Of a stretch of DNA of 64,000 bases, positions 1 through 64,000 are shown one piece after another. How positions within the stretch are numbered: the first letter of the stretch is position 1; each line of letters begins with the position of its first letter. The notes below the pieces were generated by a model that did no database searches, had not been told where the DNA came from, and saw only the letters and a list, made by a program, of their open reading frames with translations. Origin of the DNA: Planctomycetaceae bacterium (GTDB taxonomy: Bacteria; Planctomycetota; Planctomycetia; Pirellulales; PALSA-1355); the NCBI GenBank assembly GCA_003153375.1, contig PLYM01000174.1, forward strand, positions 15,007 through 79,006, written 5' to 3'. The translations under genes were made by a program, and so were the position numbers.

Positions 1-665
1 GCGCTGACGCAGTCGTAATATTGGGCCCAATCGCGGCGCACCTCGGGCGTGTCGGGATGATAGGCCGGCACGCGGACTTTGGCGGGGTCGTGTACTGCGG
101 TGTGCGGACGCTTGCGAATCTGGCTCTCGTGGCTCTTTTCGGAATTGAAGACTGCGAAGAATGGCTGCCCGCTGGGGCGATCGCGCCAATGAGCCGAGCG
201 CGAGGAAACGTCCCACACCTGGCCCGGCTGACTGAGGTTGTAATCCTCTTTGGCATTGTTCGTGCAAAAGTAGCCGGATGCACGCAGTAATTGCGGAAAC
301 ATTTGCTTGCCGGCCGGGTAGGGGACCAAGCTGCGCATGTGCTCGCTGCCGGTGGAGGGAGCGTAGAGGCCCGAGATCAGTGTCGTGCGGGCCGGCGCGC
401 AAACCGGGGCACAAGACCAGGCATGGCGATAGATCAGGCCCTTGGCCGCCAATGCGTCGATGCTGGGCGTCGTGGCGAACTTGTCGCCGTAACAACCCAG
501 GTGCGGGCCGTGATCCTCGCTGACGATCCAGAGAATGTTCGGTCGAGACGGCGCGGCGGACCGGGCTGCCGACGGCGAGAGCGCTGCCGCGATGGCAACG
601 ATTGCGCCAAGCGGGATGAACACGAGTCGTAATCGAGGTTTCGCACTCACGTCGCGACAGCTCAT
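1..665 (-). CDS. Sulfatase (formylglycine-dependent), N-terminal part only; 3' end lies beyond the window start
   Basis: Not in the ORF track because no stop lies inside the window. My own minus-strand translation from ATG at 665 gives [34 protein letters not shown] (signal peptide) ... [21 protein letters not shown] ... [16 protein letters not shown] (C-x-P-x-R sulfatase signature). The ATG overlaps the TGA of the upstream gene (ATGA at 662-665). Confidence 0.8.
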
Positions 666-2272
666 TGCGTCGTTTTCTCCGCGCCGCGGCCTTCGACGCG
701 CTGGCCGCTGGCCCCCGGTGGGTCGTGCTCGGGCACTTTGAGTTCTTGCCTCAGGCGGGTTAGCTCGGCAGCGAGCGTTTTTTGTGTATCGCCATAGCGG
801 GGGTCACCAAAGACGCTGCGCAGCTCGTGTGGATCGTCGATTAGGTCGAACAGCTCCCAATAGTCGGTGTCGGGCCCATAGAAGTGGACCAGCTTGTGGC
901 GGTCGGTGACCACGCCGTAATGCGGGCGGACATGGTGTGGGGTGGGATACTCGTAGTAGTGGTAATAGAACGACTTTCGCCAGTCGGCGGGGGTGTGGCC
1001 CTCGAACACGGGCACCAGGCTACGGCCTTGCATCTCGGGCGCGGGTGCCGCGCCGGCCAGGTCGAGAAACGTCTGGGCGAAGTCGAGATTCGATACCAGC
1101 TCGTGATTGACGCTACCTGGCTTGATCTTGCCTGGCCAGCGGACCAAGAGCGGGGTGCGCAGCGATTCCTCGAAAATCCACCGCTTGTCGAACCAGCCAT
1201 GCTCGCCCAAGTAAAAGCCCTGGTCCGAGCAGTAAATGACGATCGTGTTGTCGGCCAGCCCTTCGGCATCGAGAAACTTGAGCACGCGGCCGACACTTTC
1301 GTTGACTGCCTTGACGCAGCCGAGGTAGTCGTGCATGTAGCGCTGATAGCGCCACCGCACCAGGTCGCGGCCGCGCGGCTTGGACTGACGAAACTTCTCA
1401 TTGCGAGGCTCGTAATAGGCGTCCCACGCCGTCCGCTGTTCGGCATTCAGTTGCGGTGGCGGCGTGAGCTTCAGATCCTTGGCATTCATCGTGTGCTCAA
1501 TGGTCATCTGCTGATCGCGCTCGGCCAGGCCACGACCGGCATAGTCGTCGAAAAACGTCGCGGGTTCGGCATAAACCCGGTCGTGGTCGTGACCCAAGTG
1601 TCGCAAGGCCGGCTCCCATTCGCGGTGAGGGGCCTTGTGTTGGCACATCAGCAGGAACGGCTTCGCCGGGTCGCGCTGCTTGAGCCAGGCCAGTGACAGA
1701 TCCGTGATCAAGTCGGTCACATAGCCCTGATGCTCGACGCGACGACCGTTGTCGATCATCGTCGGATTGTAGTACACACCCTGGCCAGGCAAGATGTGCC
1801 AGTAGTCAAAGCCCGTCGGTTCGCTCACCAGATGCCACTTGCCGACGATCGCGGTTTGATAGCCGGCGCCGCGGAGCAGTTTGGGAAAGGTCGTTTGGCT
1901 GCCATCGAAGCGGCTGTTCGAGTTGTTGAAGAAGCCGTTGAGGTGCGAATACTTGCCGGTCAGAATCGTCGCCCGGCTGGGGCCGCAGATCGAGTTGGTC
2001 ACCAGGCAGCGATTGAATCGCATGCCCTCGGCGGCCAGCGAGTCGAAATTCGGCGTGTCGAGCAGCTTGCGCTTTTCGCCATAGGCGCTGATCGATTGCC
2101 AGGCATGGTCATCGGAGAAGATGAACACGATATTCGGCCGTCGCGCGTCGGCCGCTGGCGCCCGTGAGACAGGCAAGGCAACCGCCAGGCCGCAAGCGGC
2201 GAACGTCAGGAGCAGCAGGGAGCGCAGCGACAGATTCGCAAACGGCATGGTGCGTACAGTCCAAAAGACCAT
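662..2272 (-). CDS. Sulfatase (arylsulfatase A family), secreted
   Basis: 536 aa ORF with a signal peptide. [20 protein letters not shown] metal-binding N-terminus and [19 protein letters not shown]-x-P-x-R signature. Alternative ATG at 2248. Confidence 0.9.
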
Positions 2273-2315
2273 GGAAAGTTGATTCCGACAGTCGCCGTGC
2301 CCTCGGCGCGCGTTC

Positions 2316-3680
2316 TCAAGACGCCGGTTTTGGATTCGAGGCGGTAAAATCCACGGGGTCGTTGTATTCGTGCCGGGCTCGAGTCATTCGCTCTTCAAGA
2401 CTCGCCCGCTCGGCGGCAAATCGCGGGTCGTCGGCCAAGTTGTGCAACTCGTCGGGATCGCGAGACAGGTCGAAGAGCTGTGAGTGCTTGACGCCCGACA
2501 CGTTGTATTCGATCAGCTTCCAGCGCTCGTCGCGCAGCATGCGCTGCGTGTGCATAAACGCCGCCAGCAGCTCGTCGCGCCCGCGCTGTTCGCGGCCTTG
2601 CACGATGCCGAGCAAGGAGTGTCCTTCAAGACTTTTGGGCGTCGGCGCCCCCGCGAGTTCGCAGAACGTGGGGTACAGATCAAACAGATAGACCAGCGCG
2701 TCGGACTTGCCGCGCGGAATGCCGGGGCCGGCGAAGATCAACGGTGGCTTCACGTGTTCGTAAAGGTTTTGCTTGCCCATCAGCCCGTGGCGTCCGCCGA
2801 CGGCCAGGCCTTGGTCGCTCGAGTAGACGACGATCGTATTGTCCAACAGGCCGCGCTCACGCAGCAGGTCGAGGATGCGGCCCACCTGCTGGTCGAAATG
2901 GGAAATCGTCGCGTAGTAATCGGCCAGGTGCTGACGCATCACCTCGGGCGTGCGCGGATGGGGAGCCAGGACTTCGTCGCGGCCGGTCAGCCAGCCGTTG
3001 TCGAAAGGATGCTGGGCGAGAAAGTTCGGCGACAGCTTGATTGTGGCCGGATCGTAAAGCCGCGTGAACTCCGCGGGCGCCAACCGCGGGTCGTGCGGCA
3101 CCGGGGGCGCGAGGTAGATGAAGAACGGCCGCTGGGGGTCGTGCCCACGCAGAAACGTGAGCGTATGGTCGGCGCTATCCGTGGCCGACTCGGCGGTACG
3201 GCCGTCGAGCTCGATGTTCGTGGCATAGGTGGCATTGGCGTAGGAACATTCGTTGCCACGCTTGCCGCAGTGAAACGTGACGTAGCCAGCGCCGGCCATC
3301 GACAGCGGCAACAGCGGCATGCCCGGGGGCGCCGTTTTCGTGGTTTTCCAATCGGGTATGTGCCACAGCGACCGTCCCGTGGCGATCATCGTGCGGCTGG
3401 GCGTACACACGGCCGCGATCATGCCGCCCATGCAATAGGCATTCGTGAAATGAAAGCCACGCTCGACCAGGCCATCGAGTTGCGGCGTCTGAATCTCCTG
3501 ATTTCCCAATGCCCGAATCGTATCCCAACGCTGGTCGTCGGCCAGGAGGAAGAGAATATTGGGCTGTCTTGGCTTAATGTCCGCGGCCGACGCGGGATGG
3601 GCGATCGCCGGGCCCAAAAGAAGCGGCAGCAGGGCGATCGCCAGGAAACGTCGTGTGCGGCAGCAGGGCGTCGTCATCAT
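2316..3680 (-). CDS. Sulfatase, secreted
   Basis: 454 aa with a signal peptide. PNILFLLADDQRWDTIRALGN and CTPSRTMIATG signature. The start overlaps the stop of the upstream gene by 4 nt. Confidence 0.9.
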   Translation of the reverse strand: MMTTPCCRTRRFLAIALLPLLLGPAIAHPASAADIKPRQPNILFLLADDQRWDTIRALGNQEIQTPQLDGLVERGFHFTNAYCMGGMIAAVCTPSRTMIATGRSLWHIPDWKTTKTAPPGMPLLPLSMAGAGYVTFHCGKRGNECSYANATYATNIELDGRTAESATDSADHTLTFLRGHDPQRPFFIYLAPPVPHDPRLAPAEFTRLYDPATIKLSPNFLAQHPFDNGWLTGRDEVLAPHPRTPEVMRQHLADYYATISHFDQQVGRILDLLRERGLLDNTIVVYSSDQGLAVGGRHGLMGKQNLYEHVKPPLIFAGPGIPRGKSDALVYLFDLYPTFCELAGAPTPKSLEGHSLLGIVQGREQRGRDELLAAFMHTQRMLRDERWKLIEYNVSGVKHSQLFDLSRDPDELHNLADDPRFAAERASLEERMTRARHEYNDPVDFTASNPKPAS

Positions 3681-5002
3681 TTGCCAGTCAATGCGCTCAG
3701 GTCGACTTCGACGAAACGGGGACGATAGATACTGGCGTCGTTGACCATCTTGCCAAAGTTATGGGAGTTGATCAGATAGCTGATCAAGAGCTTGCCGCTG
3801 GCCGACAGATGCGGGTGGGCCTTGGCCGCATACGTAAAGTAGTCGCGGTCGGCTTCGATGCCGGCCACCTGATAGATCGGAAGGCCATCGCCCCAACGGG
3901 CATCGGGCGTCTCGGCGATGCGCGCCAGGATCTGTTTGCCGAACAGAGGCTGACTTTGGATCATGACATATCGAGACTTACCGGCCAGCTCGACAGGGCT
4001 GACGGAGAACTCGCTCACCAGGCCGTCGGCCCGCGACGCCGCGTCGTCGAGTCGGCTCGACCAACCTTCGACCGTGCGAAACTCCCATTGGGTAAAATCC
4101 TCGACCCGGTCGGCCGGCACGCGAGCGAGCACTAGTTCAGTGTTGAACCCGCCGCCACGCGTGCCGTAGATGTAGAGCCAGGGCGTCAAATGCTCTTCGG
4201 GTTGGGTCGCGCGCGGCACCAACAGCAGGGCCGAGCCCCAACTGATCGGCTGGCCCGGCGGCGGCGTTTCGCGGACAACGTTGCCGCTAGCGTGGGGGAT
4301 GTCGTGCTGCGCGATCTGCCACTCGTCAACCGACTCGTTCGAGTTGTCGACGACGGCCAGTGCATTGCCGGCCGTGCAGAAATTCCAAACGCCATCGCCC
4401 TTGGTGCGAGCGATATGCCAGGCGAACAAAACCAGCCGCGGGTTTGCCTGCGCATCGGGAAGAACGATGCCGTTGACCAGCCAGTACCAGGAAGGATCAT
4501 CCGTGCCATTTTTTGGCAAGCGGGGCGTCACGCGCGATACGTCGGGCCGCAGCCAGGCGGTCGGCTCGCTCTTCTCGTTCGCCGGGCCCCAGAAGAATTG
4601 GACCGCGTCAGCTGGCGGAGCCGCGCCGCCGATCATCGTGTCGTGAACGGCCAGTGAATTGTTGACCAATCGCGAGCCGGCCGCGTGTTTTCCTGCGCGG
4701 ACCGGGCCGACCCAACTGTCGCCCCAGATCCACAGCGTCCGCTGATTGCCCAGGTCCACGGCCTCGGCCACGTCGCCGCCGGTCCACCCGTCGGTGCGTT
4801 GGAACGCGCGGTCCCAATCCTCGCGTGGTTCGGTCGTGGGCGGTGGCGCAAGAATCGGCCGATTGGCTTCGACCGTGATCGGCCCCTGACCGCAGCCGGC
4901 GATCACGATGCCGAGCAACAATCCTCCGATCGCGCAATGCAGGCGATGAGACGGGAAAGCGACCTGCCGTGGCCGTGCGGGGGCGGTGCGGGGGGCGTTC
5001 AT
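3677..5002 (-). CDS. Secreted lipoprotein of unknown function, possibly a DUF4185-like (beta-propeller glycoside-hydrolase-like) protein
   Basis: 441 aa with lipobox-like VIAGCGQG. The segment DGWTGGDVAEAVDLGNQRTLWIWGDSWVG resembles the N-terminal motif of DUF4185-type proteins (recalled, not searched). Embedded between sulfatase genes with ATGA overlaps on both sides. Confidence 0.55.
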   Translation of the reverse strand: MNAPRTAPARPRQVAFPSHRLHCAIGGLLLGIVIAGCGQGPITVEANRPILAPPPTTEPREDWDRAFQRTDGWTGGDVAEAVDLGNQRTLWIWGDSWVGPVRAGKHAAGSRLVNNSLAVHDTMIGGAAPPADAVQFFWGPANEKSEPTAWLRPDVSRVTPRLPKNGTDDPSWYWLVNGIVLPDAQANPRLVLFAWHIARTKGDGVWNFCTAGNALAVVDNSNESVDEWQIAQHDIPHASGNVVRETPPPGQPISWGSALLLVPRATQPEEHLTPWLYIYGTRGGGFNTELVLARVPADRVEDFTQWEFRTVEGWSSRLDDAASRADGLVSEFSVSPVELAGKSRYVMIQSQPLFGKQILARIAETPDARWGDGLPIYQVAGIEADRDYFTYAAKAHPHLSASGKLLISYLINSHNFGKMVNDASIYRPRFVEVDLSALTGK

Positions 5003-6354
5003 TTCGTGCGGCCACCGGGTCCCCAGGCGGGCGAGGCCATTTGGTTGCTCCAGGCTTGCCAGCGCATCTCCAGCTTTTTGACGGTGTCGGGCTGCTCGGC
5101 CGTCAGGTCGTGGGCCTCACCGACGTCGTGCGCCAAGTCGTAAAGCCGAGGCGGCGTGACGGCGCCGCCGGTCTCTCCGTCGGCGGTCGAGTCGTAACGC
5201 ACCAATTTCCAGTCGCCGTCGCGGATTGCCATTTGCTCGCCCAGCCGCCAATACAACGTCTCGTGCGGTTTGGCCGCTGTCTCACCTGACAAAAACGGCA
5301 ACAGGTTGACTCCGTCGAGCTTCTGATTCGGCTGCGCGGCGATTCCAGCCGCCGCCAGCGCCGTGGGCTGGATGTCGAGCTGAATGATCGGCTGATCGTA
5401 GACCTTGCCGGCCGACAGACGGGCGGGCCACTGCACGACAAACGGCACGCGGACGCCCCCCTCGAGCGTCGTTCGCTTCGAGCCACGCAGCGGCGTGTTC
5501 CGAGAGCCGTTGATCGTGGTGCCCTTCATGGTCGGGCCACCGTTGTCGCTGAAGAAGAAGATCAACGTGTCGCGATCCAACCCCTCAGCGTGCAACTTGC
5601 CGAGCACCTGGCCGATGGCTTCGTCCATGGCCACGAGCATGGCGGCATAGGTGCGGCGTTTCGGGTCGTCGATCGACTCAAATCGCTTCAGTCGTTCATC
5701 GGTCGCCTGCATCGGCGTGTGGACGGCGTTGAAGGCCAAATAGAGAAAGAACGGCCGGCTTTTGTGCCGATCGATGAACGCGACCGCCTCGCGGCCAAAG
5801 GCATCTGTCAGATAACCCGTTTCCCCGGTGGCCTTATCGCCACGATAAACGTCGGTCAGCGGTTGCGGGAAGTATGCGTGGGCTCCGCCGAGGAAACCGA
5901 AGAAGTCGCCAAAGCCGCGCTGCGGTGGGCGAAATTTGGGCAGTCCCCCCAGGTGCCATTTGCCGACGAGTCCCGTGGCATAGCCGGCATCAGCGAACCG
6001 CTCGGCCATCGTGGTCTCGGTCAGAGCCAGGCCGCTGTCTTCGGTGGAGGGATTGAATTCGTGACCGAACCGCTGTTGATACCTGCCGGTCAACAGCCCC
6101 GCACGCGTCGGACTGCAATAAGGCCCGGAAACATAGCCGTTGGTACAGCGAACACCGTTTTGGGCCAGCGAGTCAATATGCGGCGTGGGAATATCGCGGC
6201 AGCCCTGAAAGCCGACGTCGGCGTAGCCCAAGTCGTCGGCCAACAGAATGACAACGTTGGGTTTTTTCGCCCCCTGGGGCGCGGGTTCGGCGGCCTGACA
6301 GGCGATGTGGAGCGCGAGTACGAGGCAGGGGCTTACGAACAGGTATTTTTGCAT
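4999..6354 (-). CDS. Arylsulfatase, secreted
   Basis: The track ORF runs 4999-6699, but the signal peptide MQKYLFVSPCLVLALHIACQAA starts at the internal ATG at 6354. KKPNVVILLADDLGYADVG and CSPTRAGLLTGRYQQRFGHE signature. Confidence 0.9.
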   Translation of the reverse strand: MQKYLFVSPCLVLALHIACQAAEPAPQGAKKPNVVILLADDLGYADVGFQGCRDIPTPHIDSLAQNGVRCTNGYVSGPYCSPTRAGLLTGRYQQRFGHEFNPSTEDSGLALTETTMAERFADAGYATGLVGKWHLGGLPKFRPPQRGFGDFFGFLGGAHAYFPQPLTDVYRGDKATGETGYLTDAFGREAVAFIDRHKSRPFFLYLAFNAVHTPMQATDERLKRFESIDDPKRRTYAAMLVAMDEAIGQVLGKLHAEGLDRDTLIFFFSDNGGPTMKGTTINGSRNTPLRGSKRTTLEGGVRVPFVVQWPARLSAGKVYDQPIIQLDIQPTALAAAGIAAQPNQKLDGVNLLPFLSGETAAKPHETLYWRLGEQMAIRDGDWKLVRYDSTADGETGGAVTPPRLYDLAHDVGEAHDLTAEQPDTVKKLEMRWQAWSNQMASPAWGPGGRTK

Positions 6355-6707
6355 GGCATCAGCATACACGGCAAGAAAGCCGCGTCCAACAACCCGCCCC
6401 CTCCGCACCGGGACGGCGGGAAATCGTTGCAATAACCGCCGCGGTGCGCTACGAATTTCGTGTGGGTGCCAGGCGAAACCGCGGCCGACCAAGGACCGGA
6501 GTCGGACCCGATCGCTCGGCCCTATCGAACGCCGCTCGGACATCACACGCTCGTGCTTCCACATCTCGAATTGTCCAGCGGAAACTGTAGAAAATAGAAG
6601 AAACGGGTAAGCCGACGGGCGGATGTCAAGGGCCTGCGCTGCCCTTCGCCAAAATTTGTCTGGCGAAGGTATTTTGTCGCGAGACCATCCGCGCGACACA
6701 GGCTACA

Positions 6708-9485
6708 ATGATACGAACGTCAGATCGTCGCAGTGTGCTCCGCACTCCGATCCAGACGGGCGTCACGGCTTCACTTCAGCGACTTCGGCCCCTCGGGCGA
6801 CCGGCGTTAACCGATCTTACACGCATCTCGAGACGTATCCACTTGGCAACGTTTGGCGAAGCGATTCAGCGTGCTCGACAGCTTCTCGGCGGGGGCGACC
6901 TCGACCAGGCCGAGCAAATCTATCGCCGCTTGATCGAAGCGGTGCCCAAGGCAGCCGATCCATGGCACGAGTTGGGCATCGCTCAATTGCAAGCCAATCG
7001 CCCCGGAGCGGCCGTCGAGTACCTGCGCCAAGCCGTGGCGCTTGAACCGGGCACCGCGGCTTATCACGTCAACCTGGCAGCGGCTTATCGGATGCTGAAG
7101 CGACCTGGCGACGCGATTGCCAGCTTTCAGCGTGCGCTCAAGCTCGCGCCGCCAACGGCCGAATTGCTGAACAACTTTGCTCTGGCTCTCAAGGACACTG
7201 GCCAGGCGGAAATGGCGCTCGGCGCCTTCGATGAAGCCTTGCGCATTCGTCCGCAATATGCCAACGGCCACTTCAATCGCGGCAATCTGTTGGCCGAGAT
7301 GGGCCGGTTGGAAGAGGCGTCGGTCAGTTATGCCAGCGCCGTCGAGCTGGAGCCGGACGACGCGGCGGCGCACTGCAAACTGGGCCTGGTTTATCTCGAA
7401 TTGGGGCAACTGGCCGAAGTGCCGCCCACCGTGCCGGCGCGGCAGCGCGCGATGATTGCCGCGGCGGCCGATTCGTTGCGCCAGGCGATGCTCCTTGACC
7501 CCCATTATGCCGGCGCGCACGCCGATTTCGTCGCCTTGCTCGAGCAGCAAGGTTGGATCGCCGAAGCGATCGATTGCTGGCAGAACCTGTTGCAGCACCG
7601 GCCTCACGATGCGGCGGCCTACAACAACCTGGGCGCCTTGCTGGCGACCCATGGGCAGTGCGACGAGGCGGCCCAATGTTGGCGGCGGGCTTTGGAATTG
7701 AAGCCCGACTTTGCCGAAGCCCACAATAACCTGGCGGCGCTGCTCGAAAGCCAGGATCAATTGGACGAGGCCGAGCGGAATTGTCGCCGCGCCATCGCCC
7801 TTCGGCCCGATTTTGCCGAGGCGCACGGCAATCTTGCGGGCGTCCTGACCCGGCAGAACAAGCTGGTCGAAGCGGTCGCGGCCTATCGCCGCGCCTTGGA
7901 ACTGCGGCCCGATTTTGCCGAAATGTACAACAATCTAGGCGGGGTCCTGGAGAAGGTTGGCCAATTCGACGAAGCGGCCGATTGCAGCCGGCGGGCGCTC
8001 GAGATCAAGCCCCACCTGGCCGAAGCCACAATCAACCTGGGCATGCTGTTGGCCGAGCAAGGCAAGGTGGCCGAAGCCCGCGAGTGCTATCGGCAGGCGC
8101 TCGAGATCGCGCCCGACAATCCGGTCTGGAAGCTGAGCCTGCTCTCGCTATGTCCTAATGTGTTCAACAGTAATGAGGAAATCGACAACTATCGTCAGCG
8201 GCTGCTGGCCGAGCTCGAGGCGTTCGATGCCGGTACGATCGGCCACGATTTTCCCAGCCAGGCGACTTTGGGCTGCATGCCGTCGTTCAACTTGCAGTAT
8301 CAGGGAAGAGACGACCGGAAAATCCGAGCCGCCTATGCGCGGTTATTTCGAAATTGCTTCGCGAGCGAGCAACCGCGGGGATCGACAGGGCCCGCGAAAA
8401 TCGGATTCGTGGTCACCAATCGGCACGAACGGGCCTTTGTGAAGTCGATCGGCGCTGTGCTCGAACGCATGAATCCCGAGCGATTCGAGTTGGTCGTGTT
8501 CGGCGCGGAACGCGGCGTGAGCGGTTTACGCGAGGCTGTTCGTGGCGAGCATATTCGCTTTGTCAGCCTTCCCAGTCAACTCGAGCGATCCGCCGCGACG
8601 ATTCGAGAAGAACGGCTCGACGTGCTGTACTACTGGGAGATCGGCACCGACTTCACAAATTATTTTTTGCCTTATTATCGCCTGGCACCGGTGCAGTGCA
8701 CGTCCTGGGGTATTCAGGTAACTTCCGGCATCCCGCAGGTCGACTTTTATCTGTCGAGCGCGCTGCTTGAGCCGGCGGACGCCGCCGAACAATACAGCGA
8801 ACAACTCGTGCTCGCCAGCACGCTCTTGACGTTTCAGCAGCGCGTTGCCGTGAGCGCGTCGCCCAAGACGCGCGAGGACTTTGGTCTGTCCAGCGACCGG
8901 CACGTCTACTTGTGCGTGCAGCAGCTGCGGAAATTCCACCCCGACTTTGATGCACTGTTGGCCGGCATTCTGCGACGTGATCCGCAAGGGATCGTCGTGA
9001 CGGCCGACGACCGTCACGGAGACTTCCTGGGCGCTCAGCTTCGTCGGCGTTTTGTCGCCACGATGCCTGATGTCGCCGAGCGAATCGTGTTTCTGCCGCC
9101 ACAACCGCCGGACGACTATCTGAGCCTGGTTGCGGCGGCCGACGTGCTGCTCGACCCACTGCACTACGGAGGAGTCAACTCGAGCTACGACGGGTTTTCG
9201 CTCGGTCAGCCGATCGTGACGCTGCCTGCTGGCTGTCAGCGTGGCCGTTATACGTTGGCCTGCTACAAGAAGATGGGAATCGCCGATTGCGTGGCCACGG
9301 ATGCCGAGCACTACGTCGAAATCGCGTTGAGGTTGGGCACCGATCCGGCGTTTCGCGCGGAAGTCATCGAGAAGATTCGCCGCGCCAGCCCGCTATTGTT
9401 TGACGATCTCGCGGCCGTTAGCGAACACGAGCGCATCTTCGCCGAATTGGCGACGGAGGCCCGCTCGCGCGCTCACGGCGCTTAA
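6708..9485 (+). CDS. TPR-repeat protein with C-terminal GT41 (O-GlcNAc transferase / SPINDLY-like) glycosyltransferase domain, paralogue 1
   Basis: 925 aa. The N-terminal ~480 aa are consecutive 34-aa TPR units (AEAHNNLAALL..., AEAHGNLAGVL..., AEMYNNLGGVL...). The C-terminal part parallels human OGT catalytic lobes (AEQYSEQLVL vs OGT AEQYSEKLAY; QQLRKFHPDF vs NQLYKIDP; LDPLHYGGVNSSYDGFSLGQPIVTLP). The start is uncertain because similarity to the paralogues begins near residue 47. Confidence 0.85.
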   Translation: MIRTSDRRSVLRTPIQTGVTASLQRLRPLGRPALTDLTRISRRIHLATFGEAIQRARQLLGGGDLDQAEQIYRRLIEAVPKAADPWHELGIAQLQANRPGAAVEYLRQAVALEPGTAAYHVNLAAAYRMLKRPGDAIASFQRALKLAPPTAELLNNFALALKDTGQAEMALGAFDEALRIRPQYANGHFNRGNLLAEMGRLEEASVSYASAVELEPDDAAAHCKLGLVYLELGQLAEVPPTVPARQRAMIAAAADSLRQAMLLDPHYAGAHADFVALLEQQGWIAEAIDCWQNLLQHRPHDAAAYNNLGALLATHGQCDEAAQCWRRALELKPDFAEAHNNLAALLESQDQLDEAERNCRRAIALRPDFAEAHGNLAGVLTRQNKLVEAVAAYRRALELRPDFAEMYNNLGGVLEKVGQFDEAADCSRRALEIKPHLAEATINLGMLLAEQGKVAEARECYRQALEIAPDNPVWKLSLLSLCPNVFNSNEEIDNYRQRLLAELEAFDAGTIGHDFPSQATLGCMPSFNLQYQGRDDRKIRAAYARLFRNCFASEQPRGSTGPAKIGFVVTNRHERAFVKSIGAVLERMNPERFELVVFGAERGVSGLREAVRGEHIRFVSLPSQLERSAATIREERLDVLYYWEIGTDFTNYFLPYYRLAPVQCTSWGIQVTSGIPQVDFYLSSALLEPADAAEQYSEQLVLASTLLTFQQRVAVSASPKTREDFGLSSDRHVYLCVQQLRKFHPDFDALLAGILRRDPQGIVVTADDRHGDFLGAQLRRRFVATMPDVAERIVFLPPQPPDDYLSLVAAADVLLDPLHYGGVNSSYDGFSLGQPIVTLPAGCQRGRYTLACYKKMGIADCVATDAEHYVEIALRLGTDPAFRAEVIEKIRRASPLLFDDLAAVSEHERIFAELATEARSRAHGA

Positions 9486-9564
9486 CCGTTCGCGCACGTC
9501 GGCGCCGACACGTCGCCGAGCGCGGCTGGCGAACCCTTGCACCTGGCAGTGTTGCGCATGAGAA

Positions 9565-12378
9565 TTGATGCGCCCCGCCTGTGGCAGTCCGTGCGGCGAA
9601 CGATCGGTCCGGCAAGTTTCGGAAGCATCATCCTTGGCGACTTACGATGAGGCGATCGCACGAGCTCGGCAACACCTCGGTGCCGGCGATCTGAGCTCGG
9701 CCGAAGTCATTTACCGCCGCGTGCTCGAAGCAGTGCCCCGGGCGGCCGAGGCCTGGCACGAGCTGGGCATCGTGCTACTGCAAACGGACCGTGGCGACGA
9801 GGCGGCCCCCTGCTTGCGGCAAGCCGTGGGGCTGGCGCCATCGACCACGATCTTCCACGTCAACCTGGCGGCGGCATATCGAATGCTCCGCCGTCCCGAG
9901 GAAGCGATCGCCAGCTATCGGCAGGCGTTGCAGCTGGGACCTCCCACGGCCGAACTTCTGAATAACTTTGCCCTGGCGCTGAAAGACTTCGGCCAGGCAG
10001 AAGCCGCACTCGAAGCATTCGACCAAGCGCTCAGCCTGCGACCCGATTATGCGAACGGGCATTTCAATCGCGGAAACCTGCTGCTGGACCTGGGCCGGTT
10101 GGATGCGGCCTCGGAGAGTTATCGCCGGGCGATCGACCTGGTGCCGAGCGATGCGTTTGCCCATTGCAAATTGGGGATGGTTTATTTCGAGCAGTCGGCG
10201 CCGGAGGATGCGGACTCGACCGAGACCCGTGCCTCGCGCAACGAACGGCTGACTGAGGCCGTGGTTTGCTTCGAGCGCGCCGTACACTTGCAGCCTGACT
10301 ATGTCGAAGCCGTGGTGAACCTGGCGGTAGCCCATGAACGGGCGGGGCGCTGGACCGCCGCGGAACATTGTTGGCGGCGGGTGCTGGAATTGAATCCAGC
10401 GCAGGCGGCGGCGCATGCCAGTCTGGCCGCGATTTTGGAGCGGCAAGACCGAATCGAGGAGGCTGTGGTCGAATGTCGGCGAGCGCTGGAGTTGCAACCC
10501 GATTTCCCCGAGGCTCTGAGCAACTTGGGCACCTTGCTTTCCAAGCAAGGCCACGGCGAGGCGGCCGCGGAGTGTTGGCGGCGGGCGATTGAATTACAAC
10601 CGGAGTTTGTGGCGGCCTACAACAATCTCGGCGGGTGGCTCAGCCACCAGGAACATTGGGACGAAGCAGCAGCCTGTTATCGCCGGGCAATCGACCTCCA
10701 GCCGGAATCGGCCGACGGGCACGGCAACCTGGCGGGCGTGCTGGCCAGGCAGGACAAGCCCCTTGAGGCTCTTGCCGAATATCGGCGGGCGCTGGAGCTG
10801 CGGCCCAATTTTCCCGAGATGTACAACAACCTGGGCGGCGTCTTGGAGGCCGTGGGCAAATTCGACGAGGCCATCGAGTGCTGCCGGCGTGCCGTGGAAA
10901 TGAAGCCCGATCTGGCCGCGGCTCGTGGCAACCTGGGAATGCTGCTGTCGGGGCAGGGCAGGGTGGATGAGGCGCGAGCGTGTTATGAACAAGCGATCGC
11001 GATCGAACCGCTCGAGCCCGCCTGGAAGCTGAATCGACTGACGTTGTGCCCGACGGTGTTTGCCAGCAACCGTGAGATCGACGACTATCGGCGACGCTTG
11101 CTCGAAGAATTGGCCCTGTTCGACATCGGCGGGCTGGATCGTGATTTTCCGAACCGGGCGACGGCGGGTTGCATGCCGGCATTCAACTGGCAATTCCACG
11201 GACGCAACGATCGTCCACTGCGAGAAGCCTATGCCCGGCTGTTTCGGGGCTGCTTTGACCAGGAGACCGCGCCGGGTTCGTCCGGCAGGCCGCGCGTCGG
11301 CATGGTGGTCACGCATGCGCATGAAGGCGCGTTCGCTCGCTCTCTGGGTGCGGTGCTCGAGCGGATGGATCCCCAGCGGTTCGAACTGGTGATCATCGGA
11401 CCCGAGCGCGGCGTGGGCACGCTACGCTCGGCGATCCGCGGTGAGCACGTCCGCATCGTGGGCGTCGCGAATCAGCTCGAACGGTTCGTGGCGGCGATCC
11501 GCGCGGAACAGCTCGACGTGGTCTACTATTGGGAAGTGGGCACCGATCCGGTGAATTACTTCCTGCCGTTTCATCGGCTGGCCCCCGTGCAGTGCACTTC
11601 GTGGGGAATTCAGGTCACCTCAGGCATTCCTCAGCTGGACTACTACTTGTCGAGCGCGCTGGTCGAGCGCGACGACGCGCAACAGCACTACACCGAAAAA
11701 CTGATGCTGGCCGACACGCTGCTCACGTTTCAACGGCGCTCGGCGCGGCAGGGACCGGTTCTGCAGCGCGAGGCGTTTGGCATCCAGCGTGACCGGCATG
11801 TTTATTTGTGCGCGCAGCAATTGGGAAAGTTTCAGCCCGATTTCGATCCGATCCTGGCCGGCATCCTGCGGCGCGACGAACAAGGCCTGGTGGTGGTCAC
11901 CGGCGATCGTCAGGGGGGGCCGATTGCAAACATGCTGCGCCGACGATTTGAGTCTGCAATGCCCGATGTCGTCGAACGGATCGTTTTTTTGCCGATGCAG
12001 CCGACGGGCGAGTACTTGAATCTTGTGGCCGCGGCCGACGTGCTGCTCGATCCGTTGCACTTCGGCGGCGTGAACTCGAGCTACGACGGGTTTTCGCTGA
12101 ACCAGCCGATCGTCACGCTTCCCTCGGCCTTTCAACGCGGCAGGTATACGCTGGGGTGCTACCAGAAGATGGGGGTCTTCGACTGCGTGGCGACCGACGC
12201 CGAGCACTATGTCGATATCGCGGTTGCCTTGGGCACCGATTCGAGTCGCCGCGCCGAGGTCGTCCAAAAGATTCGCGGCGCGAGCGACGCGCTGTTCGAA
12301 GACCACTCGGCCGTCATGGAGCACGAGCGGCTTTATGGTGAATTGATCGAGCTTGCTCGCGAGCAGCGGAATTCCTGA
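9565..12378 (+). CDS. TPR + GT41 O-GlcNAc-transferase-like protein, paralogue 2
   Basis: 937 aa, collinear with paralogue 1 over its whole length (ATYDEAIARARQHLGAGDL..., YYWEVGTDPVNYFLPFHRLAPVQCTSWGIQVTSGIPQLDYYLSS, QQLGKFQPDF). Confidence 0.85.
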   Translation: MMRPACGSPCGERSVRQVSEASSLATYDEAIARARQHLGAGDLSSAEVIYRRVLEAVPRAAEAWHELGIVLLQTDRGDEAAPCLRQAVGLAPSTTIFHVNLAAAYRMLRRPEEAIASYRQALQLGPPTAELLNNFALALKDFGQAEAALEAFDQALSLRPDYANGHFNRGNLLLDLGRLDAASESYRRAIDLVPSDAFAHCKLGMVYFEQSAPEDADSTETRASRNERLTEAVVCFERAVHLQPDYVEAVVNLAVAHERAGRWTAAEHCWRRVLELNPAQAAAHASLAAILERQDRIEEAVVECRRALELQPDFPEALSNLGTLLSKQGHGEAAAECWRRAIELQPEFVAAYNNLGGWLSHQEHWDEAAACYRRAIDLQPESADGHGNLAGVLARQDKPLEALAEYRRALELRPNFPEMYNNLGGVLEAVGKFDEAIECCRRAVEMKPDLAAARGNLGMLLSGQGRVDEARACYEQAIAIEPLEPAWKLNRLTLCPTVFASNREIDDYRRRLLEELALFDIGGLDRDFPNRATAGCMPAFNWQFHGRNDRPLREAYARLFRGCFDQETAPGSSGRPRVGMVVTHAHEGAFARSLGAVLERMDPQRFELVIIGPERGVGTLRSAIRGEHVRIVGVANQLERFVAAIRAEQLDVVYYWEVGTDPVNYFLPFHRLAPVQCTSWGIQVTSGIPQLDYYLSSALVERDDAQQHYTEKLMLADTLLTFQRRSARQGPVLQREAFGIQRDRHVYLCAQQLGKFQPDFDPILAGILRRDEQGLVVVTGDRQGGPIANMLRRRFESAMPDVVERIVFLPMQPTGEYLNLVAAADVLLDPLHFGGVNSSYDGFSLNQPIVTLPSAFQRGRYTLGCYQKMGVFDCVATDAEHYVDIAVALGTDSSRRAEVVQKIRGASDALFEDHSAVMEHERLYGELIELAREQRNS

Positions 12379-14811
12379 TTGGTGACTCGCTCATTTTGCG
12401 AAAGTGCGGCCGTGGCCACTTACGAAAAAGCGATTTCGCGGGCTCGAGAGGTTCTTGGCGCTGGCGATTTGCCTCAGGCCGAGGCCATTTATCGGCGGAT
12501 TGTCGTAGCCGTGCCGCAGGCCGCCGAGGCCTGGCACGAACTGGGCCTTCTGCACCTGCAAACGGGCCGTGAGCAGGGCGCCGTTGAGTATTTGCACCAG
12601 GCCGTGTCGTTGGCTCCCCGCGAGGCGGGGTACGCCGTCAACCTGGCCGCGGCGTATCGGCGGATCGGCCGGCCACATGAGGCACTGGCGATGGTCGAGC
12701 GGGCGTTGAGACTCCGCCCTGACTTTGCCACGGGGCACTTCAATCGCGGCAATCTTTTGTTCGATCTCGATCGATTCGCCGAGGCAGCTGCAAGTTATCG
12801 CCGCGTCGTCGAGCTACTTCCCAATGACGCGGTCGCCCACTGCAAGCTTGGCCTTGCTCATTTGGAGCTAAGCCGGGATGACCTTGCAAAAACAGCCGGC
12901 CCCGTTCGGCTCGATCGATCCGCACCGGTATTGCGTCGAGAGCATCTTGAGCAAGCCACGAGATGCTTTCGGCTCGCCAGCCAGCTACAGCCGGAATATG
13001 CCGAGGCCTTTGGCAATCTGGCGATTGCCCTGACGGATGAAGCCGATTTGGCCGAGGCCAATGGCAAGGACGATTCGGCGCGCTTGCACGAGGCAGCCGA
13101 CTGCTGGGGACGGTCGTTGGAATTGCAGCCCGGCAGCGCCCAATCGCATGCTTGTCTGGCGGCGGTGTTCGAAAAACTGGGTGACTTCGCCGCGGCGATC
13201 GCTAGCTGGCGTGCCGCGATTGAACTCGATCCGACCTTCGCCGAGGCGCACCATAACCTGGGCGTGCTGCTTTCCAAGCAAGGGCGACTCGATGACGCGG
13301 CGGCTTGTTGGCAACGGGCACTGAATCTCAAGCCCGAGTTTGCCGACGCTTGGGGTAATCTGGGCGTTCTGTTCTCGCAACAAGGACGGATTGCCGAAGC
13401 CAGGCAGTGTTTCCAGAGGGGTCTGGAACTCCAACCCGATCAGGCCGCGTGGCGACTGAACATGATCTCCCTTTGTCCGCCCGTTTTTGAGAGTCGCGAG
13501 CGAATTGCCGAGTATCGTCGCACGTTGCTGGATGAGTTGAAGTCGCTCGGCGATAGCCAACCCGATTTGGATCTGGCGGCGTTGGCGGCAGGGGCTTGTA
13601 CGCCGTCGTTTAATCTCCAGTTTCACGGAATCGATGAACGCCCGACCCGCGAGGCCTACGCCAGGATCTACAGCCGCCGCTTTCCCAGTGAGACCCCACG
13701 CGGCACGGCGGGACGAAGGCGAATCGGATTTGTCGTCACCGATCAACATGAGACCCTGTTCATCAGGTCGCTGGGTGCCGTACTCGAGCGTCTGGATTGC
13801 AATCGATTCGAGCTTGTTGTCATCGGCTCAGAGCGCGGAACGAGCACCCTTCGATCGGGGATCGCAAACGAGGCAATCCGTTATCTCGGTGTGCCACATC
13901 GCCTCGACCGTTACGTCGCGGCAATTCGCTCGGCGCAGGTTGATCTCCTTTATTATTGGGAAGTCGGCACCGATAGCCTCAACTATTTCCTGCCGTTCCA
14001 CCGGCTCGCTCCCGTTCAGTGCACGTCTTGGGGAATTCAAGTCACCTCGGGCATCCCGGCCTTGGACAACTACCTTTCGAGTTCACTGGTCGAACCTGCT
14101 GACGCGCCGTCTCACTACACCGAGCAGCTTGTGCTCGCCGACACGTTGTTGACCTATCAACGGCGCGTGGAAATGGACGGCCCGTTGAGACAGCGCGAGT
14201 CATTTGGAATCGGGCCCGATCGGCACCTATATCTCTGTGCGCAGCAGCTAGGAAAATTTCATCCCGACTTCGATGCCATTCTGGCCGGCATTCTCCGGCG
14301 CGACGCCCAGGGCACGGTCGTGGCCACGCACGATCGGCGCGGCACGGTTGTCGCCGAGGAGTTGCGACGCCGGCTGATCGTTCAGATGCCCGACGTCGCC
14401 GATCGCGTCGTGTTTCTCCCCTTTCAGGCACCGCGCGAGTACTTGAGTCTGATCGTGGCCGCGGACGTGTTGCTCGATCCGTTGCACTTCGGCGGCGTGA
14501 ATTCGACCTACGACGGCTTTTCGTTGAACCAGCCAATCGTCACCCTGCCCTCGGCCTTTCAACGAGGCCGTTACACCCTGGCGTGCTACCAGAAGATGGG
14601 CCTGGACGAGTGCGTCGCGGTTGACGCCAGCCACTACATCGACATGGCCGTGCGATTGGCTTGCGACGCGGATCATCGGCGGGCAGTCGTCGAGCGAATT
14701 CGCCGGGCGAGTGCCGTGCTCTTCGAGGACGTGCAAGCCGTCCGCGAGCACGAGCGCATCTTTAGCGAGCTCATTGAACGCTCTCATTCTCTCAGTCGCA
14801 CGAGCGTCTAG
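12379..14811 (+). CDS. TPR + GT41 O-GlcNAc-transferase-like protein, paralogue 3 (shorter TPR array)
   Basis: 810 aa. It starts directly after the stop of paralogue 2 (TTG 12379 or GTG 12382). Same C-terminal catalytic region (YYWEVGTDSLNYFLPFHRLAPVQCTSWGIQVTSGIP, QQLGKFHPDF). Several TPR units present in paralogues 1 and 2 are missing. Confidence 0.85.
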   Translation: MVTRSFCESAAVATYEKAISRAREVLGAGDLPQAEAIYRRIVVAVPQAAEAWHELGLLHLQTGREQGAVEYLHQAVSLAPREAGYAVNLAAAYRRIGRPHEALAMVERALRLRPDFATGHFNRGNLLFDLDRFAEAAASYRRVVELLPNDAVAHCKLGLAHLELSRDDLAKTAGPVRLDRSAPVLRREHLEQATRCFRLASQLQPEYAEAFGNLAIALTDEADLAEANGKDDSARLHEAADCWGRSLELQPGSAQSHACLAAVFEKLGDFAAAIASWRAAIELDPTFAEAHHNLGVLLSKQGRLDDAAACWQRALNLKPEFADAWGNLGVLFSQQGRIAEARQCFQRGLELQPDQAAWRLNMISLCPPVFESRERIAEYRRTLLDELKSLGDSQPDLDLAALAAGACTPSFNLQFHGIDERPTREAYARIYSRRFPSETPRGTAGRRRIGFVVTDQHETLFIRSLGAVLERLDCNRFELVVIGSERGTSTLRSGIANEAIRYLGVPHRLDRYVAAIRSAQVDLLYYWEVGTDSLNYFLPFHRLAPVQCTSWGIQVTSGIPALDNYLSSSLVEPADAPSHYTEQLVLADTLLTYQRRVEMDGPLRQRESFGIGPDRHLYLCAQQLGKFHPDFDAILAGILRRDAQGTVVATHDRRGTVVAEELRRRLIVQMPDVADRVVFLPFQAPREYLSLIVAADVLLDPLHFGGVNSTYDGFSLNQPIVTLPSAFQRGRYTLACYQKMGLDECVAVDASHYIDMAVRLACDADHRRAVVERIRRASAVLFEDVQAVREHERIFSELIERSHSLSRTSV

Positions 14812-15116
14812 CGCAACGGCAATAGCACGTCACGTCGTTCTCGTGCTCGCACGAATGTGTTCCGCAAGGGCCCATTTCTTGCGCAATTGCGCACTCGGCG
14901 GCCCGATATTCTCGCGCTGGTGTGAACGATTCTTGCAACCTGCCCGGTCCACGTTCTCATCGCGAATTGCCTGACCGGAATAAGAACAACAGCGATTGGA
15001 TGGAATCGTCCAAAAGGGTGAAAAATTCGTAGACGGCTGGAGGCTCACATGGCCATAATCCGATTGTCGTTTTTTCCGTTTAGGGCTGAACGGAAGACGA
15101 TCATTTCCCTTCTCCA

Positions 15117-17816
15117 TTGCATGACGCATCCATGGCAAACGTGACAGACTCTAATTTCTGGCCACCGATTCCGTTTTCTGACACCGAGCACGCGACGCAG
15201 TCGACGCCGACTTCGCGTGCGCCGGCCGATGGACGCGGCAACGATGTTTGGCAAGTCGCGGAGCGCAGCACGATTGAGTCGCAACCCGCGATCGCGGCGC
15301 TGGCGATGGCCGTGCGCCATCTGTTCGACCATCACGGCGACCGCGTTGTCTGGAATGAACCACGGTCCAGCTCGGACGAGTCGCCGGCGAGCGATCCGTT
15401 CGTGCGATTCGATCCCCCACACGGTCCCGACGCACCCGCCGCGCCGGTTGGGCCCACCGTTCCGGCTGCGCAGGAGCATAGCGCGCGTGAGGCGACGCCG
15501 TGGCTGGTGATTGTCGATCGATTGGGTGAACTATTCAGCGCGGGTCGCTTTTTGCAGTTGCAAGAAGCCCGTCGGCAGACTTCGCAACTTCTGGTCATTG
15601 CTTACGACATACCGGGAGCGCCCGCCGGCGCAATCTCTCCCGATGAAACGATCTCTCGCCAGTTGGACGACCTGGTTGGCCAGTTAGGTTGCGACTATGT
15701 CGGTCCCATGGCGGGCCGCGACCTGTCATCGCTGGTCGACGTGTTGGACCGAATCAAGCGGGATGGCCGCCCGACGCTGCTGCATCTGCAGACGTCGACC
15801 AGCAACCGCGGCGCAGCGCGGCCTGTTGACGTGGTGACACCCACCGAGCCGAGCGTCGACGCGCGCGAAGTCGGAGTGGCCGAGTCGCTGCGCAATTTCG
15901 CCAGTCAGGAACTGGCCACTCTGGCACGGCGCGACGAGCGGATCGCGCTCGTTTCGACTAGCTCAACGGCCGAATTCGTGCGACCGTGGGAAGCCCTGGG
16001 CGAACGCCTGTTTCCCGTGGGCGCCGACGCGCCTTCGGCTCTACGTTGGAGCGCCAGTTTGGCCGCCAGCGGAATTCGACCCTTTGTATTTCTGTCCTGG
16101 GAGGAGGCTCAAAACGGCTTTGGGCCGATTCGTCAGGACATCTGCCTGCGCGGGGCAGCGGTTACGCTGATCATCGAGGCCCGGGATGATGCGAATCTGA
16201 AGCCCCCGTTCTCTTCGGCCGGGCTGGCTGGAATTCGCCAGTTGCCGAACGTCTGCTTGCTCTCGCCCAAGGACACGCTCGAGTTGCGGCAGATGCTCTC
16301 CTGGTGCGCGTCGCAATCGGGACCGGCGGTGGTTTGGCTGCCGCAGGACTACGACTCCCAATGGGGCTGGACAAGCGGTGCGGAAGTCACGCGCGGCCGA
16401 GCGCAACAACTGTCGGAAGGTGGCGACGTGGCCATCGTGGCCTGGGGGCCGATGGTCGAGGCAGCCGCGTTGGCTGCCGACCGTCTGGCGGTCGAGGGCA
16501 TCCGAGCCGCGGTGCTCAATGCGCGTTTTGCGCAACCGCTGGACGTCGAGACGATCGGCCGCGTCGTCCGCGGCGCCCTGTGCGCGGTGATCGTATCCGA
16601 CGCGGACGAGCAAGGGGGCTTTGGCGGCTGGGTGCTGGAGCGATTATTGGCGCTGGGGATCACGCAACCCGTGTCGATCGTGGCGCCGCCCGAAAGTGCG
16701 AATCGGCAACGCCCGCACGAAGCGCAGGAATTGTGTGCGCGGACCCTCGTCGAGCGCTGCCGCTGGTTGGCGGCGCCGATTATGCCCGACGTGACGATCG
16801 AGCCGGCTGCACCGCCGGTCGAGCTTAAGTCGGCACCGGATAAATGGTTGGAATTCCGCTCCACCCGCGCCGACAGCATGGCCGACGAACGGGCGCAAGT
16901 CTATGCCCGGCAACTATCTTCGGACGTTTGGCGGTGGGTCCGGGCGTACGAGAAAGTCGGGTCGCGTGACCTATATTTGTGGAAATGGTGCATGCATGGA
17001 GTTGCGCTTACGACGCTGCCTTGCGTCGAGCCCGAGCTGCGCGCGCATGTGTGCGACACGAAATTGCTGTCGATCGTTTTGTGCGTTCTGTTGGACGATG
17101 TCGCCGATCAGCATGGCGATGGCCGACTGCTGGAAGCGTTGCTGGAGATGACATGCACGGGAGCGTCTCGCTCGCTGCGAGGATTGAGCGCGGCCGCCAA
17201 GCGGCACGCGGAAGTGACGCGCCACGTCTGGTCGGAATACCAGGCGCGCATTGCCACCTATCCGCGGCGCGCGACCTTCGAGCCGGTGTTGCGCTTCGAC
17301 CTGTTGCAATTCTTCAACACGATGCGCTACTCGCACCTGGTCAACAGCCGTCCGTACCTGCTGAACATGGCCGAGCACGATCTGTACACCTCGCACAACA
17401 TGATGATGGTCAGCTTTTCGACGCTCGACTTGATGTGCAGCCCCGACTTTCCGGCGGCCGAAGTGGGTTTGCTGCGCGAGGCGATGTGGCATGCGCAATG
17501 CATGGGCCGCATCGGCAACTTGCTGAGCACCTGGCGGCGCGAGCTGGCCGATCGCGATTTCACCAGCGGGCTCTTCGCCCGCGCGGTGATGGAAGGCGAC
17601 CTGACGCTCGAGGAGTTGGAGCACGGCAACCTGGCCAAGATCGAGTCCACGATTCGTCTGAAGGGGCACGAGTCGCATTTCTATCGCAAGTGGATGGATC
17701 ATCGCGAACTGTGCCATGCACGAGCCCGGCGGATTCGCTCGTACGACATGCAGAACGTAATGGACGGACACGATCGGTTTTTTGCCATGCACATGGGAAG
17801 TCAAGGTTTGATTTAA
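15117..17816 (+). CDS. Fusion protein: degenerate 1-deoxy-D-xylulose-5-phosphate-synthase-like (transketolase-fold) region + C-terminal class-I terpene-synthase-like domain
   Basis: 899 aa (TTG 15117; first ATG 15132). Residues ~55-590 are collinear with Dxs (GCDYVGPMAGRDLSSLVDVLDRIKRDGRPTLLHLQT; DVAIVAWGPMVEAAALAADRL...LNARFAQPLD). The ThDP motif GDG..NDN reads VDR..AYD. The C-terminal ~300 aa carry DDVAD (res 660-664) and NLLSTWRRE (res 801-809). The coding call is solid; the functional call is an inference. Confidence 0.7.
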   Translation: MHDASMANVTDSNFWPPIPFSDTEHATQSTPTSRAPADGRGNDVWQVAERSTIESQPAIAALAMAVRHLFDHHGDRVVWNEPRSSSDESPASDPFVRFDPPHGPDAPAAPVGPTVPAAQEHSAREATPWLVIVDRLGELFSAGRFLQLQEARRQTSQLLVIAYDIPGAPAGAISPDETISRQLDDLVGQLGCDYVGPMAGRDLSSLVDVLDRIKRDGRPTLLHLQTSTSNRGAARPVDVVTPTEPSVDAREVGVAESLRNFASQELATLARRDERIALVSTSSTAEFVRPWEALGERLFPVGADAPSALRWSASLAASGIRPFVFLSWEEAQNGFGPIRQDICLRGAAVTLIIEARDDANLKPPFSSAGLAGIRQLPNVCLLSPKDTLELRQMLSWCASQSGPAVVWLPQDYDSQWGWTSGAEVTRGRAQQLSEGGDVAIVAWGPMVEAAALAADRLAVEGIRAAVLNARFAQPLDVETIGRVVRGALCAVIVSDADEQGGFGGWVLERLLALGITQPVSIVAPPESANRQRPHEAQELCARTLVERCRWLAAPIMPDVTIEPAAPPVELKSAPDKWLEFRSTRADSMADERAQVYARQLSSDVWRWVRAYEKVGSRDLYLWKWCMHGVALTTLPCVEPELRAHVCDTKLLSIVLCVLLDDVADQHGDGRLLEALLEMTCTGASRSLRGLSAAAKRHAEVTRHVWSEYQARIATYPRRATFEPVLRFDLLQFFNTMRYSHLVNSRPYLLNMAEHDLYTSHNMMMVSFSTLDLMCSPDFPAAEVGLLREAMWHAQCMGRIGNLLSTWRRELADRDFTSGLFARAVMEGDLTLEELEHGNLAKIESTIRLKGHESHFYRKWMDHRELCHARARRIRSYDMQNVMDGHDRFFAMHMGSQGLI

Positions 17817-18000
17817 GGATGCTCCGAAGAGCACCGAAACGCTTCCGCCGACGCGGGCGCATTCGGCGGCTGTCGAAGTGTTCTGGAGAGCGCACGGACC
17901 AGAGCCGGCGGTTGGTGCCGCCCGGGGCCCTGCTGGAGTGCACGCGGTCTGGCGTCCGGCGCTCGATCGGGAACAACGATTGCCTCGGCCTGGACCAACA

Positions 18001-21000
18001 ATGACAGCGCGCCTTTTAAAGCGATTCGCCGCGCACTACATCCTGGTGATGATGTGCGTTACGCGCGCCTTTGCGTTTGTTGCGGGCGGGCTGTGCATTT
18101 TCTACGTTAACCTCACATTCCACCTCTCGCTCTATACGCAACGGCATTTCGAGATTACGGCGGTGGGCGTCATTCTGTTGACGGCCGTGCTGACCGTGGT
18201 CCTGGCGCTATGGGAGACCCGAGACCTGCGGCGGGCCCTGGCGGCGCTCAGCAAGGGCGAACCCGTCGATCGGGCGACCGAATTGGCCGCGGGCCGGCAG
18301 GCCGTGCTGTTCCCGGGCCGGCACGCTTTGTACGAGGCGCTCCTCGATCCGTTCATCACGGTGCTGCCGTTGTGCGTCGTGCTGCACTTTGCCGACGGCG
18401 CTTCGGTTCAGGTCATGGTGCAAGTGGGCATTGCCGGCTTCATGGGGCTGGCCGCGATTATCATCACAACCTTCTTTATCAGCGAGCACTGGCTGCGGCC
18501 CGTCGTGCAATATCTGCTCGACAAGGGCCTCTCGGTTGCTTACTCCGAAATGCCGGAGTCGAAACTGCAGTTCCGCATGACGGTCTGCTTCGGACTGACG
18601 ACCGCGGTGACCGGCCTGATGATCGGCGCGCTGGCGAACCAGCGGGCCATGGACATCATCGCCGAGCCAGAGAAACAGGCCGAGGCCGTGGCCAGCTTGC
18701 GCGAGCACACGGCCTTCATCATGGTGTTTGCCATTTTCCTGGGCTTGTTCCTCTCGCGCATGCTGTCGAACTCGATCGCCAGCCGGGTGCGGCTGATGGT
18801 CAACGCCATGCGCCAGGTGCAACAGGGCCGGCTCAGCGAACGCTTGCATCCGACCGGCAACGATGAGCTCGACATCCTGGGGCGGCAATTTAACGTGATG
18901 GTCGAGCAATTGGACCAGAACGACCAGACGATTCGCGATCTGAATTCCGGATTGGAACGCAAGGTCAAGCGCCGCACGCGGCAGTTGTCGCGCAGCCGAC
19001 GCAGCCTCAAGCGATCGCTGGACAAACTGACGCAATACGATCGTTTGAAGACCGAGTTTTTCTCGAATGTCAGCCACGAACTACGGACGCCGCTGACGAT
19101 GATCCTGGCTCCGGTCGATCGACTGTTGAACCGCTCCGCCGGGTCGCTCGGGGCCGACACGACGAACATGCTCGAGATGGTCCGGCTCAATGGATACCGG
19201 CTGCTCGACCTGATCAATCGGCTGTTGGATTTTTCGAAGCTCGAAGCCGGGCAGATGAAGCTTCAGCTTGGTCCGGTGAACATCAACGGCGTCGTGCAAA
19301 AGCTGGTCAACGCCGCGACGCCCCTGGTCGAGCAGCGGGCCATCCGCTTCGAGGTCGCCTGCGATCCAGACCTGGGCGATTTCGGCGCCGACCACGAGAA
19401 GGTCGATACCGTCGTGAGCAATTTGATTTCGAACGCGATCAAGTTCACGCCGCAGGGAGGCACGATCCGCGTCGAAACGCGCAAGGATGAAGAGCGGGTC
19501 TGGGTTTCGATCACGGATACGGGCATCGGCATCGACCCGTCGCAACGCGACCGCATTTTCGAGCGGTTCGTGCAAGTCGACGGCTCGTCGTCGCGCGAAT
19601 TCAGCGGCACCGGTTTGGGGCTCTCGTTGGTCAAGGGCCTGGTCGAGCTGCACGGCGGCCAGATTCACGTCGATAGCGAGTTGGGAAAAGGCTCGAAATT
19701 CTGGTTCGATTTGCCGCTGCGGCCCGTGGCGGTCGACACGGCCACCGAGCACGTCGAGGGCCCCGAAAAGATCGCCAAGCCTTTTGCCGATCTCGATAGC
19801 TTTGCCGAGATGCCCTCCGCCGAGCAACCGTCACTCGCGCGGCAAGCCAATCCGTTTGCCCGGACCGTGCTGGTGGTCGACGACACGACCGAAATGCGCG
19901 TGTTGTTGGGCGAAATCCTCAGCGACCATTACCGGGTCATTTTTGGCCGCGACGGCCAGGAGGGCATCGACGTTGCCGAACGCGAACATCCCGACCTGAT
20001 CATCTCGGACGTGATGATGCCGCGCGTGGACGGGCATCAGTTCTGCCAGCGGATGAAAGAGAATCCTGAAACGGCTCACATTCCTTTCGTCATGCTCACG
20101 GCCAAAGCCGAACTGGCGATGAAGATCGGCGGGCTCAACTGCGGAGCCGACGATTACCTGACCAAGCCGTTTGACGAGCAGGAACTCAAGGCTCGCGTCA
20201 AGTCGCTCTTGAAGGTCCGCGGATTGCACCAGGATCTCGAGCGTCGTAACCGCGAACTGCGCACCGCGTACAACGATTTGCAGGCCGTGCAAAATCAGTT
20301 GGTGCAAGCCGAAAAGATGAGTTCGCTGGGGCAGCTTATTGCCGGCCTGGCTCATGAAATCAACAACTCGATCAACGCGGTCTATAACGGCATCAAGCCG
20401 TTGTCGGCAGGCACGCATCGCTTGGAATCGATCTGGTCCGAGGTGCTCTCGTCGCCCGAGTTGAACGCGCAGCCCGAGCGACGCGGCGAAGTCGAGGCCC
20501 TGTTCAAGAAGATCTTCTCGCTGGCCAAGGTGATCGAGACCGGCGCCACGCGCACCGCTCGGATCATCGGAGACCTGAAGAGCTTCTCGCACCCGGGGAA
20601 CGAGCACTTCCAGATCTTCGACCTGCACGAGTCGCTCGACATGTGCGTCAACTTGCTCTCGAACGCCATTCGCCACCGCATTCAGGTGCACCGCGACTAT
20701 GGCTCGATCGGCCGTGTCTACGGTCCGAGTGGTCAGCTCAATCAGGTGTTCATGAATGTGCTTCACAACGCGCAACAAGCCATCGAGGGTGAAGGCGATA
20801 TCTACATCACCACGCGCCAGGTGGCCGAAAGCGTGATCGTCAGTGTCCGCGATACGGGCCCGGGAATTCCCAGCTCGATCCGCGACAAGATATTCGACCC
20901 CTTCTTCACCACGAAAGAGCCGGGCGTGGGCACCGGCATGGGGTTGTCGCTGAGCTTCAGTCTGATTGCGAAGCTCGGCGGCACGATCGAATGCCTTAGT

Positions 21001-21117
21001 AGTGAGGGACAAGGTGCCGAGTTTGTCATTCGCTTCCCTTGCGTGGCGGAATCGCCGCCGGAAGTGGAAGAAGACGAATCGGAAATGGGTTTTGTTATTG
21101 AAAGGGCTGGAGTATGA
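18001..21117 (+). CDS. Hybrid sensor histidine kinase: multi-TM sensor, HAMP, HisKA/HATPase, receiver, second HisKA-like/HATPase core
   Basis: The track ORF begins at 17878; ATG 18001 (MTARLLKRF...) precedes the first TM helix. H-box FFSNVSHELRTPLTMI. G-boxes GTGLGLSLVKGLVELHGG and GVGTGMGLSLSFSLIAKLGG. Receiver VLVVDDTTEMR...ISDVMMPRVDG...TAKA. Second H-box LIAGLAHEINNSINAV. Confidence 0.9.
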   Translation: MTARLLKRFAAHYILVMMCVTRAFAFVAGGLCIFYVNLTFHLSLYTQRHFEITAVGVILLTAVLTVVLALWETRDLRRALAALSKGEPVDRATELAAGRQAVLFPGRHALYEALLDPFITVLPLCVVLHFADGASVQVMVQVGIAGFMGLAAIIITTFFISEHWLRPVVQYLLDKGLSVAYSEMPESKLQFRMTVCFGLTTAVTGLMIGALANQRAMDIIAEPEKQAEAVASLREHTAFIMVFAIFLGLFLSRMLSNSIASRVRLMVNAMRQVQQGRLSERLHPTGNDELDILGRQFNVMVEQLDQNDQTIRDLNSGLERKVKRRTRQLSRSRRSLKRSLDKLTQYDRLKTEFFSNVSHELRTPLTMILAPVDRLLNRSAGSLGADTTNMLEMVRLNGYRLLDLINRLLDFSKLEAGQMKLQLGPVNINGVVQKLVNAATPLVEQRAIRFEVACDPDLGDFGADHEKVDTVVSNLISNAIKFTPQGGTIRVETRKDEERVWVSITDTGIGIDPSQRDRIFERFVQVDGSSSREFSGTGLGLSLVKGLVELHGGQIHVDSELGKGSKFWFDLPLRPVAVDTATEHVEGPEKIAKPFADLDSFAEMPSAEQPSLARQANPFARTVLVVDDTTEMRVLLGEILSDHYRVIFGRDGQEGIDVAEREHPDLIISDVMMPRVDGHQFCQRMKENPETAHIPFVMLTAKAELAMKIGGLNCGADDYLTKPFDEQELKARVKSLLKVRGLHQDLERRNRELRTAYNDLQAVQNQLVQAEKMSSLGQLIAGLAHEINNSINAVYNGIKPLSAGTHRLESIWSEVLSSPELNAQPERRGEVEALFKKIFSLAKVIETGATRTARIIGDLKSFSHPGNEHFQIFDLHESLDMCVNLLSNAIRHRIQVHRDYGSIGRVYGPSGQLNQVFMNVLHNAQQAIEGEGDIYITTRQVAESVIVSVRDTGPGIPSSIRDKIFDPFFTTKEPGVGTGMGLSLSFSLIAKLGGTIECLSSEGQGAEFVIRFPCVAESPPEVEEDESEMGFVIERAGV

Positions 21118-22283
21118 AACGCGACATCCTGTACGTCGACGACGAGCTTGAAAACTTGATCGTATTTCAAGCCACGTTCGACGACTATTTCAATGTCGTG
21201 TCCGCCGACAGCGGACAAGAGGCGCTCGACCTGCTGGCCACGCGGGCGTTTCCCGTGGTCGTGGCCGATCATCGCATGCCAAAGATGACGGGCGCTGAAT
21301 TGTTCGAGGTCATGCGCATCAAGTTTCCGCACACCAAGCGCGTGATGCTCACCGGCTATGCCGATTCGAAAGCCATGCTGAGCGCCATCAATCAGGGGCA
21401 CGTGTTCCACTTTCTCAAGAAGCCTTGGGAACAGGACGTCGTATTCTCGATCCTGGTTCGCGCGATCGAAGCCTATGACATGGGCATCTCAAACATGATG
21501 TTGCAGGACCGGCTGGTGGCGGCCGACCGCTGCGCCATGCTCGGCCGCTCGGCCGCGCAGTTGGCCCACGAGATGGGCAACCAGCTGTGCATGCTGCCGC
21601 TCTTGGAGTTGATCGAGGAAGAGTATAGCCAGCACGAGGACCTGGTGCGGATGGCCGGCTTTGCCCGCACGACCCACGAACGCCTGGTGCAGATCATCAA
21701 CGAAGTGAAGGCCTTCGTACGCTTCGAGCGCGAGCAAGTGATCGCTCAGCCCGTTGGGCTGGCGCACGTGTTGCACGAGCTGGTCGAATTCCTGCGCTAC
21801 GAGCGCAATTTGCCGTTGGCTCGTTTGAGCGTCGATATCAACGCCGAGCCGTGGGCCAAGGCCAACCGAGTGAAGATTCAGCAGGTGCTGTTGAATTTGC
21901 TGAAGAACGCCGCCTTCGCAATCCGCGATCGCGACACCGGACATGTGACGTTGCGGCTGTCGGCCGCGGGCGACGAGGCCGTGATCGAGGTCATCGACAA
22001 CGGCTGCGGTATGACCGAGGACGTCGTGCGGCGGATTTGGGAGCCGTTCTTTACCACCAAGGGCGAGGAGGGAACCGGCCTGGGTCTCGACGTGGCCAGG
22101 TCGATCATCGAAGCCCATGGCGGCACGATCGATTGCACGAGCGAGGCCAACCGTGGCTCGCATTTCACGATTCGACTGCCGCGCGTCGAATCGGCCAGTG
22201 AAATCAAACCGCGCGAACCGGCGCCGCCGATTACGGTGCCCGTCGGTCCATTCGCGCAACCATTAGTTCCGCAAGTGTCGTAG
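21114..22283 (+). CDS. Response-regulator receiver fused to a histidine kinase core (REC-HK)
   Basis: 389 aa. Receiver DILYVDDELENL...VVADHRMPKMTG...LKKPW. H-box AAQLAHEMGNQLCML. HATPase EGTGLGLDVARSIIEAHGGTI. ATGA overlap with the upstream kinase. Confidence 0.9.
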   Translation: MKRDILYVDDELENLIVFQATFDDYFNVVSADSGQEALDLLATRAFPVVVADHRMPKMTGAELFEVMRIKFPHTKRVMLTGYADSKAMLSAINQGHVFHFLKKPWEQDVVFSILVRAIEAYDMGISNMMLQDRLVAADRCAMLGRSAAQLAHEMGNQLCMLPLLELIEEEYSQHEDLVRMAGFARTTHERLVQIINEVKAFVRFEREQVIAQPVGLAHVLHELVEFLRYERNLPLARLSVDINAEPWAKANRVKIQQVLLNLLKNAAFAIRDRDTGHVTLRLSAAGDEAVIEVIDNGCGMTEDVVRRIWEPFFTTKGEEGTGLGLDVARSIIEAHGGTIDCTSEANRGSHFTIRLPRVESASEIKPREPAPPITVPVGPFAQPLVPQVS

Positions 22284-22332
22284 GATGCACGGGCTTTGCC
22301 GGGGGGGCAGGGCCATTTAAGGAGATCCAGCA

Positions 22333-23289
22333 ATGAAGATTCTGCTCGTCAGTCCGCGCGGATTTTGCGCGGGAGTGAACATGGCGATTGAAGCCCTGGA
22401 GCGGGCCATCGTGATGTTCGGAACGCCGCTCTACGCGTTTCACGAAATCGTCCACAATCGCCACGTCGTCGAGGGTTTTCGCCGCAAGGGCGTGGTCTTT
22501 GTCGACCAGGTCGAAGAAGTTCCGTCCGGCAGCCACCTGATGGTCAGCGCCCACGGCGTGGCGCCGGCCGTACACCAGGCGGCCCAGGCTCGCAGCCTGC
22601 GGATCATCGATGCCACCTGCCCGTTGGTGCGCAAGGTGCACCTGGCGGCGATTCGCTTTGCGCGGCTAGGCTATTCGATTGTGCTGATCGGCCATCGAGG
22701 TCACGACGAAGTCGTGGGCACCCTGGGCGAAGCGCCGGAACGCATGACGCTCGTCGAGACTGTCGCCGACGTTGACCAGCTGGAAGTGCCCGACCCCGAG
22801 AAGGTCGCCTATTTGACGCAGACCACGCTCAGCGTCGACGATGCCAACGTGATCATCGATCGCCTGCGGCAGCGATTTCCCAAATGCGTCGGTTCGCTCA
22901 AGGAAGACATCTGCTATGCCACCCAGAACCGCCAGGAGGCGCTCAAGGCCGGCGTCGAGCGGGCGGACGTCGTGTTGGTCTTCGGCAGTAAGAACAGCTC
23001 GAACAGCATCCGCCTGACCGAGGTGGCCGCCGAGCACGGCCGTCCCACGCACCTGATCGACAGCGTGGCCGAGCTGCAGCCCGAATGGTTTCGCGGTGAT
23101 GAGACGGTGCTCATCACGGCGGGAGCCAGCGCGCCCGAGGAGCTCGTGCTCGAGTGTATCGAGCACCTCAAGAACACCTATGGGGCAACGGTTGAGCATC
23201 AGGCAGTTCGCGAAGAACACGTTGAGTTTCCCTTGCCGATCGAAGTTCGCGGGCTGCTGAGCAACCCGTCAGCGGCCGCGCGATCGTAA
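22333..23289 (+). CDS. ispH: 4-hydroxy-3-methylbut-2-enyl diphosphate reductase (MEP pathway, last step)
   Basis: 318 aa, collinear with E. coli IspH/LytB: MKILLVSPRGFCAGVNMAIE, DATCPLVRKVH, LTQTTLSVDD, DICYATQNRQEA, GSKNSSNS. All three Fe-S cysteines are present. Confidence 0.97.
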   Translation: MKILLVSPRGFCAGVNMAIEALERAIVMFGTPLYAFHEIVHNRHVVEGFRRKGVVFVDQVEEVPSGSHLMVSAHGVAPAVHQAAQARSLRIIDATCPLVRKVHLAAIRFARLGYSIVLIGHRGHDEVVGTLGEAPERMTLVETVADVDQLEVPDPEKVAYLTQTTLSVDDANVIIDRLRQRFPKCVGSLKEDICYATQNRQEALKAGVERADVVLVFGSKNSSNSIRLTEVAAEHGRPTHLIDSVAELQPEWFRGDETVLITAGASAPEELVLECIEHLKNTYGATVEHQAVREEHVEFPLPIEVRGLLSNPSAAARS

Positions 23290-23491
23290 AGGTTTGCCCA
23301 GGCTGCCGGCCACAGTGCTCCGGTGTTCACGATTGCGTAATCGGTGCTTTAGATGCGGACCGTGCGCGGACGATTAAGGCTTTGCCGTCCCGCAACTTGC
23401 GCGCGAGTGGTTGCGGGTTAGGCAAGCTTTAACGGATTGCCAAGCCTTGCCGGCGGTTTTTCCGCGGCACACCAGCGAGGGAGCGCGGTCG

Positions 23492-24778
23492 ATGATCATG
23501 CGCCGAATTCTCGGTCTGTTGCTATCGGCCGCCATCTGTTGTCAGGCCCCCTTCGCTTGGGCGGACGGCCTGATACGCGATGGTGTGGGCCCTATTTCGA
23601 CGGGCCGTGGCGGCACGAACCAGGGCTTTGCCGACAATGCCGCGATCATCCTCGATAACCCCGGGGCCATGGTCAACGTCAACGACAACGGCCTGGCCGA
23701 GTTGGGTGTCGACACCGTCATCTCGAACGTCCATTACACCGATCCGTTCAACGACGTCGAGAGCAAAACCCGCCCGCTGCCGATGCCGGTGTTGGGCTAT
23801 ATCGAAAAGAGTGAAGACGGCCGCTGGGCATTCGGCATTGGCGCCTTTGCGCCGGCCGGGTTTGGAGCCGCCTACGGCAATCTGAACAACCCTTTGTTGG
23901 GTTCGAACAACATGCGTTCGATTGGCGGCCTGGCCAAGATTCTGCCCGGCATTTCCTATGGCGTCACCGACCGGCTGTCGATCGGCTTGACCGTCGGCGT
24001 TGCCTTCAGCGACGCCGAGTTGCGTGGGCCGTTGGTCGTGCAGCAGCCGCCTTTGACGGGACTGCCGGCGATCATGAGCTTGCACGGCTCGGGCGTGGCA
24101 CCCACGGGCTCGCTGGGCATGCAGTATCGACTGACCGACAGCACGATGTTTGGTGCCACGTATACCGAGCAGACGAACTTCGACTTGCACGGTGGCAGCG
24201 ACGCCAACCTGCTGGTGGGTCCGCCGTTCGGCGTGATCTCAAGCCATTTTGACTCGAAGTTTCGTCTGAAGTGGCCGCGCTCGGTCGCCGTGGGCATCAA
24301 GCACGAGCTTTGTCCCCATCGCCGCATTGGCGTCGACGTGGTCTGGTACGACTGGGCACACGCCTTCGATCAGATCAACCTGCAGTTCAGTAACCCCACG
24401 AATCCGATTGTCGGCGCACTGGCGCCGCTACCAATTCGCGACATCCTGCCGCTCAACTGGATCGATTCGGTTACCCTACGCCTCGGCTATGAATGGGATC
24501 CGACGGACATCGACACCTGGCGCATCGGCTATGCTTATCACCATAGCCCGGCGCCCAATTCGACGCTCAACCCCTACCTGGACGGCGTCCTCGAGCACCA
24601 GTTCAGCGCCGGCTATAGCCGCAAGTTCGAGCGAGCCACGCTCAACCTGGCGTATCAGTACTGTTTCGGGCCGACGCGAACCGTGACCAACAGTGCGATC
24701 ATCGGCGGGCTGTTCGACAACACGACGATGAGCGCTCAGGCTCAGTTCGTGATGATCAGCTTGCTGGTGCCGTTCTAG
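23492..24778 (+). CDS. Outer-membrane transport protein, OmpP1/FadL/TodX family
   Basis: Signal peptide MIMRRILGLLLSAAICCQAPFAWADG (the track ORF starts earlier, at 23411). N-terminal hatch-like GVGPISTGRGGTNQGFADNAAIILDNPGAM. Alternating beta-strand pattern and a C-terminal Phe (LLVPF). Confidence 0.75.
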   Translation: MIMRRILGLLLSAAICCQAPFAWADGLIRDGVGPISTGRGGTNQGFADNAAIILDNPGAMVNVNDNGLAELGVDTVISNVHYTDPFNDVESKTRPLPMPVLGYIEKSEDGRWAFGIGAFAPAGFGAAYGNLNNPLLGSNNMRSIGGLAKILPGISYGVTDRLSIGLTVGVAFSDAELRGPLVVQQPPLTGLPAIMSLHGSGVAPTGSLGMQYRLTDSTMFGATYTEQTNFDLHGGSDANLLVGPPFGVISSHFDSKFRLKWPRSVAVGIKHELCPHRRIGVDVVWYDWAHAFDQINLQFSNPTNPIVGALAPLPIRDILPLNWIDSVTLRLGYEWDPTDIDTWRIGYAYHHSPAPNSTLNPYLDGVLEHQFSAGYSRKFERATLNLAYQYCFGPTRTVTNSAIIGGLFDNTTMSAQAQFVMISLLVPF

Positions 24779-24797
24779 TCGGCCCGGTCCGAGTGGG

Positions 24798-25460
24798 CTA
24801 CGGCAGGACGCGAATTCGGATGTCCTTGAAGTCGAGCCGGGTGCCGTGGTTTTGCAGCCCCAGGAAGCCCGTCTTCCGCAGGATGCCGGGATGCTCGGCC
24901 TCCTTGTCCTTGTGGCCGTCCAGGTTCGCATCGACGATCGGCGTGTCGTTCAGCTTGACCAGGACTTTTCGGCCATCGCAGGTGATGTGCAGCTTTTGCC
25001 ACTCGGTCGGCTTCTTGCTGGCGCGGGTTTTGGGAGCCGACACGCCATAGAGACTGCCACAATATTGAAACGGTTGCAGCTTGGCATATTCAGGCGCCAA
25101 GTCGTCGAGCACCTGAATCTCCATGCCGGCATAGGCCGGGTTGCCCTGATGCGGAGCACGCAGGAACACGCCGCTGTTGCCGCCGACCGGCACGCGGAAC
25201 TGCAACTCGAGCTCGAAATTCGCATACTCATCGACCGTCGACAGCCAGCCACCGCCTCCGCCGCTGCAATACAGCAGGCCATCCTCAACCTTCCAACTGG
25301 ACATCGGGCCGTCGATCGCTTGCCAGCCCGAGAGGTCCTTGCCGTTGAACAGAGGTTTCCAATCGGCCGCCAAGGTTGAGCTTGCCGCGAGACAGCCCAT
25401 CGCGATCGTGACCACGCTACGAATCAGACGGTGCATCGGTTTTTTCCTCCAGGTATTCAA
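24798..25460 (-). CDS. DUF1080 (3-keto-disaccharide hydrolase-like) domain protein, secreted
   Basis: 220 aa with a signal peptide. WKPLFNGKDLSGWQ...WKVEDGLL...YANFELELQFR...GNSGVFLRA...GFLGLQNHGTRLDFKDIRI is the typical DUF1080 pattern. Confidence 0.8.
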   Translation of the reverse strand: MNTWRKKPMHRLIRSVVTIAMGCLAASSTLAADWKPLFNGKDLSGWQAIDGPMSSWKVEDGLLYCSGGGGGWLSTVDEYANFELELQFRVPVGGNSGVFLRAPHQGNPAYAGMEIQVLDDLAPEYAKLQPFQYCGSLYGVSAPKTRASKKPTEWQKLHITCDGRKVLVKLNDTPIVDANLDGHKDKEAEHPGILRKTGFLGLQNHGTRLDFKDIRIRVLP

Positions 25461-25505
25461 GGCAGTGCGTTGGATGGGGCGGACGAAGACTCTCGCGCGA
25501 TGGCT

Positions 25506-25997
25506 TCATTCCAGTTCGCAAACCGCCACATTACCAAAACACTCGTCGACTTCCACTCGCAGCTTGGCCGGGCGACGCTCGCCCCGACTTGCCAGGTCGG
25601 CCAGCAACCGGTCGGCGATGTAGCGGGCCAGCAGTTCGGAAGTGGTGTTAGGCACGGGCAGCAGGATGCAGTCGCCGCGCGGGAAGACCCAACGACGGTC
25701 TTGAAAGGTGGCCTCCACTTCGCGTTCGTTGGCCACCACGCGAATCGTGGGGTGTTCGGTGGGCAGCAGCATGTGATGATCGAGCTCATCGACGATTTTC
25801 TTGATCGCGCGGCGAAAGGCGACGAAATCAATCACGTAATGATTGTCGTCCAGCGGACCATAGACCTCGGCCGTCACCCGATAGTTGTGGCCGTGCAGCC
25901 GCTCGCACACGTCGCCGGCATAGGTGATGAAATGTCCCGCGCAAAAGACCAGATAGTCCTTTGCAATTCGCACGTGATAGGCTTCGCCCACGTTCAA
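25506..25997 (-). CDS. 6-pyruvoyl-tetrahydropterin synthase / QueD-family protein
   Basis: 163 aa. FCAGHFITYAGDVCERLHGHNYRV (Cys ... C-x3-HGH zinc/catalytic pattern of the PTPS/QueD fold) and DFVAFRRAIKKIVDELDHHMLLP. Confidence 0.8.
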   Translation of the reverse strand: MNVGEAYHVRIAKDYLVFCAGHFITYAGDVCERLHGHNYRVTAEVYGPLDDNHYVIDFVAFRRAIKKIVDELDHHMLLPTEHPTIRVVANEREVEATFQDRRWVFPRGDCILLPVPNTTSELLARYIADRLLADLASRGERRPAKLRVEVDECFGNVAVCELE

Positions 25998-26012
25998 CTC
26001 CTCATAACAAAT

Positions 26013-26903
26013 TTAGAGCCGCGCCAGCCGGAAGGGTGGTAGAAGCTTGCCCTCGCGCAAGAGCGCGAACAGGCCGGCAGCGATGAGGTCGGCCGTCGTG
26101 CCGGGATTGCGCTGGTGCCCGTCGGCACGGAGCCAGAAATCAAAATCGGCCAAGGCCTCTTCAAAGGCTTCGTCGCGCGAGTCGCCCGCGGCGAGCACGT
26201 CGCGCGCCAGGGCCGCCGCCTTGTGGGCAACCTCGACGCCGCGCCGGCGGGCGATCAGGCTATCAGGATACTCGCTCAAGAGCTCCAGATGCACGCGCAC
26301 GATCGCATCGGACAGCGACAGCCCCGCTTCGACCGTCTGTAACAAGCGTGGGGCGACGACGTTGAGGACCAGGTGGAAGTTGTCTGTATATTGCCGAGCC
26401 ACGAGGTCGCGATCGGCCGCCAGCCGCATGGCCGCCACCAGATCGGCCGGGGCATCCTGGGCCACGTCGGCTGATTCCACCTGCCCAAGGCCTCCGGGGT
26501 TGGCCGCGCGGATGGCCTGGTAGACGTCGCGGGCGTCGTCGGCGGTGAGCCGGCCCAGCACCTCCGCGATCCCGGCGGCCAGGGTCGTCGTGCGCGGCAC
26601 CTTGGCCAAGGGCGCGAGCAACAAGATCGTACCCAGGTTGGTATTGGTGGCCACGGCTGCCTGGGTGGCTTCGATGGCCGCCAATATGGTTTGGCCCAGC
26701 GGCAGCATGACGGCGGTATCCAAAATGGGGCCGACGACCGTGGTCGCCACGATGAAGTCCGGATAGCTCAAGTCCTCGAAGTCAGCTCCCCGGTGCACGT
26801 TGCCGGGCTTGGGCGCCGTGGCTTCCATGATTGTCGCCAGGGTAGCGCACTGGCCAATCGAAAGCTGGCCGAGGCGATTCGGTTCGATCGATGAATGGCT
26901 CAT
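26013..26903 (-). CDS. Triphosphoribosyl-dephospho-CoA synthase (CitG/MdcB) family protein
   Basis: 296 aa. EATAPKPGNVHRGADFEDLSYPDF matches the E..tPKPG.V..(x)..D motif of the CitG family; also NTNLGTILLLAPLA. No citX, mdcG or acyl-carrier gene is nearby. Confidence 0.75.
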   Translation of the reverse strand: MSHSSIEPNRLGQLSIGQCATLATIMEATAPKPGNVHRGADFEDLSYPDFIVATTVVGPILDTAVMLPLGQTILAAIEATQAAVATNTNLGTILLLAPLAKVPRTTTLAAGIAEVLGRLTADDARDVYQAIRAANPGGLGQVESADVAQDAPADLVAAMRLAADRDLVARQYTDNFHLVLNVVAPRLLQTVEAGLSLSDAIVRVHLELLSEYPDSLIARRRGVEVAHKAAALARDVLAAGDSRDEAFEEALADFDFWLRADGHQRNPGTTADLIAAGLFALLREGKLLPPFRLARL

Positions 26904-27814
26904 GGGCGTAACGAGACGCGATCTTGGGGCTGGGGCAGGGGATTACGAGTCAGGAACTGTTCCATGAGAGGCACGATCCGTTCGTGTGCATCTTCGACGA
27001 CATAGTGGCCCGCATCGGTCAATCGGTGCACGTCGGCGCGTGGCACAAAAGTCAAAAACCGCTCCAGGAACTGCGGCGTGAAGCACCAATCGCGCATGCC
27101 CCAGATGAACAGCCACGGCTGGGCCGCCAGCAGCGGCAAGCGCCGCTCGATGTGCAGCAAGGTTTCGTAGCTGGGATGCTTAGGCGACAGCGGAATGTCC
27201 TCGACGAAGCGATAGATCGCCTGCCGATGGCTCCACGAGTCATACGGCGCCAGCAGGCCAGCCCGCACGGCCGGCGTCATGCGCTCGTGATGGGTAACCG
27301 CCATTCGCAACGCGGCACGGGCAAAGCCGTTGAGACCCTGCACGGACAGCCGGCCCAAAACGGGTACGCGGCAGGCGCGAATTCGCCAGGGCATGGCTTG
27401 CGACCGAAACGCGGCCGTGTTGAACAGCACGAACCGCGCGAAACGCTCCGGCGCCGCGAGCGCCGCTCCGAGCCCGATCGCGCCACCCCAGTCATGGCCG
27501 ACGAGCGTCACATTTCTGAGGTCGAGTTGCCCGACCAACTGGGCGAGATTCGCCACATGCTGGGCCAGCCGATACGAGTAATGCCGCGGCTTGTCGCTCA
27601 GCCCGCAACCGATGTGGTCAACGGCGATCACCCGATAGCGGCCGGACAAGGGACCAAGCAGATTCCGCCAATAAAACGACCAGGTCGGGTTACCGTGAAC
27701 GAACAACAGGACGTCGCCTTGCCCCTGGTCGACGTAGTGATAGCGATGGCCGTCAATGAGAAGCTGGCGCGAGGTAAATGGATAGAGCGATCGCCAATCG
27801 GAGGCCTCGTGCAT
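26900..27814 (-). CDS. Alpha/beta hydrolase, haloalkane-dehalogenase-like subfamily
   Basis: 304 aa. LLFVHGNPTWSFYWRNLL and the Asp nucleophile elbow LVGHDWGGAIG. ATGA overlap with the downstream CitG-like gene. Confidence 0.85.
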   Translation of the reverse strand: MHEASDWRSLYPFTSRQLLIDGHRYHYVDQGQGDVLLFVHGNPTWSFYWRNLLGPLSGRYRVIAVDHIGCGLSDKPRHYSYRLAQHVANLAQLVGQLDLRNVTLVGHDWGGAIGLGAALAAPERFARFVLFNTAAFRSQAMPWRIRACRVPVLGRLSVQGLNGFARAALRMAVTHHERMTPAVRAGLLAPYDSWSHRQAIYRFVEDIPLSPKHPSYETLLHIERRLPLLAAQPWLFIWGMRDWCFTPQFLERFLTFVPRADVHRLTDAGHYVVEDAHERIVPLMEQFLTRNPLPQPQDRVSLRP

Positions 27815-27906
27815 CGCAGGTCAACTCGGGTAGGGATACGAGCGCTTCGCCGGAAGCGGGCATTCGCTTGGAGGATCGGACGACGGAATGAAATTGAACC
27901 CAAGGC

Positions 27907-29013
27907 TCAATCCGGCGGCAAGTCGGCCGTGATGTTGCCATTGCGCGTGCCAAGATTCTTCCAAACCGTGGCGTCAATGTTGTCGGCCACGAAATGAGTC
28001 GAGCCGTCGACCATCGCCACTACGACGCCTCCGGAGTGCGCGCTGCGTGCAGCGGCAAACGTCGCCCCCGGTGAGCCCATCGCCGCAACGTCGCAATTGT
28101 AGAGATTCGTGGGTGGTGGCATCGCATTCGACTGGCATTGCGACAACGTGTCGTTTGGCGAAATCGGATTCGGCGGCAGCGATGTGCTAAAAGCCGCGCC
28201 GCCCATGCCTCCATAAGTCCACGCCCCGCGCGGGTCGTTCGGGCTGGGGTAAGTCTGGATTTCGGTGGCCAGGAAGGTTCGCGACAGGCCGTCTTGCACC
28301 ATGGCCGATTTGACGCCGAGCTTCGACCCCATCTTCCAGTTGCCCTTCATCGTGGCATCGTTTTGCATTTGAACCACCGGAGCGCCTCGGGCCGAGCGAA
28401 CATCGACAATGTCGAAGATGCCGGCCGTCAAGTTCGACGGATAAGGCGGGGTTGGATAATCATAGTAGTCGCCGGCGCCGAAGTTGCCGACGTAAGTGGC
28501 TTTTACGATGCCAACGGCAGACGCGCCCGAATTGCTGGGCGCGCCGAGGCCCGTAAAGTTATTGGTCGTATCAGCAACGTCAGCACTGGGACACAAGTAC
28601 CCGGTGGGAGGGGCAATACCTTGCGTGCAATCCTGGCACAAGTTGTAGGCATTTTGCATGCACTGTTTGATCAGGTCGAATTGCGACTGCTCTTCCATGT
28701 AAGGCATAATCGCCACGGTCCAAACCGGACCTTGGCACCAAGCCCCATTGGCCGTGCCCAGCGTCAGGCCAAAGTTCGCCGGGGCGACGCAATTGGGCAG
28801 CCCGGGCGGAAAGCAGCCAAACGCTTCCTCGTGACGCTGGACGGCCAGCGCGATCTGATGCAGGTTTTGCGTGCAGTTGCTGCGCCGCGCCGATTCGCGA
28901 GCCATTTGCACGGCGGGCAACAGCAGGGCCACGAGCGTGCCGATGATGGCGATGACGACGAGCAATTCGACGAGCGTGAACGCGGGACGAGTAGCGCGGG
29001 TGGACCGACGCAT
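27907..29013 (-). CDS. DUF1559 protein with prepilin-type N-terminal cleavage/methylation domain
   Basis: 368 aa. [49 protein letters not shown] is the canonical planctomycete DUF1559 / type IV pilin-like N-terminus. Confidence 0.85.
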
Positions 29014-29250
29014 GATGCCTGCCTCGAAGCAAAAAGAAAGGCTTCCGCCCGTTGACGGAAGTACTTAGCCCAACATCCTTTGTAGCGGCCGAGCGACGCG
29101 GAGTCAATAAAGGACGCATTTTGCGGCCGCCGGCCGGATTCTTGCCGTTTGCGCGGCGTGGAGTCGGGTAGAATTCGGCTGCCAAGCGGCCCGGGCCGTG
29201 AGGTAAAATTAAGTGTTCGGCCGCTGTGGCCATGAGAATCCGAGGTATCC

Positions 29251-31434
29251 GTGATCGAACATTCGTTTCAAGCCGAGCATTTCATCAATCGCGAGCTGAG
29301 CTGGCTCGAATTCAACGCGCGCGTGTTGGAAGAGGCTGAGGATCCCTCGAACCCGCTGTTGGAGCGGGTGAAGTTTCTCTCGATCTTCAGCTCGAACCTC
29401 GACGAGTTCTTCATGGTCCGCGTGGCGGGATTGCGCGAACAGGCCTTTGGCGACGGGGCACCGCAAGACTATACGCCCGACGGCCTGCGGGCGATCACGC
29501 AATTGCAGCGTGTGGCCAAGCGGACCCAGGAACTGGTAGCGGCCGAATATCGTTGCTGGAACGAGTCGGTGCTGCCGCAGTTGAACCAACAGGGCATCCG
29601 CCTGTTGGCGCACGACGAACTCAACCCCCAGCAGCGCGAGGCGCTCGACCACTTCTTTCGCGCGCGGGCCTTTCCGATCCTGACGCCGATGGCCATCGAC
29701 CCCAGCCATCCGAGCCCGCATTTCCACAATCGCCAGCTCTATTTGGGGGCCATGCTCAAGCGACACCATGGGCTGGGCCCGAAGCAACTCTTCGCGGTCG
29801 TGCAGTTGCCGCAGATCCTGCCCCGCTTTGTGCCCCTGGGCCCGACTGAGGATCCGCAATTCATTCTGCTGGAGCAGGCCGTGGCTGCACGACTGCCCGA
29901 GCTGTTTGGCGGTTTCGATATCCTGCACTGGACCACCTTTCGCATTACGCGCGACAGCGATATCGAGCTGTTGGAACAAGAGTCGGACGACATGCTGCGA
30001 CTGATCGAAGAGCGTCTCAAGGCCCGCCAACGCGGCGATGCCGTGCGATTGGAAGTGGCCACGGGCGCCAGCGAGGAGTTGGCCCGCAAGATTATCGAAG
30101 AGGAGTCGCTGCGCGACGCGATCGGCAGCGCCGAGGCCTATAGCGAGGTGTACCGCATTCCTGGGCCGCTGGATCTGACCGGCTTGATGGAATTGATCGA
30201 GATTCCGAACCGCGATTTTCTGCGCGCCGCGCCATTTTCGCCACAGGCCCCGCGCGGCTTGCGGTCGCGGCGCGGCGAAGACCTGTTTTCGGCCATTGCG
30301 CAGCGCGATCTGCTGTTGCACCACCCGTTCGACTCGTTCGACCCGGTCGTGGAGTTCATCTCGAGCGCGGCCAAGGATCCGAAGGTGCTGGCCATCAAGC
30401 AGACGCTCTATCGGATCAGCGGCGATTCGCCGATCACCCGCGCGCTGATGCAAGCGGCCGAGAACGGCAAGCACGTGACGGCGCTGGTCGAGCTCAAAGC
30501 CCGCTTCGACGAAGAGCGAAATGTCGGTTGGGCGCGGCAGATGGAGCGCTCGGGAGTCCACGTGGTTTTTGGATTTCTGGACCTGAAGACCCACTGCAAG
30601 CTGTCGCTCGTGGTTCGCCAGGAGGGAAGCGTCTTGCGGCGCTACGTGCATCTGGGCACCGGAAACTACAATCAAACGACCGCGCTGGTGTACACCGATT
30701 TCGGATTCTTCACGGCCGACGAGGACATCGGCGAGGATGCCTCGGCACTTTTCAACCTGTTGACTGGTTATTCGCAGGGTCATCATTGGCGGAAGCTGGT
30801 CGTGGCGCCCGAGGATCTGCACCGTCGCACGGTCGAGCTGATCGAGGAACAAATCGAGCGGGCCAAGACCGGTCGGCCGTCGCGCATCTTTGCCAAGCTC
30901 AATTCGCTGGTCGACTATCGCGTCATCGAATCGCTCTATCGGGCCAGCCAGGCCGGGGTTCCGATCGAGCTGGTCGTGCGCGGCGTGTGCTGCCTGCGGC
31001 CGGCACTGCCGGGTATTTCGGATAATATTCGCGTTACGAGCATTGTCGATCGATTTCTTGAGCACAGCCGGCTGTATGTCTTCAGTCCCGACGACGAGGC
31101 CAAGGTGTTCCTGTCGAGCGCTGACTGGATGCCGCGCAATTTCCACCGCCGGGTCGAGGTGATGTTTCCGATCGAGGCGCCCGATCTCAAGCGGCGCATT
31201 CTCAAAGAGGTCGTGCCGACCTATTTGCGCGACAACGTCAAGGCCCGCCTGCTGAAGCCTGGCGGTACCTACGACCGGGTCACGCCCGGGCCCGGTGAGT
31301 CGCTGCACCGCTCCCAGGAGGAGTTTCTGGCCATGCGCGACAACGTGCTCGATCGTCTCGCGGTGGAGAACGGCGCGGCGGTTTCCGACAATGGCGCCGC
31401 TCATGCGACGGTGCCGGTGGTTGAAGAATCCTGA
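29251..31434 (+). CDS. ppk1: Polyphosphate kinase 1
   Basis: 727 aa (GTG start). FINRELSWLEFNARVLEEAEDPSNPLLERVKFLSIFSSNLDEFFMVRVAGL, HLGTGNYN and both PLD-like C-terminal domains. Confidence 0.95.
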   Translation: MIEHSFQAEHFINRELSWLEFNARVLEEAEDPSNPLLERVKFLSIFSSNLDEFFMVRVAGLREQAFGDGAPQDYTPDGLRAITQLQRVAKRTQELVAAEYRCWNESVLPQLNQQGIRLLAHDELNPQQREALDHFFRARAFPILTPMAIDPSHPSPHFHNRQLYLGAMLKRHHGLGPKQLFAVVQLPQILPRFVPLGPTEDPQFILLEQAVAARLPELFGGFDILHWTTFRITRDSDIELLEQESDDMLRLIEERLKARQRGDAVRLEVATGASEELARKIIEEESLRDAIGSAEAYSEVYRIPGPLDLTGLMELIEIPNRDFLRAAPFSPQAPRGLRSRRGEDLFSAIAQRDLLLHHPFDSFDPVVEFISSAAKDPKVLAIKQTLYRISGDSPITRALMQAAENGKHVTALVELKARFDEERNVGWARQMERSGVHVVFGFLDLKTHCKLSLVVRQEGSVLRRYVHLGTGNYNQTTALVYTDFGFFTADEDIGEDASALFNLLTGYSQGHHWRKLVVAPEDLHRRTVELIEEQIERAKTGRPSRIFAKLNSLVDYRVIESLYRASQAGVPIELVVRGVCCLRPALPGISDNIRVTSIVDRFLEHSRLYVFSPDDEAKVFLSSADWMPRNFHRRVEVMFPIEAPDLKRRILKEVVPTYLRDNVKARLLKPGGTYDRVTPGPGESLHRSQEEFLAMRDNVLDRLAVENGAAVSDNGAAHATVPVVEES

Positions 31435-31481
31435 GCCGATTGCCAGCCGCCAATCGCGAGTCGAACCGCGTGATGTAGCCG

Positions 31482-32813
31482 TTAGCCCTCGGTGCGGTCG
31501 ATAGCCTCGCCCAGCAGTGCCGAAAGATCTGGCATTTGCCGCAAGTCGTCGACAACGCGCGGATGAGCAAAAATTCGGACCCGTTTGACGTAATCGTCGA
31601 ACTGCGTGCCCAGCGCCCGCACGACCGGAGAGACATCGGGCAGCGCGCGATACTGCCGAGTCTTCGGAAAGTAGACGTCGATGTTGAAATCGACTTCGCG
31701 CTCGACCGGTGGGGCGTCGAACAGGATCTCGTGCGGCGCCACGATTCGGCCCAGGGCGCTGCTGGCCACGAGCGCGAATTGCTGCGCGCAGGCAGCCAGC
31801 CAGGGATACGGGCGTCGCGCGACACGCTCGTAGACGGTCGACTCCTCGAACAAGCTGTATTGAGCCAGCCGCTTGTAAAGACGGCGATGGGGGCCAAACA
31901 GGCCTTCGAGCAACTCGAATGCGGGGCCATTGCCCGCGGCCTTTTGCATGGCCGCGATCATCGGCCCTTCGGTGAGCCGGAACAGGGCGTCGAGGTCGAC
32001 CAGGCCGTGCACCAGGTAAAAGGCGCGCTGCAGCATAGCCGTCGCCGCGCGGACCCCGTGATGCCAATAGACCTCGCTGAACATCACGTATCGGGCAAAG
32101 ACCATCATCTCGGCGGCCGTCTTGCCCTTGTCCGTAATCGCCAGCCCATTGCCTTGGGCGTTCAGGCACAGGCTGCCGATGAGCCGTCCCTGGTCGAAAT
32201 TCCGGCCATAGGGCACCCCGGCGTGCAGGCTGTCGCGGGCCAGGTAATCCATCTTGTCGATGTCGATCGGACCCGAGAGCATGCTGGCCAGCAGCCGCGA
32301 CTTGGCGTCTCGCGGCTTGCCCGAGAGCAGAGCCACGACGTCGCGGGGAGCGATGTTCCAGTCGTCTCGCAGCGTATCGGCAATCTCGCCTTCGAGCAGG
32401 AAACTGTTGGCGAACAACTCGTGCTCGGGCACGCTGGGCAGTCGCATGTCCTCGATCGGATGGCAGAACGGCCAATGGCCGAGATCGTGCAACAGCGCGG
32501 CGACGATCAGCAATTCGGCGTCGGTCTCGGAGATCGCGGCCTCGAAGCGGGGATCGTAAGAAAGCTGCCGCAAGAACAACAGCGACAGCCGATAGACGCC
32601 CAACGAATGCTCGAAGCGGGTATGGATGGCCGCCGGATAGACCAGACCCACCAGGCCCAATTGACTGATGCGGGCCAGTCGACGAAACTCGCCGCTGTCG
32701 ATGATCGCCCGCACGCGATCGGTCATCGGCACGTCCAACTCAGCGGGAATGCGAAGCATACCCTGGCGGCCGTCCAGCCCGGCGATTTCCGGAAGATCGC
32801 GTATCGCGCTCAT
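31482..32813 (-). CDS. HD-domain phosphohydrolase (dGTPase/SAMHD1-like, COG1078-type)
   Basis: 443 aa. HTRFEHSLGVYRLSLLF and AALLHDLGHWPFCHPIED metal-binding HD motifs. Confidence 0.85.
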   Translation of the reverse strand: MSAIRDLPEIAGLDGRQGMLRIPAELDVPMTDRVRAIIDSGEFRRLARISQLGLVGLVYPAAIHTRFEHSLGVYRLSLLFLRQLSYDPRFEAAISETDAELLIVAALLHDLGHWPFCHPIEDMRLPSVPEHELFANSFLLEGEIADTLRDDWNIAPRDVVALLSGKPRDAKSRLLASMLSGPIDIDKMDYLARDSLHAGVPYGRNFDQGRLIGSLCLNAQGNGLAITDKGKTAAEMMVFARYVMFSEVYWHHGVRAATAMLQRAFYLVHGLVDLDALFRLTEGPMIAAMQKAAGNGPAFELLEGLFGPHRRLYKRLAQYSLFEESTVYERVARRPYPWLAACAQQFALVASSALGRIVAPHEILFDAPPVEREVDFNIDVYFPKTRQYRALPDVSPVVRALGTQFDDYVKRVRIFAHPRVVDDLRQMPDLSALLGEAIDRTEG

Positions 32814-32879
32814 GGCTCGGCAGTCGGTTGGCAGCTCGAAAATGAATCAGAACGGCGAACGGGGCCGCGAACAGCCAAA

Positions 32880-33587
32880 TCAATAATATTGCGGCACGGC
32901 CGGCGCCAAGGCCCACAGCCAAGGCAATCCCAGCGCGACGCCGAGCAATTGCGTCACGATGAGATAAAAGCAGTAGTGCAGTGCGGCATTGGCAAAATCC
33001 AGGTCGAGGGTGGCAAAAGCCACTCCCCCGCCAATCGAGATGAAAATCGGCGCCACGAACACCCATTGCCAGGGTTCGCCCGTCAGAATTCCATAGGCTG
33101 GCAGGGGGTAGAATGCTCCCCAGAGCGCCGCGTAGGCCAGCCCACACAGACTGGCGCGGATCAACAGCGCACGTCCTCGATAGGGTTCCAACTCGGCATC
33201 CCGCAAAAAAGTGTATCCGCCCACTGCCAGGGGAGGGGAGATGATCAGCAGTCCCACGGCGATCACCGCCAGTGGCACCTTGTCGAAGGTCAGGTGCAGC
33301 AGAAAGGCGATCGCAAACGCCACCAGCACCGCGCCGCCGATGGCCGCCGCGGCGGCCGGCTTGAACTTGGTTTCCTCCCGAGCGATGGGCTTCAGCACTG
33401 CCCGGCCTTTGGAGTCCTTGCCACCCGAGGCAAACTGCTCGGGCACGTGAATCTTGACGTCCTCGGCGGGGGCGTCGGGCACCGTGATGACGGTCTTGCA
33501 CTTGGGGCAAGGGCCCTTCTTGCCGGCGAACTTTTCGCTGACCGAAAAGCGGGCCTTGCAATTGGTGCAAACAACCGAGATCGGCAT
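32880..33587 (-). CDS. Membrane protein with N-terminal MJ0042-type zinc ribbon
   Basis: Start moved to ATG 33587 (MPISVVCTNCKARFSVSEKFAGKKGPCPKCKTVITVP, CxxC...CxxC), followed by about 5 predicted TM helices. The track ORF extends to 33665. Confidence 0.6.
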   Translation of the reverse strand: MPISVVCTNCKARFSVSEKFAGKKGPCPKCKTVITVPDAPAEDVKIHVPEQFASGGKDSKGRAVLKPIAREETKFKPAAAAAIGGAVLVAFAIAFLLHLTFDKVPLAVIAVGLLIISPPLAVGGYTFLRDAELEPYRGRALLIRASLCGLAYAALWGAFYPLPAYGILTGEPWQWVFVAPIFISIGGGVAFATLDLDFANAALHYCFYLIVTQLLGVALGLPWLWALAPAVPQYY

Positions 33588-33706
33588 GAAAGGACTCGAA
33601 GCGCGAGACGGGAATCTGTTCCGAGGCTCTAGTTTCGCATAGGCGCGACGCAAGTCAAGCCGCACACTCGACTTGTCGACTCAGACGGACGGCCCGCGAG
33701 GGCCCG

Positions 33707-34198
33707 CTAGTCGTCACTGGCCAGGTCGGCCTCGGTGATCATCGAAAAGCCCTTGCTGTCGAGCGTTTCCATGCCCATTTCGATGTTGTCGACCATGAGC
33801 GCCACAGCCGGGCGCCCGTGAGGGCGAACCAGCAGCGGATAGGCTTGCACGATGTTCACTTCGGCTTGCAGAAGGGCCGTGCAAACTTGCAGCAAGGCCT
33901 GGCCACCCACGGGCAACTCGACGCCGATCAGGTCGCTTTCGATCAGAGCCAGTCCCGCCCGTTCCAGGATTTCGCGGCCTTGTTCGGGATGGCTGAGCAG
34001 AAACCGCACGAAGGCGCATTCGGCCGAGTCGTTGATCGAGAGTGCGACGATCCTTACCTTGCTGCCCTCGAAGCGACGAACGACCTCGAGTAGCTGCCCG
34101 ACGCGGTTCTCCATGAACACGGTGAATTGGCGGATCGTCGGATAGTTCCGCCCACGCATTGTCGAAAAACCGGTTCCAGTGCCTTCACCGATGCTCAT
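33707..34198 (-). CDS. Tandem ACT-domain (small-molecule-binding regulatory) protein
   Basis: 163 aa. Two beta-alpha-beta-beta-alpha-beta-like halves (IRQFTVFMENRVGQLLEVVRRF...; IGVELPVGGQALLQVCTALLQAEVNI...) typical of ACT pairs. Alternative ATG at 34159. Confidence 0.55.
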   Translation of the reverse strand: MSIGEGTGTGFSTMRGRNYPTIRQFTVFMENRVGQLLEVVRRFEGSKVRIVALSINDSAECAFVRFLLSHPEQGREILERAGLALIESDLIGVELPVGGQALLQVCTALLQAEVNIVQAYPLLVRPHGRPAVALMVDNIEMGMETLDSKGFSMITEADLASDD

Positions 34199-34482
34199 CA
34201 GCAGCTTGCTTGGGGTTAAAGAAATAGGTCGCTTGCGAACGCCGATTAGGCCATGTAACTATAAGGAATTCAGCATTTTCCGTCAACGAGGCGCCGCCCG
34301 TTCCGGCACGTTACACCCCGCCGCCCCGCTCCCCCCGCGCGGGGCCAGTCCGCGGTTTGGGACGATGAATGCCAAGATGTCGGCCGCGCCGGCGAACCTC
34401 ACTTGGTCGTCGGTCTTCGGCCACGTAAGATGCACCCGCTTGTCATCCGCAGCCGAATCCGTGGGAGCCTCACGCCGACGCC

Positions 34483-34893
34483 ATGCTCAGGGAACATGAC
34501 ATCGAAATTCGCGTCCGCTACCAGGAGACCGATGGCCAGGGGCGCTTGCACCATGCCAACTTCTTCACCTACTTCGAGTTGGGGCGCACCGAATTGTTGC
34601 GGGCGGTGGGTTACAATTATCGCGAAATCGAGGCCGAAGGGTGGATGCTAGTCGTGTCCGAGATTACCTGTCGCTATTTCCTCCCGGCCGTCTTCGACGA
34701 CGTGCTGCGACTGCGGACCACGGTGGTCGAGTCGCGGGGTGCCCGAGTGATCAACGAATATCAGGTTTTCCGCGGCGACACGCTGCTGGCCGACGGCCGC
34801 AGCGTCGTGGCCTGCGTCGATCGCTCGGGCCGCGTCACGCGGCTCCCCAAGCGGTTGTTGCTCGAGCGGGAATCGACGAGTAAAGGGCGATGA
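34483..34893 (+). CDS. Acyl-CoA thioesterase, YbgC/4HBT hotdog family
   Basis: 136 aa. IRVRYQETDGQGRLHHANFFTYFELGRTELLRAVG is the catalytic Asp-containing N-terminal motif of the 4HBT class. Confidence 0.8.
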   Translation: MLREHDIEIRVRYQETDGQGRLHHANFFTYFELGRTELLRAVGYNYREIEAEGWMLVVSEITCRYFLPAVFDDVLRLRTTVVESRGARVINEYQVFRGDTLLADGRSVVACVDRSGRVTRLPKRLLLERESTSKGR

Positions 34894-34915
34894 GAGCTTT
34901 TTTCGGGGAATCGAG

Positions 34916-35629
34916 ATGAGCACCTTGGCTACGATTTTCGTCATCGGTTTGCTGATTAGCATCCACGAGTTCGGGCACTTGCTGGCCGCCCATGCCGTGG
35001 GCATTCCCGTGGAGCGATTTTCCATCGGCTTTGGACCCGTGATCGCCAAACGGCGCTGGCGGGGCGTTGAGTATTGCTTGTCGGTCATCCCGCTGGGGGG
35101 CTACGTGCTGCCGCGCTGCAACGACGAGGCCGATTTCACGCGCATCCCGGTGGGGCGACGCGTGGTATTGTGGCTCGGGGGCCCGGTGGCCAACCTGGTC
35201 GCGGCCGCCCTGGCACTGGCGGTGCTCAACTACCTGGCCGGTGGGTTCTCATGGTACGGACAGTTTGTCGAGCCCTGGGGCCAGGTGGCTCGACAGTCGG
35301 CCGAATTTATCGCGGCGCTGGGCACGATCATCTTCCATCCCAATCAGCTTTCGGGCATCGTAGGGATCGTGTCGGCTGGGAAGACCGTGATGGCAGGCGG
35401 TGTGGCCAGCAGCTTGCGCTTTGTCGTGTTGCTGAATTTGAATTTGGCGGTCTTCAATCTGCTGCCGATTCCTCCGTTGGACGGCGGCAAGATCTTTTTC
35501 GCGCTGCTGGAGAAAATCCATCCGCGGCTGGCACGGCTGCAAACACCCCTCACGCTGGCCGGTCTGGCGATGCTGTTGCTGTTGATGGTTTATACGACCG
35601 TCATGGACGTCGTGCGGCAACTCGCCTGA
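34916..35629 (+). CDS. Site-2 protease family (M50) zinc metalloprotease, short form without PDZ
   Basis: 237 aa. HEFGHLLAAHAVGIPVERFSIGFGP (HExxH) and FNLLPIPPLDGGKIF (the second conserved M50 motif). Confidence 0.85.
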   Translation: MSTLATIFVIGLLISIHEFGHLLAAHAVGIPVERFSIGFGPVIAKRRWRGVEYCLSVIPLGGYVLPRCNDEADFTRIPVGRRVVLWLGGPVANLVAAALALAVLNYLAGGFSWYGQFVEPWGQVARQSAEFIAALGTIIFHPNQLSGIVGIVSAGKTVMAGGVASSLRFVVLLNLNLAVFNLLPIPPLDGGKIFFALLEKIHPRLARLQTPLTLAGLAMLLLLMVYTTVMDVVRQLA

Positions 35630-35876
35630 GCGGCTTGCTGAGGTCTGCTTCTGCAATCGCAACGAAGCGAACGTGCCCTCTCTGTTGGGGGGAGTGGGGC
35701 GTCGAGCAGCCTCCGAGCGCGCGCCGTAAATACCTCTCCTGCCTGCCGTAACGGAAGTGCCGCCACACGGTTTTGCATTCTGACGAAATCGAAAGCTCCA
35801 CTGGGCTAGTGGCCGCTGCGCAGGACCGATATCAATAAAGGCGGCGACGCGAGGAATTCAGAACAGGAGCGGACCC

Positions 35877-36149
35877 ATGAAACGCATCGTGCTTGGATTG
35901 ATCGTGGCGGCCGGCTGGGCCGCGGTCATGACGCCGGCCGAGGCGAAAGCCCAGTACTATCGCCCCGGGGTTCGGGTCGGCGTCTATGGCGGCTATCCGG
36001 TGTATCCGAATTACTGCCGGCCCTACTACTACGGACCGGCCTACTATCCGCCTCCGCCCGCCTATTACTATCCGCCGCCCCCGGCGCCGGTCTATGCACC
36101 GCCAGTGGTCGTGCCGAGCTTTTCGTTCAGCTTTGGCGGGCGCCGCTAG
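35877..36149 (+). CDS. Small secreted Tyr/Pro-rich low-complexity protein
   Basis: 90 aa. Clear signal peptide MKRIVLGLIVAAGWAAVMTPAEA, then YYRPGVRVGVYGGYPVYPNYCRPYYYGPAYYPPPPAYYYPPPPAPVYAPP. The coding call rests on the signal peptide and a GGAG-like motif upstream. Confidence 0.5.
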   Translation: MKRIVLGLIVAAGWAAVMTPAEAKAQYYRPGVRVGVYGGYPVYPNYCRPYYYGPAYYPPPPAYYYPPPPAPVYAPPVVVPSFSFSFGGRR

Positions 36150-36186
36150 GCATGGCGGGTTGCTGAGCCGCGGATCTCATGACGCG

Positions 36187-36897
36187 TTACGGCGCCGTCA
36201 GGCGATAGCCGATACCCGGCTCGGTCAACAAGAAGCGTGGCCGCGCGGGATCGCCCTCGATCTTGCGGCGCAGTTGAGCCATATAGACGCGCAGGTATTG
36301 CGTTTCGAGCACGCTGTCGGGGCCCCACACCTCCTTGAGCAGTTGGCGGTGCGTGATCACTTTGCCGGCGTGCTTGATGAGCGTGGTCAGCAGGCGATAT
36401 TCGATGGGCGTCAGGTGTACCTCCTGGTCGGACAGAAAAACCTGACGGCGGCCTAAGTCGACGCGCAGGTTTTCGATCGCGAAGACCGGTTCGCCGGCCT
36501 CGCCGCCGATTTGCGTGGCATGGCGCAGCGCCACGCGCATCCGCGCCAACAACTCGCCCACGCTAAACGGTTTGGTCAGGTAGTCGTCAGCGCCGGCATC
36601 GAGCGCGTTGACTTTTTCCGCCTCGCGGCCGCGGGCCGAGAGTACGATGATCGGCATCTGCGACCACGAGCGAAGCTGACGAATGACTTCCATGCCGTCG
36701 ATGTCGGGCAGTCCCAGGTCGAGAATCACCAGGTCGGGCTGTTGACTGCCGGCCTGCATCAGTCCATCGCGACCCGAGTCGGCCTCGACCAGCCGGTAAC
36801 CATGATGGCTCAACGAGGCACGGAGGAAGCGGCGAATCTCCTGCTCGTCCTCGACAACAAGTATCTTCGGTCCCTCCACAATCCAGTCCTGGGGCAA
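36187..36897 (-). CDS. OmpR-family DNA-binding response regulator (KdpE-like)
   Basis: 236 aa. ILVVEDEQEIRRFL...LVILDLGLPDIDGMEVIRQLR...IIVLSARG...DDYLTKPF, plus a winged-helix C-terminus LTPIEYRLLTTL...GIGYRL. No cognate kinase is adjacent. Confidence 0.9.
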   Translation of the reverse strand: MPQDWIVEGPKILVVEDEQEIRRFLRASLSHHGYRLVEADSGRDGLMQAGSQQPDLVILDLGLPDIDGMEVIRQLRSWSQMPIIVLSARGREAEKVNALDAGADDYLTKPFSVGELLARMRVALRHATQIGGEAGEPVFAIENLRVDLGRRQVFLSDQEVHLTPIEYRLLTTLIKHAGKVITHRQLLKEVWGPDSVLETQYLRVYMAQLRRKIEGDPARPRFLLTEPGIGYRLTAP

Positions 36898-37087
36898 ACG
36901 ATGGGGCCTGACAACGCACGGACGAGCCGGGCCCTATTATTGATCGGTCGGCGCCGCATCGCAATTGCACACACCTCGACTTGCGATGAACCATCGAACC
37001 ATGCCCCCTGCGCGCCGCGGCGGGAGATCTTCTATAATCGCATGCGGTTGCGAGCCAGCGGGCCTGTGGTACAGCGAGCGAGAGCAG

Positions 37088-38131
37088 ATGGCGATTCAAC
37101 TTGCGTGTCCTCGCTGTCGCCGGCCGTTGCCAGTTGAGGAAAGTTCGGCGGGGCACCTCGTGCAGTGTCCCGGCTGCATGCTGGAATTCGTGGTTCCCGG
37201 CGCCGCGAGCCGGTCAACTCCCGTGTTCGAATCGTCGCGATCGCCCTCGGCCGGTACGGTGACGGTCGTCGACGTGGAGCAGGCCCAACTGCGGGCACAA
37301 CAGGCGGCCGCCACCCATCTGACCGCGCACATCGAGCTTCAGGAGGCTACTCGGAGGCGGCAGCGATTGGCCACGCGATTGGCGACGCTCAAGCTGTTTC
37401 GCACGGGCCGTCACAGGCTCGATGAATCGGTCACGCGATTGGGCGGCTTTTGCATCGCCGTGACGCTGGGCGGGGCTGTTTTCGTCGTGCTGGGCCGGTT
37501 AGTTTCGGGAACCGCGATCGGGATTCTGCTGGCCGCGTTGGTGGGCATCGTGCTGGCGGCGATTGTCTACTTGCCGTTCTCGTTTGTTCCGGCCGACGAG
37601 CAACTGGAAACCATGATCGTGCCGCTGGGCGCGAGATTCGACGAAGCCGACGCACGGTATCTGACTTGTGCAGCCGTGGAATCAAAACTAAATGCGGAAT
37701 CGGCTGCTGTACAAGCCGAATATGGCCGGCTGAAGGAGGTCATCGAGAGCCGTCTGCATTGGCTGCGTACCTGCGAATGGCCGACGATGACCGGCCAGAC
37801 GTTCGAAACGTTTCTGGCCAAGGTCTTTGAGGAGCGAGGTTACGTGGTCGTGACCACGGCCAAGACCGGCGACCAGGGGGTCGATCTGATCATCTCGCGG
37901 CAAGGCACGCGGGTGGCAGTGCAAGCCAAGGGCTATGTCGGCCATCCAGTCGGGAATGGCGCGGTGCAGGAAGTTCACGCCGGCAAAGCCTTTCATGGCT
38001 GCCAGGTGGCCGCGGTCGTCGCCAATTCGCGCTTTACGGACTCGGCTCGAGAACTGGCCGAGCGGCTCCATTGCATACTGATCGACGGCAGTCAGATTCC
38101 GGACCTGATTGAAGGCCGGATCATGCTCTAG
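37088..38131 (+). CDS. Zinc-ribbon / coiled-coil / 2-TM / Mrr-type (PD-(D/E)xK) restriction-endonuclease-domain protein
   Basis: Start moved to ATG 37088 (MAIQLACPRCRRPLPVEESSAGHLVQCPGCMLEFVVP). Two hydrophobic helices (GGFCIAVTLGGAVFVVLG, IGILLAALVGIVLAAIVYL). C-terminal GQTFETFLAKVFEERGY...GDQGVDLII...VAVQAKGY...VQEV matches the Mrr_cat D...QxK pattern. Confidence 0.7.
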   Translation: MAIQLACPRCRRPLPVEESSAGHLVQCPGCMLEFVVPGAASRSTPVFESSRSPSAGTVTVVDVEQAQLRAQQAAATHLTAHIELQEATRRRQRLATRLATLKLFRTGRHRLDESVTRLGGFCIAVTLGGAVFVVLGRLVSGTAIGILLAALVGIVLAAIVYLPFSFVPADEQLETMIVPLGARFDEADARYLTCAAVESKLNAESAAVQAEYGRLKEVIESRLHWLRTCEWPTMTGQTFETFLAKVFEERGYVVVTTAKTGDQGVDLIISRQGTRVAVQAKGYVGHPVGNGAVQEVHAGKAFHGCQVAAVVANSRFTDSARELAERLHCILIDGSQIPDLIEGRIML

Positions 38132-38255
38132 AGCATTTGTCTGCTTCCGAGGTCGGGCGGTTCGGCATTCTGGACGAGCGACCGCGACGATAGAATGTCC
38201 GGTCTGTCGAGGGGTGGATTCTGCCGGTTCCTTTTCGAGGCTCAACGCCGTGACC

Positions 38256-39488
38256 ATGTCCGATCGCCAGGCGAGCGACCCGGCCGCATCGGTCGCGGAT
38301 GGCCCCGCCTATTCCTTGGCGCAACTGGTGCGTTATTTTCTGCAGCTAGGCGCGTTGGGCTTCGGCGGACCAGTGGCCCTGGTCGGCTTCATGCACCGCG
38401 ACCTGGTTGAGAAGAGGCAGTGGGTTTCGGAATCGGACTACCGCGAAGGGCTAGCATTGGCCCAATTGGCCCCAGGGCCCTTGGCGGCGCAATTGGCCAT
38501 TTATCTGGGCTACGTGCATCATGGCGTGATCGGAGCCACGGCCGTTGGATTGGCGTTTGTTTTGCCCTCGTTCGTGATGGTCGTTGCCTTGGGTTGGGCC
38601 TATGCGGGGTACGGCGGGCTGGCTTGGATGCAGGCCGTCTTCTATGGAGTGGGCGCGTGCGTGATCGGGATCATCGCTCACAGCGCTTTCAAACTGACGC
38701 GGCGCACGATCGGCCGCGATGCGCTGCTGGCCGCTGTATTTCTGGCCAGTGCCGTCTGCACGGCGATCAGCGAGACCGAGTACATCGTGTTATTTCTTTT
38801 GGCGGGCGTGCTCGTCTGGCTCGTCAAGACACCGCCCAAATTCGGACACGGCAAGTCCCATGCGGTAAACGGGATCGCGCCTTTAGTGTGGCTGACCGGA
38901 ATCGAGTGGCATGGCTTTGAGTGGACCGCGGCGTCGCAGACTCGCTTGGATATCCTGGTCTTCTTCACCAAGGCCGGTGCGTTTGTCTTTGGTAGCGGGT
39001 TGGCCATTGTGCCGTTTCTCTATGGCGGCGTCGTTCACGAGTATCACTGGCTCGACGACGCCCAGTTTCTGGACGCCGTGGCCGTGGCCATGATTACTCC
39101 GGGGCCGGTGGTGATCACGGTCGGCTTCATCGGCTATCTGGTCGACGGCCTGACGGGCGCGACGTTGGCAGCGGCCGCCACGTTTCTGCCCTGCTACCTG
39201 TTCACCATTCTGCCGGCGCCCTACTTCAAGAAATATGGCAGTCGCCCGGGCATCGCGTCGTTTGTCGAGGGCATCACCGCGGCCGCGATCGGCGCCATCG
39301 CCGGATCGGTCATCGTGCTGGCCCGCCGCACGATTCTCGACGAATCGTGGCAACTCGAATGGCCCAAAGTGCTGATCTTGCTGGCAACCCTGGGGCTGCT
39401 GATCCGAGCCAAAAAGATTCCCGAGCCGGTGATCGTATTGGCTGCGGCGCTGGTGGGCTTGGTGATCTACCCGTATGTCGGCCCGTAG
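38256..39488 (+). CDS. chrA: Chromate ion transporter (CHR family, two-domain form)
   Basis: Start moved to ATG 38256. LGALGFGGPVALVGFMHRDLVEKRQWVSESDYREGLALAQLAPGPLAAQLA, with the repeated half FGSGLAIVPFLYGGVV...DAVAVAMITPGPV. Confidence 0.85.
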   Translation: MSDRQASDPAASVADGPAYSLAQLVRYFLQLGALGFGGPVALVGFMHRDLVEKRQWVSESDYREGLALAQLAPGPLAAQLAIYLGYVHHGVIGATAVGLAFVLPSFVMVVALGWAYAGYGGLAWMQAVFYGVGACVIGIIAHSAFKLTRRTIGRDALLAAVFLASAVCTAISETEYIVLFLLAGVLVWLVKTPPKFGHGKSHAVNGIAPLVWLTGIEWHGFEWTAASQTRLDILVFFTKAGAFVFGSGLAIVPFLYGGVVHEYHWLDDAQFLDAVAVAMITPGPVVITVGFIGYLVDGLTGATLAAAATFLPCYLFTILPAPYFKKYGSRPGIASFVEGITAAAIGAIAGSVIVLARRTILDESWQLEWPKVLILLATLGLLIRAKKIPEPVIVLAAALVGLVIYPYVGP

Positions 39489-39549
39489 CCCTGGCTTGCA
39501 AGGCCGCTTACGCTGGCAGTTGACCTGGCAGTTTTTCGACCTAGGCGAC

Positions 39550-40911
39550 TCAGACCAACTCTCGAATCGGCTCGCCAGTGCCCAGAATCTGCACGGGCCG
39601 GCCGGCAAAGTCGTTGATCGAGGCGCGGTAGTCGATGCCCAAATGGCGATAGATCGTGGCCAGCAGATCTTGGGGCGTCAGCGGGCGCTCGACCGGATAC
39701 TCGGCTTTCGAGGTCGTCGCGCCGATCACCTGGCCCATTCGCAGCCCGCCACCCGAGACGAGCGCCGACTGGGCGCTGGGCCAGTGATCGCGGCCCAGCA
39801 CGCCCTGTGGACTTGCCAGCCGGGGAGTCCGGCCGAACTCGCCGACGGCCACGACCAGCGTTTTGCGATCGAGCCCGCGGGCGTAGAGGTCTTCGATCAA
39901 GGCCGACAGGCCCTGGTCCATGAACGTCGATCGCCAACGCATGGCCCCTTCCAAGTTCCAGCCCGTGGCCGGATTGGCGTGGTCGTCCCAACTGAAATAA
40001 ATCGGATTGGTAGGCACGGGCGAGAGCGCGTCGATCGTAATCACGCTCGAACCGGCCTCGACCAACCGCCGGGCGAGCAGGCAGCTCTGACCCCACAGAT
40101 GCCGGCCATAGCGGTCACGCGTTTCGGGCTTTTCGCGGTCCAAAGCGAATGCATCCGCCACGGCCGTGCTGGTTAGCAATTGAAATGCCTGCTGGCGAAA
40201 TTGGTCGGTGGCCTCCAGCGCGCCGTGCAGATCGGAGGCACGGCGATAGCGGTCAAGTTGAGCGATCAATCCGCGACGGTCGTCGAGCCGGGCGCCATTG
40301 AGCCCGGCGTCGAGCGAGAGATTCGGCGGATGGAAATTGGCGACCGACGGATCGCCCGTGGTGAACCCGGAGTGCGACATGCCCAAATAGGTCGGCTGGA
40401 CCATGAACGGCACGCGGGGGATGCCCACGTAGCTGGGCAGCCCGCCGTTTCGGGGCCCGCGCAGGCGGCTGGCGATCATGCCGAAGTCGGGATGATCGCT
40501 GCGTGCGGTCGAGGTAGGGTCTTCCTTGGCGGGCGTCTTGCCGGTCAGCAGCTCGATCGAGCCGTCGTTGTGCGACGCCATCTGGTGGTGCAGCGACCGG
40601 ACCAGGGCGATGCGGTGCCCCAGTTTGGCTTGCAGCGGAAAGACCTCACAGACGTCGAGGCCCGGCACCGTGGTCTTGATCGGTCGCAGCGGCCCACGAT
40701 ATTCGCTGGGGGCGTCGGGCTTGCAGTCGTAGGTCTCCAGCTGGCTGGGCCCGCCCCACATCCAGAACAGGATGACCGACGTGTCGGCCGGCGTCTGCGT
40801 GGCAGCGCGGGCTTGCAGCAGGTCCGAAAGGCCGAGCCCACCCAGCGCGAGCGTGCCTAGGCGCAGAAACTCGCGGCGGCGTATCGGTCCGGCACATCCA
40901 GAGCGGGTCAT
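39550..40911 (-). CDS. DUF1501 (sulfatase-fold) protein with a twin-arginine signal
   Basis: 453 aa. RRREFLRLGTLALGG Tat motif, and FWMWGGPSQLETYDCKPDAP, the hallmark DUF1501 N-terminus. Confidence 0.85.
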   Translation of the reverse strand: MTRSGCAGPIRRREFLRLGTLALGGLGLSDLLQARAATQTPADTSVILFWMWGGPSQLETYDCKPDAPSEYRGPLRPIKTTVPGLDVCEVFPLQAKLGHRIALVRSLHHQMASHNDGSIELLTGKTPAKEDPTSTARSDHPDFGMIASRLRGPRNGGLPSYVGIPRVPFMVQPTYLGMSHSGFTTGDPSVANFHPPNLSLDAGLNGARLDDRRGLIAQLDRYRRASDLHGALEATDQFRQQAFQLLTSTAVADAFALDREKPETRDRYGRHLWGQSCLLARRLVEAGSSVITIDALSPVPTNPIYFSWDDHANPATGWNLEGAMRWRSTFMDQGLSALIEDLYARGLDRKTLVVAVGEFGRTPRLASPQGVLGRDHWPSAQSALVSGGGLRMGQVIGATTSKAEYPVERPLTPQDLLATIYRHLGIDYRASINDFAGRPVQILGTGEPIRELV

Positions 40912-41006
40912 GGCTTGGTCCTTCGCCTGTCACGGCCGTCGCCGCGGAAGCCCAGGTGACCCAACTAATGTACCAAGATTGATGCGATAACCGAAGCAGC
41001 TTTGGC

Positions 41007-41026
41007 GAAAAACCCGCGGGTTTTTT
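41007..41026 (-). terminator. Possible weak intrinsic terminator / bidirectional palindrome downstream of the APC permease gene
   Basis: GAAAAACCCGCGGGTTTTTT palindrome lying 17 nt after the permease stop. The stem is short and AU-rich, so the call is weak. Confidence 0.3.
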
Positions 41027-41042
41027 AGCCGACCAGCTGAGA

Positions 41043-42467
41043 TCAAGCGGCAGATCGTTCGATAGCCGTAAAGTATCGCCAGATCGGGTAGACCAAGGCT
41101 CCGGAAGCCAGGATCACGGTGGCGGCCGGCAAGTATTGGTATTGGGCGACCACGATGAACGACCAGCCCACTATGGCGATCAGGCTGGGCAGGGGATAGA
41201 GCCACATGCGAAACGGCAAAGCCACGTCAGGCCGTGTTTTGCGCAACAGGTGCAGACCGAAGATCTGGCCGAGGAATTGCACAAAAATGCGCACCACGAC
41301 GGCCGTTTCAATCACCTCTTGCAGGGAAAAGAAACAAAATCCCGCGGTGAGTGCTCCGATGGTCAAAATGGCAACATAGGGGTAGCGCCCCGTGGGGTGC
41401 AGCCTGGCAAAGATGCGAAAAAAGTCGCCGTTGCGGGCGGCCGCATAAAGGATGCGCGAATAGCCCAGCGTCATCACGAAGGTGGAGGCGATGGCGGTCC
41501 ACAGAATCAGGCCCGTGAACGCGACGGCCACGTTGCGACCGAAGAGCGTTTCCATGAAATCGCTTGCAATCGCCACGGTCTCCCCGCGATCGAGCCGGTC
41601 GACGATGCCCTGCCAGGGCACGACGGCGATGATCGCCACGTTCATGGTCAGGTAGAGCACGGCCACGATCACGACCGACAGGATGACGGCCCGCGGAATC
41701 GTCTTCTCGGGTTGTTTCACTTCGTCGCCGAGATGGCAAACATTGTAATAGCCGAAATAATCGTAAACGGCGATCAGCATCGCGCTGCCCAGCCCCTGGG
41801 CAAAGCCCCCGTCGAGCCGAAACGCGGCGGGCGGCAGGGTGAAATTAGCAGCGTTGAAGTTTGTCAGGCCCGCGATAATCACGATGAACATGGTCAAAAA
41901 GGTGCCCGCGCAGAGAATCACGGCCAAAGTCGCCAGCGAGCGAATGTGGCGGCACAGAGTGAAGGCTACGATGATTGCGGCCACCGCGGCACAGACGCTG
42001 AGGCCGTGCGGAATTCCCCAATGGGCCAGTCGCTCTTCGAGCAAGGGCAGGGCGTAGGCCAGGTAATTGCTGCCGCCGATATAGCCCGAGGCCAGCTCAA
42101 GGGTGCCGCTGATCAGAAACTGCCAGATGAACAGGAAGGCGATCAGCCTTCCGCCCCGGTAGCGGCCGTAGATTTCGCGCAAGAAGTGATAGGTGCCACC
42201 GCTGCCCGGTAGCGCCGCGCCCAACTCGCTCCAGACCAGGCCATCGCAGAGCACGAGCACGGCGCCCAACACCCAGCCCAGCATCGCCTGGGGCCCCCGC
42301 ATGGTGTTGATGAAGAGCGGAATCGTGATGAACGGCCCGACGCCCACCATGTTGGCCACGTTGAGCGAAGTGGCCTGGAGCATGCCAATGCCGCGCGGCA
42401 ATTCGTCGCCGGGGCGGGGATGCTCGCTCATGGAGCCGCCGGGTTGGGGCCCCTGGGCTGTCGACAT
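41043..42467 (-). CDS. Amino acid permease (APC superfamily)
   Basis: 474 aa with about 12 TM helices. N-terminal GIGMLQATSLNVANMVGVGPFITIPLFI is typical of APC transporters. Alternative ATG at 42431. Confidence 0.85.
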   Translation of the reverse strand: MSTAQGPQPGGSMSEHPRPGDELPRGIGMLQATSLNVANMVGVGPFITIPLFINTMRGPQAMLGWVLGAVLVLCDGLVWSELGAALPGSGGTYHFLREIYGRYRGGRLIAFLFIWQFLISGTLELASGYIGGSNYLAYALPLLEERLAHWGIPHGLSVCAAVAAIIVAFTLCRHIRSLATLAVILCAGTFLTMFIVIIAGLTNFNAANFTLPPAAFRLDGGFAQGLGSAMLIAVYDYFGYYNVCHLGDEVKQPEKTIPRAVILSVVIVAVLYLTMNVAIIAVVPWQGIVDRLDRGETVAIASDFMETLFGRNVAVAFTGLILWTAIASTFVMTLGYSRILYAAARNGDFFRIFARLHPTGRYPYVAILTIGALTAGFCFFSLQEVIETAVVVRIFVQFLGQIFGLHLLRKTRPDVALPFRMWLYPLPSLIAIVGWSFIVVAQYQYLPAATVILASGALVYPIWRYFTAIERSAA

Positions 42468-42607
42468 ACGATCCTCACGCGCCGCTGGCAGAGTGCAAAA
42501 GGCAGCGCCGCGATTCGAGCGAAATTGCCGATGACCGGCGGCACGCTAGGCCCAATATACGCCGGCTGTCCCCCCTCGGAAATCGCACTTCGACGCTGGG
42601 GCCACGA

Positions 42608-43618
42608 TCAGTAGTCGGTCGTCTGGAACCGGCGGGCCGAGACGAACAACATCAGGATCGCGAACGCCAACGAGCTGAGCACCGACAGGATCATCGAGAA
42701 GCCGTGCGCTTCGAGCGCGTGGAGATCCAACAGCTTGCCAAAATGACTGCCGGCTCCCAACGAGTTGAACAACAGCATGCTCAGGTCGGCCGGCTTGGGC
42801 AGGATCCAATAGCCGAAATCGACAAGGGTGGTCAAGTACGAGGAGGGCATGGCTTCGGAGACCAGATCGGTCGACATCGCCAGCGCGTGACGACCGAAAT
42901 TCATACTCCAGGCGATGCACCAGAACAAGAGCGATCCAAACACGCAGACCACGGTATTTCCGGTGCAAACGGCCAGCAGCACCGAGAAGCCAAAGAAGAT
43001 CGAAAAGTGCAACAGCAGTAGCGGCACGCACAGCAAATAGGTCGGGTCCCAAAAGCCGGTGCGTAGACCGATGGCCGCCCAGGTGCCGAAGACGAACAGC
43101 ATGGATTGAGCGAACACGAACGACAGCACGCCCAGGTATTTGCCCAGGATCAGCACCCAGCGCGGCGCGGGTTTGGCCAACAGAACGCAGATGTTGCGAC
43201 CCTCGAGAAAGCTGGGCAGGAACCCGGCCGTCCAGATCAGAGTCAGCATTAGCCCCAGCGTGTCGGCCACGCCGCCGGCCAGAATCAGTTCGATGAAGTG
43301 TACCCCCTCGCGCGTGTCGCGAGCCAACGGGACATCGACGGCGCCAAACGCCAGGGTCAATTTGCCGTCGGCCACGATCACACCGGCCGACTTGAGCCGT
43401 TCGTGCTCTTTCGAGATGTCTTCTTTGCGCGAGACGAAATCGGGGCTTTCGTCCCCCTGCCAGAGCGTATCGCGGCCGCTGACGCTGATGCTCAGGCAGA
43501 CGGCGATCGAGAGCACGCTGATTGCCAGCAGCACGTAGAAAATGCCTTGCGCCAGCGACTGTCGAAACGTGTCACGGATCAGCCACAGCATCGTCGTACG
43601 AATCGATGAATCCTTCAT
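42608..43618 (-). CDS. ABC-2 type transporter permease
   Basis: 336 aa multi-TM protein, ATGA-coupled to the upstream ABC ATPase. The topology (N-terminal TM, large loop, then a cluster of TMs) is typical of ABC-2 exporters. Confidence 0.7.
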   Translation of the reverse strand: MKDSSIRTTMLWLIRDTFRQSLAQGIFYVLLAISVLSIAVCLSISVSGRDTLWQGDESPDFVSRKEDISKEHERLKSAGVIVADGKLTLAFGAVDVPLARDTREGVHFIELILAGGVADTLGLMLTLIWTAGFLPSFLEGRNICVLLAKPAPRWVLILGKYLGVLSFVFAQSMLFVFGTWAAIGLRTGFWDPTYLLCVPLLLLHFSIFFGFSVLLAVCTGNTVVCVFGSLLFWCIAWSMNFGRHALAMSTDLVSEAMPSSYLTTLVDFGYWILPKPADLSMLLFNSLGAGSHFGKLLDLHALEAHGFSMILSVLSSLAFAILMLFVSARRFQTTDY

Positions 43619-44388
43619 GACAAGGCTCCTGCATAGAGCGACGCCACGGCGTCTTCGAGAGTGTGTGGATCGGACGGGCCAGCTTCGGGCGCGAGATCGG
43701 CGACTCGGCCGGTCAGCGCCAGCCGGCCTTCACGCAGTACGGCCACTCGGTCGCAAAGCTGTTCGACGTCGGCCAGCGCGTGCGAGACCAGAATCACGCT
43801 GTAGCCGCGATGGCGACGCTGGCGAATCACTTCGTGCAGCAACTGCCGGGCATTGAGATCCATGCCTTCCGACGGTTCGTCGAGCACCAGCAGCTTCGGA
43901 TCGTTCACCAGGGCCTGGGCCAAGGCCAGTCGTTGCAACATGCCCTTGCTAAACTGGGCGATGGATTCGCGACTGCGATCCGCCAGGCCCACTTGCTCGA
44001 GTAACTCGCCGGTGCGCTGGCGAAGCTGGCGTTTCGAGACCCCCGACATCCGGCCATAGCCCTCGACCAGTTGCCAGGCCGTGAGATAGCGAGGGAACGA
44101 GGGGTTTTCATGCACATAGCCGACTTGCGACAACGTGCCGCGATCGGACCAGGGGCATTCGAGCCGCATGATCCGGCCGTCGGTCGGATGGCAGATCGAC
44201 AACAGAATCTTGACCAGTGTGGTCTTGCCGGCCCGATTGGGACCGATCAGGCCAAACACTTCGCCCCAGGGCACGGTCAGGCTGACCTGGTCAAGCGCCC
44301 TGACGCTCCGGCGTGGCCAGCGGCCCGGGTAAACTTTGGTCACCTTCTCAAAGACGACCGCGGCGCGAGCGCCCAATCGAATGTCCAT
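43615..44388 (-). CDS. ABC transporter ATP-binding protein
   Basis: 257 aa. Walker A GPNRAGKTT, signature-like FSKGMLQRLALAQAL, Walker B LLVLDEPSEGMD, H-loop VILVSHAL. Confidence 0.9.
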   Translation of the reverse strand: MDIRLGARAAVVFEKVTKVYPGRWPRRSVRALDQVSLTVPWGEVFGLIGPNRAGKTTLVKILLSICHPTDGRIMRLECPWSDRGTLSQVGYVHENPSFPRYLTAWQLVEGYGRMSGVSKRQLRQRTGELLEQVGLADRSRESIAQFSKGMLQRLALAQALVNDPKLLVLDEPSEGMDLNARQLLHEVIRQRRHRGYSVILVSHALADVEQLCDRVAVLREGRLALTGRVADLAPEAGPSDPHTLEDAVASLYAGALS

Positions 44389-44431
44389 ATTCCTAATCCT
44401 TTCGCAGCTTGATCCTGATCGGGTTTTTGTC

Positions 44432-46936
44432 CTATTGAATCAACGAGATCGGCACGCCGCTTTCGAGAATCTGCGTGAATGCTTGCTGCAAACCGCTGAC
44501 GACCGTGGACTGCGAGCCATAGATGACTTTGTAGCTAGGCATGCCGTCAGTAACGTTGCCAATGGTTTGCATCTGGTTCAAGGTCGACAAGGCCGCGGCG
44601 CTGCTTGCGCTGCCTGGGGCGATGACTGGACCAAAACCGAGGCAATGGATCAGCGCCTTCTTCGAGGCTGACGAATAGCCCGGAGGGCTGGCCGTGTCCA
44701 TCGCGCAGATTTGAGTGCACAGGTTAAAGACCTGCGTGGTTACGGTCGACGCGTTGTCGCCGTAGCCGTTGACGGCGGTGGGAAACTCGCTCGACGACGG
44801 ACTCGAGCTGTTGTACCGGATCGAGTAATAGCTGTTATAAGATCCCAGATTATTCAGCGTCGCACTGGCGGTGGTGTTCGGAGCCCCGTCGGTCTCGAAG
44901 ATGATGATCTTCTGCGCGCCGTGGCGGCCGTTGCCGCCCGCATCGCCGGCGGGCTGGCCCGGGTTGTAGGTCTTCAGCGACGTATTGCCGCTGAACTGAT
45001 TAAAGGCCAGCATCAGGCCCATCGAGTAGCAGGTGCCTCCCATTGCCCGCGGCACTTCCAGATTGTTCGCGTCGTAGGGCGTCACCGTCGAGCTGGAACT
45101 TCCGACCGTGGCGGGCGGATACCACAGCGAATCCTGCATGTTCGAGTAATTCATTCCCAAGCCGACGCGGACACGATTAAACCGGCCGCCGTCGTTATTC
45201 GATTCGCAGGGCGTGCTGAACATCGCCATCGACACCCAGTCGTTCGGGTGATTGTTCGAGATGCCCGTCAGCGCTGCTTGAATGCCGAGCTTGCAGGCAT
45301 ACATCGGCGCTTCGTGGCAGGTGCCGGGCCACCAGCAGAATCGCGAGCAGCTCGGCGAGACCTGATACCACATGTTGTAGTTGCCGAGGAAGTCGACCAT
45401 CGACAGCGGACCGAACCAGAAATGCGTGCCCGGCCGCAAGGGGTTGTCCTTATAGTACATGTACGGCTTCGGGTTGCCCGTCAGGCTGCTCGTTGCCGTA
45501 ATCTTGACCGTGCCGTAAGTGAAGTCGAATCCGTAGCCGGCATAGCCGGTGTTGCCATCGGTGATGCTCAACCAGCTATTCGATCCGGTTTGCACCACGC
45601 CCAGGCAGTAGTCGATGTAATCCTTCCAGAAGCGCTGGTTCAAGTCGCTGGGAGGCCACGACCCGGTGCTGATGCTGGTGGGAATGGCCGAGTAGTAGAC
45701 AATGCGACCCGACTGCAACTGCGAGGGAAACGCGTTGGGACCCAGGTTCTTGATGAAATTCAAGATCGCGGTGTAGTTGATCGTGTAGCCACCGCTTGAG
45801 GGCGTGAGCCAATTGCCACTGCTGTCCCACAGCTTCGAGTTGTCGGTGGTGCCGAAGTAGACGTTGCGCCAGTCGTTGGTGGGGTCGGGCGGCCACATGA
45901 AGAACGTCTTGCCCCAGTAGCCGGGGCCTTGCGTGTAGCCGTTGAAATTCGCGCTCATTCCATAGGCCTTGTAGCCCTGCGATTCGAAGGTGGCATCGCG
46001 CGTCGAGGAGCTGACCGTGCTGATATTCAGCAGGTCGGCCGGCGTCGAACTATAGCCGCTGCCGGCGCCCTTGTTCGTCTTGATGCAGTTGTCCCCGCCA
46101 GGTGTGGTCGCATAGGCCGCGGACGCCGCGGAAAAAGCCACCGTGCCATTGCTGTCGGAATAGAAGTCCTGCACGATGGGCGGGCGTCCGTCGCTGGTCG
46201 TGCTCGTGATGTTGGCTGGGTCGTAGGGGCTGGTAAACGTCGTTGCCTGCAGGCCGGCGGCCGACGTGTTCGAATAGTGTCCGAACTGCGGGAACACGGT
46301 GTCCGGATTGTTCGACGTGCGGTTTCCGGTGTAGGGGTCTCCCATCAAGCTGGCGAAACGCATCGAGCCCGAATAGTCGAGCACGATCACGATGTCGCGC
46401 GGCCGGTGAATGGCCGTGGCCGTGGCCGTGATGTTGGCGCCACTGAAGTTAAAGACCTTGGAAAAGGCCAGCATATTCGACACATTGGCCGACACGTTGG
46501 CCTGCACCAGGCTCCAATTTTCGGTCGAAGGACCGGGAAACTGCCCCTCGAATCGCTGGTTGGCCGAGACGTAGGTGTAGCGTCCAACCTGAGTGGTAAC
46601 CTGGCTCGTTCCGATCGCCTTGGAGAGCACGGTGTTGCCCGTGGCGGCCGTCAGCGCGTTGGGGGCGGCGTTGCTATAGTTGTTGCCCGTGGCGCCGTTG
46701 AGCGTGCGCACCCCGGCCATCGCCGCGGCATCGGCCGCATCCTGGCACTGGGTGCGAGCCACGGCCAGGATGCCCAGGTCGATGGCCAAGGCCACAAACG
46801 TGAGTAGAGCCAGCAAGCTGACCATCAGCAGGACCAATACGGCACCACGACGCTCGTGGCGGCGGTTCGTTGCGTGGACATTTTTCATGGCGGGTCTTTC
46901 TCTAAACGCTCGCGGTAGCTCGTTAATTGCTCTCAC
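44432..46936 (-). CDS. TadG-like pseudopilin N-terminus fused to a large vWA-domain protein
   Basis: 834 aa (GTG 46936; alternative ATG 46888). ERRGAVLVLLMVSLLALLTFVALAIDLGILAVARTQCQDAADAAAMAG is the TadG/TadE-like N-terminal domain. MIDAS elements DIVIVLDYSGSMRF, GGTCYSMGL and IIIFETDGAPN. Confidence 0.75.
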   Translation of the reverse strand: MRAINELPRAFRERPAMKNVHATNRRHERRGAVLVLLMVSLLALLTFVALAIDLGILAVARTQCQDAADAAAMAGVRTLNGATGNNYSNAAPNALTAATGNTVLSKAIGTSQVTTQVGRYTYVSANQRFEGQFPGPSTENWSLVQANVSANVSNMLAFSKVFNFSGANITATATAIHRPRDIVIVLDYSGSMRFASLMGDPYTGNRTSNNPDTVFPQFGHYSNTSAAGLQATTFTSPYDPANITSTTSDGRPPIVQDFYSDSNGTVAFSAASAAYATTPGGDNCIKTNKGAGSGYSSTPADLLNISTVSSSTRDATFESQGYKAYGMSANFNGYTQGPGYWGKTFFMWPPDPTNDWRNVYFGTTDNSKLWDSSGNWLTPSSGGYTINYTAILNFIKNLGPNAFPSQLQSGRIVYYSAIPTSISTGSWPPSDLNQRFWKDYIDYCLGVVQTGSNSWLSITDGNTGYAGYGFDFTYGTVKITATSSLTGNPKPYMYYKDNPLRPGTHFWFGPLSMVDFLGNYNMWYQVSPSCSRFCWWPGTCHEAPMYACKLGIQAALTGISNNHPNDWVSMAMFSTPCESNNDGGRFNRVRVGLGMNYSNMQDSLWYPPATVGSSSSTVTPYDANNLEVPRAMGGTCYSMGLMLAFNQFSGNTSLKTYNPGQPAGDAGGNGRHGAQKIIIFETDGAPNTTASATLNNLGSYNSYYSIRYNSSSPSSSEFPTAVNGYGDNASTVTTQVFNLCTQICAMDTASPPGYSSASKKALIHCLGFGPVIAPGSASSAAALSTLNQMQTIGNVTDGMPSYKVIYGSQSTVVSGLQQAFTQILESGVPISLIQ

Positions 46937-47405
46937 TTCGCATCACGGATTGCGCAGTGACGGGAATGGTCGAGTTAAGAAACAGCATCTTGGCTAGGAC
47001 AACGGGGTAATTCCCGGTGATTTTTACACAGACCGATTCGCCAGGCTGGGCGTTCGTCCACGTTCCCAGGTTGTTTCCCAGGGAGTCCGCGGTGTAGACC
47101 TGGACCGTCTGACCGCTAAGGCTTTGTCCGCCCATTGCCTTAGTGACCGCCGTGGTGACGTCCGACGTAGCGTTTCCATACGTCACCCCGTTGAGGGTCA
47201 CGGGGTTCGTGTGCTCCACTGCATAGCGGGCGCCTTCGCGGGCCGCGTTGGTCACCACTTGCAGCATCATCACGTAGCGGCCGTACTCGAGAATGCCGAA
47301 TAGAAACGTGATCACGACCGGCAGCACCAGAGCAGCCTCGACCGCCGCGGCGCCAAGCCGACGGCGCTGCGAAGCTCCGCGACGACAGCGTGAATCGGTT
47401 TTCAT
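46923..47405 (-). CDS. TadE/TadF-like pseudopilin
   Basis: 160 aa. RRLGAAAVEAALVLPVVITFLFGILEYGRYVMMLQVVTNAAREGARYAV is the TadE-like N-terminal motif. Confidence 0.75.
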   Translation of the reverse strand: MKTDSRCRRGASQRRRLGAAAVEAALVLPVVITFLFGILEYGRYVMMLQVVTNAAREGARYAVEHTNPVTLNGVTYGNATSDVTTAVTKAMGGQSLSGQTVQVYTADSLGNNLGTWTNAQPGESVCVKITGNYPVVLAKMLFLNSTIPVTAQSVMRSESN

Positions 47406-47427
47406 GGACGGACTGCTCCCGGCACGG

Positions 47428-47952
47428 CTAATAGGGCAATGTGGTACTGACAGAGATCTGCGTATCGTTCATCGATTGCCAGTTCACCGTGGCCGATAGC
47501 TGCGAGATCGAGGTGATGCGACTGAACAGGTTCCAACGCAAACTGTTGAACGCCGAGCCCGAGGGAATCGTGACGTTCACGCTGAATTTGTCCAGCGGCA
47601 GGGCGCTTGAGGGATCGGTCCAACTGGGCGAGGCCAGGCACGTCAAGCTCACCGTGGCGCCGTTGACGGCAGTGGTCGGCAACCCTGAGGCTTGCATGTA
47701 GTCGCGAACCGATTGTTGCACCATGGTCGACGTGATCGGAGTGCCGCTGACGTAACCGCTGCCCGCCAGTCGGGCGCCTTCGCGGGCCGCGTTGGTCAGG
47801 ATTTGGGTGACTTGGATCATGCGGCCCACTTCCCAGATGCCCAGCATCAGGATCATTAGCAACGGCAGCGTGACCGCGGCCTCGACGGCCACGACTCCGC
47901 GGCGACGATGTTTTCGAGCAACTCGTTGCATGGATGGTTCCGTTGGATTCAT
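47428..47952 (-). CDS. TadE/TadF-like pseudopilin
   Basis: 174 aa. RRGVVAVEAAVTLPLLMILMLGIWEVGRMIQVTQILTNAAREGARLAG. Confidence 0.75.
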   Translation of the reverse strand: MNPTEPSMQRVARKHRRRGVVAVEAAVTLPLLMILMLGIWEVGRMIQVTQILTNAAREGARLAGSGYVSGTPITSTMVQQSVRDYMQASGLPTTAVNGATVSLTCLASPSWTDPSSALPLDKFSVNVTIPSGSAFNSLRWNLFSRITSISQLSATVNWQSMNDTQISVSTTLPY

Positions 47953-48179
47953 GAGCCCTGCTCGCTGACGCCAGAAAGGGAATCTGGGCGCATTTGATTC
48001 TCCACGGAAAACCTAGCTTAAGATTTGCCGGTCGGGCGAGATAAGCGGCCGCGAGGCGCGCTGAAGTGACAGCTGTCCCCTCCCTCGACCGTTACAGTCG
48101 GCATCGTCGTCGATTGGGCCCCCGGCAAGCATTCGACGAGCCACCGCGTAATCGCTACCAACGTTACGGACAGCGCGCG

Positions 48180-48212
48180 AAAAAACACCGGCCGCCTGGT
48201 TGGCGGCCGGTG
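48180..48212 (-). terminator. Rho-independent terminator of the FGE / Gfo-Idh-MocA transcription unit
   Basis: Perfect 11-bp GC-rich stem CACCGGCCGCC (48186-48196) / GGCGGCCGGTG (48202-48212) with a 5-nt loop. On the minus strand it is followed by TTTTTT (48185-48180). It lies 33 nt after the stop at 48245. Confidence 0.8.
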
Positions 48213-48244
48213 TGGCGAGTTAAGAAAGAACCGACGCGCGTGGG

Positions 48245-49594
48245 TCAGACGACTTTTGTCAGGCCCGGCACGGCCAATTGATAGAGGCCGCTGGCATCGG
48301 GCAACGATTTGGGCGTGGCTTCGAACGACAACTGGTCGGGCAGCAGGCTGATCTCCGAGTTGATCGCGTCGTTCCAGGCAATTTCCTTGCCCGAATACGT
48401 ACACATCCGGCCCAGAATGGCCGTCATCGTGCTCTTCGCGCCGCTCTCGCCTTCATTGATCGGATTGCCCGAGCGAATGCTGGCAAAGAGGTCATCGTGC
48501 TCGACCTGGTAGGGATCCGGCTTCTTGCCCGAGTAGTGCCAGGCGAATCCGTATTTGCCATCGAGCTGAATGGTGGCGTCGCTGATCGTTGCCGATCCCT
48601 TCGTGCCCTGGGCGTGCTCCGAGACGCTATTCCAGCAGCCGGGAATGTGGCGGCACTGGCTGAACATCCGCGAACCGTCGGCATATTCGAATTCGACGGC
48701 GTGATGGTCGAACGTTTCGCCGTAGTCCTTGCCCTTGCGCACCTGGCAGCCGCCCATGCCGTTGGCCTTGATCGGGTAAGCGCCCTTGAGCCAATTGACG
48801 ACGTCCATATTGTGAATGTGCTGTTCGACGATGTGATCACCGCAGATCCAGGTGAAGTAGTACCAGTTGCGCATCTGATAGTCCATTTCGCCCTGGCCCG
48901 GCTCGCGCGATTTGACCCAGGGGGTCGAGCCGTTCCAGTAGACCCGCGTGGTCATGATGTCGCCGATGGCGCCGTCTTGCAGCCGCTTGATCGTCTCGAT
49001 GTACTTGATCTCGTGGCGGCGCTGCAACCCCACGCCAACCGCGAGGTTCTTCTGCTTCGCTTCCGCGGCAGCCGCGAGCACCTTGCGCACACCCGGGGCG
49101 TCGGTGGCCACGGGCTTCTCCATGAACACGTGCTTGTTGGCGGCCACCGCGGCTTGGAAATGGATGGGGCGGAAACCCGGCGGCGTGGCCAAAATCACCA
49201 GGTCAGGACCGGCCGCCAGCGCCTTCTGATAGGCATCGAAGCCCACGAACTTACGATCCTCGGGCACGTCGATCTTGTCTTTCAGATTCTCTTGCTTGCT
49301 GAGCGTCTTGAGACTGCCTTCCAGGCGATCCTGATAGGCGTCGGCCATGGCGATCAGCTTGACCTTGCCCGCGGTGCTCAGCGCCTGGTTTGCGGCGCCC
49401 GTGCCCCGACCGCCGCAGCCGATCAAGGCAATCTTGATCTCATCGTCGCCGGCCGCATGCGCGCTGCGGGCGAGTGACAAGCTGCCGGCGACGGCCGAGC
49501 CGATGGCCAGCGCCGTGGATCCCTTGATGAAATCGCGCCGCGACGGCGAAACCGGGCGGGTCATATTCGGACGGGACGCTTCGCTCATGGTCAA
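48245..49594 (-). CDS. Gfo/Idh/MocA-family NAD(P)-dependent oxidoreductase with a Tat signal
   Basis: 449 aa. SRRDFIKGSTALAIGSAVAG twin-arginine signal, IKIALIGCGGRGTGAANQ Rossmann motif, and a typical C-terminal alpha/beta domain. Confidence 0.85.
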   Translation of the reverse strand: MTMSEASRPNMTRPVSPSRRDFIKGSTALAIGSAVAGSLSLARSAHAAGDDEIKIALIGCGGRGTGAANQALSTAGKVKLIAMADAYQDRLEGSLKTLSKQENLKDKIDVPEDRKFVGFDAYQKALAAGPDLVILATPPGFRPIHFQAAVAANKHVFMEKPVATDAPGVRKVLAAAAEAKQKNLAVGVGLQRRHEIKYIETIKRLQDGAIGDIMTTRVYWNGSTPWVKSREPGQGEMDYQMRNWYYFTWICGDHIVEQHIHNMDVVNWLKGAYPIKANGMGGCQVRKGKDYGETFDHHAVEFEYADGSRMFSQCRHIPGCWNSVSEHAQGTKGSATISDATIQLDGKYGFAWHYSGKKPDPYQVEHDDLFASIRSGNPINEGESGAKSTMTAILGRMCTYSGKEIAWNDAINSEISLLPDQLSFEATPKSLPDASGLYQLAVPGLTKVV

Positions 49595-49638
49595 GTTCTC
49601 CAGTGAATTGAGCTGTGGGGGAAACGGCGGAACGGGAA

Positions 49639-50724
49639 CTACTCGTCAGCTCCGGCATTCCAGATCTTGGTTTTCTCGGCCTCGCTCGGTTCGTGTAGCG
49701 GTCGCACCACGCGAAAGCCCAGGAACAACGCGTCAGTAAAATACCAGATGCTCTGCGGCAACTGCGGGTCTTGCTGCTTCCAATCTCGGTTCGAGCCCAC
49801 GCGCGCCGAACTGCGCAGCCCGCTGGGATCACCATCCCACGAGCCGCCGCGCGTGGCCTGCGGATAGAGTTTCGTCGGAATGGCCCAAGGATTCTTGCTC
49901 GACTTGCCGGCAAACTGTTTGTAGAAGTCCGGAATATATTGGTCGAGCGTCCATTCCGCCACATTGCCGTGCATGTCGTAGAGGCCCCACGGGTTGGGCT
50001 TCTTGACGCCCACCTTGTGGTACTTGTCCTCGCTATTGTCGAAATACCAGGCATATTCGCCGAGCTGCGCCGGGTCGTCGCCAAAGTGATAGGCGGTTTT
50101 CGAGCCGGCGCGGGCCGCGTACTCCCATTCGGCTTCGGTGGGCAGCCGGTAGTAGCGGCCCGTCTTGGCACTGAGCCATTTGCAATAGGTTTTGGCGGCC
50201 AATTGCGTCATGCAAATCGCCGGAAATCCCTCCTTGCCCATGCCGAAGGTCATGTCCGTATACGGCTTCGTCGGCCGCGTGACCGCGTCGGCCTGCTTTT
50301 CCAATTCGCTGGCCGCGACCTTATTGAGCTCGCGGCGTTGGATATCGAGACTAAACATCCAGATTTCATATTCGTTCCACGTGACTTCGCACTTGCCCAT
50401 CCAGAACGGTTCGATCTCGACTTCGTGCTGCGGGCCCTCGTCCTCCTTGCGATCGGCTTCCGTGTCGGGGCTGCCCATCAGGAAGCGGCCGCCGGGAATC
50501 GGCACCATCTCGAACGTCACGTCGCCGTTGGCAATCACCTCGGTGTAGGGTTTCATCTCGCCCTGGGTCTTAGCCGTGGCGTTTTTCACTTCAGCCGGCG
50601 TCTTGGTCGCGTCGGCCGCCACCGTGTGCGGAAGTTGAACGACCACCAGAGCAAAAATCGAAACAGCGGCCACGCACGCGCGCCGCATTTGCATCCTTGC
50701 CCGCGGCGAGATTACGCTATGCAT
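49639..50724 (-). CDS. Formylglycine-generating-enzyme family protein (SUMF1/FGE-sulfatase domain)
   Basis: 361 aa with a signal peptide. GGRFLMGSP...[60 protein letters not shown]. Confidence 0.85.
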
Positions 50725-50816
50725 AACTGGGAATCCTCGTCAGGCATTCTTCGCAGGCCGACACCGATCCCCCGACGCCGCCCAAATTGCTGACAGCGAG
50801 GAGGCCGAGGCCCGCG

Positions 50817-51869
50817 ATGAAGAGGTTGCCTGTTGTGTTGTTGTGGGTATTGTTTCTCGCGCCGTGCACCTCGCTCGCGGCCGCGCCGGAGGGCGGCGAA
50901 CTGGAGCGGTTTGAGTCCACGCAACGCGAGATGGGGGTGCCATTTAAGATCATATTGTATGTTCGCGACCAGACGGCTGCAAACCGCGCTTTTCAGGCCG
51001 CGTTTTCGCGGATTTCCGAGTTGAACCAGGTGCTCAGCGACTACGACGACCAGAGCGAGCTGAGTCGACTGACTCGAACCGCCCCGTCGCCAAAACCCGT
51101 GCCAGTCAGCGATCCGTTGTGGCTGGTGCTCGAGCGATCGCAGCAACTGGCCGAACAAACGGATGGCGCATTCGACGTGACCGTCGGACCCTACGTGCGG
51201 CTGTGGCGCCGCGCGCGGCGCTCGAAGGAAATGCCCTCAGCCGAGCGACTCGCCGAAGCCCGCGCCGCGGTCGGCTACAGGTTTCTGAGGCTTGATCCGG
51301 AGCACCACATGGCCCAGTTGCTGCGGCCCCACATGCGGCTCGACCTAGGCGGTATCGCGATGGGCTACGCGGTCGACGAGACCCTGAAGCGATTGCGCGA
51401 GCTGGGCATCACCCGGGCCCTGGTCGATGCCAGCGGCGATATCGGCGTCGGCGATCCTCCGCCGGGCAAGGCAGGTTGGACCATCGCCGTCGTACCGCTG
51501 TCACACGAAGGCACGCCCACGAAGCAGATCCTGCTAGCCAATGCGGCGGTTTCGACAGCGGGCGATGCGTTTCAACACGTCGTCATCCTCGGCCAGCGCT
51601 ATTCGCACATCGTCGATCCGCACACCGGATTGGGCATGACCGATCGAGTGGGCGTCACGGTGGTCGCCGCCGATTGCCTTACGGCCGACGGCCTGGACAC
51701 GGCCGTGGCCGCGCTCGGCCCCGCGCGGGGCCTGGAATTGGTCGAAAAGACACCTGGCGCTGCAGCGTTCCTGGTCCGACCGCGGGAAGAGGGCGAGCCC
51801 GAGGTTTTTGAATCGAGCCGCTTCGCGCGCTACGTCATCCCATCCGAGCCGCAGCCGATCGAGAAATAA
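50817..51869 (+). CDS. apbE: FAD:protein FMN transferase
   Basis: Start moved to ATG 50817 (signal/lipobox MKRLPVVLLWVLFLAPC). DGAFDVTVGPYVRLW, LDLGGIAMGYAVDE, LVDASGDIG, SHIVDPHTG are ApbE motifs. Confidence 0.85.
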   Translation: MKRLPVVLLWVLFLAPCTSLAAAPEGGELERFESTQREMGVPFKIILYVRDQTAANRAFQAAFSRISELNQVLSDYDDQSELSRLTRTAPSPKPVPVSDPLWLVLERSQQLAEQTDGAFDVTVGPYVRLWRRARRSKEMPSAERLAEARAAVGYRFLRLDPEHHMAQLLRPHMRLDLGGIAMGYAVDETLKRLRELGITRALVDASGDIGVGDPPPGKAGWTIAVVPLSHEGTPTKQILLANAAVSTAGDAFQHVVILGQRYSHIVDPHTGLGMTDRVGVTVVAADCLTADGLDTAVAALGPARGLELVEKTPGAAAFLVRPREEGEPEVFESSRFARYVIPSEPQPIEK

Positions 51870-51901
51870 TATTACGCGCCAAGCACCTTCGAGTACCCAC
51901 C

Positions 51902-54202
51902 ATGCCCCGCAATCTGAATCCATTCCCCCTTGACCGCATCCTCACTGCTGTCGTTGGAGCGCTCGTGTTTCTGCCGTGCGATCTGGCGCGGGCTGACTTT
52001 CCCAACCCTCACGCGGCCGATTTGCCGCCGCGCACGTTGATTGGCACGCCGGCCAAGCGCGACGTGCCGACGTGGTTGCAGACGAACCTCCGGGTCGGCC
52101 ATTTGCCCGGTTACAACGAGCGGATGGTAAGCGAGTTTCTCAAGGCCGGTTACAACGTCGTGACCGTCAACTGCCTCGGCACTTGGGACCGTGTCGGACC
52201 GTCGGCCGACCTTTACACTTCGGAAGAGGTCGCGCGGGCCGATGCTTACCTGCGACAGGTTGTCGACAAGATTCACGCCGCGGGCGCCAAGAGCGTGCTT
52301 TATGTCGGACCGGTACAGGTGCCGATGCTGAGCAAGGAATTTCGCGCGGCGCATCCGGAGTGGCTGCGCGTGAAAAGCGACGGCGGCCGGGACGAGAATT
52401 TCGGCAACATACGTAGCGGCTATGCCGACTGGCTCTGCGAGCAGTTGGCCTATGTCGTCAAAACCTACCAGGCCGATGGATTCTGGTTCGACGGCTATGC
52501 GCCGGTCCATTTGCACACCTATGATGACGACACGCGCAAGGCGTTCCGTGAATTCTCTGGCGGCCACGACATCCCCAGTCAATTCGACCTGGTGCGCGAT
52601 TCGATCGCGCGGCAATATCTGGGTTGGCACGAGCAGTACTTCGTCGACCTGGCCGATCGCATGCGGGGAGCGATCCGAGGCGAGAACGCCGAGGCGGTCA
52701 TCTTTGCCAATTACTCGGCGAATCGCACCTGGTACTATCCCGACATGTATATGGGCGAGTATCCGGCGGCCTACGGCGGCGCGGTCGACGTGGCTTCGGT
52801 CGAACTGTATTGGGATGTGCCCGGCGACGCGCTCTATCAACAGTTCTGTTGTGCGTTCGTGCAAGCCGTGACGCACGATCGCGGCGGATCGGTGTGGATT
52901 CAACCGCAGTCGCACGGCATCTCGGGCGTGTCCTCGCCGCTTGAGATTCAGCTTCGCGGGCTCGAAGGCGCGCCCTGGGGTGTCTATCCGGAATTCGTTG
53001 AGTCGGCGCTGCGGGAAGAGTATTTCAAATTGCACGTCAGCAATGTCAAGGCTCGCGAGGCCTGGTGGATTAAGTCGCAGCCCGTGCCCTACATTGGCAT
53101 CGTGGCCTCGGAACAGACGCGAGCGTTGTTTGCACAGGGTGCGTTGCCGGTCTACTTTTCGCACACGCTGGGCGCGTTTCGAGCGGTCTTCGAGAAGCAC
53201 TGGCCGGTGCGAGTGCTGACGGAATATGACCTGGAAGACGTCGACTTGCAGGGCGTGCGCGTACTGGTCCTGCCGAACGTGGCCTGCCTGTCGGAGCGCG
53301 CGGCCGAAGTCGTGCGCCGCTTCGTGGCCGCCGGCGGCGGGCTCGTGGCCAGCTTCGAGACCGGCCTGTATGACGAATCGTTCACGCGGCGTGACGACTT
53401 TGTGCTGTCCGATCTATTGCACGCCCATTACGTGCGGTCGCACGCCGTCAGCGTTCGCACCGATAACCTGTATCTCAAGCTCGAAGGCGAGCACCCGATC
53501 ACGGCGGATTCGGCCATTCGAACCAGGCAAGCCACGGCCTGGGCCGGGGGCCTGGGTGAGCCGCCCGCGGCGGGTGAATTGGCGCTGATCGCCAGTGCTG
53601 TCGAGGCCAAGGTGGCCGAGGGGGGCCAGGTGCTGGCGACCTATCGACTCAATCAGGCCGACGCCGGCAGCGGGCGGCATCCGGCAATCATCGCCTCGTC
53701 GTTCGGCAAAGGGCGCGTCGTGTACTTTCCGGCCAGCGTCGATAAGGGCATGTTCTTCTATCCCGACGCCTACATGCGCCAGATGCTCACGGCCGCTTGC
53801 CGTTGGACCGCCGGTGACGACGCGCCGCCGGTTGAAGTCGAAGGACCGCTGGTGTTGGCTACCACCACACGCCGGCAGCCAGAAAAGGGACGAACGATCG
53901 TGCACCTGCTGAACGATCATAGCTCTTACGGCCGGCACTCGATCTACCAGAAGCTGGCCGCGCTGCCCGAGGAGTTGCAAAAGAAATGGGGCTTTCCGAA
54001 TCAGTCCGAGCTGCGCGGAACGTGGCCGGTGCGCGAGGAGCTGATTCCGCTGCACGACATTCGGGTGAAATGTCGCGTGCCGGGCGTGAAGAAGGCCACG
54101 CTTGAGCCCGAACATCTCGATTTGCCGCTGGAACACCTCGAAGACGCTGTGCAGGTGACAGTGCCCAAGCTTTTGATGCACTCGATGGTGGTTTTCGAGT
54201 GA
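51902..54202 (+). CDS. Putative glycoside-hydrolase-like protein (GHL6-type TIM barrel + beta-galactosidase-trimerisation-like / class I GATase-like domain)
   Basis: 766 aa with a signal peptide. GYNVVTVNCLG...ADGFWFDGY resembles GHL6-type barrels. VRVLVLPNVACLSERAAEVVRRFVAAGGGLVASFETG resembles the GH42 middle domain. The family assignment is recalled, not searched. Confidence 0.5.
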   Translation: MPRNLNPFPLDRILTAVVGALVFLPCDLARADFPNPHAADLPPRTLIGTPAKRDVPTWLQTNLRVGHLPGYNERMVSEFLKAGYNVVTVNCLGTWDRVGPSADLYTSEEVARADAYLRQVVDKIHAAGAKSVLYVGPVQVPMLSKEFRAAHPEWLRVKSDGGRDENFGNIRSGYADWLCEQLAYVVKTYQADGFWFDGYAPVHLHTYDDDTRKAFREFSGGHDIPSQFDLVRDSIARQYLGWHEQYFVDLADRMRGAIRGENAEAVIFANYSANRTWYYPDMYMGEYPAAYGGAVDVASVELYWDVPGDALYQQFCCAFVQAVTHDRGGSVWIQPQSHGISGVSSPLEIQLRGLEGAPWGVYPEFVESALREEYFKLHVSNVKAREAWWIKSQPVPYIGIVASEQTRALFAQGALPVYFSHTLGAFRAVFEKHWPVRVLTEYDLEDVDLQGVRVLVLPNVACLSERAAEVVRRFVAAGGGLVASFETGLYDESFTRRDDFVLSDLLHAHYVRSHAVSVRTDNLYLKLEGEHPITADSAIRTRQATAWAGGLGEPPAAGELALIASAVEAKVAEGGQVLATYRLNQADAGSGRHPAIIASSFGKGRVVYFPASVDKGMFFYPDAYMRQMLTAACRWTAGDDAPPVEVEGPLVLATTTRRQPEKGRTIVHLLNDHSSYGRHSIYQKLAALPEELQKKWGFPNQSELRGTWPVREELIPLHDIRVKCRVPGVKKATLEPEHLDLPLEHLEDAVQVTVPKLLMHSMVVFE

Positions 54203-54210
54203 ACGGCGAT

Positions 54211-55476
54211 TTACTTCGCCGGGTTCTCGCCGCCCAAACACCACAAGTGGCTGGCACTTCGCATGAAGATGCGGCCGGCGGAGATGGCCGGCGAGGCGTA
54301 GACGAGCTGATCGATCGTGTTGCGGGACAATTCTTCGAACTGTTTGGTGTGTGCGCGAATCACGAGCGTCGTGCCGGTTTCGTTGGTAAAATAAATTCGG
54401 CCGTCGGCCGAAACCGGCGACGAAGTAAAGTCGCCGCCAAACCGCTTCCGCCAGACTTGCTTGCCGGTCGCGGCGTCGAGACAGGTGCCAATGCCGTGAT
54501 CGTCGGCAATGTAGTAATAGTCGCCGACCAGGATGGCGCTCGGCACGTAGGGATTGCCGCGCGTGCTCGTCCAGACGACGTGCGAATCGGTCACATCGCC
54601 GCGGCCGCCGGGCCTCACGGCGAAGCTGGCGGCACCTGGGCCGCTGACGGCGTAGATCAGCCCGTGGCCAATCACCGGCGTGGGAATGCACTCTCGCGCC
54701 ATGCCGCGCAACGTCCACAGCGGCTCGCCGCTACGCGGGTCGAGGGCGTCCATCTTTTCAGACGAACACAAGATGAGTTCCCGGACGCCCGCGTCGCCGG
54801 CCGGCGCGCTGATGGGTGACGACCACGAAAGCCACACGCCGGGCCGGTCGGTTTTCCATCGATTGGCGCCGGTACGCTTGTCGATTGCCAAGGCATAAGA
54901 AGGACCAAAGTGATCGCATTGCACGATCAGCAAGTCTTCAAACAGCAGCGGGGAACTCGACGCGGCAAATCGATTTTCGAACACGCCATATTCGTTCGAC
55001 AGGGCCCGCTGCCACTCGAGCCGGCCGGACATATCAAAGCAAAACACATCGCCGCTGCCGAAGAAGGCGTAGATATGTTCGCCATCGGTCACGGGCGATG
55101 GGCTGGCCATGCTGCTCTTGGTCTCGTGGTGCAACGTGGGCGCGGTGCCCCACATTCGGGCGTGCCACAATTGCCGGCCGCCATCGCGGTCGAGACACAC
55201 CACGTGCAATTCTTCCTGACGAGCGCCGTCCGAGCTGGTGCAGATGACCATGCGGTCCCAGACGATCGGGTTCGAGATTCCCGAGCCGGGAAGAGGGACT
55301 TTCCACTGAACTCCGGAATCCGCCGACCAGTTCAACGGTGCGCCCTGATCGGTCGTCACTCCATTGCGCTCGGGCCCACGCCAGCCTGGCCAGTTCTCGC
55401 CGCGCGCGCTGGCGAGCCCAATGCAGGTTGCCGCCAAGCCTGCGACACACGCAAACCGCCGCCATGCTCGCATCAT
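54211..55476 (-). CDS. PQQ-like beta-propeller repeat protein (BamB-family fold), secreted
   Basis: 421 aa with a signal peptide. ENWPGWRGPERNGV...WKVPLPGSGISNPIV is the standard opening of planctomycete PQQ-like propeller proteins. The W/G-rich blade pattern repeats. Confidence 0.75.
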   Translation of the reverse strand: MMRAWRRFACVAGLAATCIGLASARGENWPGWRGPERNGVTTDQGAPLNWSADSGVQWKVPLPGSGISNPIVWDRMVICTSSDGARQEELHVVCLDRDGGRQLWHARMWGTAPTLHHETKSSMASPSPVTDGEHIYAFFGSGDVFCFDMSGRLEWQRALSNEYGVFENRFAASSSPLLFEDLLIVQCDHFGPSYALAIDKRTGANRWKTDRPGVWLSWSSPISAPAGDAGVRELILCSSEKMDALDPRSGEPLWTLRGMARECIPTPVIGHGLIYAVSGPGAASFAVRPGGRGDVTDSHVVWTSTRGNPYVPSAILVGDYYYIADDHGIGTCLDAATGKQVWRKRFGGDFTSSPVSADGRIYFTNETGTTLVIRAHTKQFEELSRNTIDQLVYASPAISAGRIFMRSASHLWCLGGENPAK

Positions 55477-56696
55477 GGGGACGCCTCGGCCGGTGGTGGC
55501 GACACGACGCCGAGCGGAATTCCTTTGCCGTTCTCATCGCAGAAACGGAGCTGCAACGACCAGTTGTTGGCCACTTGCGGATCCTTGTTCGGGGGCCCCT
55601 GACAGACTTTTACCAGCAATTCGTTGGGACCCCGCTTCAGCCGCACAGTCGCCCGAAAGCGGTCAAAGCGAATGCCGTTGAGCCATTGCTCGCGCGAGAA
55701 GACTTTCTGGCCATTGAGCCAGACCGTGCAATTATCGTCGGCCCCACAGCGCAGCTCGGCGGCGCGGTCTGCGGTGGCCACGACCTGGGCATAGGCATAG
55801 CCGACGGCCTCCTGGCAGGGCGCCAAGGCCGCGACCAGGTTGACCAGGCCCAAAGCATCCGAAGTGCGATGACGAAGCCAGCCGATCGGCGCGCCCAGTT
55901 GCCCGGGATACTGCTCGCCAAGAACGACGCGCTTCTCGGGTGGAAACTCGCGTGAGAAGCCGGTGAAGCGGGGCGCGTCGAACGGGCCGATCAGCCACCA
56001 GTCGATCACCAGGCCCAGGTGGGCCGCGATGTCAACCTGCTCGCCGAAACCAGAGAGCTTCGCGGCCGCGCGAGCTGTCTGGTTGCCGTCGCGCGAGTGC
56101 TCGAATGCCTGGCGAAACGCGTCGCGAGCCGCCTCCGAGTCACCGGCGTCAACCGCCTCTTGCCCGACCGCCAACTCGCGCTCGACCGCGTCGTCGCGAA
56201 ACTCGGGATCGTCGAGCATCCTTGGAATCAACTGTGCCGAGTACTGTGGGTCGAGGCGGTCGCAAAGCCCCAGAACGAGTCGGCGCACTCGGCCCTGGTG
56301 CCGTGGGTCGAGGACGAACTCGTGCAATTCCGCCACGGGGAACTGGGGAGACGTCTTTTGAAACTCGCGCTCGACGATCGACTCGTAAGCCGAGCGATAC
56401 CAATTGGCTGCCACGGGGTTCTCGGTTTCCATGGCAGTCAACAGCCGCGGTAGCACGTCGGTGCCTTTCGCGGCCAAGGCCTGCGAGGAGGCCTGGGCCG
56501 CGGCCGATCCGGCGCCGTGTGGACCGACGGCGGCGATCTTGGCCAAATGTTGGCCGACGTCATCGCCGGCGTGCCCCCATGCGAACGGCGCGGCCAAGAA
56601 GGATGCCGCCAGGCCAGCCAAGCATGCCGTTACATTGTGCATCCTTGGGATGACTGGCCGCCGAAGCCGACGCAGGCTGTGTTCCTGCAACTTCAT
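55473..56696 (-). CDS. Secreted hypothetical protein: helical (HEAT/ARM-like) N-terminal half + beta-sandwich C-terminal half
   Basis: 407 aa. ATGA-coupled on both sides (56693-56696 and 55473-55476). The C-terminal CGADDNCTVWLNGQKVF...NELLVKV resembles galactose-binding-like jelly rolls. I did not recognise a family. Confidence 0.55.
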   Translation of the reverse strand: MKLQEHSLRRLRRPVIPRMHNVTACLAGLAASFLAAPFAWGHAGDDVGQHLAKIAAVGPHGAGSAAAQASSQALAAKGTDVLPRLLTAMETENPVAANWYRSAYESIVEREFQKTSPQFPVAELHEFVLDPRHQGRVRRLVLGLCDRLDPQYSAQLIPRMLDDPEFRDDAVERELAVGQEAVDAGDSEAARDAFRQAFEHSRDGNQTARAAAKLSGFGEQVDIAAHLGLVIDWWLIGPFDAPRFTGFSREFPPEKRVVLGEQYPGQLGAPIGWLRHRTSDALGLVNLVAALAPCQEAVGYAYAQVVATADRAAELRCGADDNCTVWLNGQKVFSREQWLNGIRFDRFRATVRLKRGPNELLVKVCQGPPNKDPQVANNWSLQLRFCDENGKGIPLGVVSPPPAEASP

Positions 56697-59482
56697 TTGG
56701 CAGCGCGTCGAAAGGAGTCTTTAATGAACCCGGGCAGCTTGTCGAACTCCTCCTTGGATATCCGACCATCTTTGTTCGTGTCGAAGGTGGTCATGAGTAC
56801 TCGAAAGTTCTCGGGAATTGCGAGTCCCTCGGAAGGAAACGGCGGCTCCGGCTTGGCAACGGGCTTCGCTGGGGTTTCTGGCTTAGCGGGGGCCTCTGCC
56901 TTGGGTTCCGGAGCGGCTGGATCACCTTGAGCAACGGGATCTGCGGCCATGTCCTCCTCGGCCGGCTCTTCCATGGCCTCTTCCGCCGCCGGCTTGCTGG
57001 CTGGCACTTCCTTGAGCCCGGCCAGCTTGCGAACCTGGCTCTTCCAGAGGTCGGGCAACTTGTCGTATTCTTGGCGCGAGATTTTACCGTCTTTGTCGAG
57101 GTCGAAATTAGCGGTCAGAGGCTTCAAGTTCTCGGGAATCGGCACGCCGCCGGCGGGATACTGTGCGGCTGTTTTGGCGACGGATTTCGGCGCGGGCTTG
57201 GTCGGCGGCTCGTCGGCCGCTTCGGACGCGTCGTCAGCGGCGGTCTCCTCGACCGGTGGAGCAGCGACCTTGCGGGCCACGGACTTTTTCGGTCTGACCG
57301 CATCGGCCGGCTCTTCCTCGGCGAGGGCGGGCTCGGACTCAGCTGGTTCCGATGCCGTGGCGGCGGCGGGCTGAGGCGCCAACAAGCGGCGGACCAAGGC
57401 CTTCCAGGCTGACGGCATCTTGTCATACTCGCCACGAGCGAGCCGGCCGTCTCGGTTCAGGTCGTATTTGGCGAACACGTCGCGGCAGTCTTCAGGAATC
57501 AGAAAGCCGGCCAAGGGAAAACTGGTGCCGCCCTTGCTGGCTGCTTTCGGCGGCGTTTTGGCACGGGCGGTTGCGCGGGCCTTCGGCTTGGGCTCCTCAG
57601 TCGCGTCGGCGGCGGATGCCGCCGCGTCAGCATCATCCGCCGCCTCGGCAGCGACCGGTTTGGCGGTTCGACTCTTGGCTGCCGGCTTACTCGTTGCGGG
57701 CCGCTTTTTGGTTTCCTCGTCGCCGGCGGCTGCGTCCAGCTTGATCGCCGGTTCGCCGCTACCCGGCTTGGACGACGCTCCCCGGCGAATCAGCACTTGC
57801 AACGGTTCCGGCATGGCCTTGAATTCTTCACGCGATAGCCGGCCGTCCTTGTCGAGGTCGTATTGGCCGAGCAATATCTTCGAATTTTCGGGAATCACCA
57901 TGCCCTCGGCCGGAAACGCCCCGCCCGCTTTCCCCGTGGCCTTCTTCGCCTTTACGGGCGGTTTTTCTTGAGGTTCGTCCTCGGCGACCTCGCTGGGCGG
58001 GGCGGCCGCGCTGGCCACGAGTTGGCTCTGCCGCCGTTCAGCCATCTTCTTGGCAATTACTTCTTTCGCGGCCTTGTACTTGTCGGCCACTTTTTGCGCG
58101 GTGGCTTTCTTGCGTTCGTCCTCCGCCTGGCCCGGAATGCCTCCTTCAAGACAGGCGCCCAGTTCGTTGCCGCGCATCTCGGCGATTTGTTTCAGATCGC
58201 TGCTGCGGTCGGCGAACACTTGCACGCCGCACAGGCACATCTCGTCGGTTGTCTGTTCGCCCCAGCGAATCGCCTTCGGAGGCTTGAACGGGTTCTTGGG
58301 GTTGGCCTCCGAGTTGTCGTAGATCGCCTTGACGTTGATCGTCGAGCCCTTGGGCAGCTTGACGGGCTTTTCGAACTGATAGGCGCCCTGCCAGTTGAAA
58401 TCCCAATCCTTGATCCAGACCAACGGCACTTCGCTGTTATTGGGCAGCCTCGCCACGACTCTGAACTCGCGACCCAAATTGTGCATGTGAGGAGTCAGCG
58501 CCAGCACATTGACGGCAACGGGCAGCGGATGACTCTCGGCCGTGATCTCACAATGGGCATCGCCGGCCGGGATTTTCAAGCCCGTCTGCAAGACCGCGAT
58601 GCCAGAGACGATCTTGCTCATCATCGGCTTCTTGGAAAAATGGATGCCCACCACCGATTGATCGCTTTCGACCTTGCCGGTCGGGTGATAGTGGACTTGC
58701 AAGACCAGGTCGCTGCCCTGGGCCACGTATTTGACCAGCCCATCGGGAAGCAAGCGCGGCATCGAGCCCGGCGTCCACGATCCCAGGCCACCGGTCGGCT
58801 TGATGACCGGGCCGCCGAAGCTGGGAAAGCCTGGTTTGCCGTCAAGGCCTTCGAGCTGCTTCGCTGCGCCGTTGGCATCGAGAAACATGATCGCGTGGTG
58901 GACGACCTTGGCATTGCCCGGGCGAAATTCCACGCCGCTAATCAGCTTGCTGGCCTCGAGCGGAATGGGAATCACGAAGCAGCGATAGATATCGCGACCA
59001 CCGGCCGGCACGCGGAACGGCTCGGACATCTTGAGCAGCAGGTCGGGCTCGCCTAACTGCCAGCCGTCGGGGAAGGTCGGGGGCGGCGGCAGGCTCGCGG
59101 CGTCGCCCTCAGGCGCTTCGTCGGCGGCCCAGGTTGCGATCAGCTCGATTTCCTTATCGGTCAAACGTCGCTCGTCGCAAAACTTGTTAGCGCTGGGCTC
59201 GGCCTTCCAGGGAGGCATTCGCCGGCTCGTGGTGACCTCCGCCAAAAAGTCGGCCCGCTTCGCGGCGTCATCGTAACTCAATAGCGAGAAGGGACCGACT
59301 TCGCCGGGGCGATGGCACCCGGCGCAGTTCTTTAGCAAAATCGGCGCGATATGTTTCGCGTAGGTCACCTTGGCGGCAGTCGCATCCTTGGCGGCCACCC
59401 GCGCGGCGCCCAGTGCTCCCAGCACTGCCGCCAGCACAAACCACGAAAGCCTCGGGGACCGCCTGGACCCGTTAGTCATCAC
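56693..59482 (-). CDS. Secreted fusion: planctomycete-type cytochrome c domain + PHM/DBH-like copper type II monooxygenase core + four EF-hand modules
   Basis: 929 aa. Haem motif CAGCH (res 53-57) in the PSCyt-like context HIAPILLKNCAGCHRPGEVGPFSL. Copper ligand pattern VVHHAIMF (195-196), LQVHYH (264/266), PHMHNLG (332/334), TDEMC (Met415). Four canonical EF loops: DLDKDGRLSREE, DLNRDGRLARGE, DLDKDGKISRQE, DTNKDGRISKEE. Confidence 0.8.
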   Translation of the reverse strand: MMTNGSRRSPRLSWFVLAAVLGALGAARVAAKDATAAKVTYAKHIAPILLKNCAGCHRPGEVGPFSLLSYDDAAKRADFLAEVTTSRRMPPWKAEPSANKFCDERRLTDKEIELIATWAADEAPEGDAASLPPPPTFPDGWQLGEPDLLLKMSEPFRVPAGGRDIYRCFVIPIPLEASKLISGVEFRPGNAKVVHHAIMFLDANGAAKQLEGLDGKPGFPSFGGPVIKPTGGLGSWTPGSMPRLLPDGLVKYVAQGSDLVLQVHYHPTGKVESDQSVVGIHFSKKPMMSKIVSGIAVLQTGLKIPAGDAHCEITAESHPLPVAVNVLALTPHMHNLGREFRVVARLPNNSEVPLVWIKDWDFNWQGAYQFEKPVKLPKGSTINVKAIYDNSEANPKNPFKPPKAIRWGEQTTDEMCLCGVQVFADRSSDLKQIAEMRGNELGACLEGGIPGQAEDERKKATAQKVADKYKAAKEVIAKKMAERRQSQLVASAAAPPSEVAEDEPQEKPPVKAKKATGKAGGAFPAEGMVIPENSKILLGQYDLDKDGRLSREEFKAMPEPLQVLIRRGASSKPGSGEPAIKLDAAAGDEETKKRPATSKPAAKSRTAKPVAAEAADDADAAASAADATEEPKPKARATARAKTPPKAASKGGTSFPLAGFLIPEDCRDVFAKYDLNRDGRLARGEYDKMPSAWKALVRRLLAPQPAAATASEPAESEPALAEEEPADAVRPKKSVARKVAAPPVEETAADDASEAADEPPTKPAPKSVAKTAAQYPAGGVPIPENLKPLTANFDLDKDGKISRQEYDKLPDLWKSQVRKLAGLKEVPASKPAAEEAMEEPAEEDMAADPVAQGDPAAPEPKAEAPAKPETPAKPVAKPEPPFPSEGLAIPENFRVLMTTFDTNKDGRISKEEFDKLPGFIKDSFRRAAK
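56696..57916 (-). repeat. Four intragenic ~45-aa repeat modules (FP-x-G-x-IPE ... EF-hand ... KxP) separated by Ala/Pro/Glu/Lys-rich linkers
   Basis: Residues ~523-566, 655-700, 775-820 and 882-929 of the 929-aa protein: FPAEGMVIPENSKILLGQYDLDKDGRLSREEFKAMP / FPLAGFLIPEDCRDVFAKYDLNRDGRLARGEYDKMP / YPAGGVPIPENLKPLTANFDLDKDGKISRQEYDKLP / FPSEGLAIPENFRVLMTTFDTNKDGRISKEEFDKLP. Confidence 0.85.
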
Positions 59483-59739
59483 CCAGTCCTTGAATTTGAT
59501 GTGCTCTCTGCCCCGTGGCCCCGCCCCGATTCGGCGGCGGCCGACGACCCCATCATAATCGATCCGTTCGCGGTTTGGCCACGTCTGGGGCTGGAAGGGG
59601 GGCGATTAACTTCAAGCCGAGGCCGCGCCCGGCACAGCATAACGGAGCAATATGAGCGGCCAATGAAGGAAGATCGTCCGGCAGGTGTGGCCGCCTGCAC
59701 GAATTGCCTGGCCGCCCGGAAGATTTATCCCGACCGCGT

Positions 59740-60861
59740 TTACTCGGGTGTTTCGCTCTTGGGCATCTCCGCGATCCACTGACGCACCAATTCGGCTCCT
59801 TCGGCGTGAATGAGCCGTTTGCCCAACTCGGGCATCATAATGCCCGGATCGATCGAGTTGATGCGAAACGTGATAATGGACTTGTCGGGGTCTCCGGGCA
59901 CGATGTCGTAGTCGCGCCCGCCGGAGCCCCGTCCGGCCGCCACCGGGGCTTTGAAGATGCCGAACCGGGTTGGGCCGTCCTCGCTGGCCAGCAGATTTAA
60001 GCCCGTGTTGCGCGCGGGTCCAGCGGGATTGTGACAATGAGCACAATTCATCTCGAGCCAGGCTCGGGCCCGCTGGTCGAGCGAGCCGGTGGCCGGTTCG
60101 TTCCACACGGCCAGCCGGGGGGCGTCTTGGGGCGAGGGTGATCCAGCGAGCGCCTTGGTACGGGTCCAATAGGCCAGTTGGTTTTCGCTGCCGTGGGCAT
60201 AGGTGAAGTCCCGATTCAGGTGCCGCGCTTTCGGCCCGATCGGCAGGAAATCGTCGCCCAAGCGATGACAGCCCTTGCACTGGTTCGAATTGGGAATGAT
60301 GTAGTTGTTCGTCCGCTCCTGACCAGCGATGTCGATCCATTTGACGTCGACCAGCTCGCCGGCAACCTCGAGAACCGCTTCAGTCTGCGCAGCGTTCCAG
60401 ATATAGGGCAAGCCAACCCAGCCCTGCGGCTCGCGTTTCAGAATGCGCGTCTCGAGCAATCGCCGACCGAGCCTCGGGTCGCGGGCATCGACGGGATAGG
60501 CGAACGTCTTGGCAATGACGGTGCCCACGGGAAAGACGAACGACTCGTCCGCGCGATACTCGGCGCTCGTGCCCTGCGGCAGTTTGACGAAGCGGAATTT
60601 CTCGGTGTAGTCGGAAAACAGTGGCGTGTTCAAGTCGTAGGGAGTGACCCCTTCAACGGGCTCTTGCGAGCTGCCGTTGCCGGTGAACAGGCCATACTCC
60701 GAGAGCTTCTCGGGCGCCAACGACCGGTCGCCACTCTGACCGCAGCCGCCGAGCGCGAGCGTGAACATCGCCGTGGCGATCACGCCACGCACTCGCCATC
60801 CGTATGAAGCCGCTGCCACCATCATCTCATCATTGCATTGGGCGCCGCGCGAGGCAATCAC
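59740..60861 (-). CDS. Dihaem c-type cytochrome (SO_2930 / HNE_0200-like family), lipoprotein
   Basis: 373 aa. Two haem motifs, CKGCH and CAHCH. Lipobox FTLALGGCG. C-terminal GDPDKSIITFRINSIDPGIMMPELG. GTG 60861 overlaps the upstream stop; alternative ATG at 60825. Confidence 0.75.
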   Translation of the reverse strand: MIASRGAQCNDEMMVAAASYGWRVRGVIATAMFTLALGGCGQSGDRSLAPEKLSEYGLFTGNGSSQEPVEGVTPYDLNTPLFSDYTEKFRFVKLPQGTSAEYRADESFVFPVGTVIAKTFAYPVDARDPRLGRRLLETRILKREPQGWVGLPYIWNAAQTEAVLEVAGELVDVKWIDIAGQERTNNYIIPNSNQCKGCHRLGDDFLPIGPKARHLNRDFTYAHGSENQLAYWTRTKALAGSPSPQDAPRLAVWNEPATGSLDQRARAWLEMNCAHCHNPAGPARNTGLNLLASEDGPTRFGIFKAPVAAGRGSGGRDYDIVPGDPDKSIITFRINSIDPGIMMPELGKRLIHAEGAELVRQWIAEMPKSETPE

Positions 60862-62138
60862 TTGACGCCGGCTATGGTGACGGGGCTCAGCTTCGGCCGT
60901 TCGCCTTCAAAGGGCTTGAGGTCGCGGCTGACCTTGTCGCGCTCCTTGTCGAGCGCGAAGGCGTTGCTCAGGTCGAGCTTCGGAAAATTGAGGTTGATGA
61001 AGTCGGCGTCGCCGTTGTCACGGATGCGAATCGCCAGCTTTTCGGGCAATGCACCGTCGACGGCCTTCTTTTCGTCAACGATCCCGTCATAGACGATGGC
61101 CGGCACCTTCGGGCTGGCCGCCAGGGTCGAGACCAGCTTGGGCAACACGCCGCTCGGCTTTTCGCCGCCCCCGACGAATTGGTTATCGTGTACGAAAATC
61201 GATTCGCAATAGGGGTCGTAGCCCTCATCCTGCTGGTAGCGGCGCTGCGTGATGATGAAGCTGCAAATCGAGAGGCCAATGCTCTGGTTGTTCTCGATCT
61301 TGTTGTCGAAGATCTCGACGTCGCGGTTGGCCAGAATCATGATGCCCGTGCCGGCCGGCACGTTGGCCACGGTGTTGCCCTTGGGCGCGAAATTGTCGTG
61401 GTTGTTGGCGATGATCTGATTGTTATAGACGCGACAGTGACGGCCGACCTTCACTTTCAGATCCGGCAGCGAGAAAACCAGGATGCCGCCGGTGTTGCCC
61501 GTGGCCGTATTCTCATAGACGTCCGCGTTGATTGAATTCTCGATCTCAATGCCGGCCACGTTGTGCTCGGCCGTGCAGTGGCGGACGATGATGTTCTCGC
61601 TCTGGCCGACGTAGATGCCGGCGTCCGAGGCATCGCGGGCGACGCACTTTTCGATCAGCACGTTCTTGCACAGCACCGGATAGAGACCATAGCCGCCATT
61701 GGTTTCCTTTGGTCCGCCCGTCCAACTGGTGCGCACGTCGCGAAACACGATGCCGTCGCAGCCATTGACTTTGATGGCGTCGCCCTTGGCGTCTTCGACG
61801 GCCAGGCCCTCGATCGTCACCTTTTCCTTGCTCGTGACCAGGATGCCTTCGCCGCCGGTGCCCTGGCCTTGTTGATCGAAGGCCAATACCGTCTTGTCGC
61901 TGCCTTGTCCGCGAATCGTGACATCGCTCACGTCGAGCGAGAGGGTCGAGTTGAACGTGAATTTGCCTTCACCAAACTCGATCACTTCGCCGGGCTTGGC
62001 GTTGATCATCGCCGTCTGGCCGCGCTTCTGAGCGTCGTCGCCCGCGGCGATTTTCGTAACCTTGACGGCCTTCGCACACCCACTGGCGGTCACGAGCAGA
62101 CAAGCGAGCCACACCAGACGCGAGCAAGACGTTTGCAC
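60858..62138 (-). CDS. Parallel beta-helix repeat lipoprotein (the usual partner of the dihaem cytochrome family)
   Basis: The track ORF starts at 62300. I prefer GTG 62138, which is preceded by AAGGAG at 7-nt spacing and yields the lipoprotein signal VQTSCSRLVWLACLLVTASGC. Repeated beta-helix rungs (GIVFRDVRT, NVLIEKCVARDASDAGIYVGQSENIIVRHC, NVAGIEIENSINADVYEN, NTGGILVF). Confidence 0.8.
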   Translation of the reverse strand: MQTSCSRLVWLACLLVTASGCAKAVKVTKIAAGDDAQKRGQTAMINAKPGEVIEFGEGKFTFNSTLSLDVSDVTIRGQGSDKTVLAFDQQGQGTGGEGILVTSKEKVTIEGLAVEDAKGDAIKVNGCDGIVFRDVRTSWTGGPKETNGGYGLYPVLCKNVLIEKCVARDASDAGIYVGQSENIIVRHCTAEHNVAGIEIENSINADVYENTATGNTGGILVFSLPDLKVKVGRHCRVYNNQIIANNHDNFAPKGNTVANVPAGTGIMILANRDVEIFDNKIENNQSIGLSICSFIITQRRYQQDEGYDPYCESIFVHDNQFVGGGEKPSGVLPKLVSTLAASPKVPAIVYDGIVDEKKAVDGALPEKLAIRIRDNGDADFINLNFPKLDLSNAFALDKERDKVSRDLKPFEGERPKLSPVTIAGVK

Positions 62139-62321
62139 AGACGATCTCCTTCGGAATGGATTGACAACGGGCCGATCAATTGCCAGAAAATGGCCGATCG
62201 GCGCCTCCCGTGTCCCGGAACGGATGCGGGCATTATAGCCAAAAAGGGGGCCGTGCCCAGCGGTTTTAGGCCCGGCGTCACGGGTATATGTTCGCCGCAT
62301 GCCGATTGGCTGGGGCGACGG

Positions 62322-63203
62322 CTAGCCTCGCCAGGCGGCGGCGTCTTCGCCGTCCAGCCGCAGTGTCAGGCACTTGGCGCTACCGCCGGCTTTGACGAAC
62401 TCGCCGAGCGGCGTCTCGAAGGTCGAAAACCCGCGAGCCTCCAGTGCGCGGTGCAATTCGGGGCATTCGGTATTGGTGATCACGCTGCGGCCCACGACGA
62501 CGGCGTTGCAGGCGAATCGACGGGCTTCGTTGCTGCTGACGGCGATCAACTCCTCGACGGACTCGGCCAGCGCCCGGCGGCCGTAGTCGTCGAACGCGCC
62601 GGGGTAATAAATGGCCATGCCGGGCGACAACGGGCAAAAGCACGTGTCGAGGTGGTAGTAGTAGGGATCAACCAGCTCGAGCGGAATCACGCGGCAGGAG
62701 AACATCACGCCGATTTGCTGATGCCCCGCCACGTCGCTGCGAATGCGGTATCCGGCAAACAGCGTGTCGCCACAGAAAAGTGCGTCGCCGGCGCCCTCGA
62801 AGTACACCCCTACGGGCAGCTTGTCGACCGTGAACCCGGACGCGGTCAGCCAGGCTTCATCGCAGGCCTCTTCGCCCTGTCGCTCCGGATAACGAAACCG
62901 CGCCAGCACGGCCCGGTCGCGATAGATCATTGCCGCGTTGGCCGTAAAGACCAGGTCGGGCAAGCCGGAGACCGCATCGAGCAGCAACACCCGGGCGCCG
63001 ACTTGTTCGATCAGCCGCCGCAGCGATTCCCATTGCGATGCCACCAGCGCTGGATCGGCCTGCTTCTGCCGGCTCATCCAAGGGTTGATCTCGTACAAGA
63101 TGCCATAGTGGTCGGGCGGACACATCAGGATCCGTGGCTGGCGGCTCGTGAAGTCGAACGCCGCCGTTGAGCGCGCGGGCTTCCGTTCCTCCGGCGCGTT
63201 CAT
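62322..63203 (-). CDS. Guanidino-group-modifying enzyme (amidinotransferase / arginine dihydrolase / DDAH fold)
   Basis: 293 aa. ILMCPPDHYGILYEINPWM opening, YFEGAGDALF, HLDTCFCPL, and the C-terminal catalytic-Cys context GGSAKCLTLRL. Confidence 0.75.
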   Translation of the reverse strand: MNAPEERKPARSTAAFDFTSRQPRILMCPPDHYGILYEINPWMSRQKQADPALVASQWESLRRLIEQVGARVLLLDAVSGLPDLVFTANAAMIYRDRAVLARFRYPERQGEEACDEAWLTASGFTVDKLPVGVYFEGAGDALFCGDTLFAGYRIRSDVAGHQQIGVMFSCRVIPLELVDPYYYHLDTCFCPLSPGMAIYYPGAFDDYGRRALAESVEELIAVSSNEARRFACNAVVVGRSVITNTECPELHRALEARGFSTFETPLGEFVKAGGSAKCLTLRLDGEDAAAWRG

Positions 63204-64000
63204 GCGGTCCGCTCCAAGGCTTCCAACTCGCTCACCAAGGCCCGCAGGAAGGGCTCGACGTCGGTGACCAGCCCGATCGTCTGGAACGACCCGCGATCGC
63301 TGAGCTTGATAACGGTCGAGGGATTGATGTCGACGCAGACGACCGTGACCCAGGCGGGCAGCAGATTACCCACGGCGATGGAATGCAGGGTCGTGGCAAT
63401 CATCAGGCAAAATGTGATGCCTTCGATTCTATCGCGCATTTGCCGCTGGGCTTCGAGCACGTCGGTAATCACTTCGCCGAGCGGACCGTCGTCGCGAATG
63501 CTGCCGGCCAGCAAGAAATCGACGTCGTTGCGGACGCATTCGTAGAAGATGCCGGATCGCAGCACGCCGCTTTCCACCGCCTTGCGAATGCCGCCGATGC
63601 GCCGCATGCGATTGATCGCCCGCAGATGATGCTCGTGCCCAGCCTCGGCCAGGTCACCCCGATCGAGGTGCACGCCTAGGCTGGTGCCGAACAGGGCCTG
63701 TTCGATGTCATGGGCCGCCAGGGCATTGCCGGCGAATAACCGATCGACATAGCCGCCGCGAATCAGCCGGCAAAGATGCTCGCCGCTGCCGGTGTGTACG
63801 ATTGCCGGACCGCCGACCAGCAGCGTCTTGCCGCCCCCCTGGCGATTCTTGAACAGTTCGTGGGCGATCTGGCGAATCGCGACCCCTTTGGGCTTTTCGG
63901 TCGAGACACTGCTCCCCATGAATTCGAACGGCTGCCGCTCGGCCAGCAGCTCGGGCGGAAACACCCGCACGCCGCCGTGGCCGATCACGAACTGCGTGCC
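63200..64000 (-). CDS. LOR/SDH-domain protein (TIGR00300-type, archaeal-type ornithine cyclodeaminase-like), C-terminal part; 5' end beyond the window
   Basis: The frame stays open to the window edge (GTQFVIGHGGVRV...). GGKTLLVGGPAIVHTGSGEHLCRLIRGGYVDRLFAGNALAAHDIE and VDINPSTVIKLSDRGS are typical of this family as I recall it. ATGA overlap with the downstream gene. Confidence 0.7.
   Translation of the reverse strand, partial: GTQFVIGHGGVRVFPPELLAERQPFEFMGSSVSTEKPKGVAIRQIAHELFKNRQGGGKTLLVGGPAIVHTGSGEHLCRLIRGGYVDRLFAGNALAAHDIEQALFGTSLGVHLDRGDLAEAGHEHHLRAINRMRRIGGIRKAVESGVLRSGIFYECVRNDVDFLLAGSIRDDGPLGEVITDVLEAQRQMRDRIEGITFCLMIATTLHSIAVGNLLPAWVTVVCVDINPSTVIKLSDRGSFQTIGLVTDVEPFLRALVSELEALERTA

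Follow-up and report, generated by a model that had tools for sequence, protein, structure and literature searches.

A planctomycetal fusion of a degenerate DXS-like module with a class I terpene-synthase-like domain, encoded next to a multi-transmembrane hybrid kinase

Introduction

What does a gene encode whose product resembles the entry enzyme of isoprenoid synthesis at one end and a terpene synthase at the other? This question is raised by a long open reading frame in the window analysed here, a stretch of 64,000 nucleotides from a Planctomycetaceae bacterium, which a preliminary description had read as a scaffold related to 1-deoxy-D-xylulose-5-phosphate synthase (DXS) that has lost its catalytic residues and is followed by a C-terminal part with the paired metal-binding motifs of class I terpene synthases. 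A DXS-terpene-synthase fusion joins the first MEP enzyme to a terminal isoprenoid enzyme, and in the literature we found no report of a natural protein of this kind.

Results

One conserved reading frame encodes a two-module protein

The fused reading frame is present on over 25 independent MAG contigs, so chance does not account for the architecture. Because all orthologues open with MANVTD in the orthologue alignment, the true start is probably the ATG at 15132, which gives a product of about 894 aa. Alignments, profile searches and predicted models show the gene product to be a two-module protein, with a DXS-related pseudo-enzyme as module 1 (residues 1-552) and a predicted class I terpenoid-synthase fold as module 2 (residues 585-899). 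Mean orthologue identity is 0.37 in the relic of domain I, 0.53-0.55 in DXS domains II/III and 0.66 in the C-terminal domain, which is the best-conserved part of the fusion. The parts of the protein are as follows:

15117..17816, + strand: fusion-protein ORF, 899 codons counting from TTG.
15285..15356, + strand: remnant of the N-terminal helix and strand of DXS (residues 57-80; alignment and model), AIAALAMAVRHLFDHHGDRVVWN versus VELTxALHxVFDxPxDxxxWDxGHQ, the GHQ His being lost.
15492..15794, + strand: shrunken relic of the DXS ThDP-diphosphate (PP) domain (residues 126-226; Pfam, alignment, model; orthologue identity 0.37).
15888..16376, + strand: pyrimidine-binding-domain-like fold, DXS domain II (residues 258-420; phmmer, alignment, Foldseek; pLDDT 80-93; orthologue identity 0.53).
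16377..16772, + strand: Transketolase_C-like domain, DXS domain III (residues 421-552; PF02780, E 2.5e-19).
16773..16868, + strand: weakly conserved linker, predicted to be disordered (residues 553-584; model and orthologue identity).
16869..17813, + strand: class I terpene-synthase-like all-helical domain (residues 585-899; AF2 model, Foldseek, family profile; orthologue identity 0.66).
17094..17108, + strand: DDVAD, aspartate-rich motif (residues 660-664; orthologue and family alignments, model).
17517..17543, + strand: NLLSTWRRE, NSE-type triad N801/T805/E809 (residues 801-809; orthologue and family alignments, model).

Module 1 is homologous to DXS

The N-terminal part had been aligned with DXS by eye, and the MAFFT alignment bears this out: real DXS and the window protein are colinear over residues ~60-560, with the relic ELSxALxxLFDxxxDQVVWN kept, and Pfam, TIGR00204, phmmer and Foldseek agree. 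The significantly DXS-like stretch covers residues 186-561, where Pfam Transketolase_C (PF02780) matches residues 427-527 (E 2.5e-19), DXP_synthase_N matches residues 186-226 with its final 40 positions only, and phmmer against the PDB retrieved D. radiodurans DXS over residues 189-561 (E 1e-26). Foldseek with the full model likewise ranked DXS best (E 3.9e-24), the 50 matches listed consisting of 49 DXS structures and one DXPS-like enzyme. The predicted model contains the three-domain transketolase-like fold, with domains II and III confident and domain I present as a partial relic; together with their identity among orthologues, this indicates that domains II and III are still under constraint. 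Residues 1-57 and 81-125, which flank the N-terminal relic, are predicted to be disordered; the PP-domain relic has undergone deletion of a ~50-residue DXS-specific insert, has lost GDG and LNDN, and terminates in the well-preserved segment LGCDYVGPMAGRD...PTLLHLQT. Domain III is closed by CRWL (residues 548-551), an invariant motif specific to the clade. Some sources label orthologues 'deoxyxylulose-5-phosphate synthase' or 'transketolase C-terminal domain/subunit'.

Module 1 has lost the catalytic residues of DXS

Degeneracy was scored in an alignment against seven real DXS sequences and four fusions with an intact DXS. The GGH, DVGHQ and GH (H80) segments are lost or deleted in the window protein, in line with the earlier remark that the DVGHQ histidine region is absent, and the ThDP-diphosphate/Mg site GDG...LNDN is not conserved. 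The preliminary description had read GDG...NDN as VDR...AYD; the lack of conservation stands, whereas the exact register differs from that of MAFFT by one or two columns, which leaves the conclusion of degeneracy unchanged. The IAEQH segment reads ADAPS, so that the catalytic Glu of AIAEQHAV is replaced by Ala305, as had been noticed. Further, LSWEEAQN stands in place of YSTFLQR, DRAG..DG.TH is missing, PRG has become PQD with a Gln at the equivalent of R478, and domain II has no equivalents of Y392, R398, R420, D427 and H431 (these DXS substrate residues, R478 included, are given in E. coli numbering). Replacement of all DXS motifs is also seen in nine other degenerate fusions. With TIGR00204 the window protein scores 118.6 bits over dxs positions 233-580 only, against an equivalog cutoff of 466 (465.95), and thus reaches about one quarter of the score needed, while sister fusions with intact motifs score 705-730 bits. 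Judged from these alignments and profiles, module 1 is a pseudo-DXS with every ThDP, Mg and substrate residue replaced, and the view of the N-terminal part as a pseudo-enzyme holds: no ThDP-binding or catalytic residue of DXS is intact.

Compared with DXS (TIGR00204; 2O1X, 2O1S, 6XXG), the protein is alike in being colinear over the full length and in matching domains II/III by sequence (E 1e-26) and by fold (Foldseek), and in its sister fusions the DXS is complete and scores above the equivalog cutoff. It differs by the absence of the ThDP, Mg, catalytic and substrate residues, by its truncated and partly disordered domain I and by a C-terminal domain of 315 residues that never occurs in DXS.

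Module 2 resembles class I terpene synthases in predicted fold and motifs

The AF2 model of the C-terminal domain is all-helical (pLDDT 77.6). The top 50 PDB matches listed by Foldseek are all terpene synthases or prenyltransferases, the best four being bacterial class I synthases, and their probabilities lie at 0.9-1.0 with one exception at 0.63; the best-ranked matches nevertheless reach E values of only ~1e-2 and TM scores of 0.45-0.53, and prenyltransferases score equal to cyclases. A trans-prenyltransferase (PF00348) was considered and rejected on the basis of a single DDxxD, a second metal motif of the N..T..E type and no PF00348 match. The best structural matches, bacterial class I terpene synthases (PF19086; 1PS1, 10-epi-cubebol synthase 7ZRN, T-muurolol synthase 9HR0), share with module 2 a single alpha-helical domain of ~310 residues with DDxxD and N-x3-(S/T)-x3-E near helix ends. 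They differ from it in sequence (~12-16% identity, and the window protein matches none of their profiles significantly), in the second NSE position, where Leu, a residue that does not bind metal, replaces the Asp in module 2, in the RY pair and the diphosphate-sensor Arg, neither of which could be placed as conserved, and in the window family's own invariant motifs HNMxM, WHAQxMGRIGN and DFTSG.

The two motifs first pointed out, DDVAD (residues 660-664, nt 17094-17108) and NLLSTWRRE (residues 801-809, nt 17517-17543), are present at these positions, 141 residues apart, and the predicted model places both close to the C-terminal ends of long helices. In class I terpene synthases, these two Mg-binding motifs serve to bind a prenyl diphosphate and to ionise it. 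Their spacing had been likened to D80/N219 of pentalenene synthase, and both of these residues are found in the 1PS1 sequence, 139 residues apart. D660, D661 and D664 as well as N801, T805 and E809 are invariant in orthologues; family-wide, the two leading Asp residues and R808-E809 are invariant. The putative metal-ligand positions are invariant in 15 of 15 aligned sequences, and the motif residues are the most conserved positions of the family alignment. The metal motifs would stay conserved in a pure ligand sensor too, which counts against an enzymatic reading.

The window's own domain gave no match to a Pfam terpene synthase family (PF19086, PF03936) even at E 10, HMM searches of PDB sequences with the C-terminal family returned no matches, and hhalign against the pentalenene synthase clade was not significant (probability 0.2). 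A sequence link appears among relatives: 3 of 14 close relatives match a Pfam terpene synthase below threshold (best E 0.0031), and the gathering score of Terpene_syn_C_2 (PF19086; 23.7) is exceeded by two distant members, P0174 (34.6 bits) and P0175 (26.1 bits). At the usual distance of a diphosphate-sensor Arg, 46 residues upstream of N801, there is none; R887, a C-terminal Arg that may stand in for the RY pair, is invariant in the fusion clade only and not conserved beyond it. The class I terpene-synthase-like C-terminus of the preliminary description is thus upheld as regards fold (AF2/Foldseek) and conserved motifs and not as regards profiles, the Pfam match of the window domain being absent and hhalign not significant. 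A terpenoid-synthase alpha fold is supported by the predicted model.

The family includes fusions with an intact DXS

At 50% identity the family of the C-terminal domain comprises 726 clusters; the sequences found here all come from metagenome or MAG sequence, and members are called 'hypothetical protein' wherever they are named. It is thus a terpene-synthase-fold family of hundreds of sequence clusters that current annotation misses, and terpene genome mining therefore probably overlooks it. The domain occurs standalone in hundreds of clusters, and in other members the N-terminal slot filled here by the pseudo-DXS is held by PilZ (9), cNMP-binding (4) or receiver (1) domains.

A version of the fusion with intact DXS is present in five Planctomycetota MAGs, three of which are named Phycisphaerae or Phycisphaeraceae, and the fusions at L023, L029, L032 and L037 keep all DXS motifs (TIGR00204 705-730 bits). 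The degenerate group is found mostly in Pirellulales-type MAGs. Given the intact fusions in five MAGs, the window protein seems to be a DXS-terpene-synthase fusion whose DXS has decayed, and the active-DXS fusion would probably be the ancestral state. In related clades the DXS-like part is cut to 250-430 residues or absent and the gene neighbours are kept. This series from intact to decayed DXS illustrates how a pseudo-enzyme arises within a multidomain protein.

The fusion gene lies in a conserved block with kinase, ispH and FadL-type genes

Downstream of the fusion gene, the window contains the following genes:

17878..21117, + strand: hybrid histidine kinase with about six hydrophobic segments, followed by HAMP, HisKA, HATPase and receiver domains and a further HATPase (Pfam, synteny).
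21114..22283, + strand: receiver and histidine-kinase protein, its start overlapping the stop of the hybrid kinase (Pfam, synteny).
22333..23289, + strand: IspH/LytB, HMBPP reductase, the last MEP pathway step (Pfam LYTB E 1.2e-88; synteny).
23411..24778, + strand: FadL/TodX-family outer-membrane channel for hydrophobic compounds (Pfam Toluene_X E 1.4e-27; synteny).

The order terpene-synthase-like gene, multi-transmembrane hybrid kinase, receiver-kinase, IspH and FadL-type channel is conserved. The hybrid kinase (17878..21117), which likely starts at Met42 (~nt 18001), has no large periplasmic domain, and multi-transmembrane N-termini are found in both partner kinases examined. A kinase follows the terpene-synthase-like gene directly in 35 of 39 Planctomycetota loci; the pairing is also seen at the PilZ-fusion locus and for members that are only 35% identical, on contigs of different genomic background. 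Among 27 long loci, IspH is present in 23 and FadL in 21. The window IspH passes TIGR00216 (306 bits, cutoff 188) and NF002190 (396, cutoff 389), and its top-scoring model, NF002188, gives 403.7 bits, under the cutoff of 420. The cluster IspH may be a housekeeping copy, which counts against the enzyme reading.

Other isoprenoid genes lie nearby as well. A dxs and an FPP synthase gene adjoin the cluster in L011, L031, L035 and L041, a polyprenyl synthase adjoins distant standalone members, and the clusters of intact fusions include a geranylgeranyl-reductase-like flavoprotein and an IspH paralogue. At standalone-type loci a receiver-HD response regulator follows. The fixed kinase partner and the fusions with second-messenger receptors suggest that isoprenoid chemistry is tied to bacterial signal transduction, and the occurrence of the domain's relatives beside a membrane sensor kinase in several bacterial groups hints at an isoprenoid-linked unit, for signalling or for biosynthesis, of a kind not yet described.

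Discussion

On balance, we lean slightly towards an active prenyl-diphosphate-ionising enzyme that carries a structural or regulatory pseudo-DXS module and whose isoprenoid product is tied to the adjacent kinase. Module 2 would be the working part, taking an allylic diphosphate from downstream of IspH and turning it into a lipophilic isoprenoid that acts in the envelope or crosses it, FadL serving as the channel through the outer membrane. For the neighbouring membrane-embedded kinase, this product would be a signal or a regulator. Module 1 would make no DXP and may have been retained in a structural capacity, helping for instance with dimerisation, stabilisation or regulation. Its conservation alone suggests that the pseudo-DXS part has a role, and a regulatory or scaffold role is plausible.

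Three other explanations were weighed against this enzyme reading. The strongest of them, which we consider possible at perhaps half the weight of the enzyme, takes the domain as a non-catalytic prenyl-diphosphate receptor that would use its Mg motifs to bind IPP, DMAPP, FPP or HMBPP and would signal the size of the isoprenoid pool to the kinase or, in intact fusions, directly to DXS; this would amount to end-product feedback on the MEP pathway, and the DXS part in the window would be the dead remnant of a regulated enzyme. In several bacterial groups the domain is coupled to two-component signalling, which fits such a receptor, as do the neighbours ispH, dxs, ispA and polyprenyl synthase as possible regulatory targets, and fusion with the flux-controlling first enzyme suits a regulator better than an enzyme at least eight steps downstream. 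IPP and DMAPP reportedly feedback-inhibit DXS, which would also agree. However, PilZ, cNMP-binding and receiver domains normally precede an effector and not a second sensor, and the geranylgeranyl-reductase-type flavoprotein and the FadL channel resemble product tailoring and transport. The multi-transmembrane N-termini of the partner kinases also speak against a receptor, though they may still make a cytoplasmic contact with the protein.

Considerably less probable in our estimate is that the pseudo-DXS pairs with the cell's real dimeric DXS, either tethering the terpene-synthase-like domain to the pathway entry or inhibiting DXS as dead paralogues often do. Domains II and III carry much of the DXS dimer contact (2O1X/2O1S structures), and these are the best-kept parts; moreover, L035 has a real dxs less than 10 kb from its pseudo-DXS fusion, and in L011, L031 and L041 a real dxs adjoins a fusion whose DXS-like part is reduced. 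Against such pairing stand the identity to real DXS of only ~27% and the related clades in which 250-430 residues or nothing of the DXS-like part is left with neighbours unchanged, so that this part is dispensable for the core function. That the protein is instead a divergent active DXS, with a helical extension unrelated to terpene synthases and motifs that arose by chance, would suit the DXS or transketolase names given to orthologues in some sources and the weak sequence homology to terpene synthases. This explanation is contradicted by the sequence data and is very improbable: the ThDP, Mg and catalytic residues are all missing, the TIGR00204 score is about a quarter of the dxs cutoff, and no other part is as strongly conserved as the C-terminal domain, which occurs standalone in hundreds of clusters and has a predicted terpenoid synthase fold, with the motif residues ranking first in conservation across the family.

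If module 2 is an enzyme, a broader proposal, which we put forward tentatively and by analogy, is that the terpene-synthase-like family and the multi-transmembrane kinase form a widespread, undescribed isoprenoid signalling module in which the enzyme makes a terpenoid, the kinase senses it and FadL transports it. A small lipophilic terpenoid would be formed from IspH products, the N-terminal domain would tune its synthesis (c-di-GMP acting through PilZ, precursor supply through an active DXS, or control through a cNMP-binding or receiver domain), and the dead DXS in the window would be a frozen remnant of this control layer. In CqsA/CqsS of Vibrio and RpfF/RpfC/RpfG of Xanthomonas, the gene directly next to the signal synthase encodes a kinase that has five to seven membrane helices and lacks a periplasmic domain. 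Here, too, a small-molecule-enzyme-like gene adjoins a multi-transmembrane kinase (35 of 39 loci), and the receiver-HD response regulator at standalone-type loci recalls RpfG. By contrast, the terpene-synthase-like protein is not homologous to CqsA or RpfF (no such Pfam match), and the terpenoid signal is hypothetical; with adjacency present and homology absent, a similar working is therefore possible, but not membership in these systems. If the proposal is true, the module would be a terpenoid counterpart of CqsA/CqsS or RpfF/RpfC.

Fungal prenyltransferase-terpene synthases (fusicoccadiene synthase PaFS, 5ERO) also join an isoprenoid enzyme to a terpene synthase via a flexible linker, and the intact DXS fusions are their nearest parallel. 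Channelling is possible in the fungal fusions because the partner makes the immediate substrate; DXS, in contrast, is many steps removed from that substrate, the two domains stand in the opposite order, and the partner is dead in the window protein. Extra MEP genes (dxs, ispH) also occur in bacterial terpenoid gene clusters, as in the diterpenoid clusters of Streptomyces. The intact-fusion clusters similarly combine DXS, an IspH paralogue, the flavoprotein and the terpene-synthase-like gene in a manner resembling a precursor-supply set, but here DXS is covalently fused and has decayed in the window lineage, and the cluster has the kinase pair as a constant component.

The DXS-like part of the window protein has lost its catalytic motifs

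Fusion gene and adjoining kinase genes in the window
15117-17816, + strand: fusion-protein ORF, 899 codons counted from TTG
17878-21117, + strand: hybrid kinase with about six hydrophobic segments, HAMP, HisKA, HATPase, receiver and second HATPase
21114-22283, + strand: receiver-kinase, whose start overlaps the hybrid-kinase stop

Because every orthologue from independent assemblies starts with MANVTD in our orthologue alignment, the true start of the fusion ORF is probably the ATG at 15132. The preliminary description had aligned the N-terminal part by eye with 1-deoxy-D-xylulose-5-phosphate synthase (DXS) and read it as a likely pseudo-enzyme; the first claim was confirmed and the second supported. 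When seven genuine DXS sequences were aligned with it by MAFFT, the window protein proved colinear with them from about residue 60, the first DXS helix and strand surviving as a clear relic (ELSxALxxLFDxxxDQVVWN). Pfam detected Transketolase_C (residues 427-527, E 2.5e-19) and, from DXP_synthase_N, no more than the final 40 positions, the NCBIfam dxs equivalog gave 118.6 bits versus a cutoff of 466 and matched at model positions 233-580 only, and phmmer against PDB sequences retrieved the D. radiodurans DXS (E 1e-26, residues 189-561). In the alignments with DXS, GGH, DVGHQ and the segment with GH(H80) are deleted or lost, GDG and LNDN are no longer recognisable, and a DXS-specific insert of ~50 residues is deleted. 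Moreover, IAEQH reads ADAPS (Ala305 taking the place of the catalytic Glu), YSTFLQR reads LSWEEAQN, PRG reads PQD and DRAG..DG.TH is missing. No functional residue is left; a divergent active DXS was rejected on these residues, and the DXS-like part is, judged by its sequence, enzymatically dead.

The full-length AlphaFold model (mean pLDDT 67) contains two confident domains (residues 258-420 and 430-552), a modest alpha/beta remnant (residues 130-225) and disordered stretches at residues 1-57, 81-125, 227-255 and 554-584; Foldseek ranked DXS structures first (E 4e-24). Mean identity among orthologues (n = 10 full-length) is 0.37 in the relic first domain, 0.53-0.55 in domains II and III and 0.66 in the C-terminal domain, and these values argue that domains II and III of the DXS-like part remain under constraint. 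The Transketolase_C-like domain is closed by a CRWL motif (window 16758-16769, residues 548-551) that is invariant in the degenerate clade and missing in real DXS and in intact fusions, and that may be a new interface acquired after catalysis was lost.

The C-terminal domain is predicted to adopt a terpene synthase fold

That the C-terminal part is a terpene synthase domain, as also proposed in the preliminary description, was supported at the level of fold; at the level of sequence the link comes from distant family members. Residues 572-899 alone matched neither Pfam nor PDB sequences, HMM searches of PDB sequences returned nothing relevant, whether run with A2 or A3, two profiles of the C-terminal part, or with the family protein P0174, and hhalign of the family profile was not significant against the 1PS1 (pentalenene synthase) sequence alone or against a 22-sequence alignment of the pentalenene synthase clade (probability 0.2), the sole stretch aligned setting DDxxD on DDxxD. 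The AlphaFold model of this part, for which 14 sequences were used, is helical throughout (pLDDT 77.6), and the best 50 Foldseek matches listed from the PDB were all terpene synthases or prenyltransferases (50/50), led by four bacterial class I enzymes (7E4N, 9KGB, 9HR0 and 7ZRN), at modest scores (E ~1e-2, TM 0.45-0.53). Two distant but secure members of the C-terminal domain family, P0174 and P0175, score 34.6 and 26.1 bits on Terpene_syn_C_2 (gathering score 23.7) in alignments that cover both metal motifs.

The pairing of DDVAD with NLLSTWRRE at a class I-like spacing held up: the motifs lie 141 residues apart, compared to 139 in pentalenene synthase (sequence verified against 1PS1), and the motif residues D660, D661, D664, N801, T805 and E809 are invariant in 15 sequences. 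A wider alignment, which adds standalone relatives sharing 27-40% identity, has only nine invariant columns; these include both leading Asp and the closing Arg-Glu of the motifs. In the AlphaFold model each motif is carried by a long helix, close to its C-terminal end, a placement shared with class I synthases. R887, a possible RY-type Arg, is conserved in the fusion clade only. As modelled, the C-terminal part has a terpene synthase fold with intact metal motifs; a prenyltransferase identity was rejected on its single DDxxD.

The same fusion exists with an intact DXS

When the C-terminal profile was run against a full set of 1.84 billion representative proteins, it matched 726 clusters at E <=1e-3 and 389 at E <=1e-30. 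A second search gave at least 120 relatives, nearly all without a precomputed Pfam domain; wherever those listed bore a name, it was "hypothetical protein". Among 196 sequences collected (listed representatives and cluster members), 177 matched the C-terminal profile: 86 carry a DXS-like N-terminal part that differs greatly in length and quality from one to the next, 57 consist of the domain as a standalone protein (~330-360 aa) or are fragments, and 34 bear other extensions, including PilZ (9), cNMP-binding (4), receiver (1), DHBP synthase (1) and HTH (1). The 467-aa cNMP-binding proteins beside cyanobacterial 2-MIB synthase (cnb) were rejected as family members: we take them to be encapsulin-type shell proteins of different layout, and their match in size with the family protein P0156 is therefore presumably a coincidence.

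Fusions with an intact DXS occur at five loci in Planctomycetota MAGs, three of the five named Phycisphaerae or Phycisphaeraceae.

Intact fusions (locus and coordinates; basis of the call)
L023:1527-4268: intact fusion; TIGR00204, motif alignment
L028:3840-6587: intact fusion; identity to real DXS
L029:8174-10921: intact fusion; TIGR00204, motif alignment
L032:8114-10924: intact fusion; TIGR00204, motif alignment
L037:3227-6022: intact fusion; TIGR00204, motif alignment

These proteins (913-936 aa) have the architecture of the window protein; along the entire N-terminal part they share 41-43% identity with real DXS. The four scanned with TIGR00204 (L023, L029, L032 and L037) score 705-730 bits and keep all catalytic motifs but one, DVGHQ reading DVGNQ. 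All catalytic motifs are gone in the window protein and at loci L001, L005, L009, L013, L015, L024, L034, L035 and L038. The window protein combines a pseudo-DXS with a domain of terpene synthase fold, and the same fusion exists with an intact DXS. At L035 the pseudo-DXS fusion lies within 10 kb of a real dxs, and at L011, which has a fusion with a shortened DXS-like part (637 aa), a real dxs lies just past FadL together with a gene for FPP synthase. The simplest history is that an active DXS was fused to the terpene-synthase-like domain and later decayed wherever a separate dxs covers the housekeeping need. In a rough neighbour-joining tree the intact and degenerate forms fall in separate clades, and the neighbour-joining tree of domains is compatible with one or several fusion or loss events.

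A membrane-embedded kinase is the constant partner of the C-terminal domain

Four genes come after the fusion in the window, encoding the hybrid kinase, the receiver-kinase, IspH (last step of the MEP pathway) and a FadL/TodX-type channel; the block contains no DNA-binding response regulator. The second HATPase region of the hybrid kinase comes after its receiver domain. At 35 of 39 non-redundant Planctomycetota loci the start of a homologous kinase is no more than 1.5 kb away, and usually no more than 100 nt; of the 27 loci with at least 8 kb of downstream sequence, 23 have IspH and 21 have FadL. The family proteins P0156, P0193 and P0158 were left out of this reading, their contigs being too short.

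The partnership extends across the family. Standalone genes have the same kinase partner, and in many cases a response regulator of receiver-HD type lies ahead of IspH; downstream of a PilZ fusion there is a hybrid kinase of the same type. In members only 35% identical, a kinase with seven or more membrane helices lies 18 nt downstream, followed by a receiver, on contigs that carry mevalonate-pathway and cell-wall genes, a polyprenyl synthase preceding in one case. Where sequence downstream of intact fusions exists, a flavoprotein resembling geranylgeranyl reductase and a divergent paralogue of IspH stand between fusion and kinase, and one standalone member lies among two geranylgeranyl-reductase-like genes, a FadL-type gene and a polyprenyl synthase. 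A membrane-embedded kinase is the constant partner of the C-terminal domain, and isoprenoid genes accompany it.

The receiver-HD regulator, found at loci with a standalone terpene-synthase-like gene, matches a NosR-family c-di-GMP phosphodiesterase model (E 1.9e-44), and these regulators together with the PilZ fusions link the module to c-di-GMP. It lies near IspH, mostly directly upstream, at L017, L021, L022 (8513-9589), L030, L033, L043 and L055 (13440-14360). Riboflavin-pathway genes also repeatedly adjoin terpene-synthase-like genes: a DHBP synthase gene just upstream at L055 (7438-8097, - strand), a GTP cyclohydrolase II gene 1.3 kb upstream at L053 (6922-7677), and P0080, called as a fusion of DHBP synthase with the terpene-synthase-like domain.

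A candidate terpenoid signalling module

We hypothesize that a prenyl diphosphate formed downstream of IspH is bound, and probably ionised, by the C-terminal domain. The main alternative is that the domain senses prenyl diphosphates without catalysis and signals to the kinase or, in intact fusions, to DXS itself; such a sensor would account for the association with pathway genes as well as an enzyme would, but we consider it rather unlikely. If the domain is an enzyme, its product would be lipophilic and linked to both the kinase and the FadL channel. The pseudo-DXS part may be retained for a structural or regulatory role, in the position taken by second-messenger receptors in other family members. 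By analogy, the system might be a terpenoid counterpart of synthase-kinase signalling pairs. Our literature search found no description of a DXS-terpene-synthase fusion or of the C-terminal domain family; both folds are already known, and it is the system-level reading that would be categorically new.

Genomic surroundings of the fusion gene

The composition of the window is uniform throughout (G+C ~62%), the genes around the fusion are Planctomycetota-typical by Pfam (sulfatases, a DUF1559 protein, a 3-keto-disaccharide hydrolase), and the nearest relatives of the window protein are all from Planctomycetota MAGs, most named Pirellulales. A promoter and terminator scan returned fewer sites than in shuffled controls and was uninformative. 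Directly upstream of the fusion lie three tandem paralogous genes (6708-9485, 9565-12378 and 12379-14811, + strand), each encoding an extended array of TPRs ahead of a Glyco_transf_41 (O-GlcNAc-transferase-like) domain; this trio is outside the conserved block, a TPR protein at L001 being found downstream of FadL instead. Ordinary planctomycete content includes a run of three sulfatase genes with a DUF4185 gene (662-6699, - strand) and, further along, CitG (26013-26903) and an alpha/beta hydrolase. Two long overlapping ORFs (29209-32475, - strand, 1088 aa; 31536-33632, + strand, 698 aa) have no Pfam match, and likely at most one of them is a real gene.

Follow-up and report, generated by a model that had tools for sequence, protein, structure and literature searches.

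A predicted exported planctomycete enzyme that joins haem c to a PHM/DBH-type two-copper core

In animals, enzymes of the PHM/DBH type make amidated neuropeptides and noradrenaline. In the window, as we call the whole stretch of 64,000 nucleotides of a Planctomycetaceae bacterium analysed here, a single reading frame joins a core of this type to a cytochrome c domain on one side and to a tail of EF-hands on the other, which raises the question of where the copper centre of such a protein obtains its electrons and what the tail contributes. The explanation that we favour, with a probability of about 0.6 for the whole of it, is that the product is a predicted exported oxidoreductase of the periplasm or cell envelope with three cofactors, in which haem c is wired to a non-coupled two-copper monooxygenase core and the EF-hand tail is accessory.

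The locus had been described in a sequence-only reading as encoding a single secreted protein of 929 residues. The three-part reading frame is there, on the minus strand, which that reading had omitted, and its length is 929 or 928 residues depending on the start (Table 1). The true start is probably the ATG at 59479, the codon next after GTG 59482, giving 928 residues: an AAGGA lies 8 nt 5' of this ATG, and public gene calls use the same start, with a 928-aa product recorded on ENA contig k141_749608. The residue numbers of the earlier reading, re-read in the translation, are all right with GTG as residue 1, and the same numbering is kept here; the motifs so located lie well outside what chance would give. 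The export signal shows by eye a basic n-region, a hydrophobic core and a VAA motif, and in cytochrome c maturation the covalent attachment of haem requires export. The sigma-70-like promoter is only suggestive, as the scan of the upstream region gave 1 site against 0.7 expected by chance.

Table 1. Features of the monooxygenase gene and its neighbours (window positions; residues counted from GTG 59482)
Feature	Residues (aa)	Position	Strand	Details
Complete CDS	1-929	56693..59482	minus	uninterrupted ORF; TGA stop 56693-56695; 929 aa counted from GTG 59482
N-terminal export signal	1-31	59390..59482	minus	MMTNGSRRSPRLSWFVLAAVLGALGAARVAA, then KD; read directly from sequence
Cytochrome c domain	38-135	59078..59371	minus	CAGCH (aa 53-57) 59312-59326; putative axial Met89 (RRMPPWK) 59216-59218
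Connector GWQLGEP	140-146	59045..59065	minus	joins haem domain to copper core
PHM-like N-terminal beta-sandwich, CuH (electron-entry) site		58613..59065	minus	H195/H196 58895-58900; H264 58691-58693
Extra invariant His in CuH beta-sandwich	266	58685-58687	minus	
PHM-like C-terminal beta-sandwich, CuM (O2/substrate) site		58193..58612	minus	H332-M-H334 58481-58489; M415 (in TDEMC) 58238-58240
Q365, aligned with PHM Q272	365	58388-58390	minus	in C-terminal beta-sandwich
C-terminal tail	451-929	56696..58132	minus	four EF-hand modules; Ala/Pro/Lys/Glu-rich low-complexity linkers, 57-82 aa
EF-hand module 1	521-570	57773..57922	minus	loop DLDKDGRLSREE (aa 542-553) 57824-57859; FPxxGxxIPE lead-in
EF-hand module 2	653-702	57377..57526	minus	loop DLNRDGRLARGE (aa 674-685) 57428-57463
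EF-hand module 3	773-822	57017..57166	minus	loop DLDKDGKISRQE (aa 794-805) 57068-57103
EF-hand module 4	880-929	56696..56845	minus	loop DTNKDGRISKEE (aa 901-912) 56747-56782
Sigma-70-like promoter match		59552..59581	minus	in 260-bp gap 5' of CDS; weak evidence
Downstream gene, 407-aa exported protein		55473..56696	minus	ATGA overlap with monooxygenase CDS; translationally coupled
Third gene of unit, 421-aa PQQ_2/BamB-like beta-propeller protein		54211..55476	minus	ATGA overlap; Pfam PQQ_2 E = 1.1e-41

The copper core resembles PHM in both structure and sequence. In a Foldseek search with a structure model of pLDDT 80.8 and pTM 0.77, the top 31 PDB matches were all PHM (best E = 2e-13; TM normalised to target 0.56-0.66), with human DBH next in the ranking (E = 2.6e-11), and the family profile matched rat PHM at E = 1e-9 with hmmsearch and at E = 8.9e-12 with hhalign. 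At the level of Pfam domains, the expectation of two copper domains was borne out for Cu2_monoox_C (aa 307-418, 28.6 bits, cutoff 23) but not for the N-terminal Cu2_monooxygen, which stays under its cutoff; among relatives, the two models match 30/31 and 16/31 proteins, respectively. The sequence-only reading had further claimed the full PHM copper-ligand set, and the ligand misalignment that it had named as evidence against itself does not appear. Specifically, after the PHM sequence and residue numbering had been verified, hmmsearch and hhalign paired H195/H196/H264 of CuH with PHM H107/H108/H172 and H332/H334/M415 of CuM with PHM H242/H244/M314, all six ligands being accounted for. In hhalign, HMH lies on H242-T-H244 and DEM415C on DEM314C, and the Met ligand is embedded in an identical DEMC motif in the two proteins. 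The third CuH ligand, previously given as H264 or H266, is H264, the equivalent of H172; H266 and Y265 are extra invariant residues relative to PHM. Among 82 sequences, which come from Planctomycetota, Acidobacteriota, Armatimonadota and other groups, the CuH histidines are present in 81-82 members, both CuM histidines in 82 and the Met in 81. The counterparts of PHM Q170 and Q272 are conserved as well (Q262 in 78/82; Q365 invariant among close homologues), and Y166, equivalent to PHM Y79, is semi-conserved, being Y in 44/82 and F in 24/82 (Y or F in 68/82). In other words, the window protein has the two-beta-sandwich fold and the six ligands in common with PHM, the catalytic core of rat PAM (PDB 1PHM, 1OPM, 1SDW), whereas the five disulfides of PHM are not conserved.

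The N-terminal domain had been called a planctomycete-type cytochrome c. Its nature as a haem c domain holds, but the Pfam PSCyt type does not, the PSCyt1 model giving no match whatever to the window protein. Against Cytochrome_CBB3 the protein scores 20.2 bits, with a cutoff of 27 (E = 3.4e-4 to 7.6e-4), and cytochrome c models of this kind are found at E <= 0.01 in 31/31 family members. Profile matches of the domain in the PDB are mostly to cytochrome c6, with both the CxxCH and the axial-Met motif aligned; a fold search with the model of the isolated domain returned no significant match. The domain may thus be placed, weakly and on sequence grounds, near class I cytochromes of the c6 or cbb3-CcoP type. 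Residues C53, C56, H57, M89 and W92 are present in 82/82 relatives, and the domain was found in 146 of 150 family representatives, the other four being possibly incomplete sequences, as that of the orthologue P0121 is. Moreover, the connector between haem domain and copper core has G140, W141, G144 and P146 invariant in alignment A1 (GWxxGxP), and this invariance argues for a fixed, functional juxtaposition of haem and copper. The suggestion that haem c replaces ascorbate as electron donor is therefore plausible in view of the invariant haem motif, the near-constant presence of the domain and the invariant joint, and the family probably draws the electrons for PHM-type chemistry from the respiratory chain and not from vitamin C.

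According to the mechanism that we propose, the haem c domain would be reduced, one electron at a time, by a respiratory carrier of the periplasm, for instance soluble cytochrome c or a donor linked to quinol, and would pass the electrons to CuH (His195, His196, His264), in the role played by ascorbate for the animal enzymes. As the conserved ligands and the fold suggest, electrons would then cross the interdomain cleft to CuM (His332, His334, Met415), where O2 would be bound and a C-H bond of a periplasmic substrate oxidised, most likely by hydroxylation. The principle of connecting a catalytic metal centre with an external redox chain through a fused haem domain is common to cytochrome c-fused copper nitrite reductases, to cellobiose dehydrogenase with its LPMO-feeding cytochrome domain and to quinohaemoprotein dehydrogenases, whose catalytic domains are however unrelated to that of the window protein. 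The catalytic core is instead common to human DBH (PDB 4ZEL) and the related TBM/MOXD proteins, and an extra N-terminal domain before the copper core is likewise a shared trait. In DBH this domain is of the DOMON type, whose fold is haem-binding elsewhere; it is unrelated to the c-type haem domain of the window protein, and the C-terminal region of DBH is a dimerisation domain in place of EF-hands. A literature search turned up no paper on family members and no described PHM/DBH-type CuH/CuM pair wired to a fused haem domain, so that the earlier remark that no characterised enzyme has such an architecture stands.

As for the substrate, the PHM carboxylate anchors R240, N316 and Y318 correspond in hhalign to T330, L417 and G419, at positions that vary within the family or carry hydrophobic residues. 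Because these anchors are observed to be replaced, the substrate would be unlike that of PHM, that is, other than peptidyl-glycine. No PAL-like lyase gene appears nearby in the annotation of neighbouring genes, and a survey of operon neighbours across the family gave no family-wide partner indicating a substrate. In the Pirellulales clade, the enzyme would be co-translated with the 407-aa protein and the BamB-like beta-propeller, the junction sequences showing ATGA overlaps at both junctions of the three-gene unit. The 407-aa protein has no match in Pfam, NCBIfam or PDB and its 548 homologues are all named 'hypothetical'; at least 10 of them lie on the same contig as a monooxygenase homologue, and synteny is kept in loci L001, L002/L004 and L084. 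Its association with the enzyme is thus conserved in a clade of Pirellulales. The propeller gene is conserved at loci L001, L002 and L084. Both proteins are candidate partners or substrates in that clade.

Other readings of the cassette have to be weighed against a monooxygenase fed by haem c. The NCBI product name of some members ('ascorbate-dependent monooxygenase') implies an enzyme that genuinely depends on ascorbate and alpha-hydroxylates peptidylglycine or acts like DBH, and PHM is the best match in structure and sequence; yet identity to PHM is only 16-20 %, the anchors and the PAL partner of PHM are both missing, and the haem domain, being universally fused, speaks for a protein as donor, so that this reading is hardly credible. 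No role of ascorbate as a reductant in the periplasm is known for these phyla. The window protein is bacterial and predicted to be periplasmic, PHM being located in the secretory granule, and its reductant is presumably other than ascorbate. Electrons could also flow in reverse: as in quinohaemoprotein dehydrogenases, a substrate would be oxidised at the copper core and its electrons would leave for the respiratory chain through haem c. A fused cytochrome c domain does serve as electron exit in several periplasmic dehydrogenases, and a PQQ_2-type propeller is co-translated with the enzyme. However, this propeller is BamB-like, with NCBIfam scores for PQQ dehydrogenase families far under cutoffs, its gene is restricted to the closest relatives, and the His2Met site of CuM is the hallmark of O2 activation in the PHM/DBH fold, which makes a dehydrogenase very improbable. 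An oxidase or peroxide-handling enzyme is, in turn, rather unlikely. Here haem c electrons would reduce O2 or H2O2 at the coppers, to scavenge oxygen or ROS or in the manner of a soluble terminal oxidase, or H2O2 would be the co-substrate at CuM, with a redoxin as part of the same peroxide/thiol chemistry. In line with this, an AhpC/TSA redoxin (Pfam AhpC/TSA-Redoxin, E = 2e-15) is found in 52 of 81 loci as an N-terminal fusion or as the product of the gene directly upstream, in 3 further loci downstream or in the vicinity, and in 7/150 representatives as a C-terminal fusion, and the family has neither conserved equivalents of the PHM substrate anchors nor conserved substrate-pathway neighbours. 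Against it stand the almost total invariance of the His3 and His2Met ligands and of the PHM fold, a ligand set that in PHM, DBH and TBM serves substrate C-H oxidation, and the absence of a redoxin within 64 kb in the window clade; in addition, the redoxin motif is CPxS, neither a typical peroxiredoxin site nor CxxC, and the role of the redoxin is itself ambiguous.

With regard to the tail, the four canonical 12-residue EF-hand loops reported earlier were all found again, in the loop sequences and by Pfam EF-hand_5 (E = 7.6e-21, four stretches), and the modules, carried on disordered linkers, are predicted to bind Ca2+. A possible gating of the enzyme by Ca2+ had been proposed. In such a switch, Ca2+ binding would shift the tail or the domains and thereby allow or block electron transfer or the access of substrate. 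All coordinating positions of the loops are indeed intact, at least one module is kept in 110/120 closest homologues, and the conservation of their P-x-x-G-x-x-IPE lead-in points to a well-defined structural unit. The proposal is nonetheless weakened and a switch unlikely, as proteins of 46/81 surveyed species and 131/150 representatives have every catalytic residue but no EF-hand; TPR, FGE-like, TIG or PD40 modules occupy the same position elsewhere, and the EF-hand modules of the window protein sit on 57-82-aa low-complexity linkers, distant from the core in sequence. Moreover, Ca2+ in the periplasm or outside the cell does not usually serve as a dynamic signal. Since its position is empty or otherwise filled in many members, the tail behaves as a swappable accessory module and not as catalytic machinery. 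Within the haem-fed monooxygenase, the EF-hands would more probably serve assembly or anchoring than gate catalysis, for example by pairing with one another in the same molecule or across molecules, or by holding the protein in a Ca2+-rich envelope.

The architecture is, as the survey shows, not unusual. The family with the haem c and PHM-like cassette, labelled 'mono/diheme cytochrome c family protein' by JGI, counts 17,133 cluster representatives in Planctomycetota, Acidobacteriota and others, with hundreds of close relatives and thousands of members in the wider family. The cassette is very widespread, and its combination with one EF-hand is the norm in close relatives (108/120 closest homologues). 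Across the family the accessory part consists of EF-hands, TPR arrays, FGE-like domains, AhpC/TSA redoxin or nothing; a C-terminal tail of 90 aa or more occurs in 79 of the top 150 representatives; in 48 of these it holds TPR arrays, and the remaining tails include EF-hands, FGE-sulfatase, TIG and PD40 modules. A redoxin is fused or adjacent in 55/81 loci altogether, and this frequent association could point to chemistry of peroxide or thiols in place of plain O2-dependent hydroxylation. Within the bacterial 'ascorbate-dependent monooxygenase' family (e.g. Tundrisphaera P0066 and P0087), to which it belongs, the window protein is 57-72 % identical to relatives in the haem and copper cassette and shares with them the invariant residues and the EF module with its PxxGxxIPE lead-in; it differs in its four modules on long linkers, where typical members have one or none. 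Four modules are rare, being found besides the window protein only in P0121, its 96 %-identical orthologue, and in the unrelated P0265, whose array is of independent origin. Since the four modules of the window protein are mutually only 38-44 % identical, their duplications are old and have been maintained.

The protein encoded by the ORF is an ordinary member, set apart by an unusual tail of four EF-hands, of a bacterial family that is visible in the databases and apparently unstudied. Its interest lies mainly at the level of the family, a proposed haem-wired and ascorbate-free system of the PHM type with swappable modules, and the single locus is less remarkable. Relatives of the cassette, that is, of the haem c domain fused to the PHM-like copper core, number at least 7,700 in a word-indexed search. 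An exhaustive search among 1.84 billion cluster representatives retrieved 17,133 of them at E ≤ 1e-3, 10,426 at E ≤ 1e-10 and 3,715 at E ≤ 1e-30, and a scan of one genome per species found the family in at least 579 species. The hosts are Planctomycetota (Pirellulales, Isosphaeraceae, Gemmataceae and Planctomycetaceae), Acidobacteriota (Bryobacterales, Terriglobia and others), Armatimonadota and a few more. Some members already carry a name, specifically 'ascorbate-dependent monooxygenase' at NCBI and 'mono/diheme cytochrome c family protein' at JGI. PHM/DBH-type monooxygenases are textbook animal enzymes, whose two copper sites lie about 11 Å apart and whose long-range electron transfer is fed by ascorbate through a mechanism that is still debated. 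One paper treats PHM as eukaryotic (PMC8812541), and a review of PAM phylogeny proceeds without any mention of bacteria (PMC6529398). A literature search that left most subscription journals outside its reach found no description of cytochrome c-PHM fusions from bacteria, although one may exist elsewhere.

The coding sequence is uninterrupted and yields 929 residues if the GTG at 59482 is taken as the start, a choice followed here for residue numbering. The ATG at 59479 is the second codon and, with AAGGA upstream at a typical spacing, lies in a better ribosome-binding context than the GTG. Public gene calls start at this ATG and give a product of 928 residues, the mature protein being identical with either start. 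The 928-aa product is recorded, without a name in NCBI or ENA, on an ENA metagenome contig of 128 kb whose genes follow the same order; an exact-sequence look-up with the 929-aa (GTG) product returned no record. The N-terminus, judged by eye, reads as a Sec-type signal peptide for export, and the 260-bp gap 5′ of the CDS holds a weak promoter-like site. All the motifs listed by the sequence-only reading were found at the residue numbers that it had assigned to them. These motifs, the surrounding genes and examples from related loci are collected in the table.

Features of the monooxygenase, its neighbouring genes and redoxin genes at related loci
Feature	Location	Position	Strand	Remark
Monooxygenase CDS	window	56693-59482	-	
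CAGCH	window protein	aa 53-57		
HH	window protein	aa 195-196		
H264 / H266	window protein	aa 264 / 266		
HMH	window protein	aa 332-334		
TDEMC	window protein			includes M415
Four EF-hand loops	window protein	aa 542-553, 674-685, 794-805, 901-912		12 residues each
FGE-sulfatase-domain protein	window	49639-50724	-	
ApbE flavin transferase	window	50787-51869	+	
765-aa protein	window	51902-54202	+	weak Glyco_hydro_42M, ThuA and GHL6 matches
421-aa PQQ_2/BamB-like beta-propeller	window	54211-55476	-	Pfam E = 1.1e-41; third gene of the unit
407-aa exported protein	window	55473-56696	-	translationally coupled to the monooxygenase, ATGA
SO2930-family dihaem c-type cytochrome (TIGR03806, E = 5e-121) and overlapping parallel beta-helix/NosD-like protein (TIGR03805, E = 6e-119)	window	59740-60861 and 60858-62300	-	gene pair upstream of the CDS
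DDAH-like protein	window	62322-63203	-	
Redoxin gene	L035	6411-6998		among loci L010-L082
Redoxin gene	L018	6174-6752		among loci L010-L082
Redoxin fused to the cassette	L050	5327-8248		

The copper core was modelled with AlphaFold2 over residues 1-470, with 31 homologues in the alignment (pLDDT 80.8, pTM 0.77). The top 31 PDB matches of this model in Foldseek are all PHM, with E-values down to 2e-13 and TM-scores, normalised to the target, of 0.56-0.66 over approximately 300 columns; human dopamine beta-hydroxylase comes next in the list, and there is no other comparable match. In this model, the window protein adopts the two-domain beta-sandwich (double jelly-roll) fold of copper type II monooxygenases. 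At the level of domain models, the assignment made from the sequence was upheld for one half of the core. Specifically, Pfam PF03712 (Cu2_monoox_C) scores 28.6 bits with the full protein and 30.4 bits with residues 1-470, above its cutoff of 23, and covers residues 307-418, while PF01082 (Cu2_monooxygen) gives no match to the window protein at E ≤ 1. PF01082 is matched at E ≤ 0.01 by 16 of 31 relatives, and the member P0193 scores 25.4 bits, below the cutoff of 30. With PF01082 below threshold, the homology of the N-terminal copper domain rests on profile-PDB and fold matches. No NCBIfam model matches the window protein. Apart from the Pfam threshold for the N-terminal domain, the protein displays the sequence and structure features that define the PHM/DBH family, and it is predicted to resemble these enzymes in both fold and metal sites.

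A profile of the family retrieves rat PHM at E = 1e-9 (hmmsearch), and the resulting alignment pairs VHH(195/196) with PHM H107/H108, QVH(264)Y with H172 and H332-M-H334 with H242-T-H244, the PHM numbering having been verified by counting and against the deposited sequence. This alignment ends short of the Met ligand, and a profile restricted to the C-terminal copper domain matched no PDB entry. Alignment of the whole-family profile with the deposited PHM sequence by hhalign (probability 97.4 %, E = 8.9e-12, 240 columns) pairs WGEQTTDEM(415)C with IGGTSSDEM(314)C of PHM. In other words, all six residues proposed as copper ligands, three at the electron-entry site CuH and three at the O2/substrate site CuM, align to PHM H107/H108/H172 and H242/H244/M314, and the third His of CuH, previously left as H264 or H266, is H264. 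Conservation was counted in an alignment of 82 sequences spanning Planctomycetota, Acidobacteriota, Armatimonadota and a few others. There H196, H264, Y265, H266, H332 and H334 are present in all 82 relatives, and H195 and M415 in 81, so that the ligands of both copper sites are intact and essentially invariant. Q262 and Q365, aligned to PHM Q170 and Q272, are conserved, and Y166, the equivalent of PHM Y79, is partly kept. Y265 and H266 (window 58685-58690), which adjoin the CuH ligand H264 in every relative, are not PHM ligands, and PHM has Y-G where the family has Y-H; M333 (window 58484-58486), between the two CuM His residues, is Met in 58 of the 82 sequences and Ala in 22. By their position, these three residues could be modifiers of the copper sites or of the electron path.

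In the N-terminal domain, C53, C56, H57, M89 and W92 are conserved in 82/82 relatives, and in alignments with cytochrome c6 CAGCH falls on CxxCH and M89 (within MPPW) on the Met of the 'RMP' motif. By this CxxCH and distal Met pattern, the domain would belong to the class I c-type cytochromes. The Pfam model Cytochrome_CBB3 scores 20.2-21.3 bits in the window protein, below its cutoff of 27, and is matched at E ≤ 0.01 by 31/31 relatives, with P0122 above the cutoff at 34.1 bits. Among the weak PDB profile matches, 20 of 24 are c-type cytochromes, mostly c6, with the CxxCH and axial-Met motifs aligned, and hhalign against cytochrome c6A gave E = 2.3e-4 at a probability of 44 %. Apo models of haem proteins are expected to be poor; that of the isolated haem domain (pLDDT 76, low round the haem pocket) has a best Foldseek E-value of 2.4. 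These lines of evidence are consistent with a class I-type cytochrome c, each of them being weak individually. The qualification 'planctomycete-type', applied to the domain by the sequence-only reading, is not supported, as PSCyt1 (PF07635) is matched neither by the window protein at E ≤ 1 nor by 31 relatives at E ≤ 0.01. Among the best 150 of the 17,133 representatives the haem motif is found in 146, and the four absences may reflect truncated sequences, as is the case for P0121, a 96 %-identical orthologue. Haem domain and copper core are connected by an invariant GWxxGxP segment.

The tail, in turn, carries four canonical EF-hands, in agreement with what had been read from the sequence. Each contains the helix-flanked 12-residue loop D-x-[DN]-x-D-G-x-[ILV]-x-x-x-E, and Pfam EF-hand_5 (E = 7.6e-21) and EF-hand_1 (E = 3.4e-16) each recognise four stretches above cutoff. 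The three-part fusion is not unusual: 108 of the 120 closest homologues have one EF module, 10 have none and two have two, so that haem c domain, PHM core and EF-hand form the standard architecture of the clade. The module's lead-in, G-x-P-I-P-E, is conserved among the closest homologues. Nor are four EF-hands unique to the window protein, as the exhaustive search showed: the same four-module tail occurs in P0121, and P0265, with a core identity of only 46 %, has four modules with short linkers, an array that arose independently. Among the four modules of the window protein, identity is 38-44 % at the protein level and 50-59 % at the DNA level, where they form no tandem repeat. A recent repeat expansion was rejected on these grounds: the duplications are of old date and have been maintained, and the array is no artefact of assembly or slippage. 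Ala, Pro, Lys and Glu abound in the linkers between the modules, which measure 57-82 aa. In proteins with several EF modules and a single catalytic unit, two or four modules occur and never three, a pattern that, in a small sample, would fit EF-hand pairing. Family-wide, the C-terminal position is a swappable slot. Tails of at least 90 aa are found in 79 of the best 150 representatives, and 48 of these 79 are long TPR arrays (P0163, P0170, P0179, P0196, P0221 and others); among the rest, FGE-sulfatase domains occur in two (P0137 and P0269), a PD40 propeller and a TIG domain in one each (P0156 and P0193), and EF-hands or an AhpC/TSA redoxin in further ones. Such exchange suggests that the modules may serve targeting or partner binding.

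The only strong association that recurs for the cassette is with a redoxin, a thioredoxin-fold domain of the AhpC/TSA-Redoxin type that bears a CPxSN motif as well as a C-terminal Cys. In 52 of the 81 loci surveyed, the redoxin either precedes the haem domain in an in-frame N-terminal fusion or is the product of the gene directly upstream, in many cases an overlapping one, and in three further loci it lies downstream or nearby. Fusions among the best 150 representatives are N-terminal in 46 cases and C-terminal in seven (P0123, P0137 and P0190 are redoxin-bearing representatives), and none of 23 N-terminally fused forms has EF-hands. No redoxin was found within the 64-kb window or nearby in the window's clade. 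Peroxide scavenging, the handling of thiols and the maturation of copper or haem are candidate roles for it. Two large proteins duplicate the whole arrangement in one polypeptide: P0122 (1064 aa) contains two complete cytochrome c-PHM units and three EF modules, and P0123 (1251 aa) two redoxin-cytochrome c-PHM units with hydrophobic segments between.

We propose that the haem c domain, supplied with electrons by a periplasmic carrier, reduces CuH in place of ascorbate; CuH would then reduce CuM, where O2 would be activated, and the activated O2 would oxidise a substrate other than peptidyl-glycine. An electron flow in the reverse direction is very unlikely in our judgement. Even less credible is a true ascorbate- and peptidylglycine-dependent activity, against which the loss of the PHM substrate anchors speaks: R240, N316 and Y318, which hold the peptidylglycine carboxylate in PHM, correspond to T330, L417 and G419 in the window protein, and these columns are variable or hydrophobic across the 82 relatives. 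The intradomain disulfides of PHM are not conserved either, since the residues that would pair with the equivalents of C81 and C315 are absent. With anchors and disulfides both absent, the window protein is not a member of the PHM subfamily. A compensating C168-C416 disulfide was considered and rejected, the two residues being only partly conserved and showing no co-variation.

The EF-hand array would act, in the proposed scheme, as an accessory module for Ca2+-dependent assembly or anchoring. Gating of catalysis by Ca2+ through the EF-hands is improbable, since the many members without EF-hands, or with other modules in their place, keep the whole catalytic cassette conserved. An oxidase or peroxide-handling role draws some support from the redoxin link and is, although still unlikely, the least remote of the alternatives considered. 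As for the substrates of the proposed monooxygenase, the TPR, FGE-like and redoxin fusions might, speculatively, point to macromolecular or thiol-linked compounds. A wider and tentative view, to which we would give about one chance in four, is that the cassette is the heart of a vast class of respiratory-chain-powered periplasmic copper monooxygenases, which modify envelope proteins or glycans and are steered by swappable EF-hand, TPR, FGE-like or redoxin modules, with animal PHM/DBH as a derived offshoot.

Every copper ligand has been kept in this bacterial family, which counts thousands of members and, to judge from its sequences, carries a covalent haem as a likely built-in source of electrons. 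If the haem-copper wiring is confirmed, PHM/DBH-type chemistry would be shown to work without vitamin C, and a self-contained system for CuH-to-CuM electron transfer would become available, in which light or electrochemistry starts the reaction and the haem spectrum reports its course. Such confirmation would also open the search for a new class of periplasmic C-H oxidations in the Planctomycetota and Acidobacteriota that abound in soil and water. The recurring thioredoxin-fold, TPR and FGE-like fusions are concrete starting points for experiments, and the window protein, with its four EF-hands, is a rare elaboration useful for asking what role Ca2+ modules play.

Clustering of the flanking ORFs of the 81 loci revealed no family-wide operon partner, no separate neighbour family occurring in more than 9 loci; redoxin genes are missing from these neighbour clusters, having merged with the monooxygenase cluster via a fusion protein. 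The 407-aa protein, the PQQ_2 propeller, the SO2930 cytochrome and the beta-helix protein recur in the closest relatives only. The CDS overlaps the gene of the 407-aa protein by ATGA, and this gene in turn overlaps the propeller gene by ATGA, forming a trio that is clade-specific, with conservation of the propeller gene restricted to the closest relatives. The upstream dihaem-cytochrome/beta-helix genes are an already known pair, separate from the monooxygenase unit and syntenic with it in the homologous loci L001, L002 and L084. ApbE and FGE-like genes also lie near L001 and L002, and an FGE-like domain is fused to the cassette in two family members; the FGE neighbour in the window may or may not be coincidental. 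The 407-aa protein found no match in Pfam, NCBIfam or PDB sequence searches. Its 548 homologues come without exception from Pirellulales and are each annotated as hypothetical; at least 10 of them share contigs with monooxygenase homologues, one pair having adjacent NCBI locus tags. The C-terminal third of the 407-aa protein (VWLNGQKV...) has, by eye, the look of a beta-sandwich.
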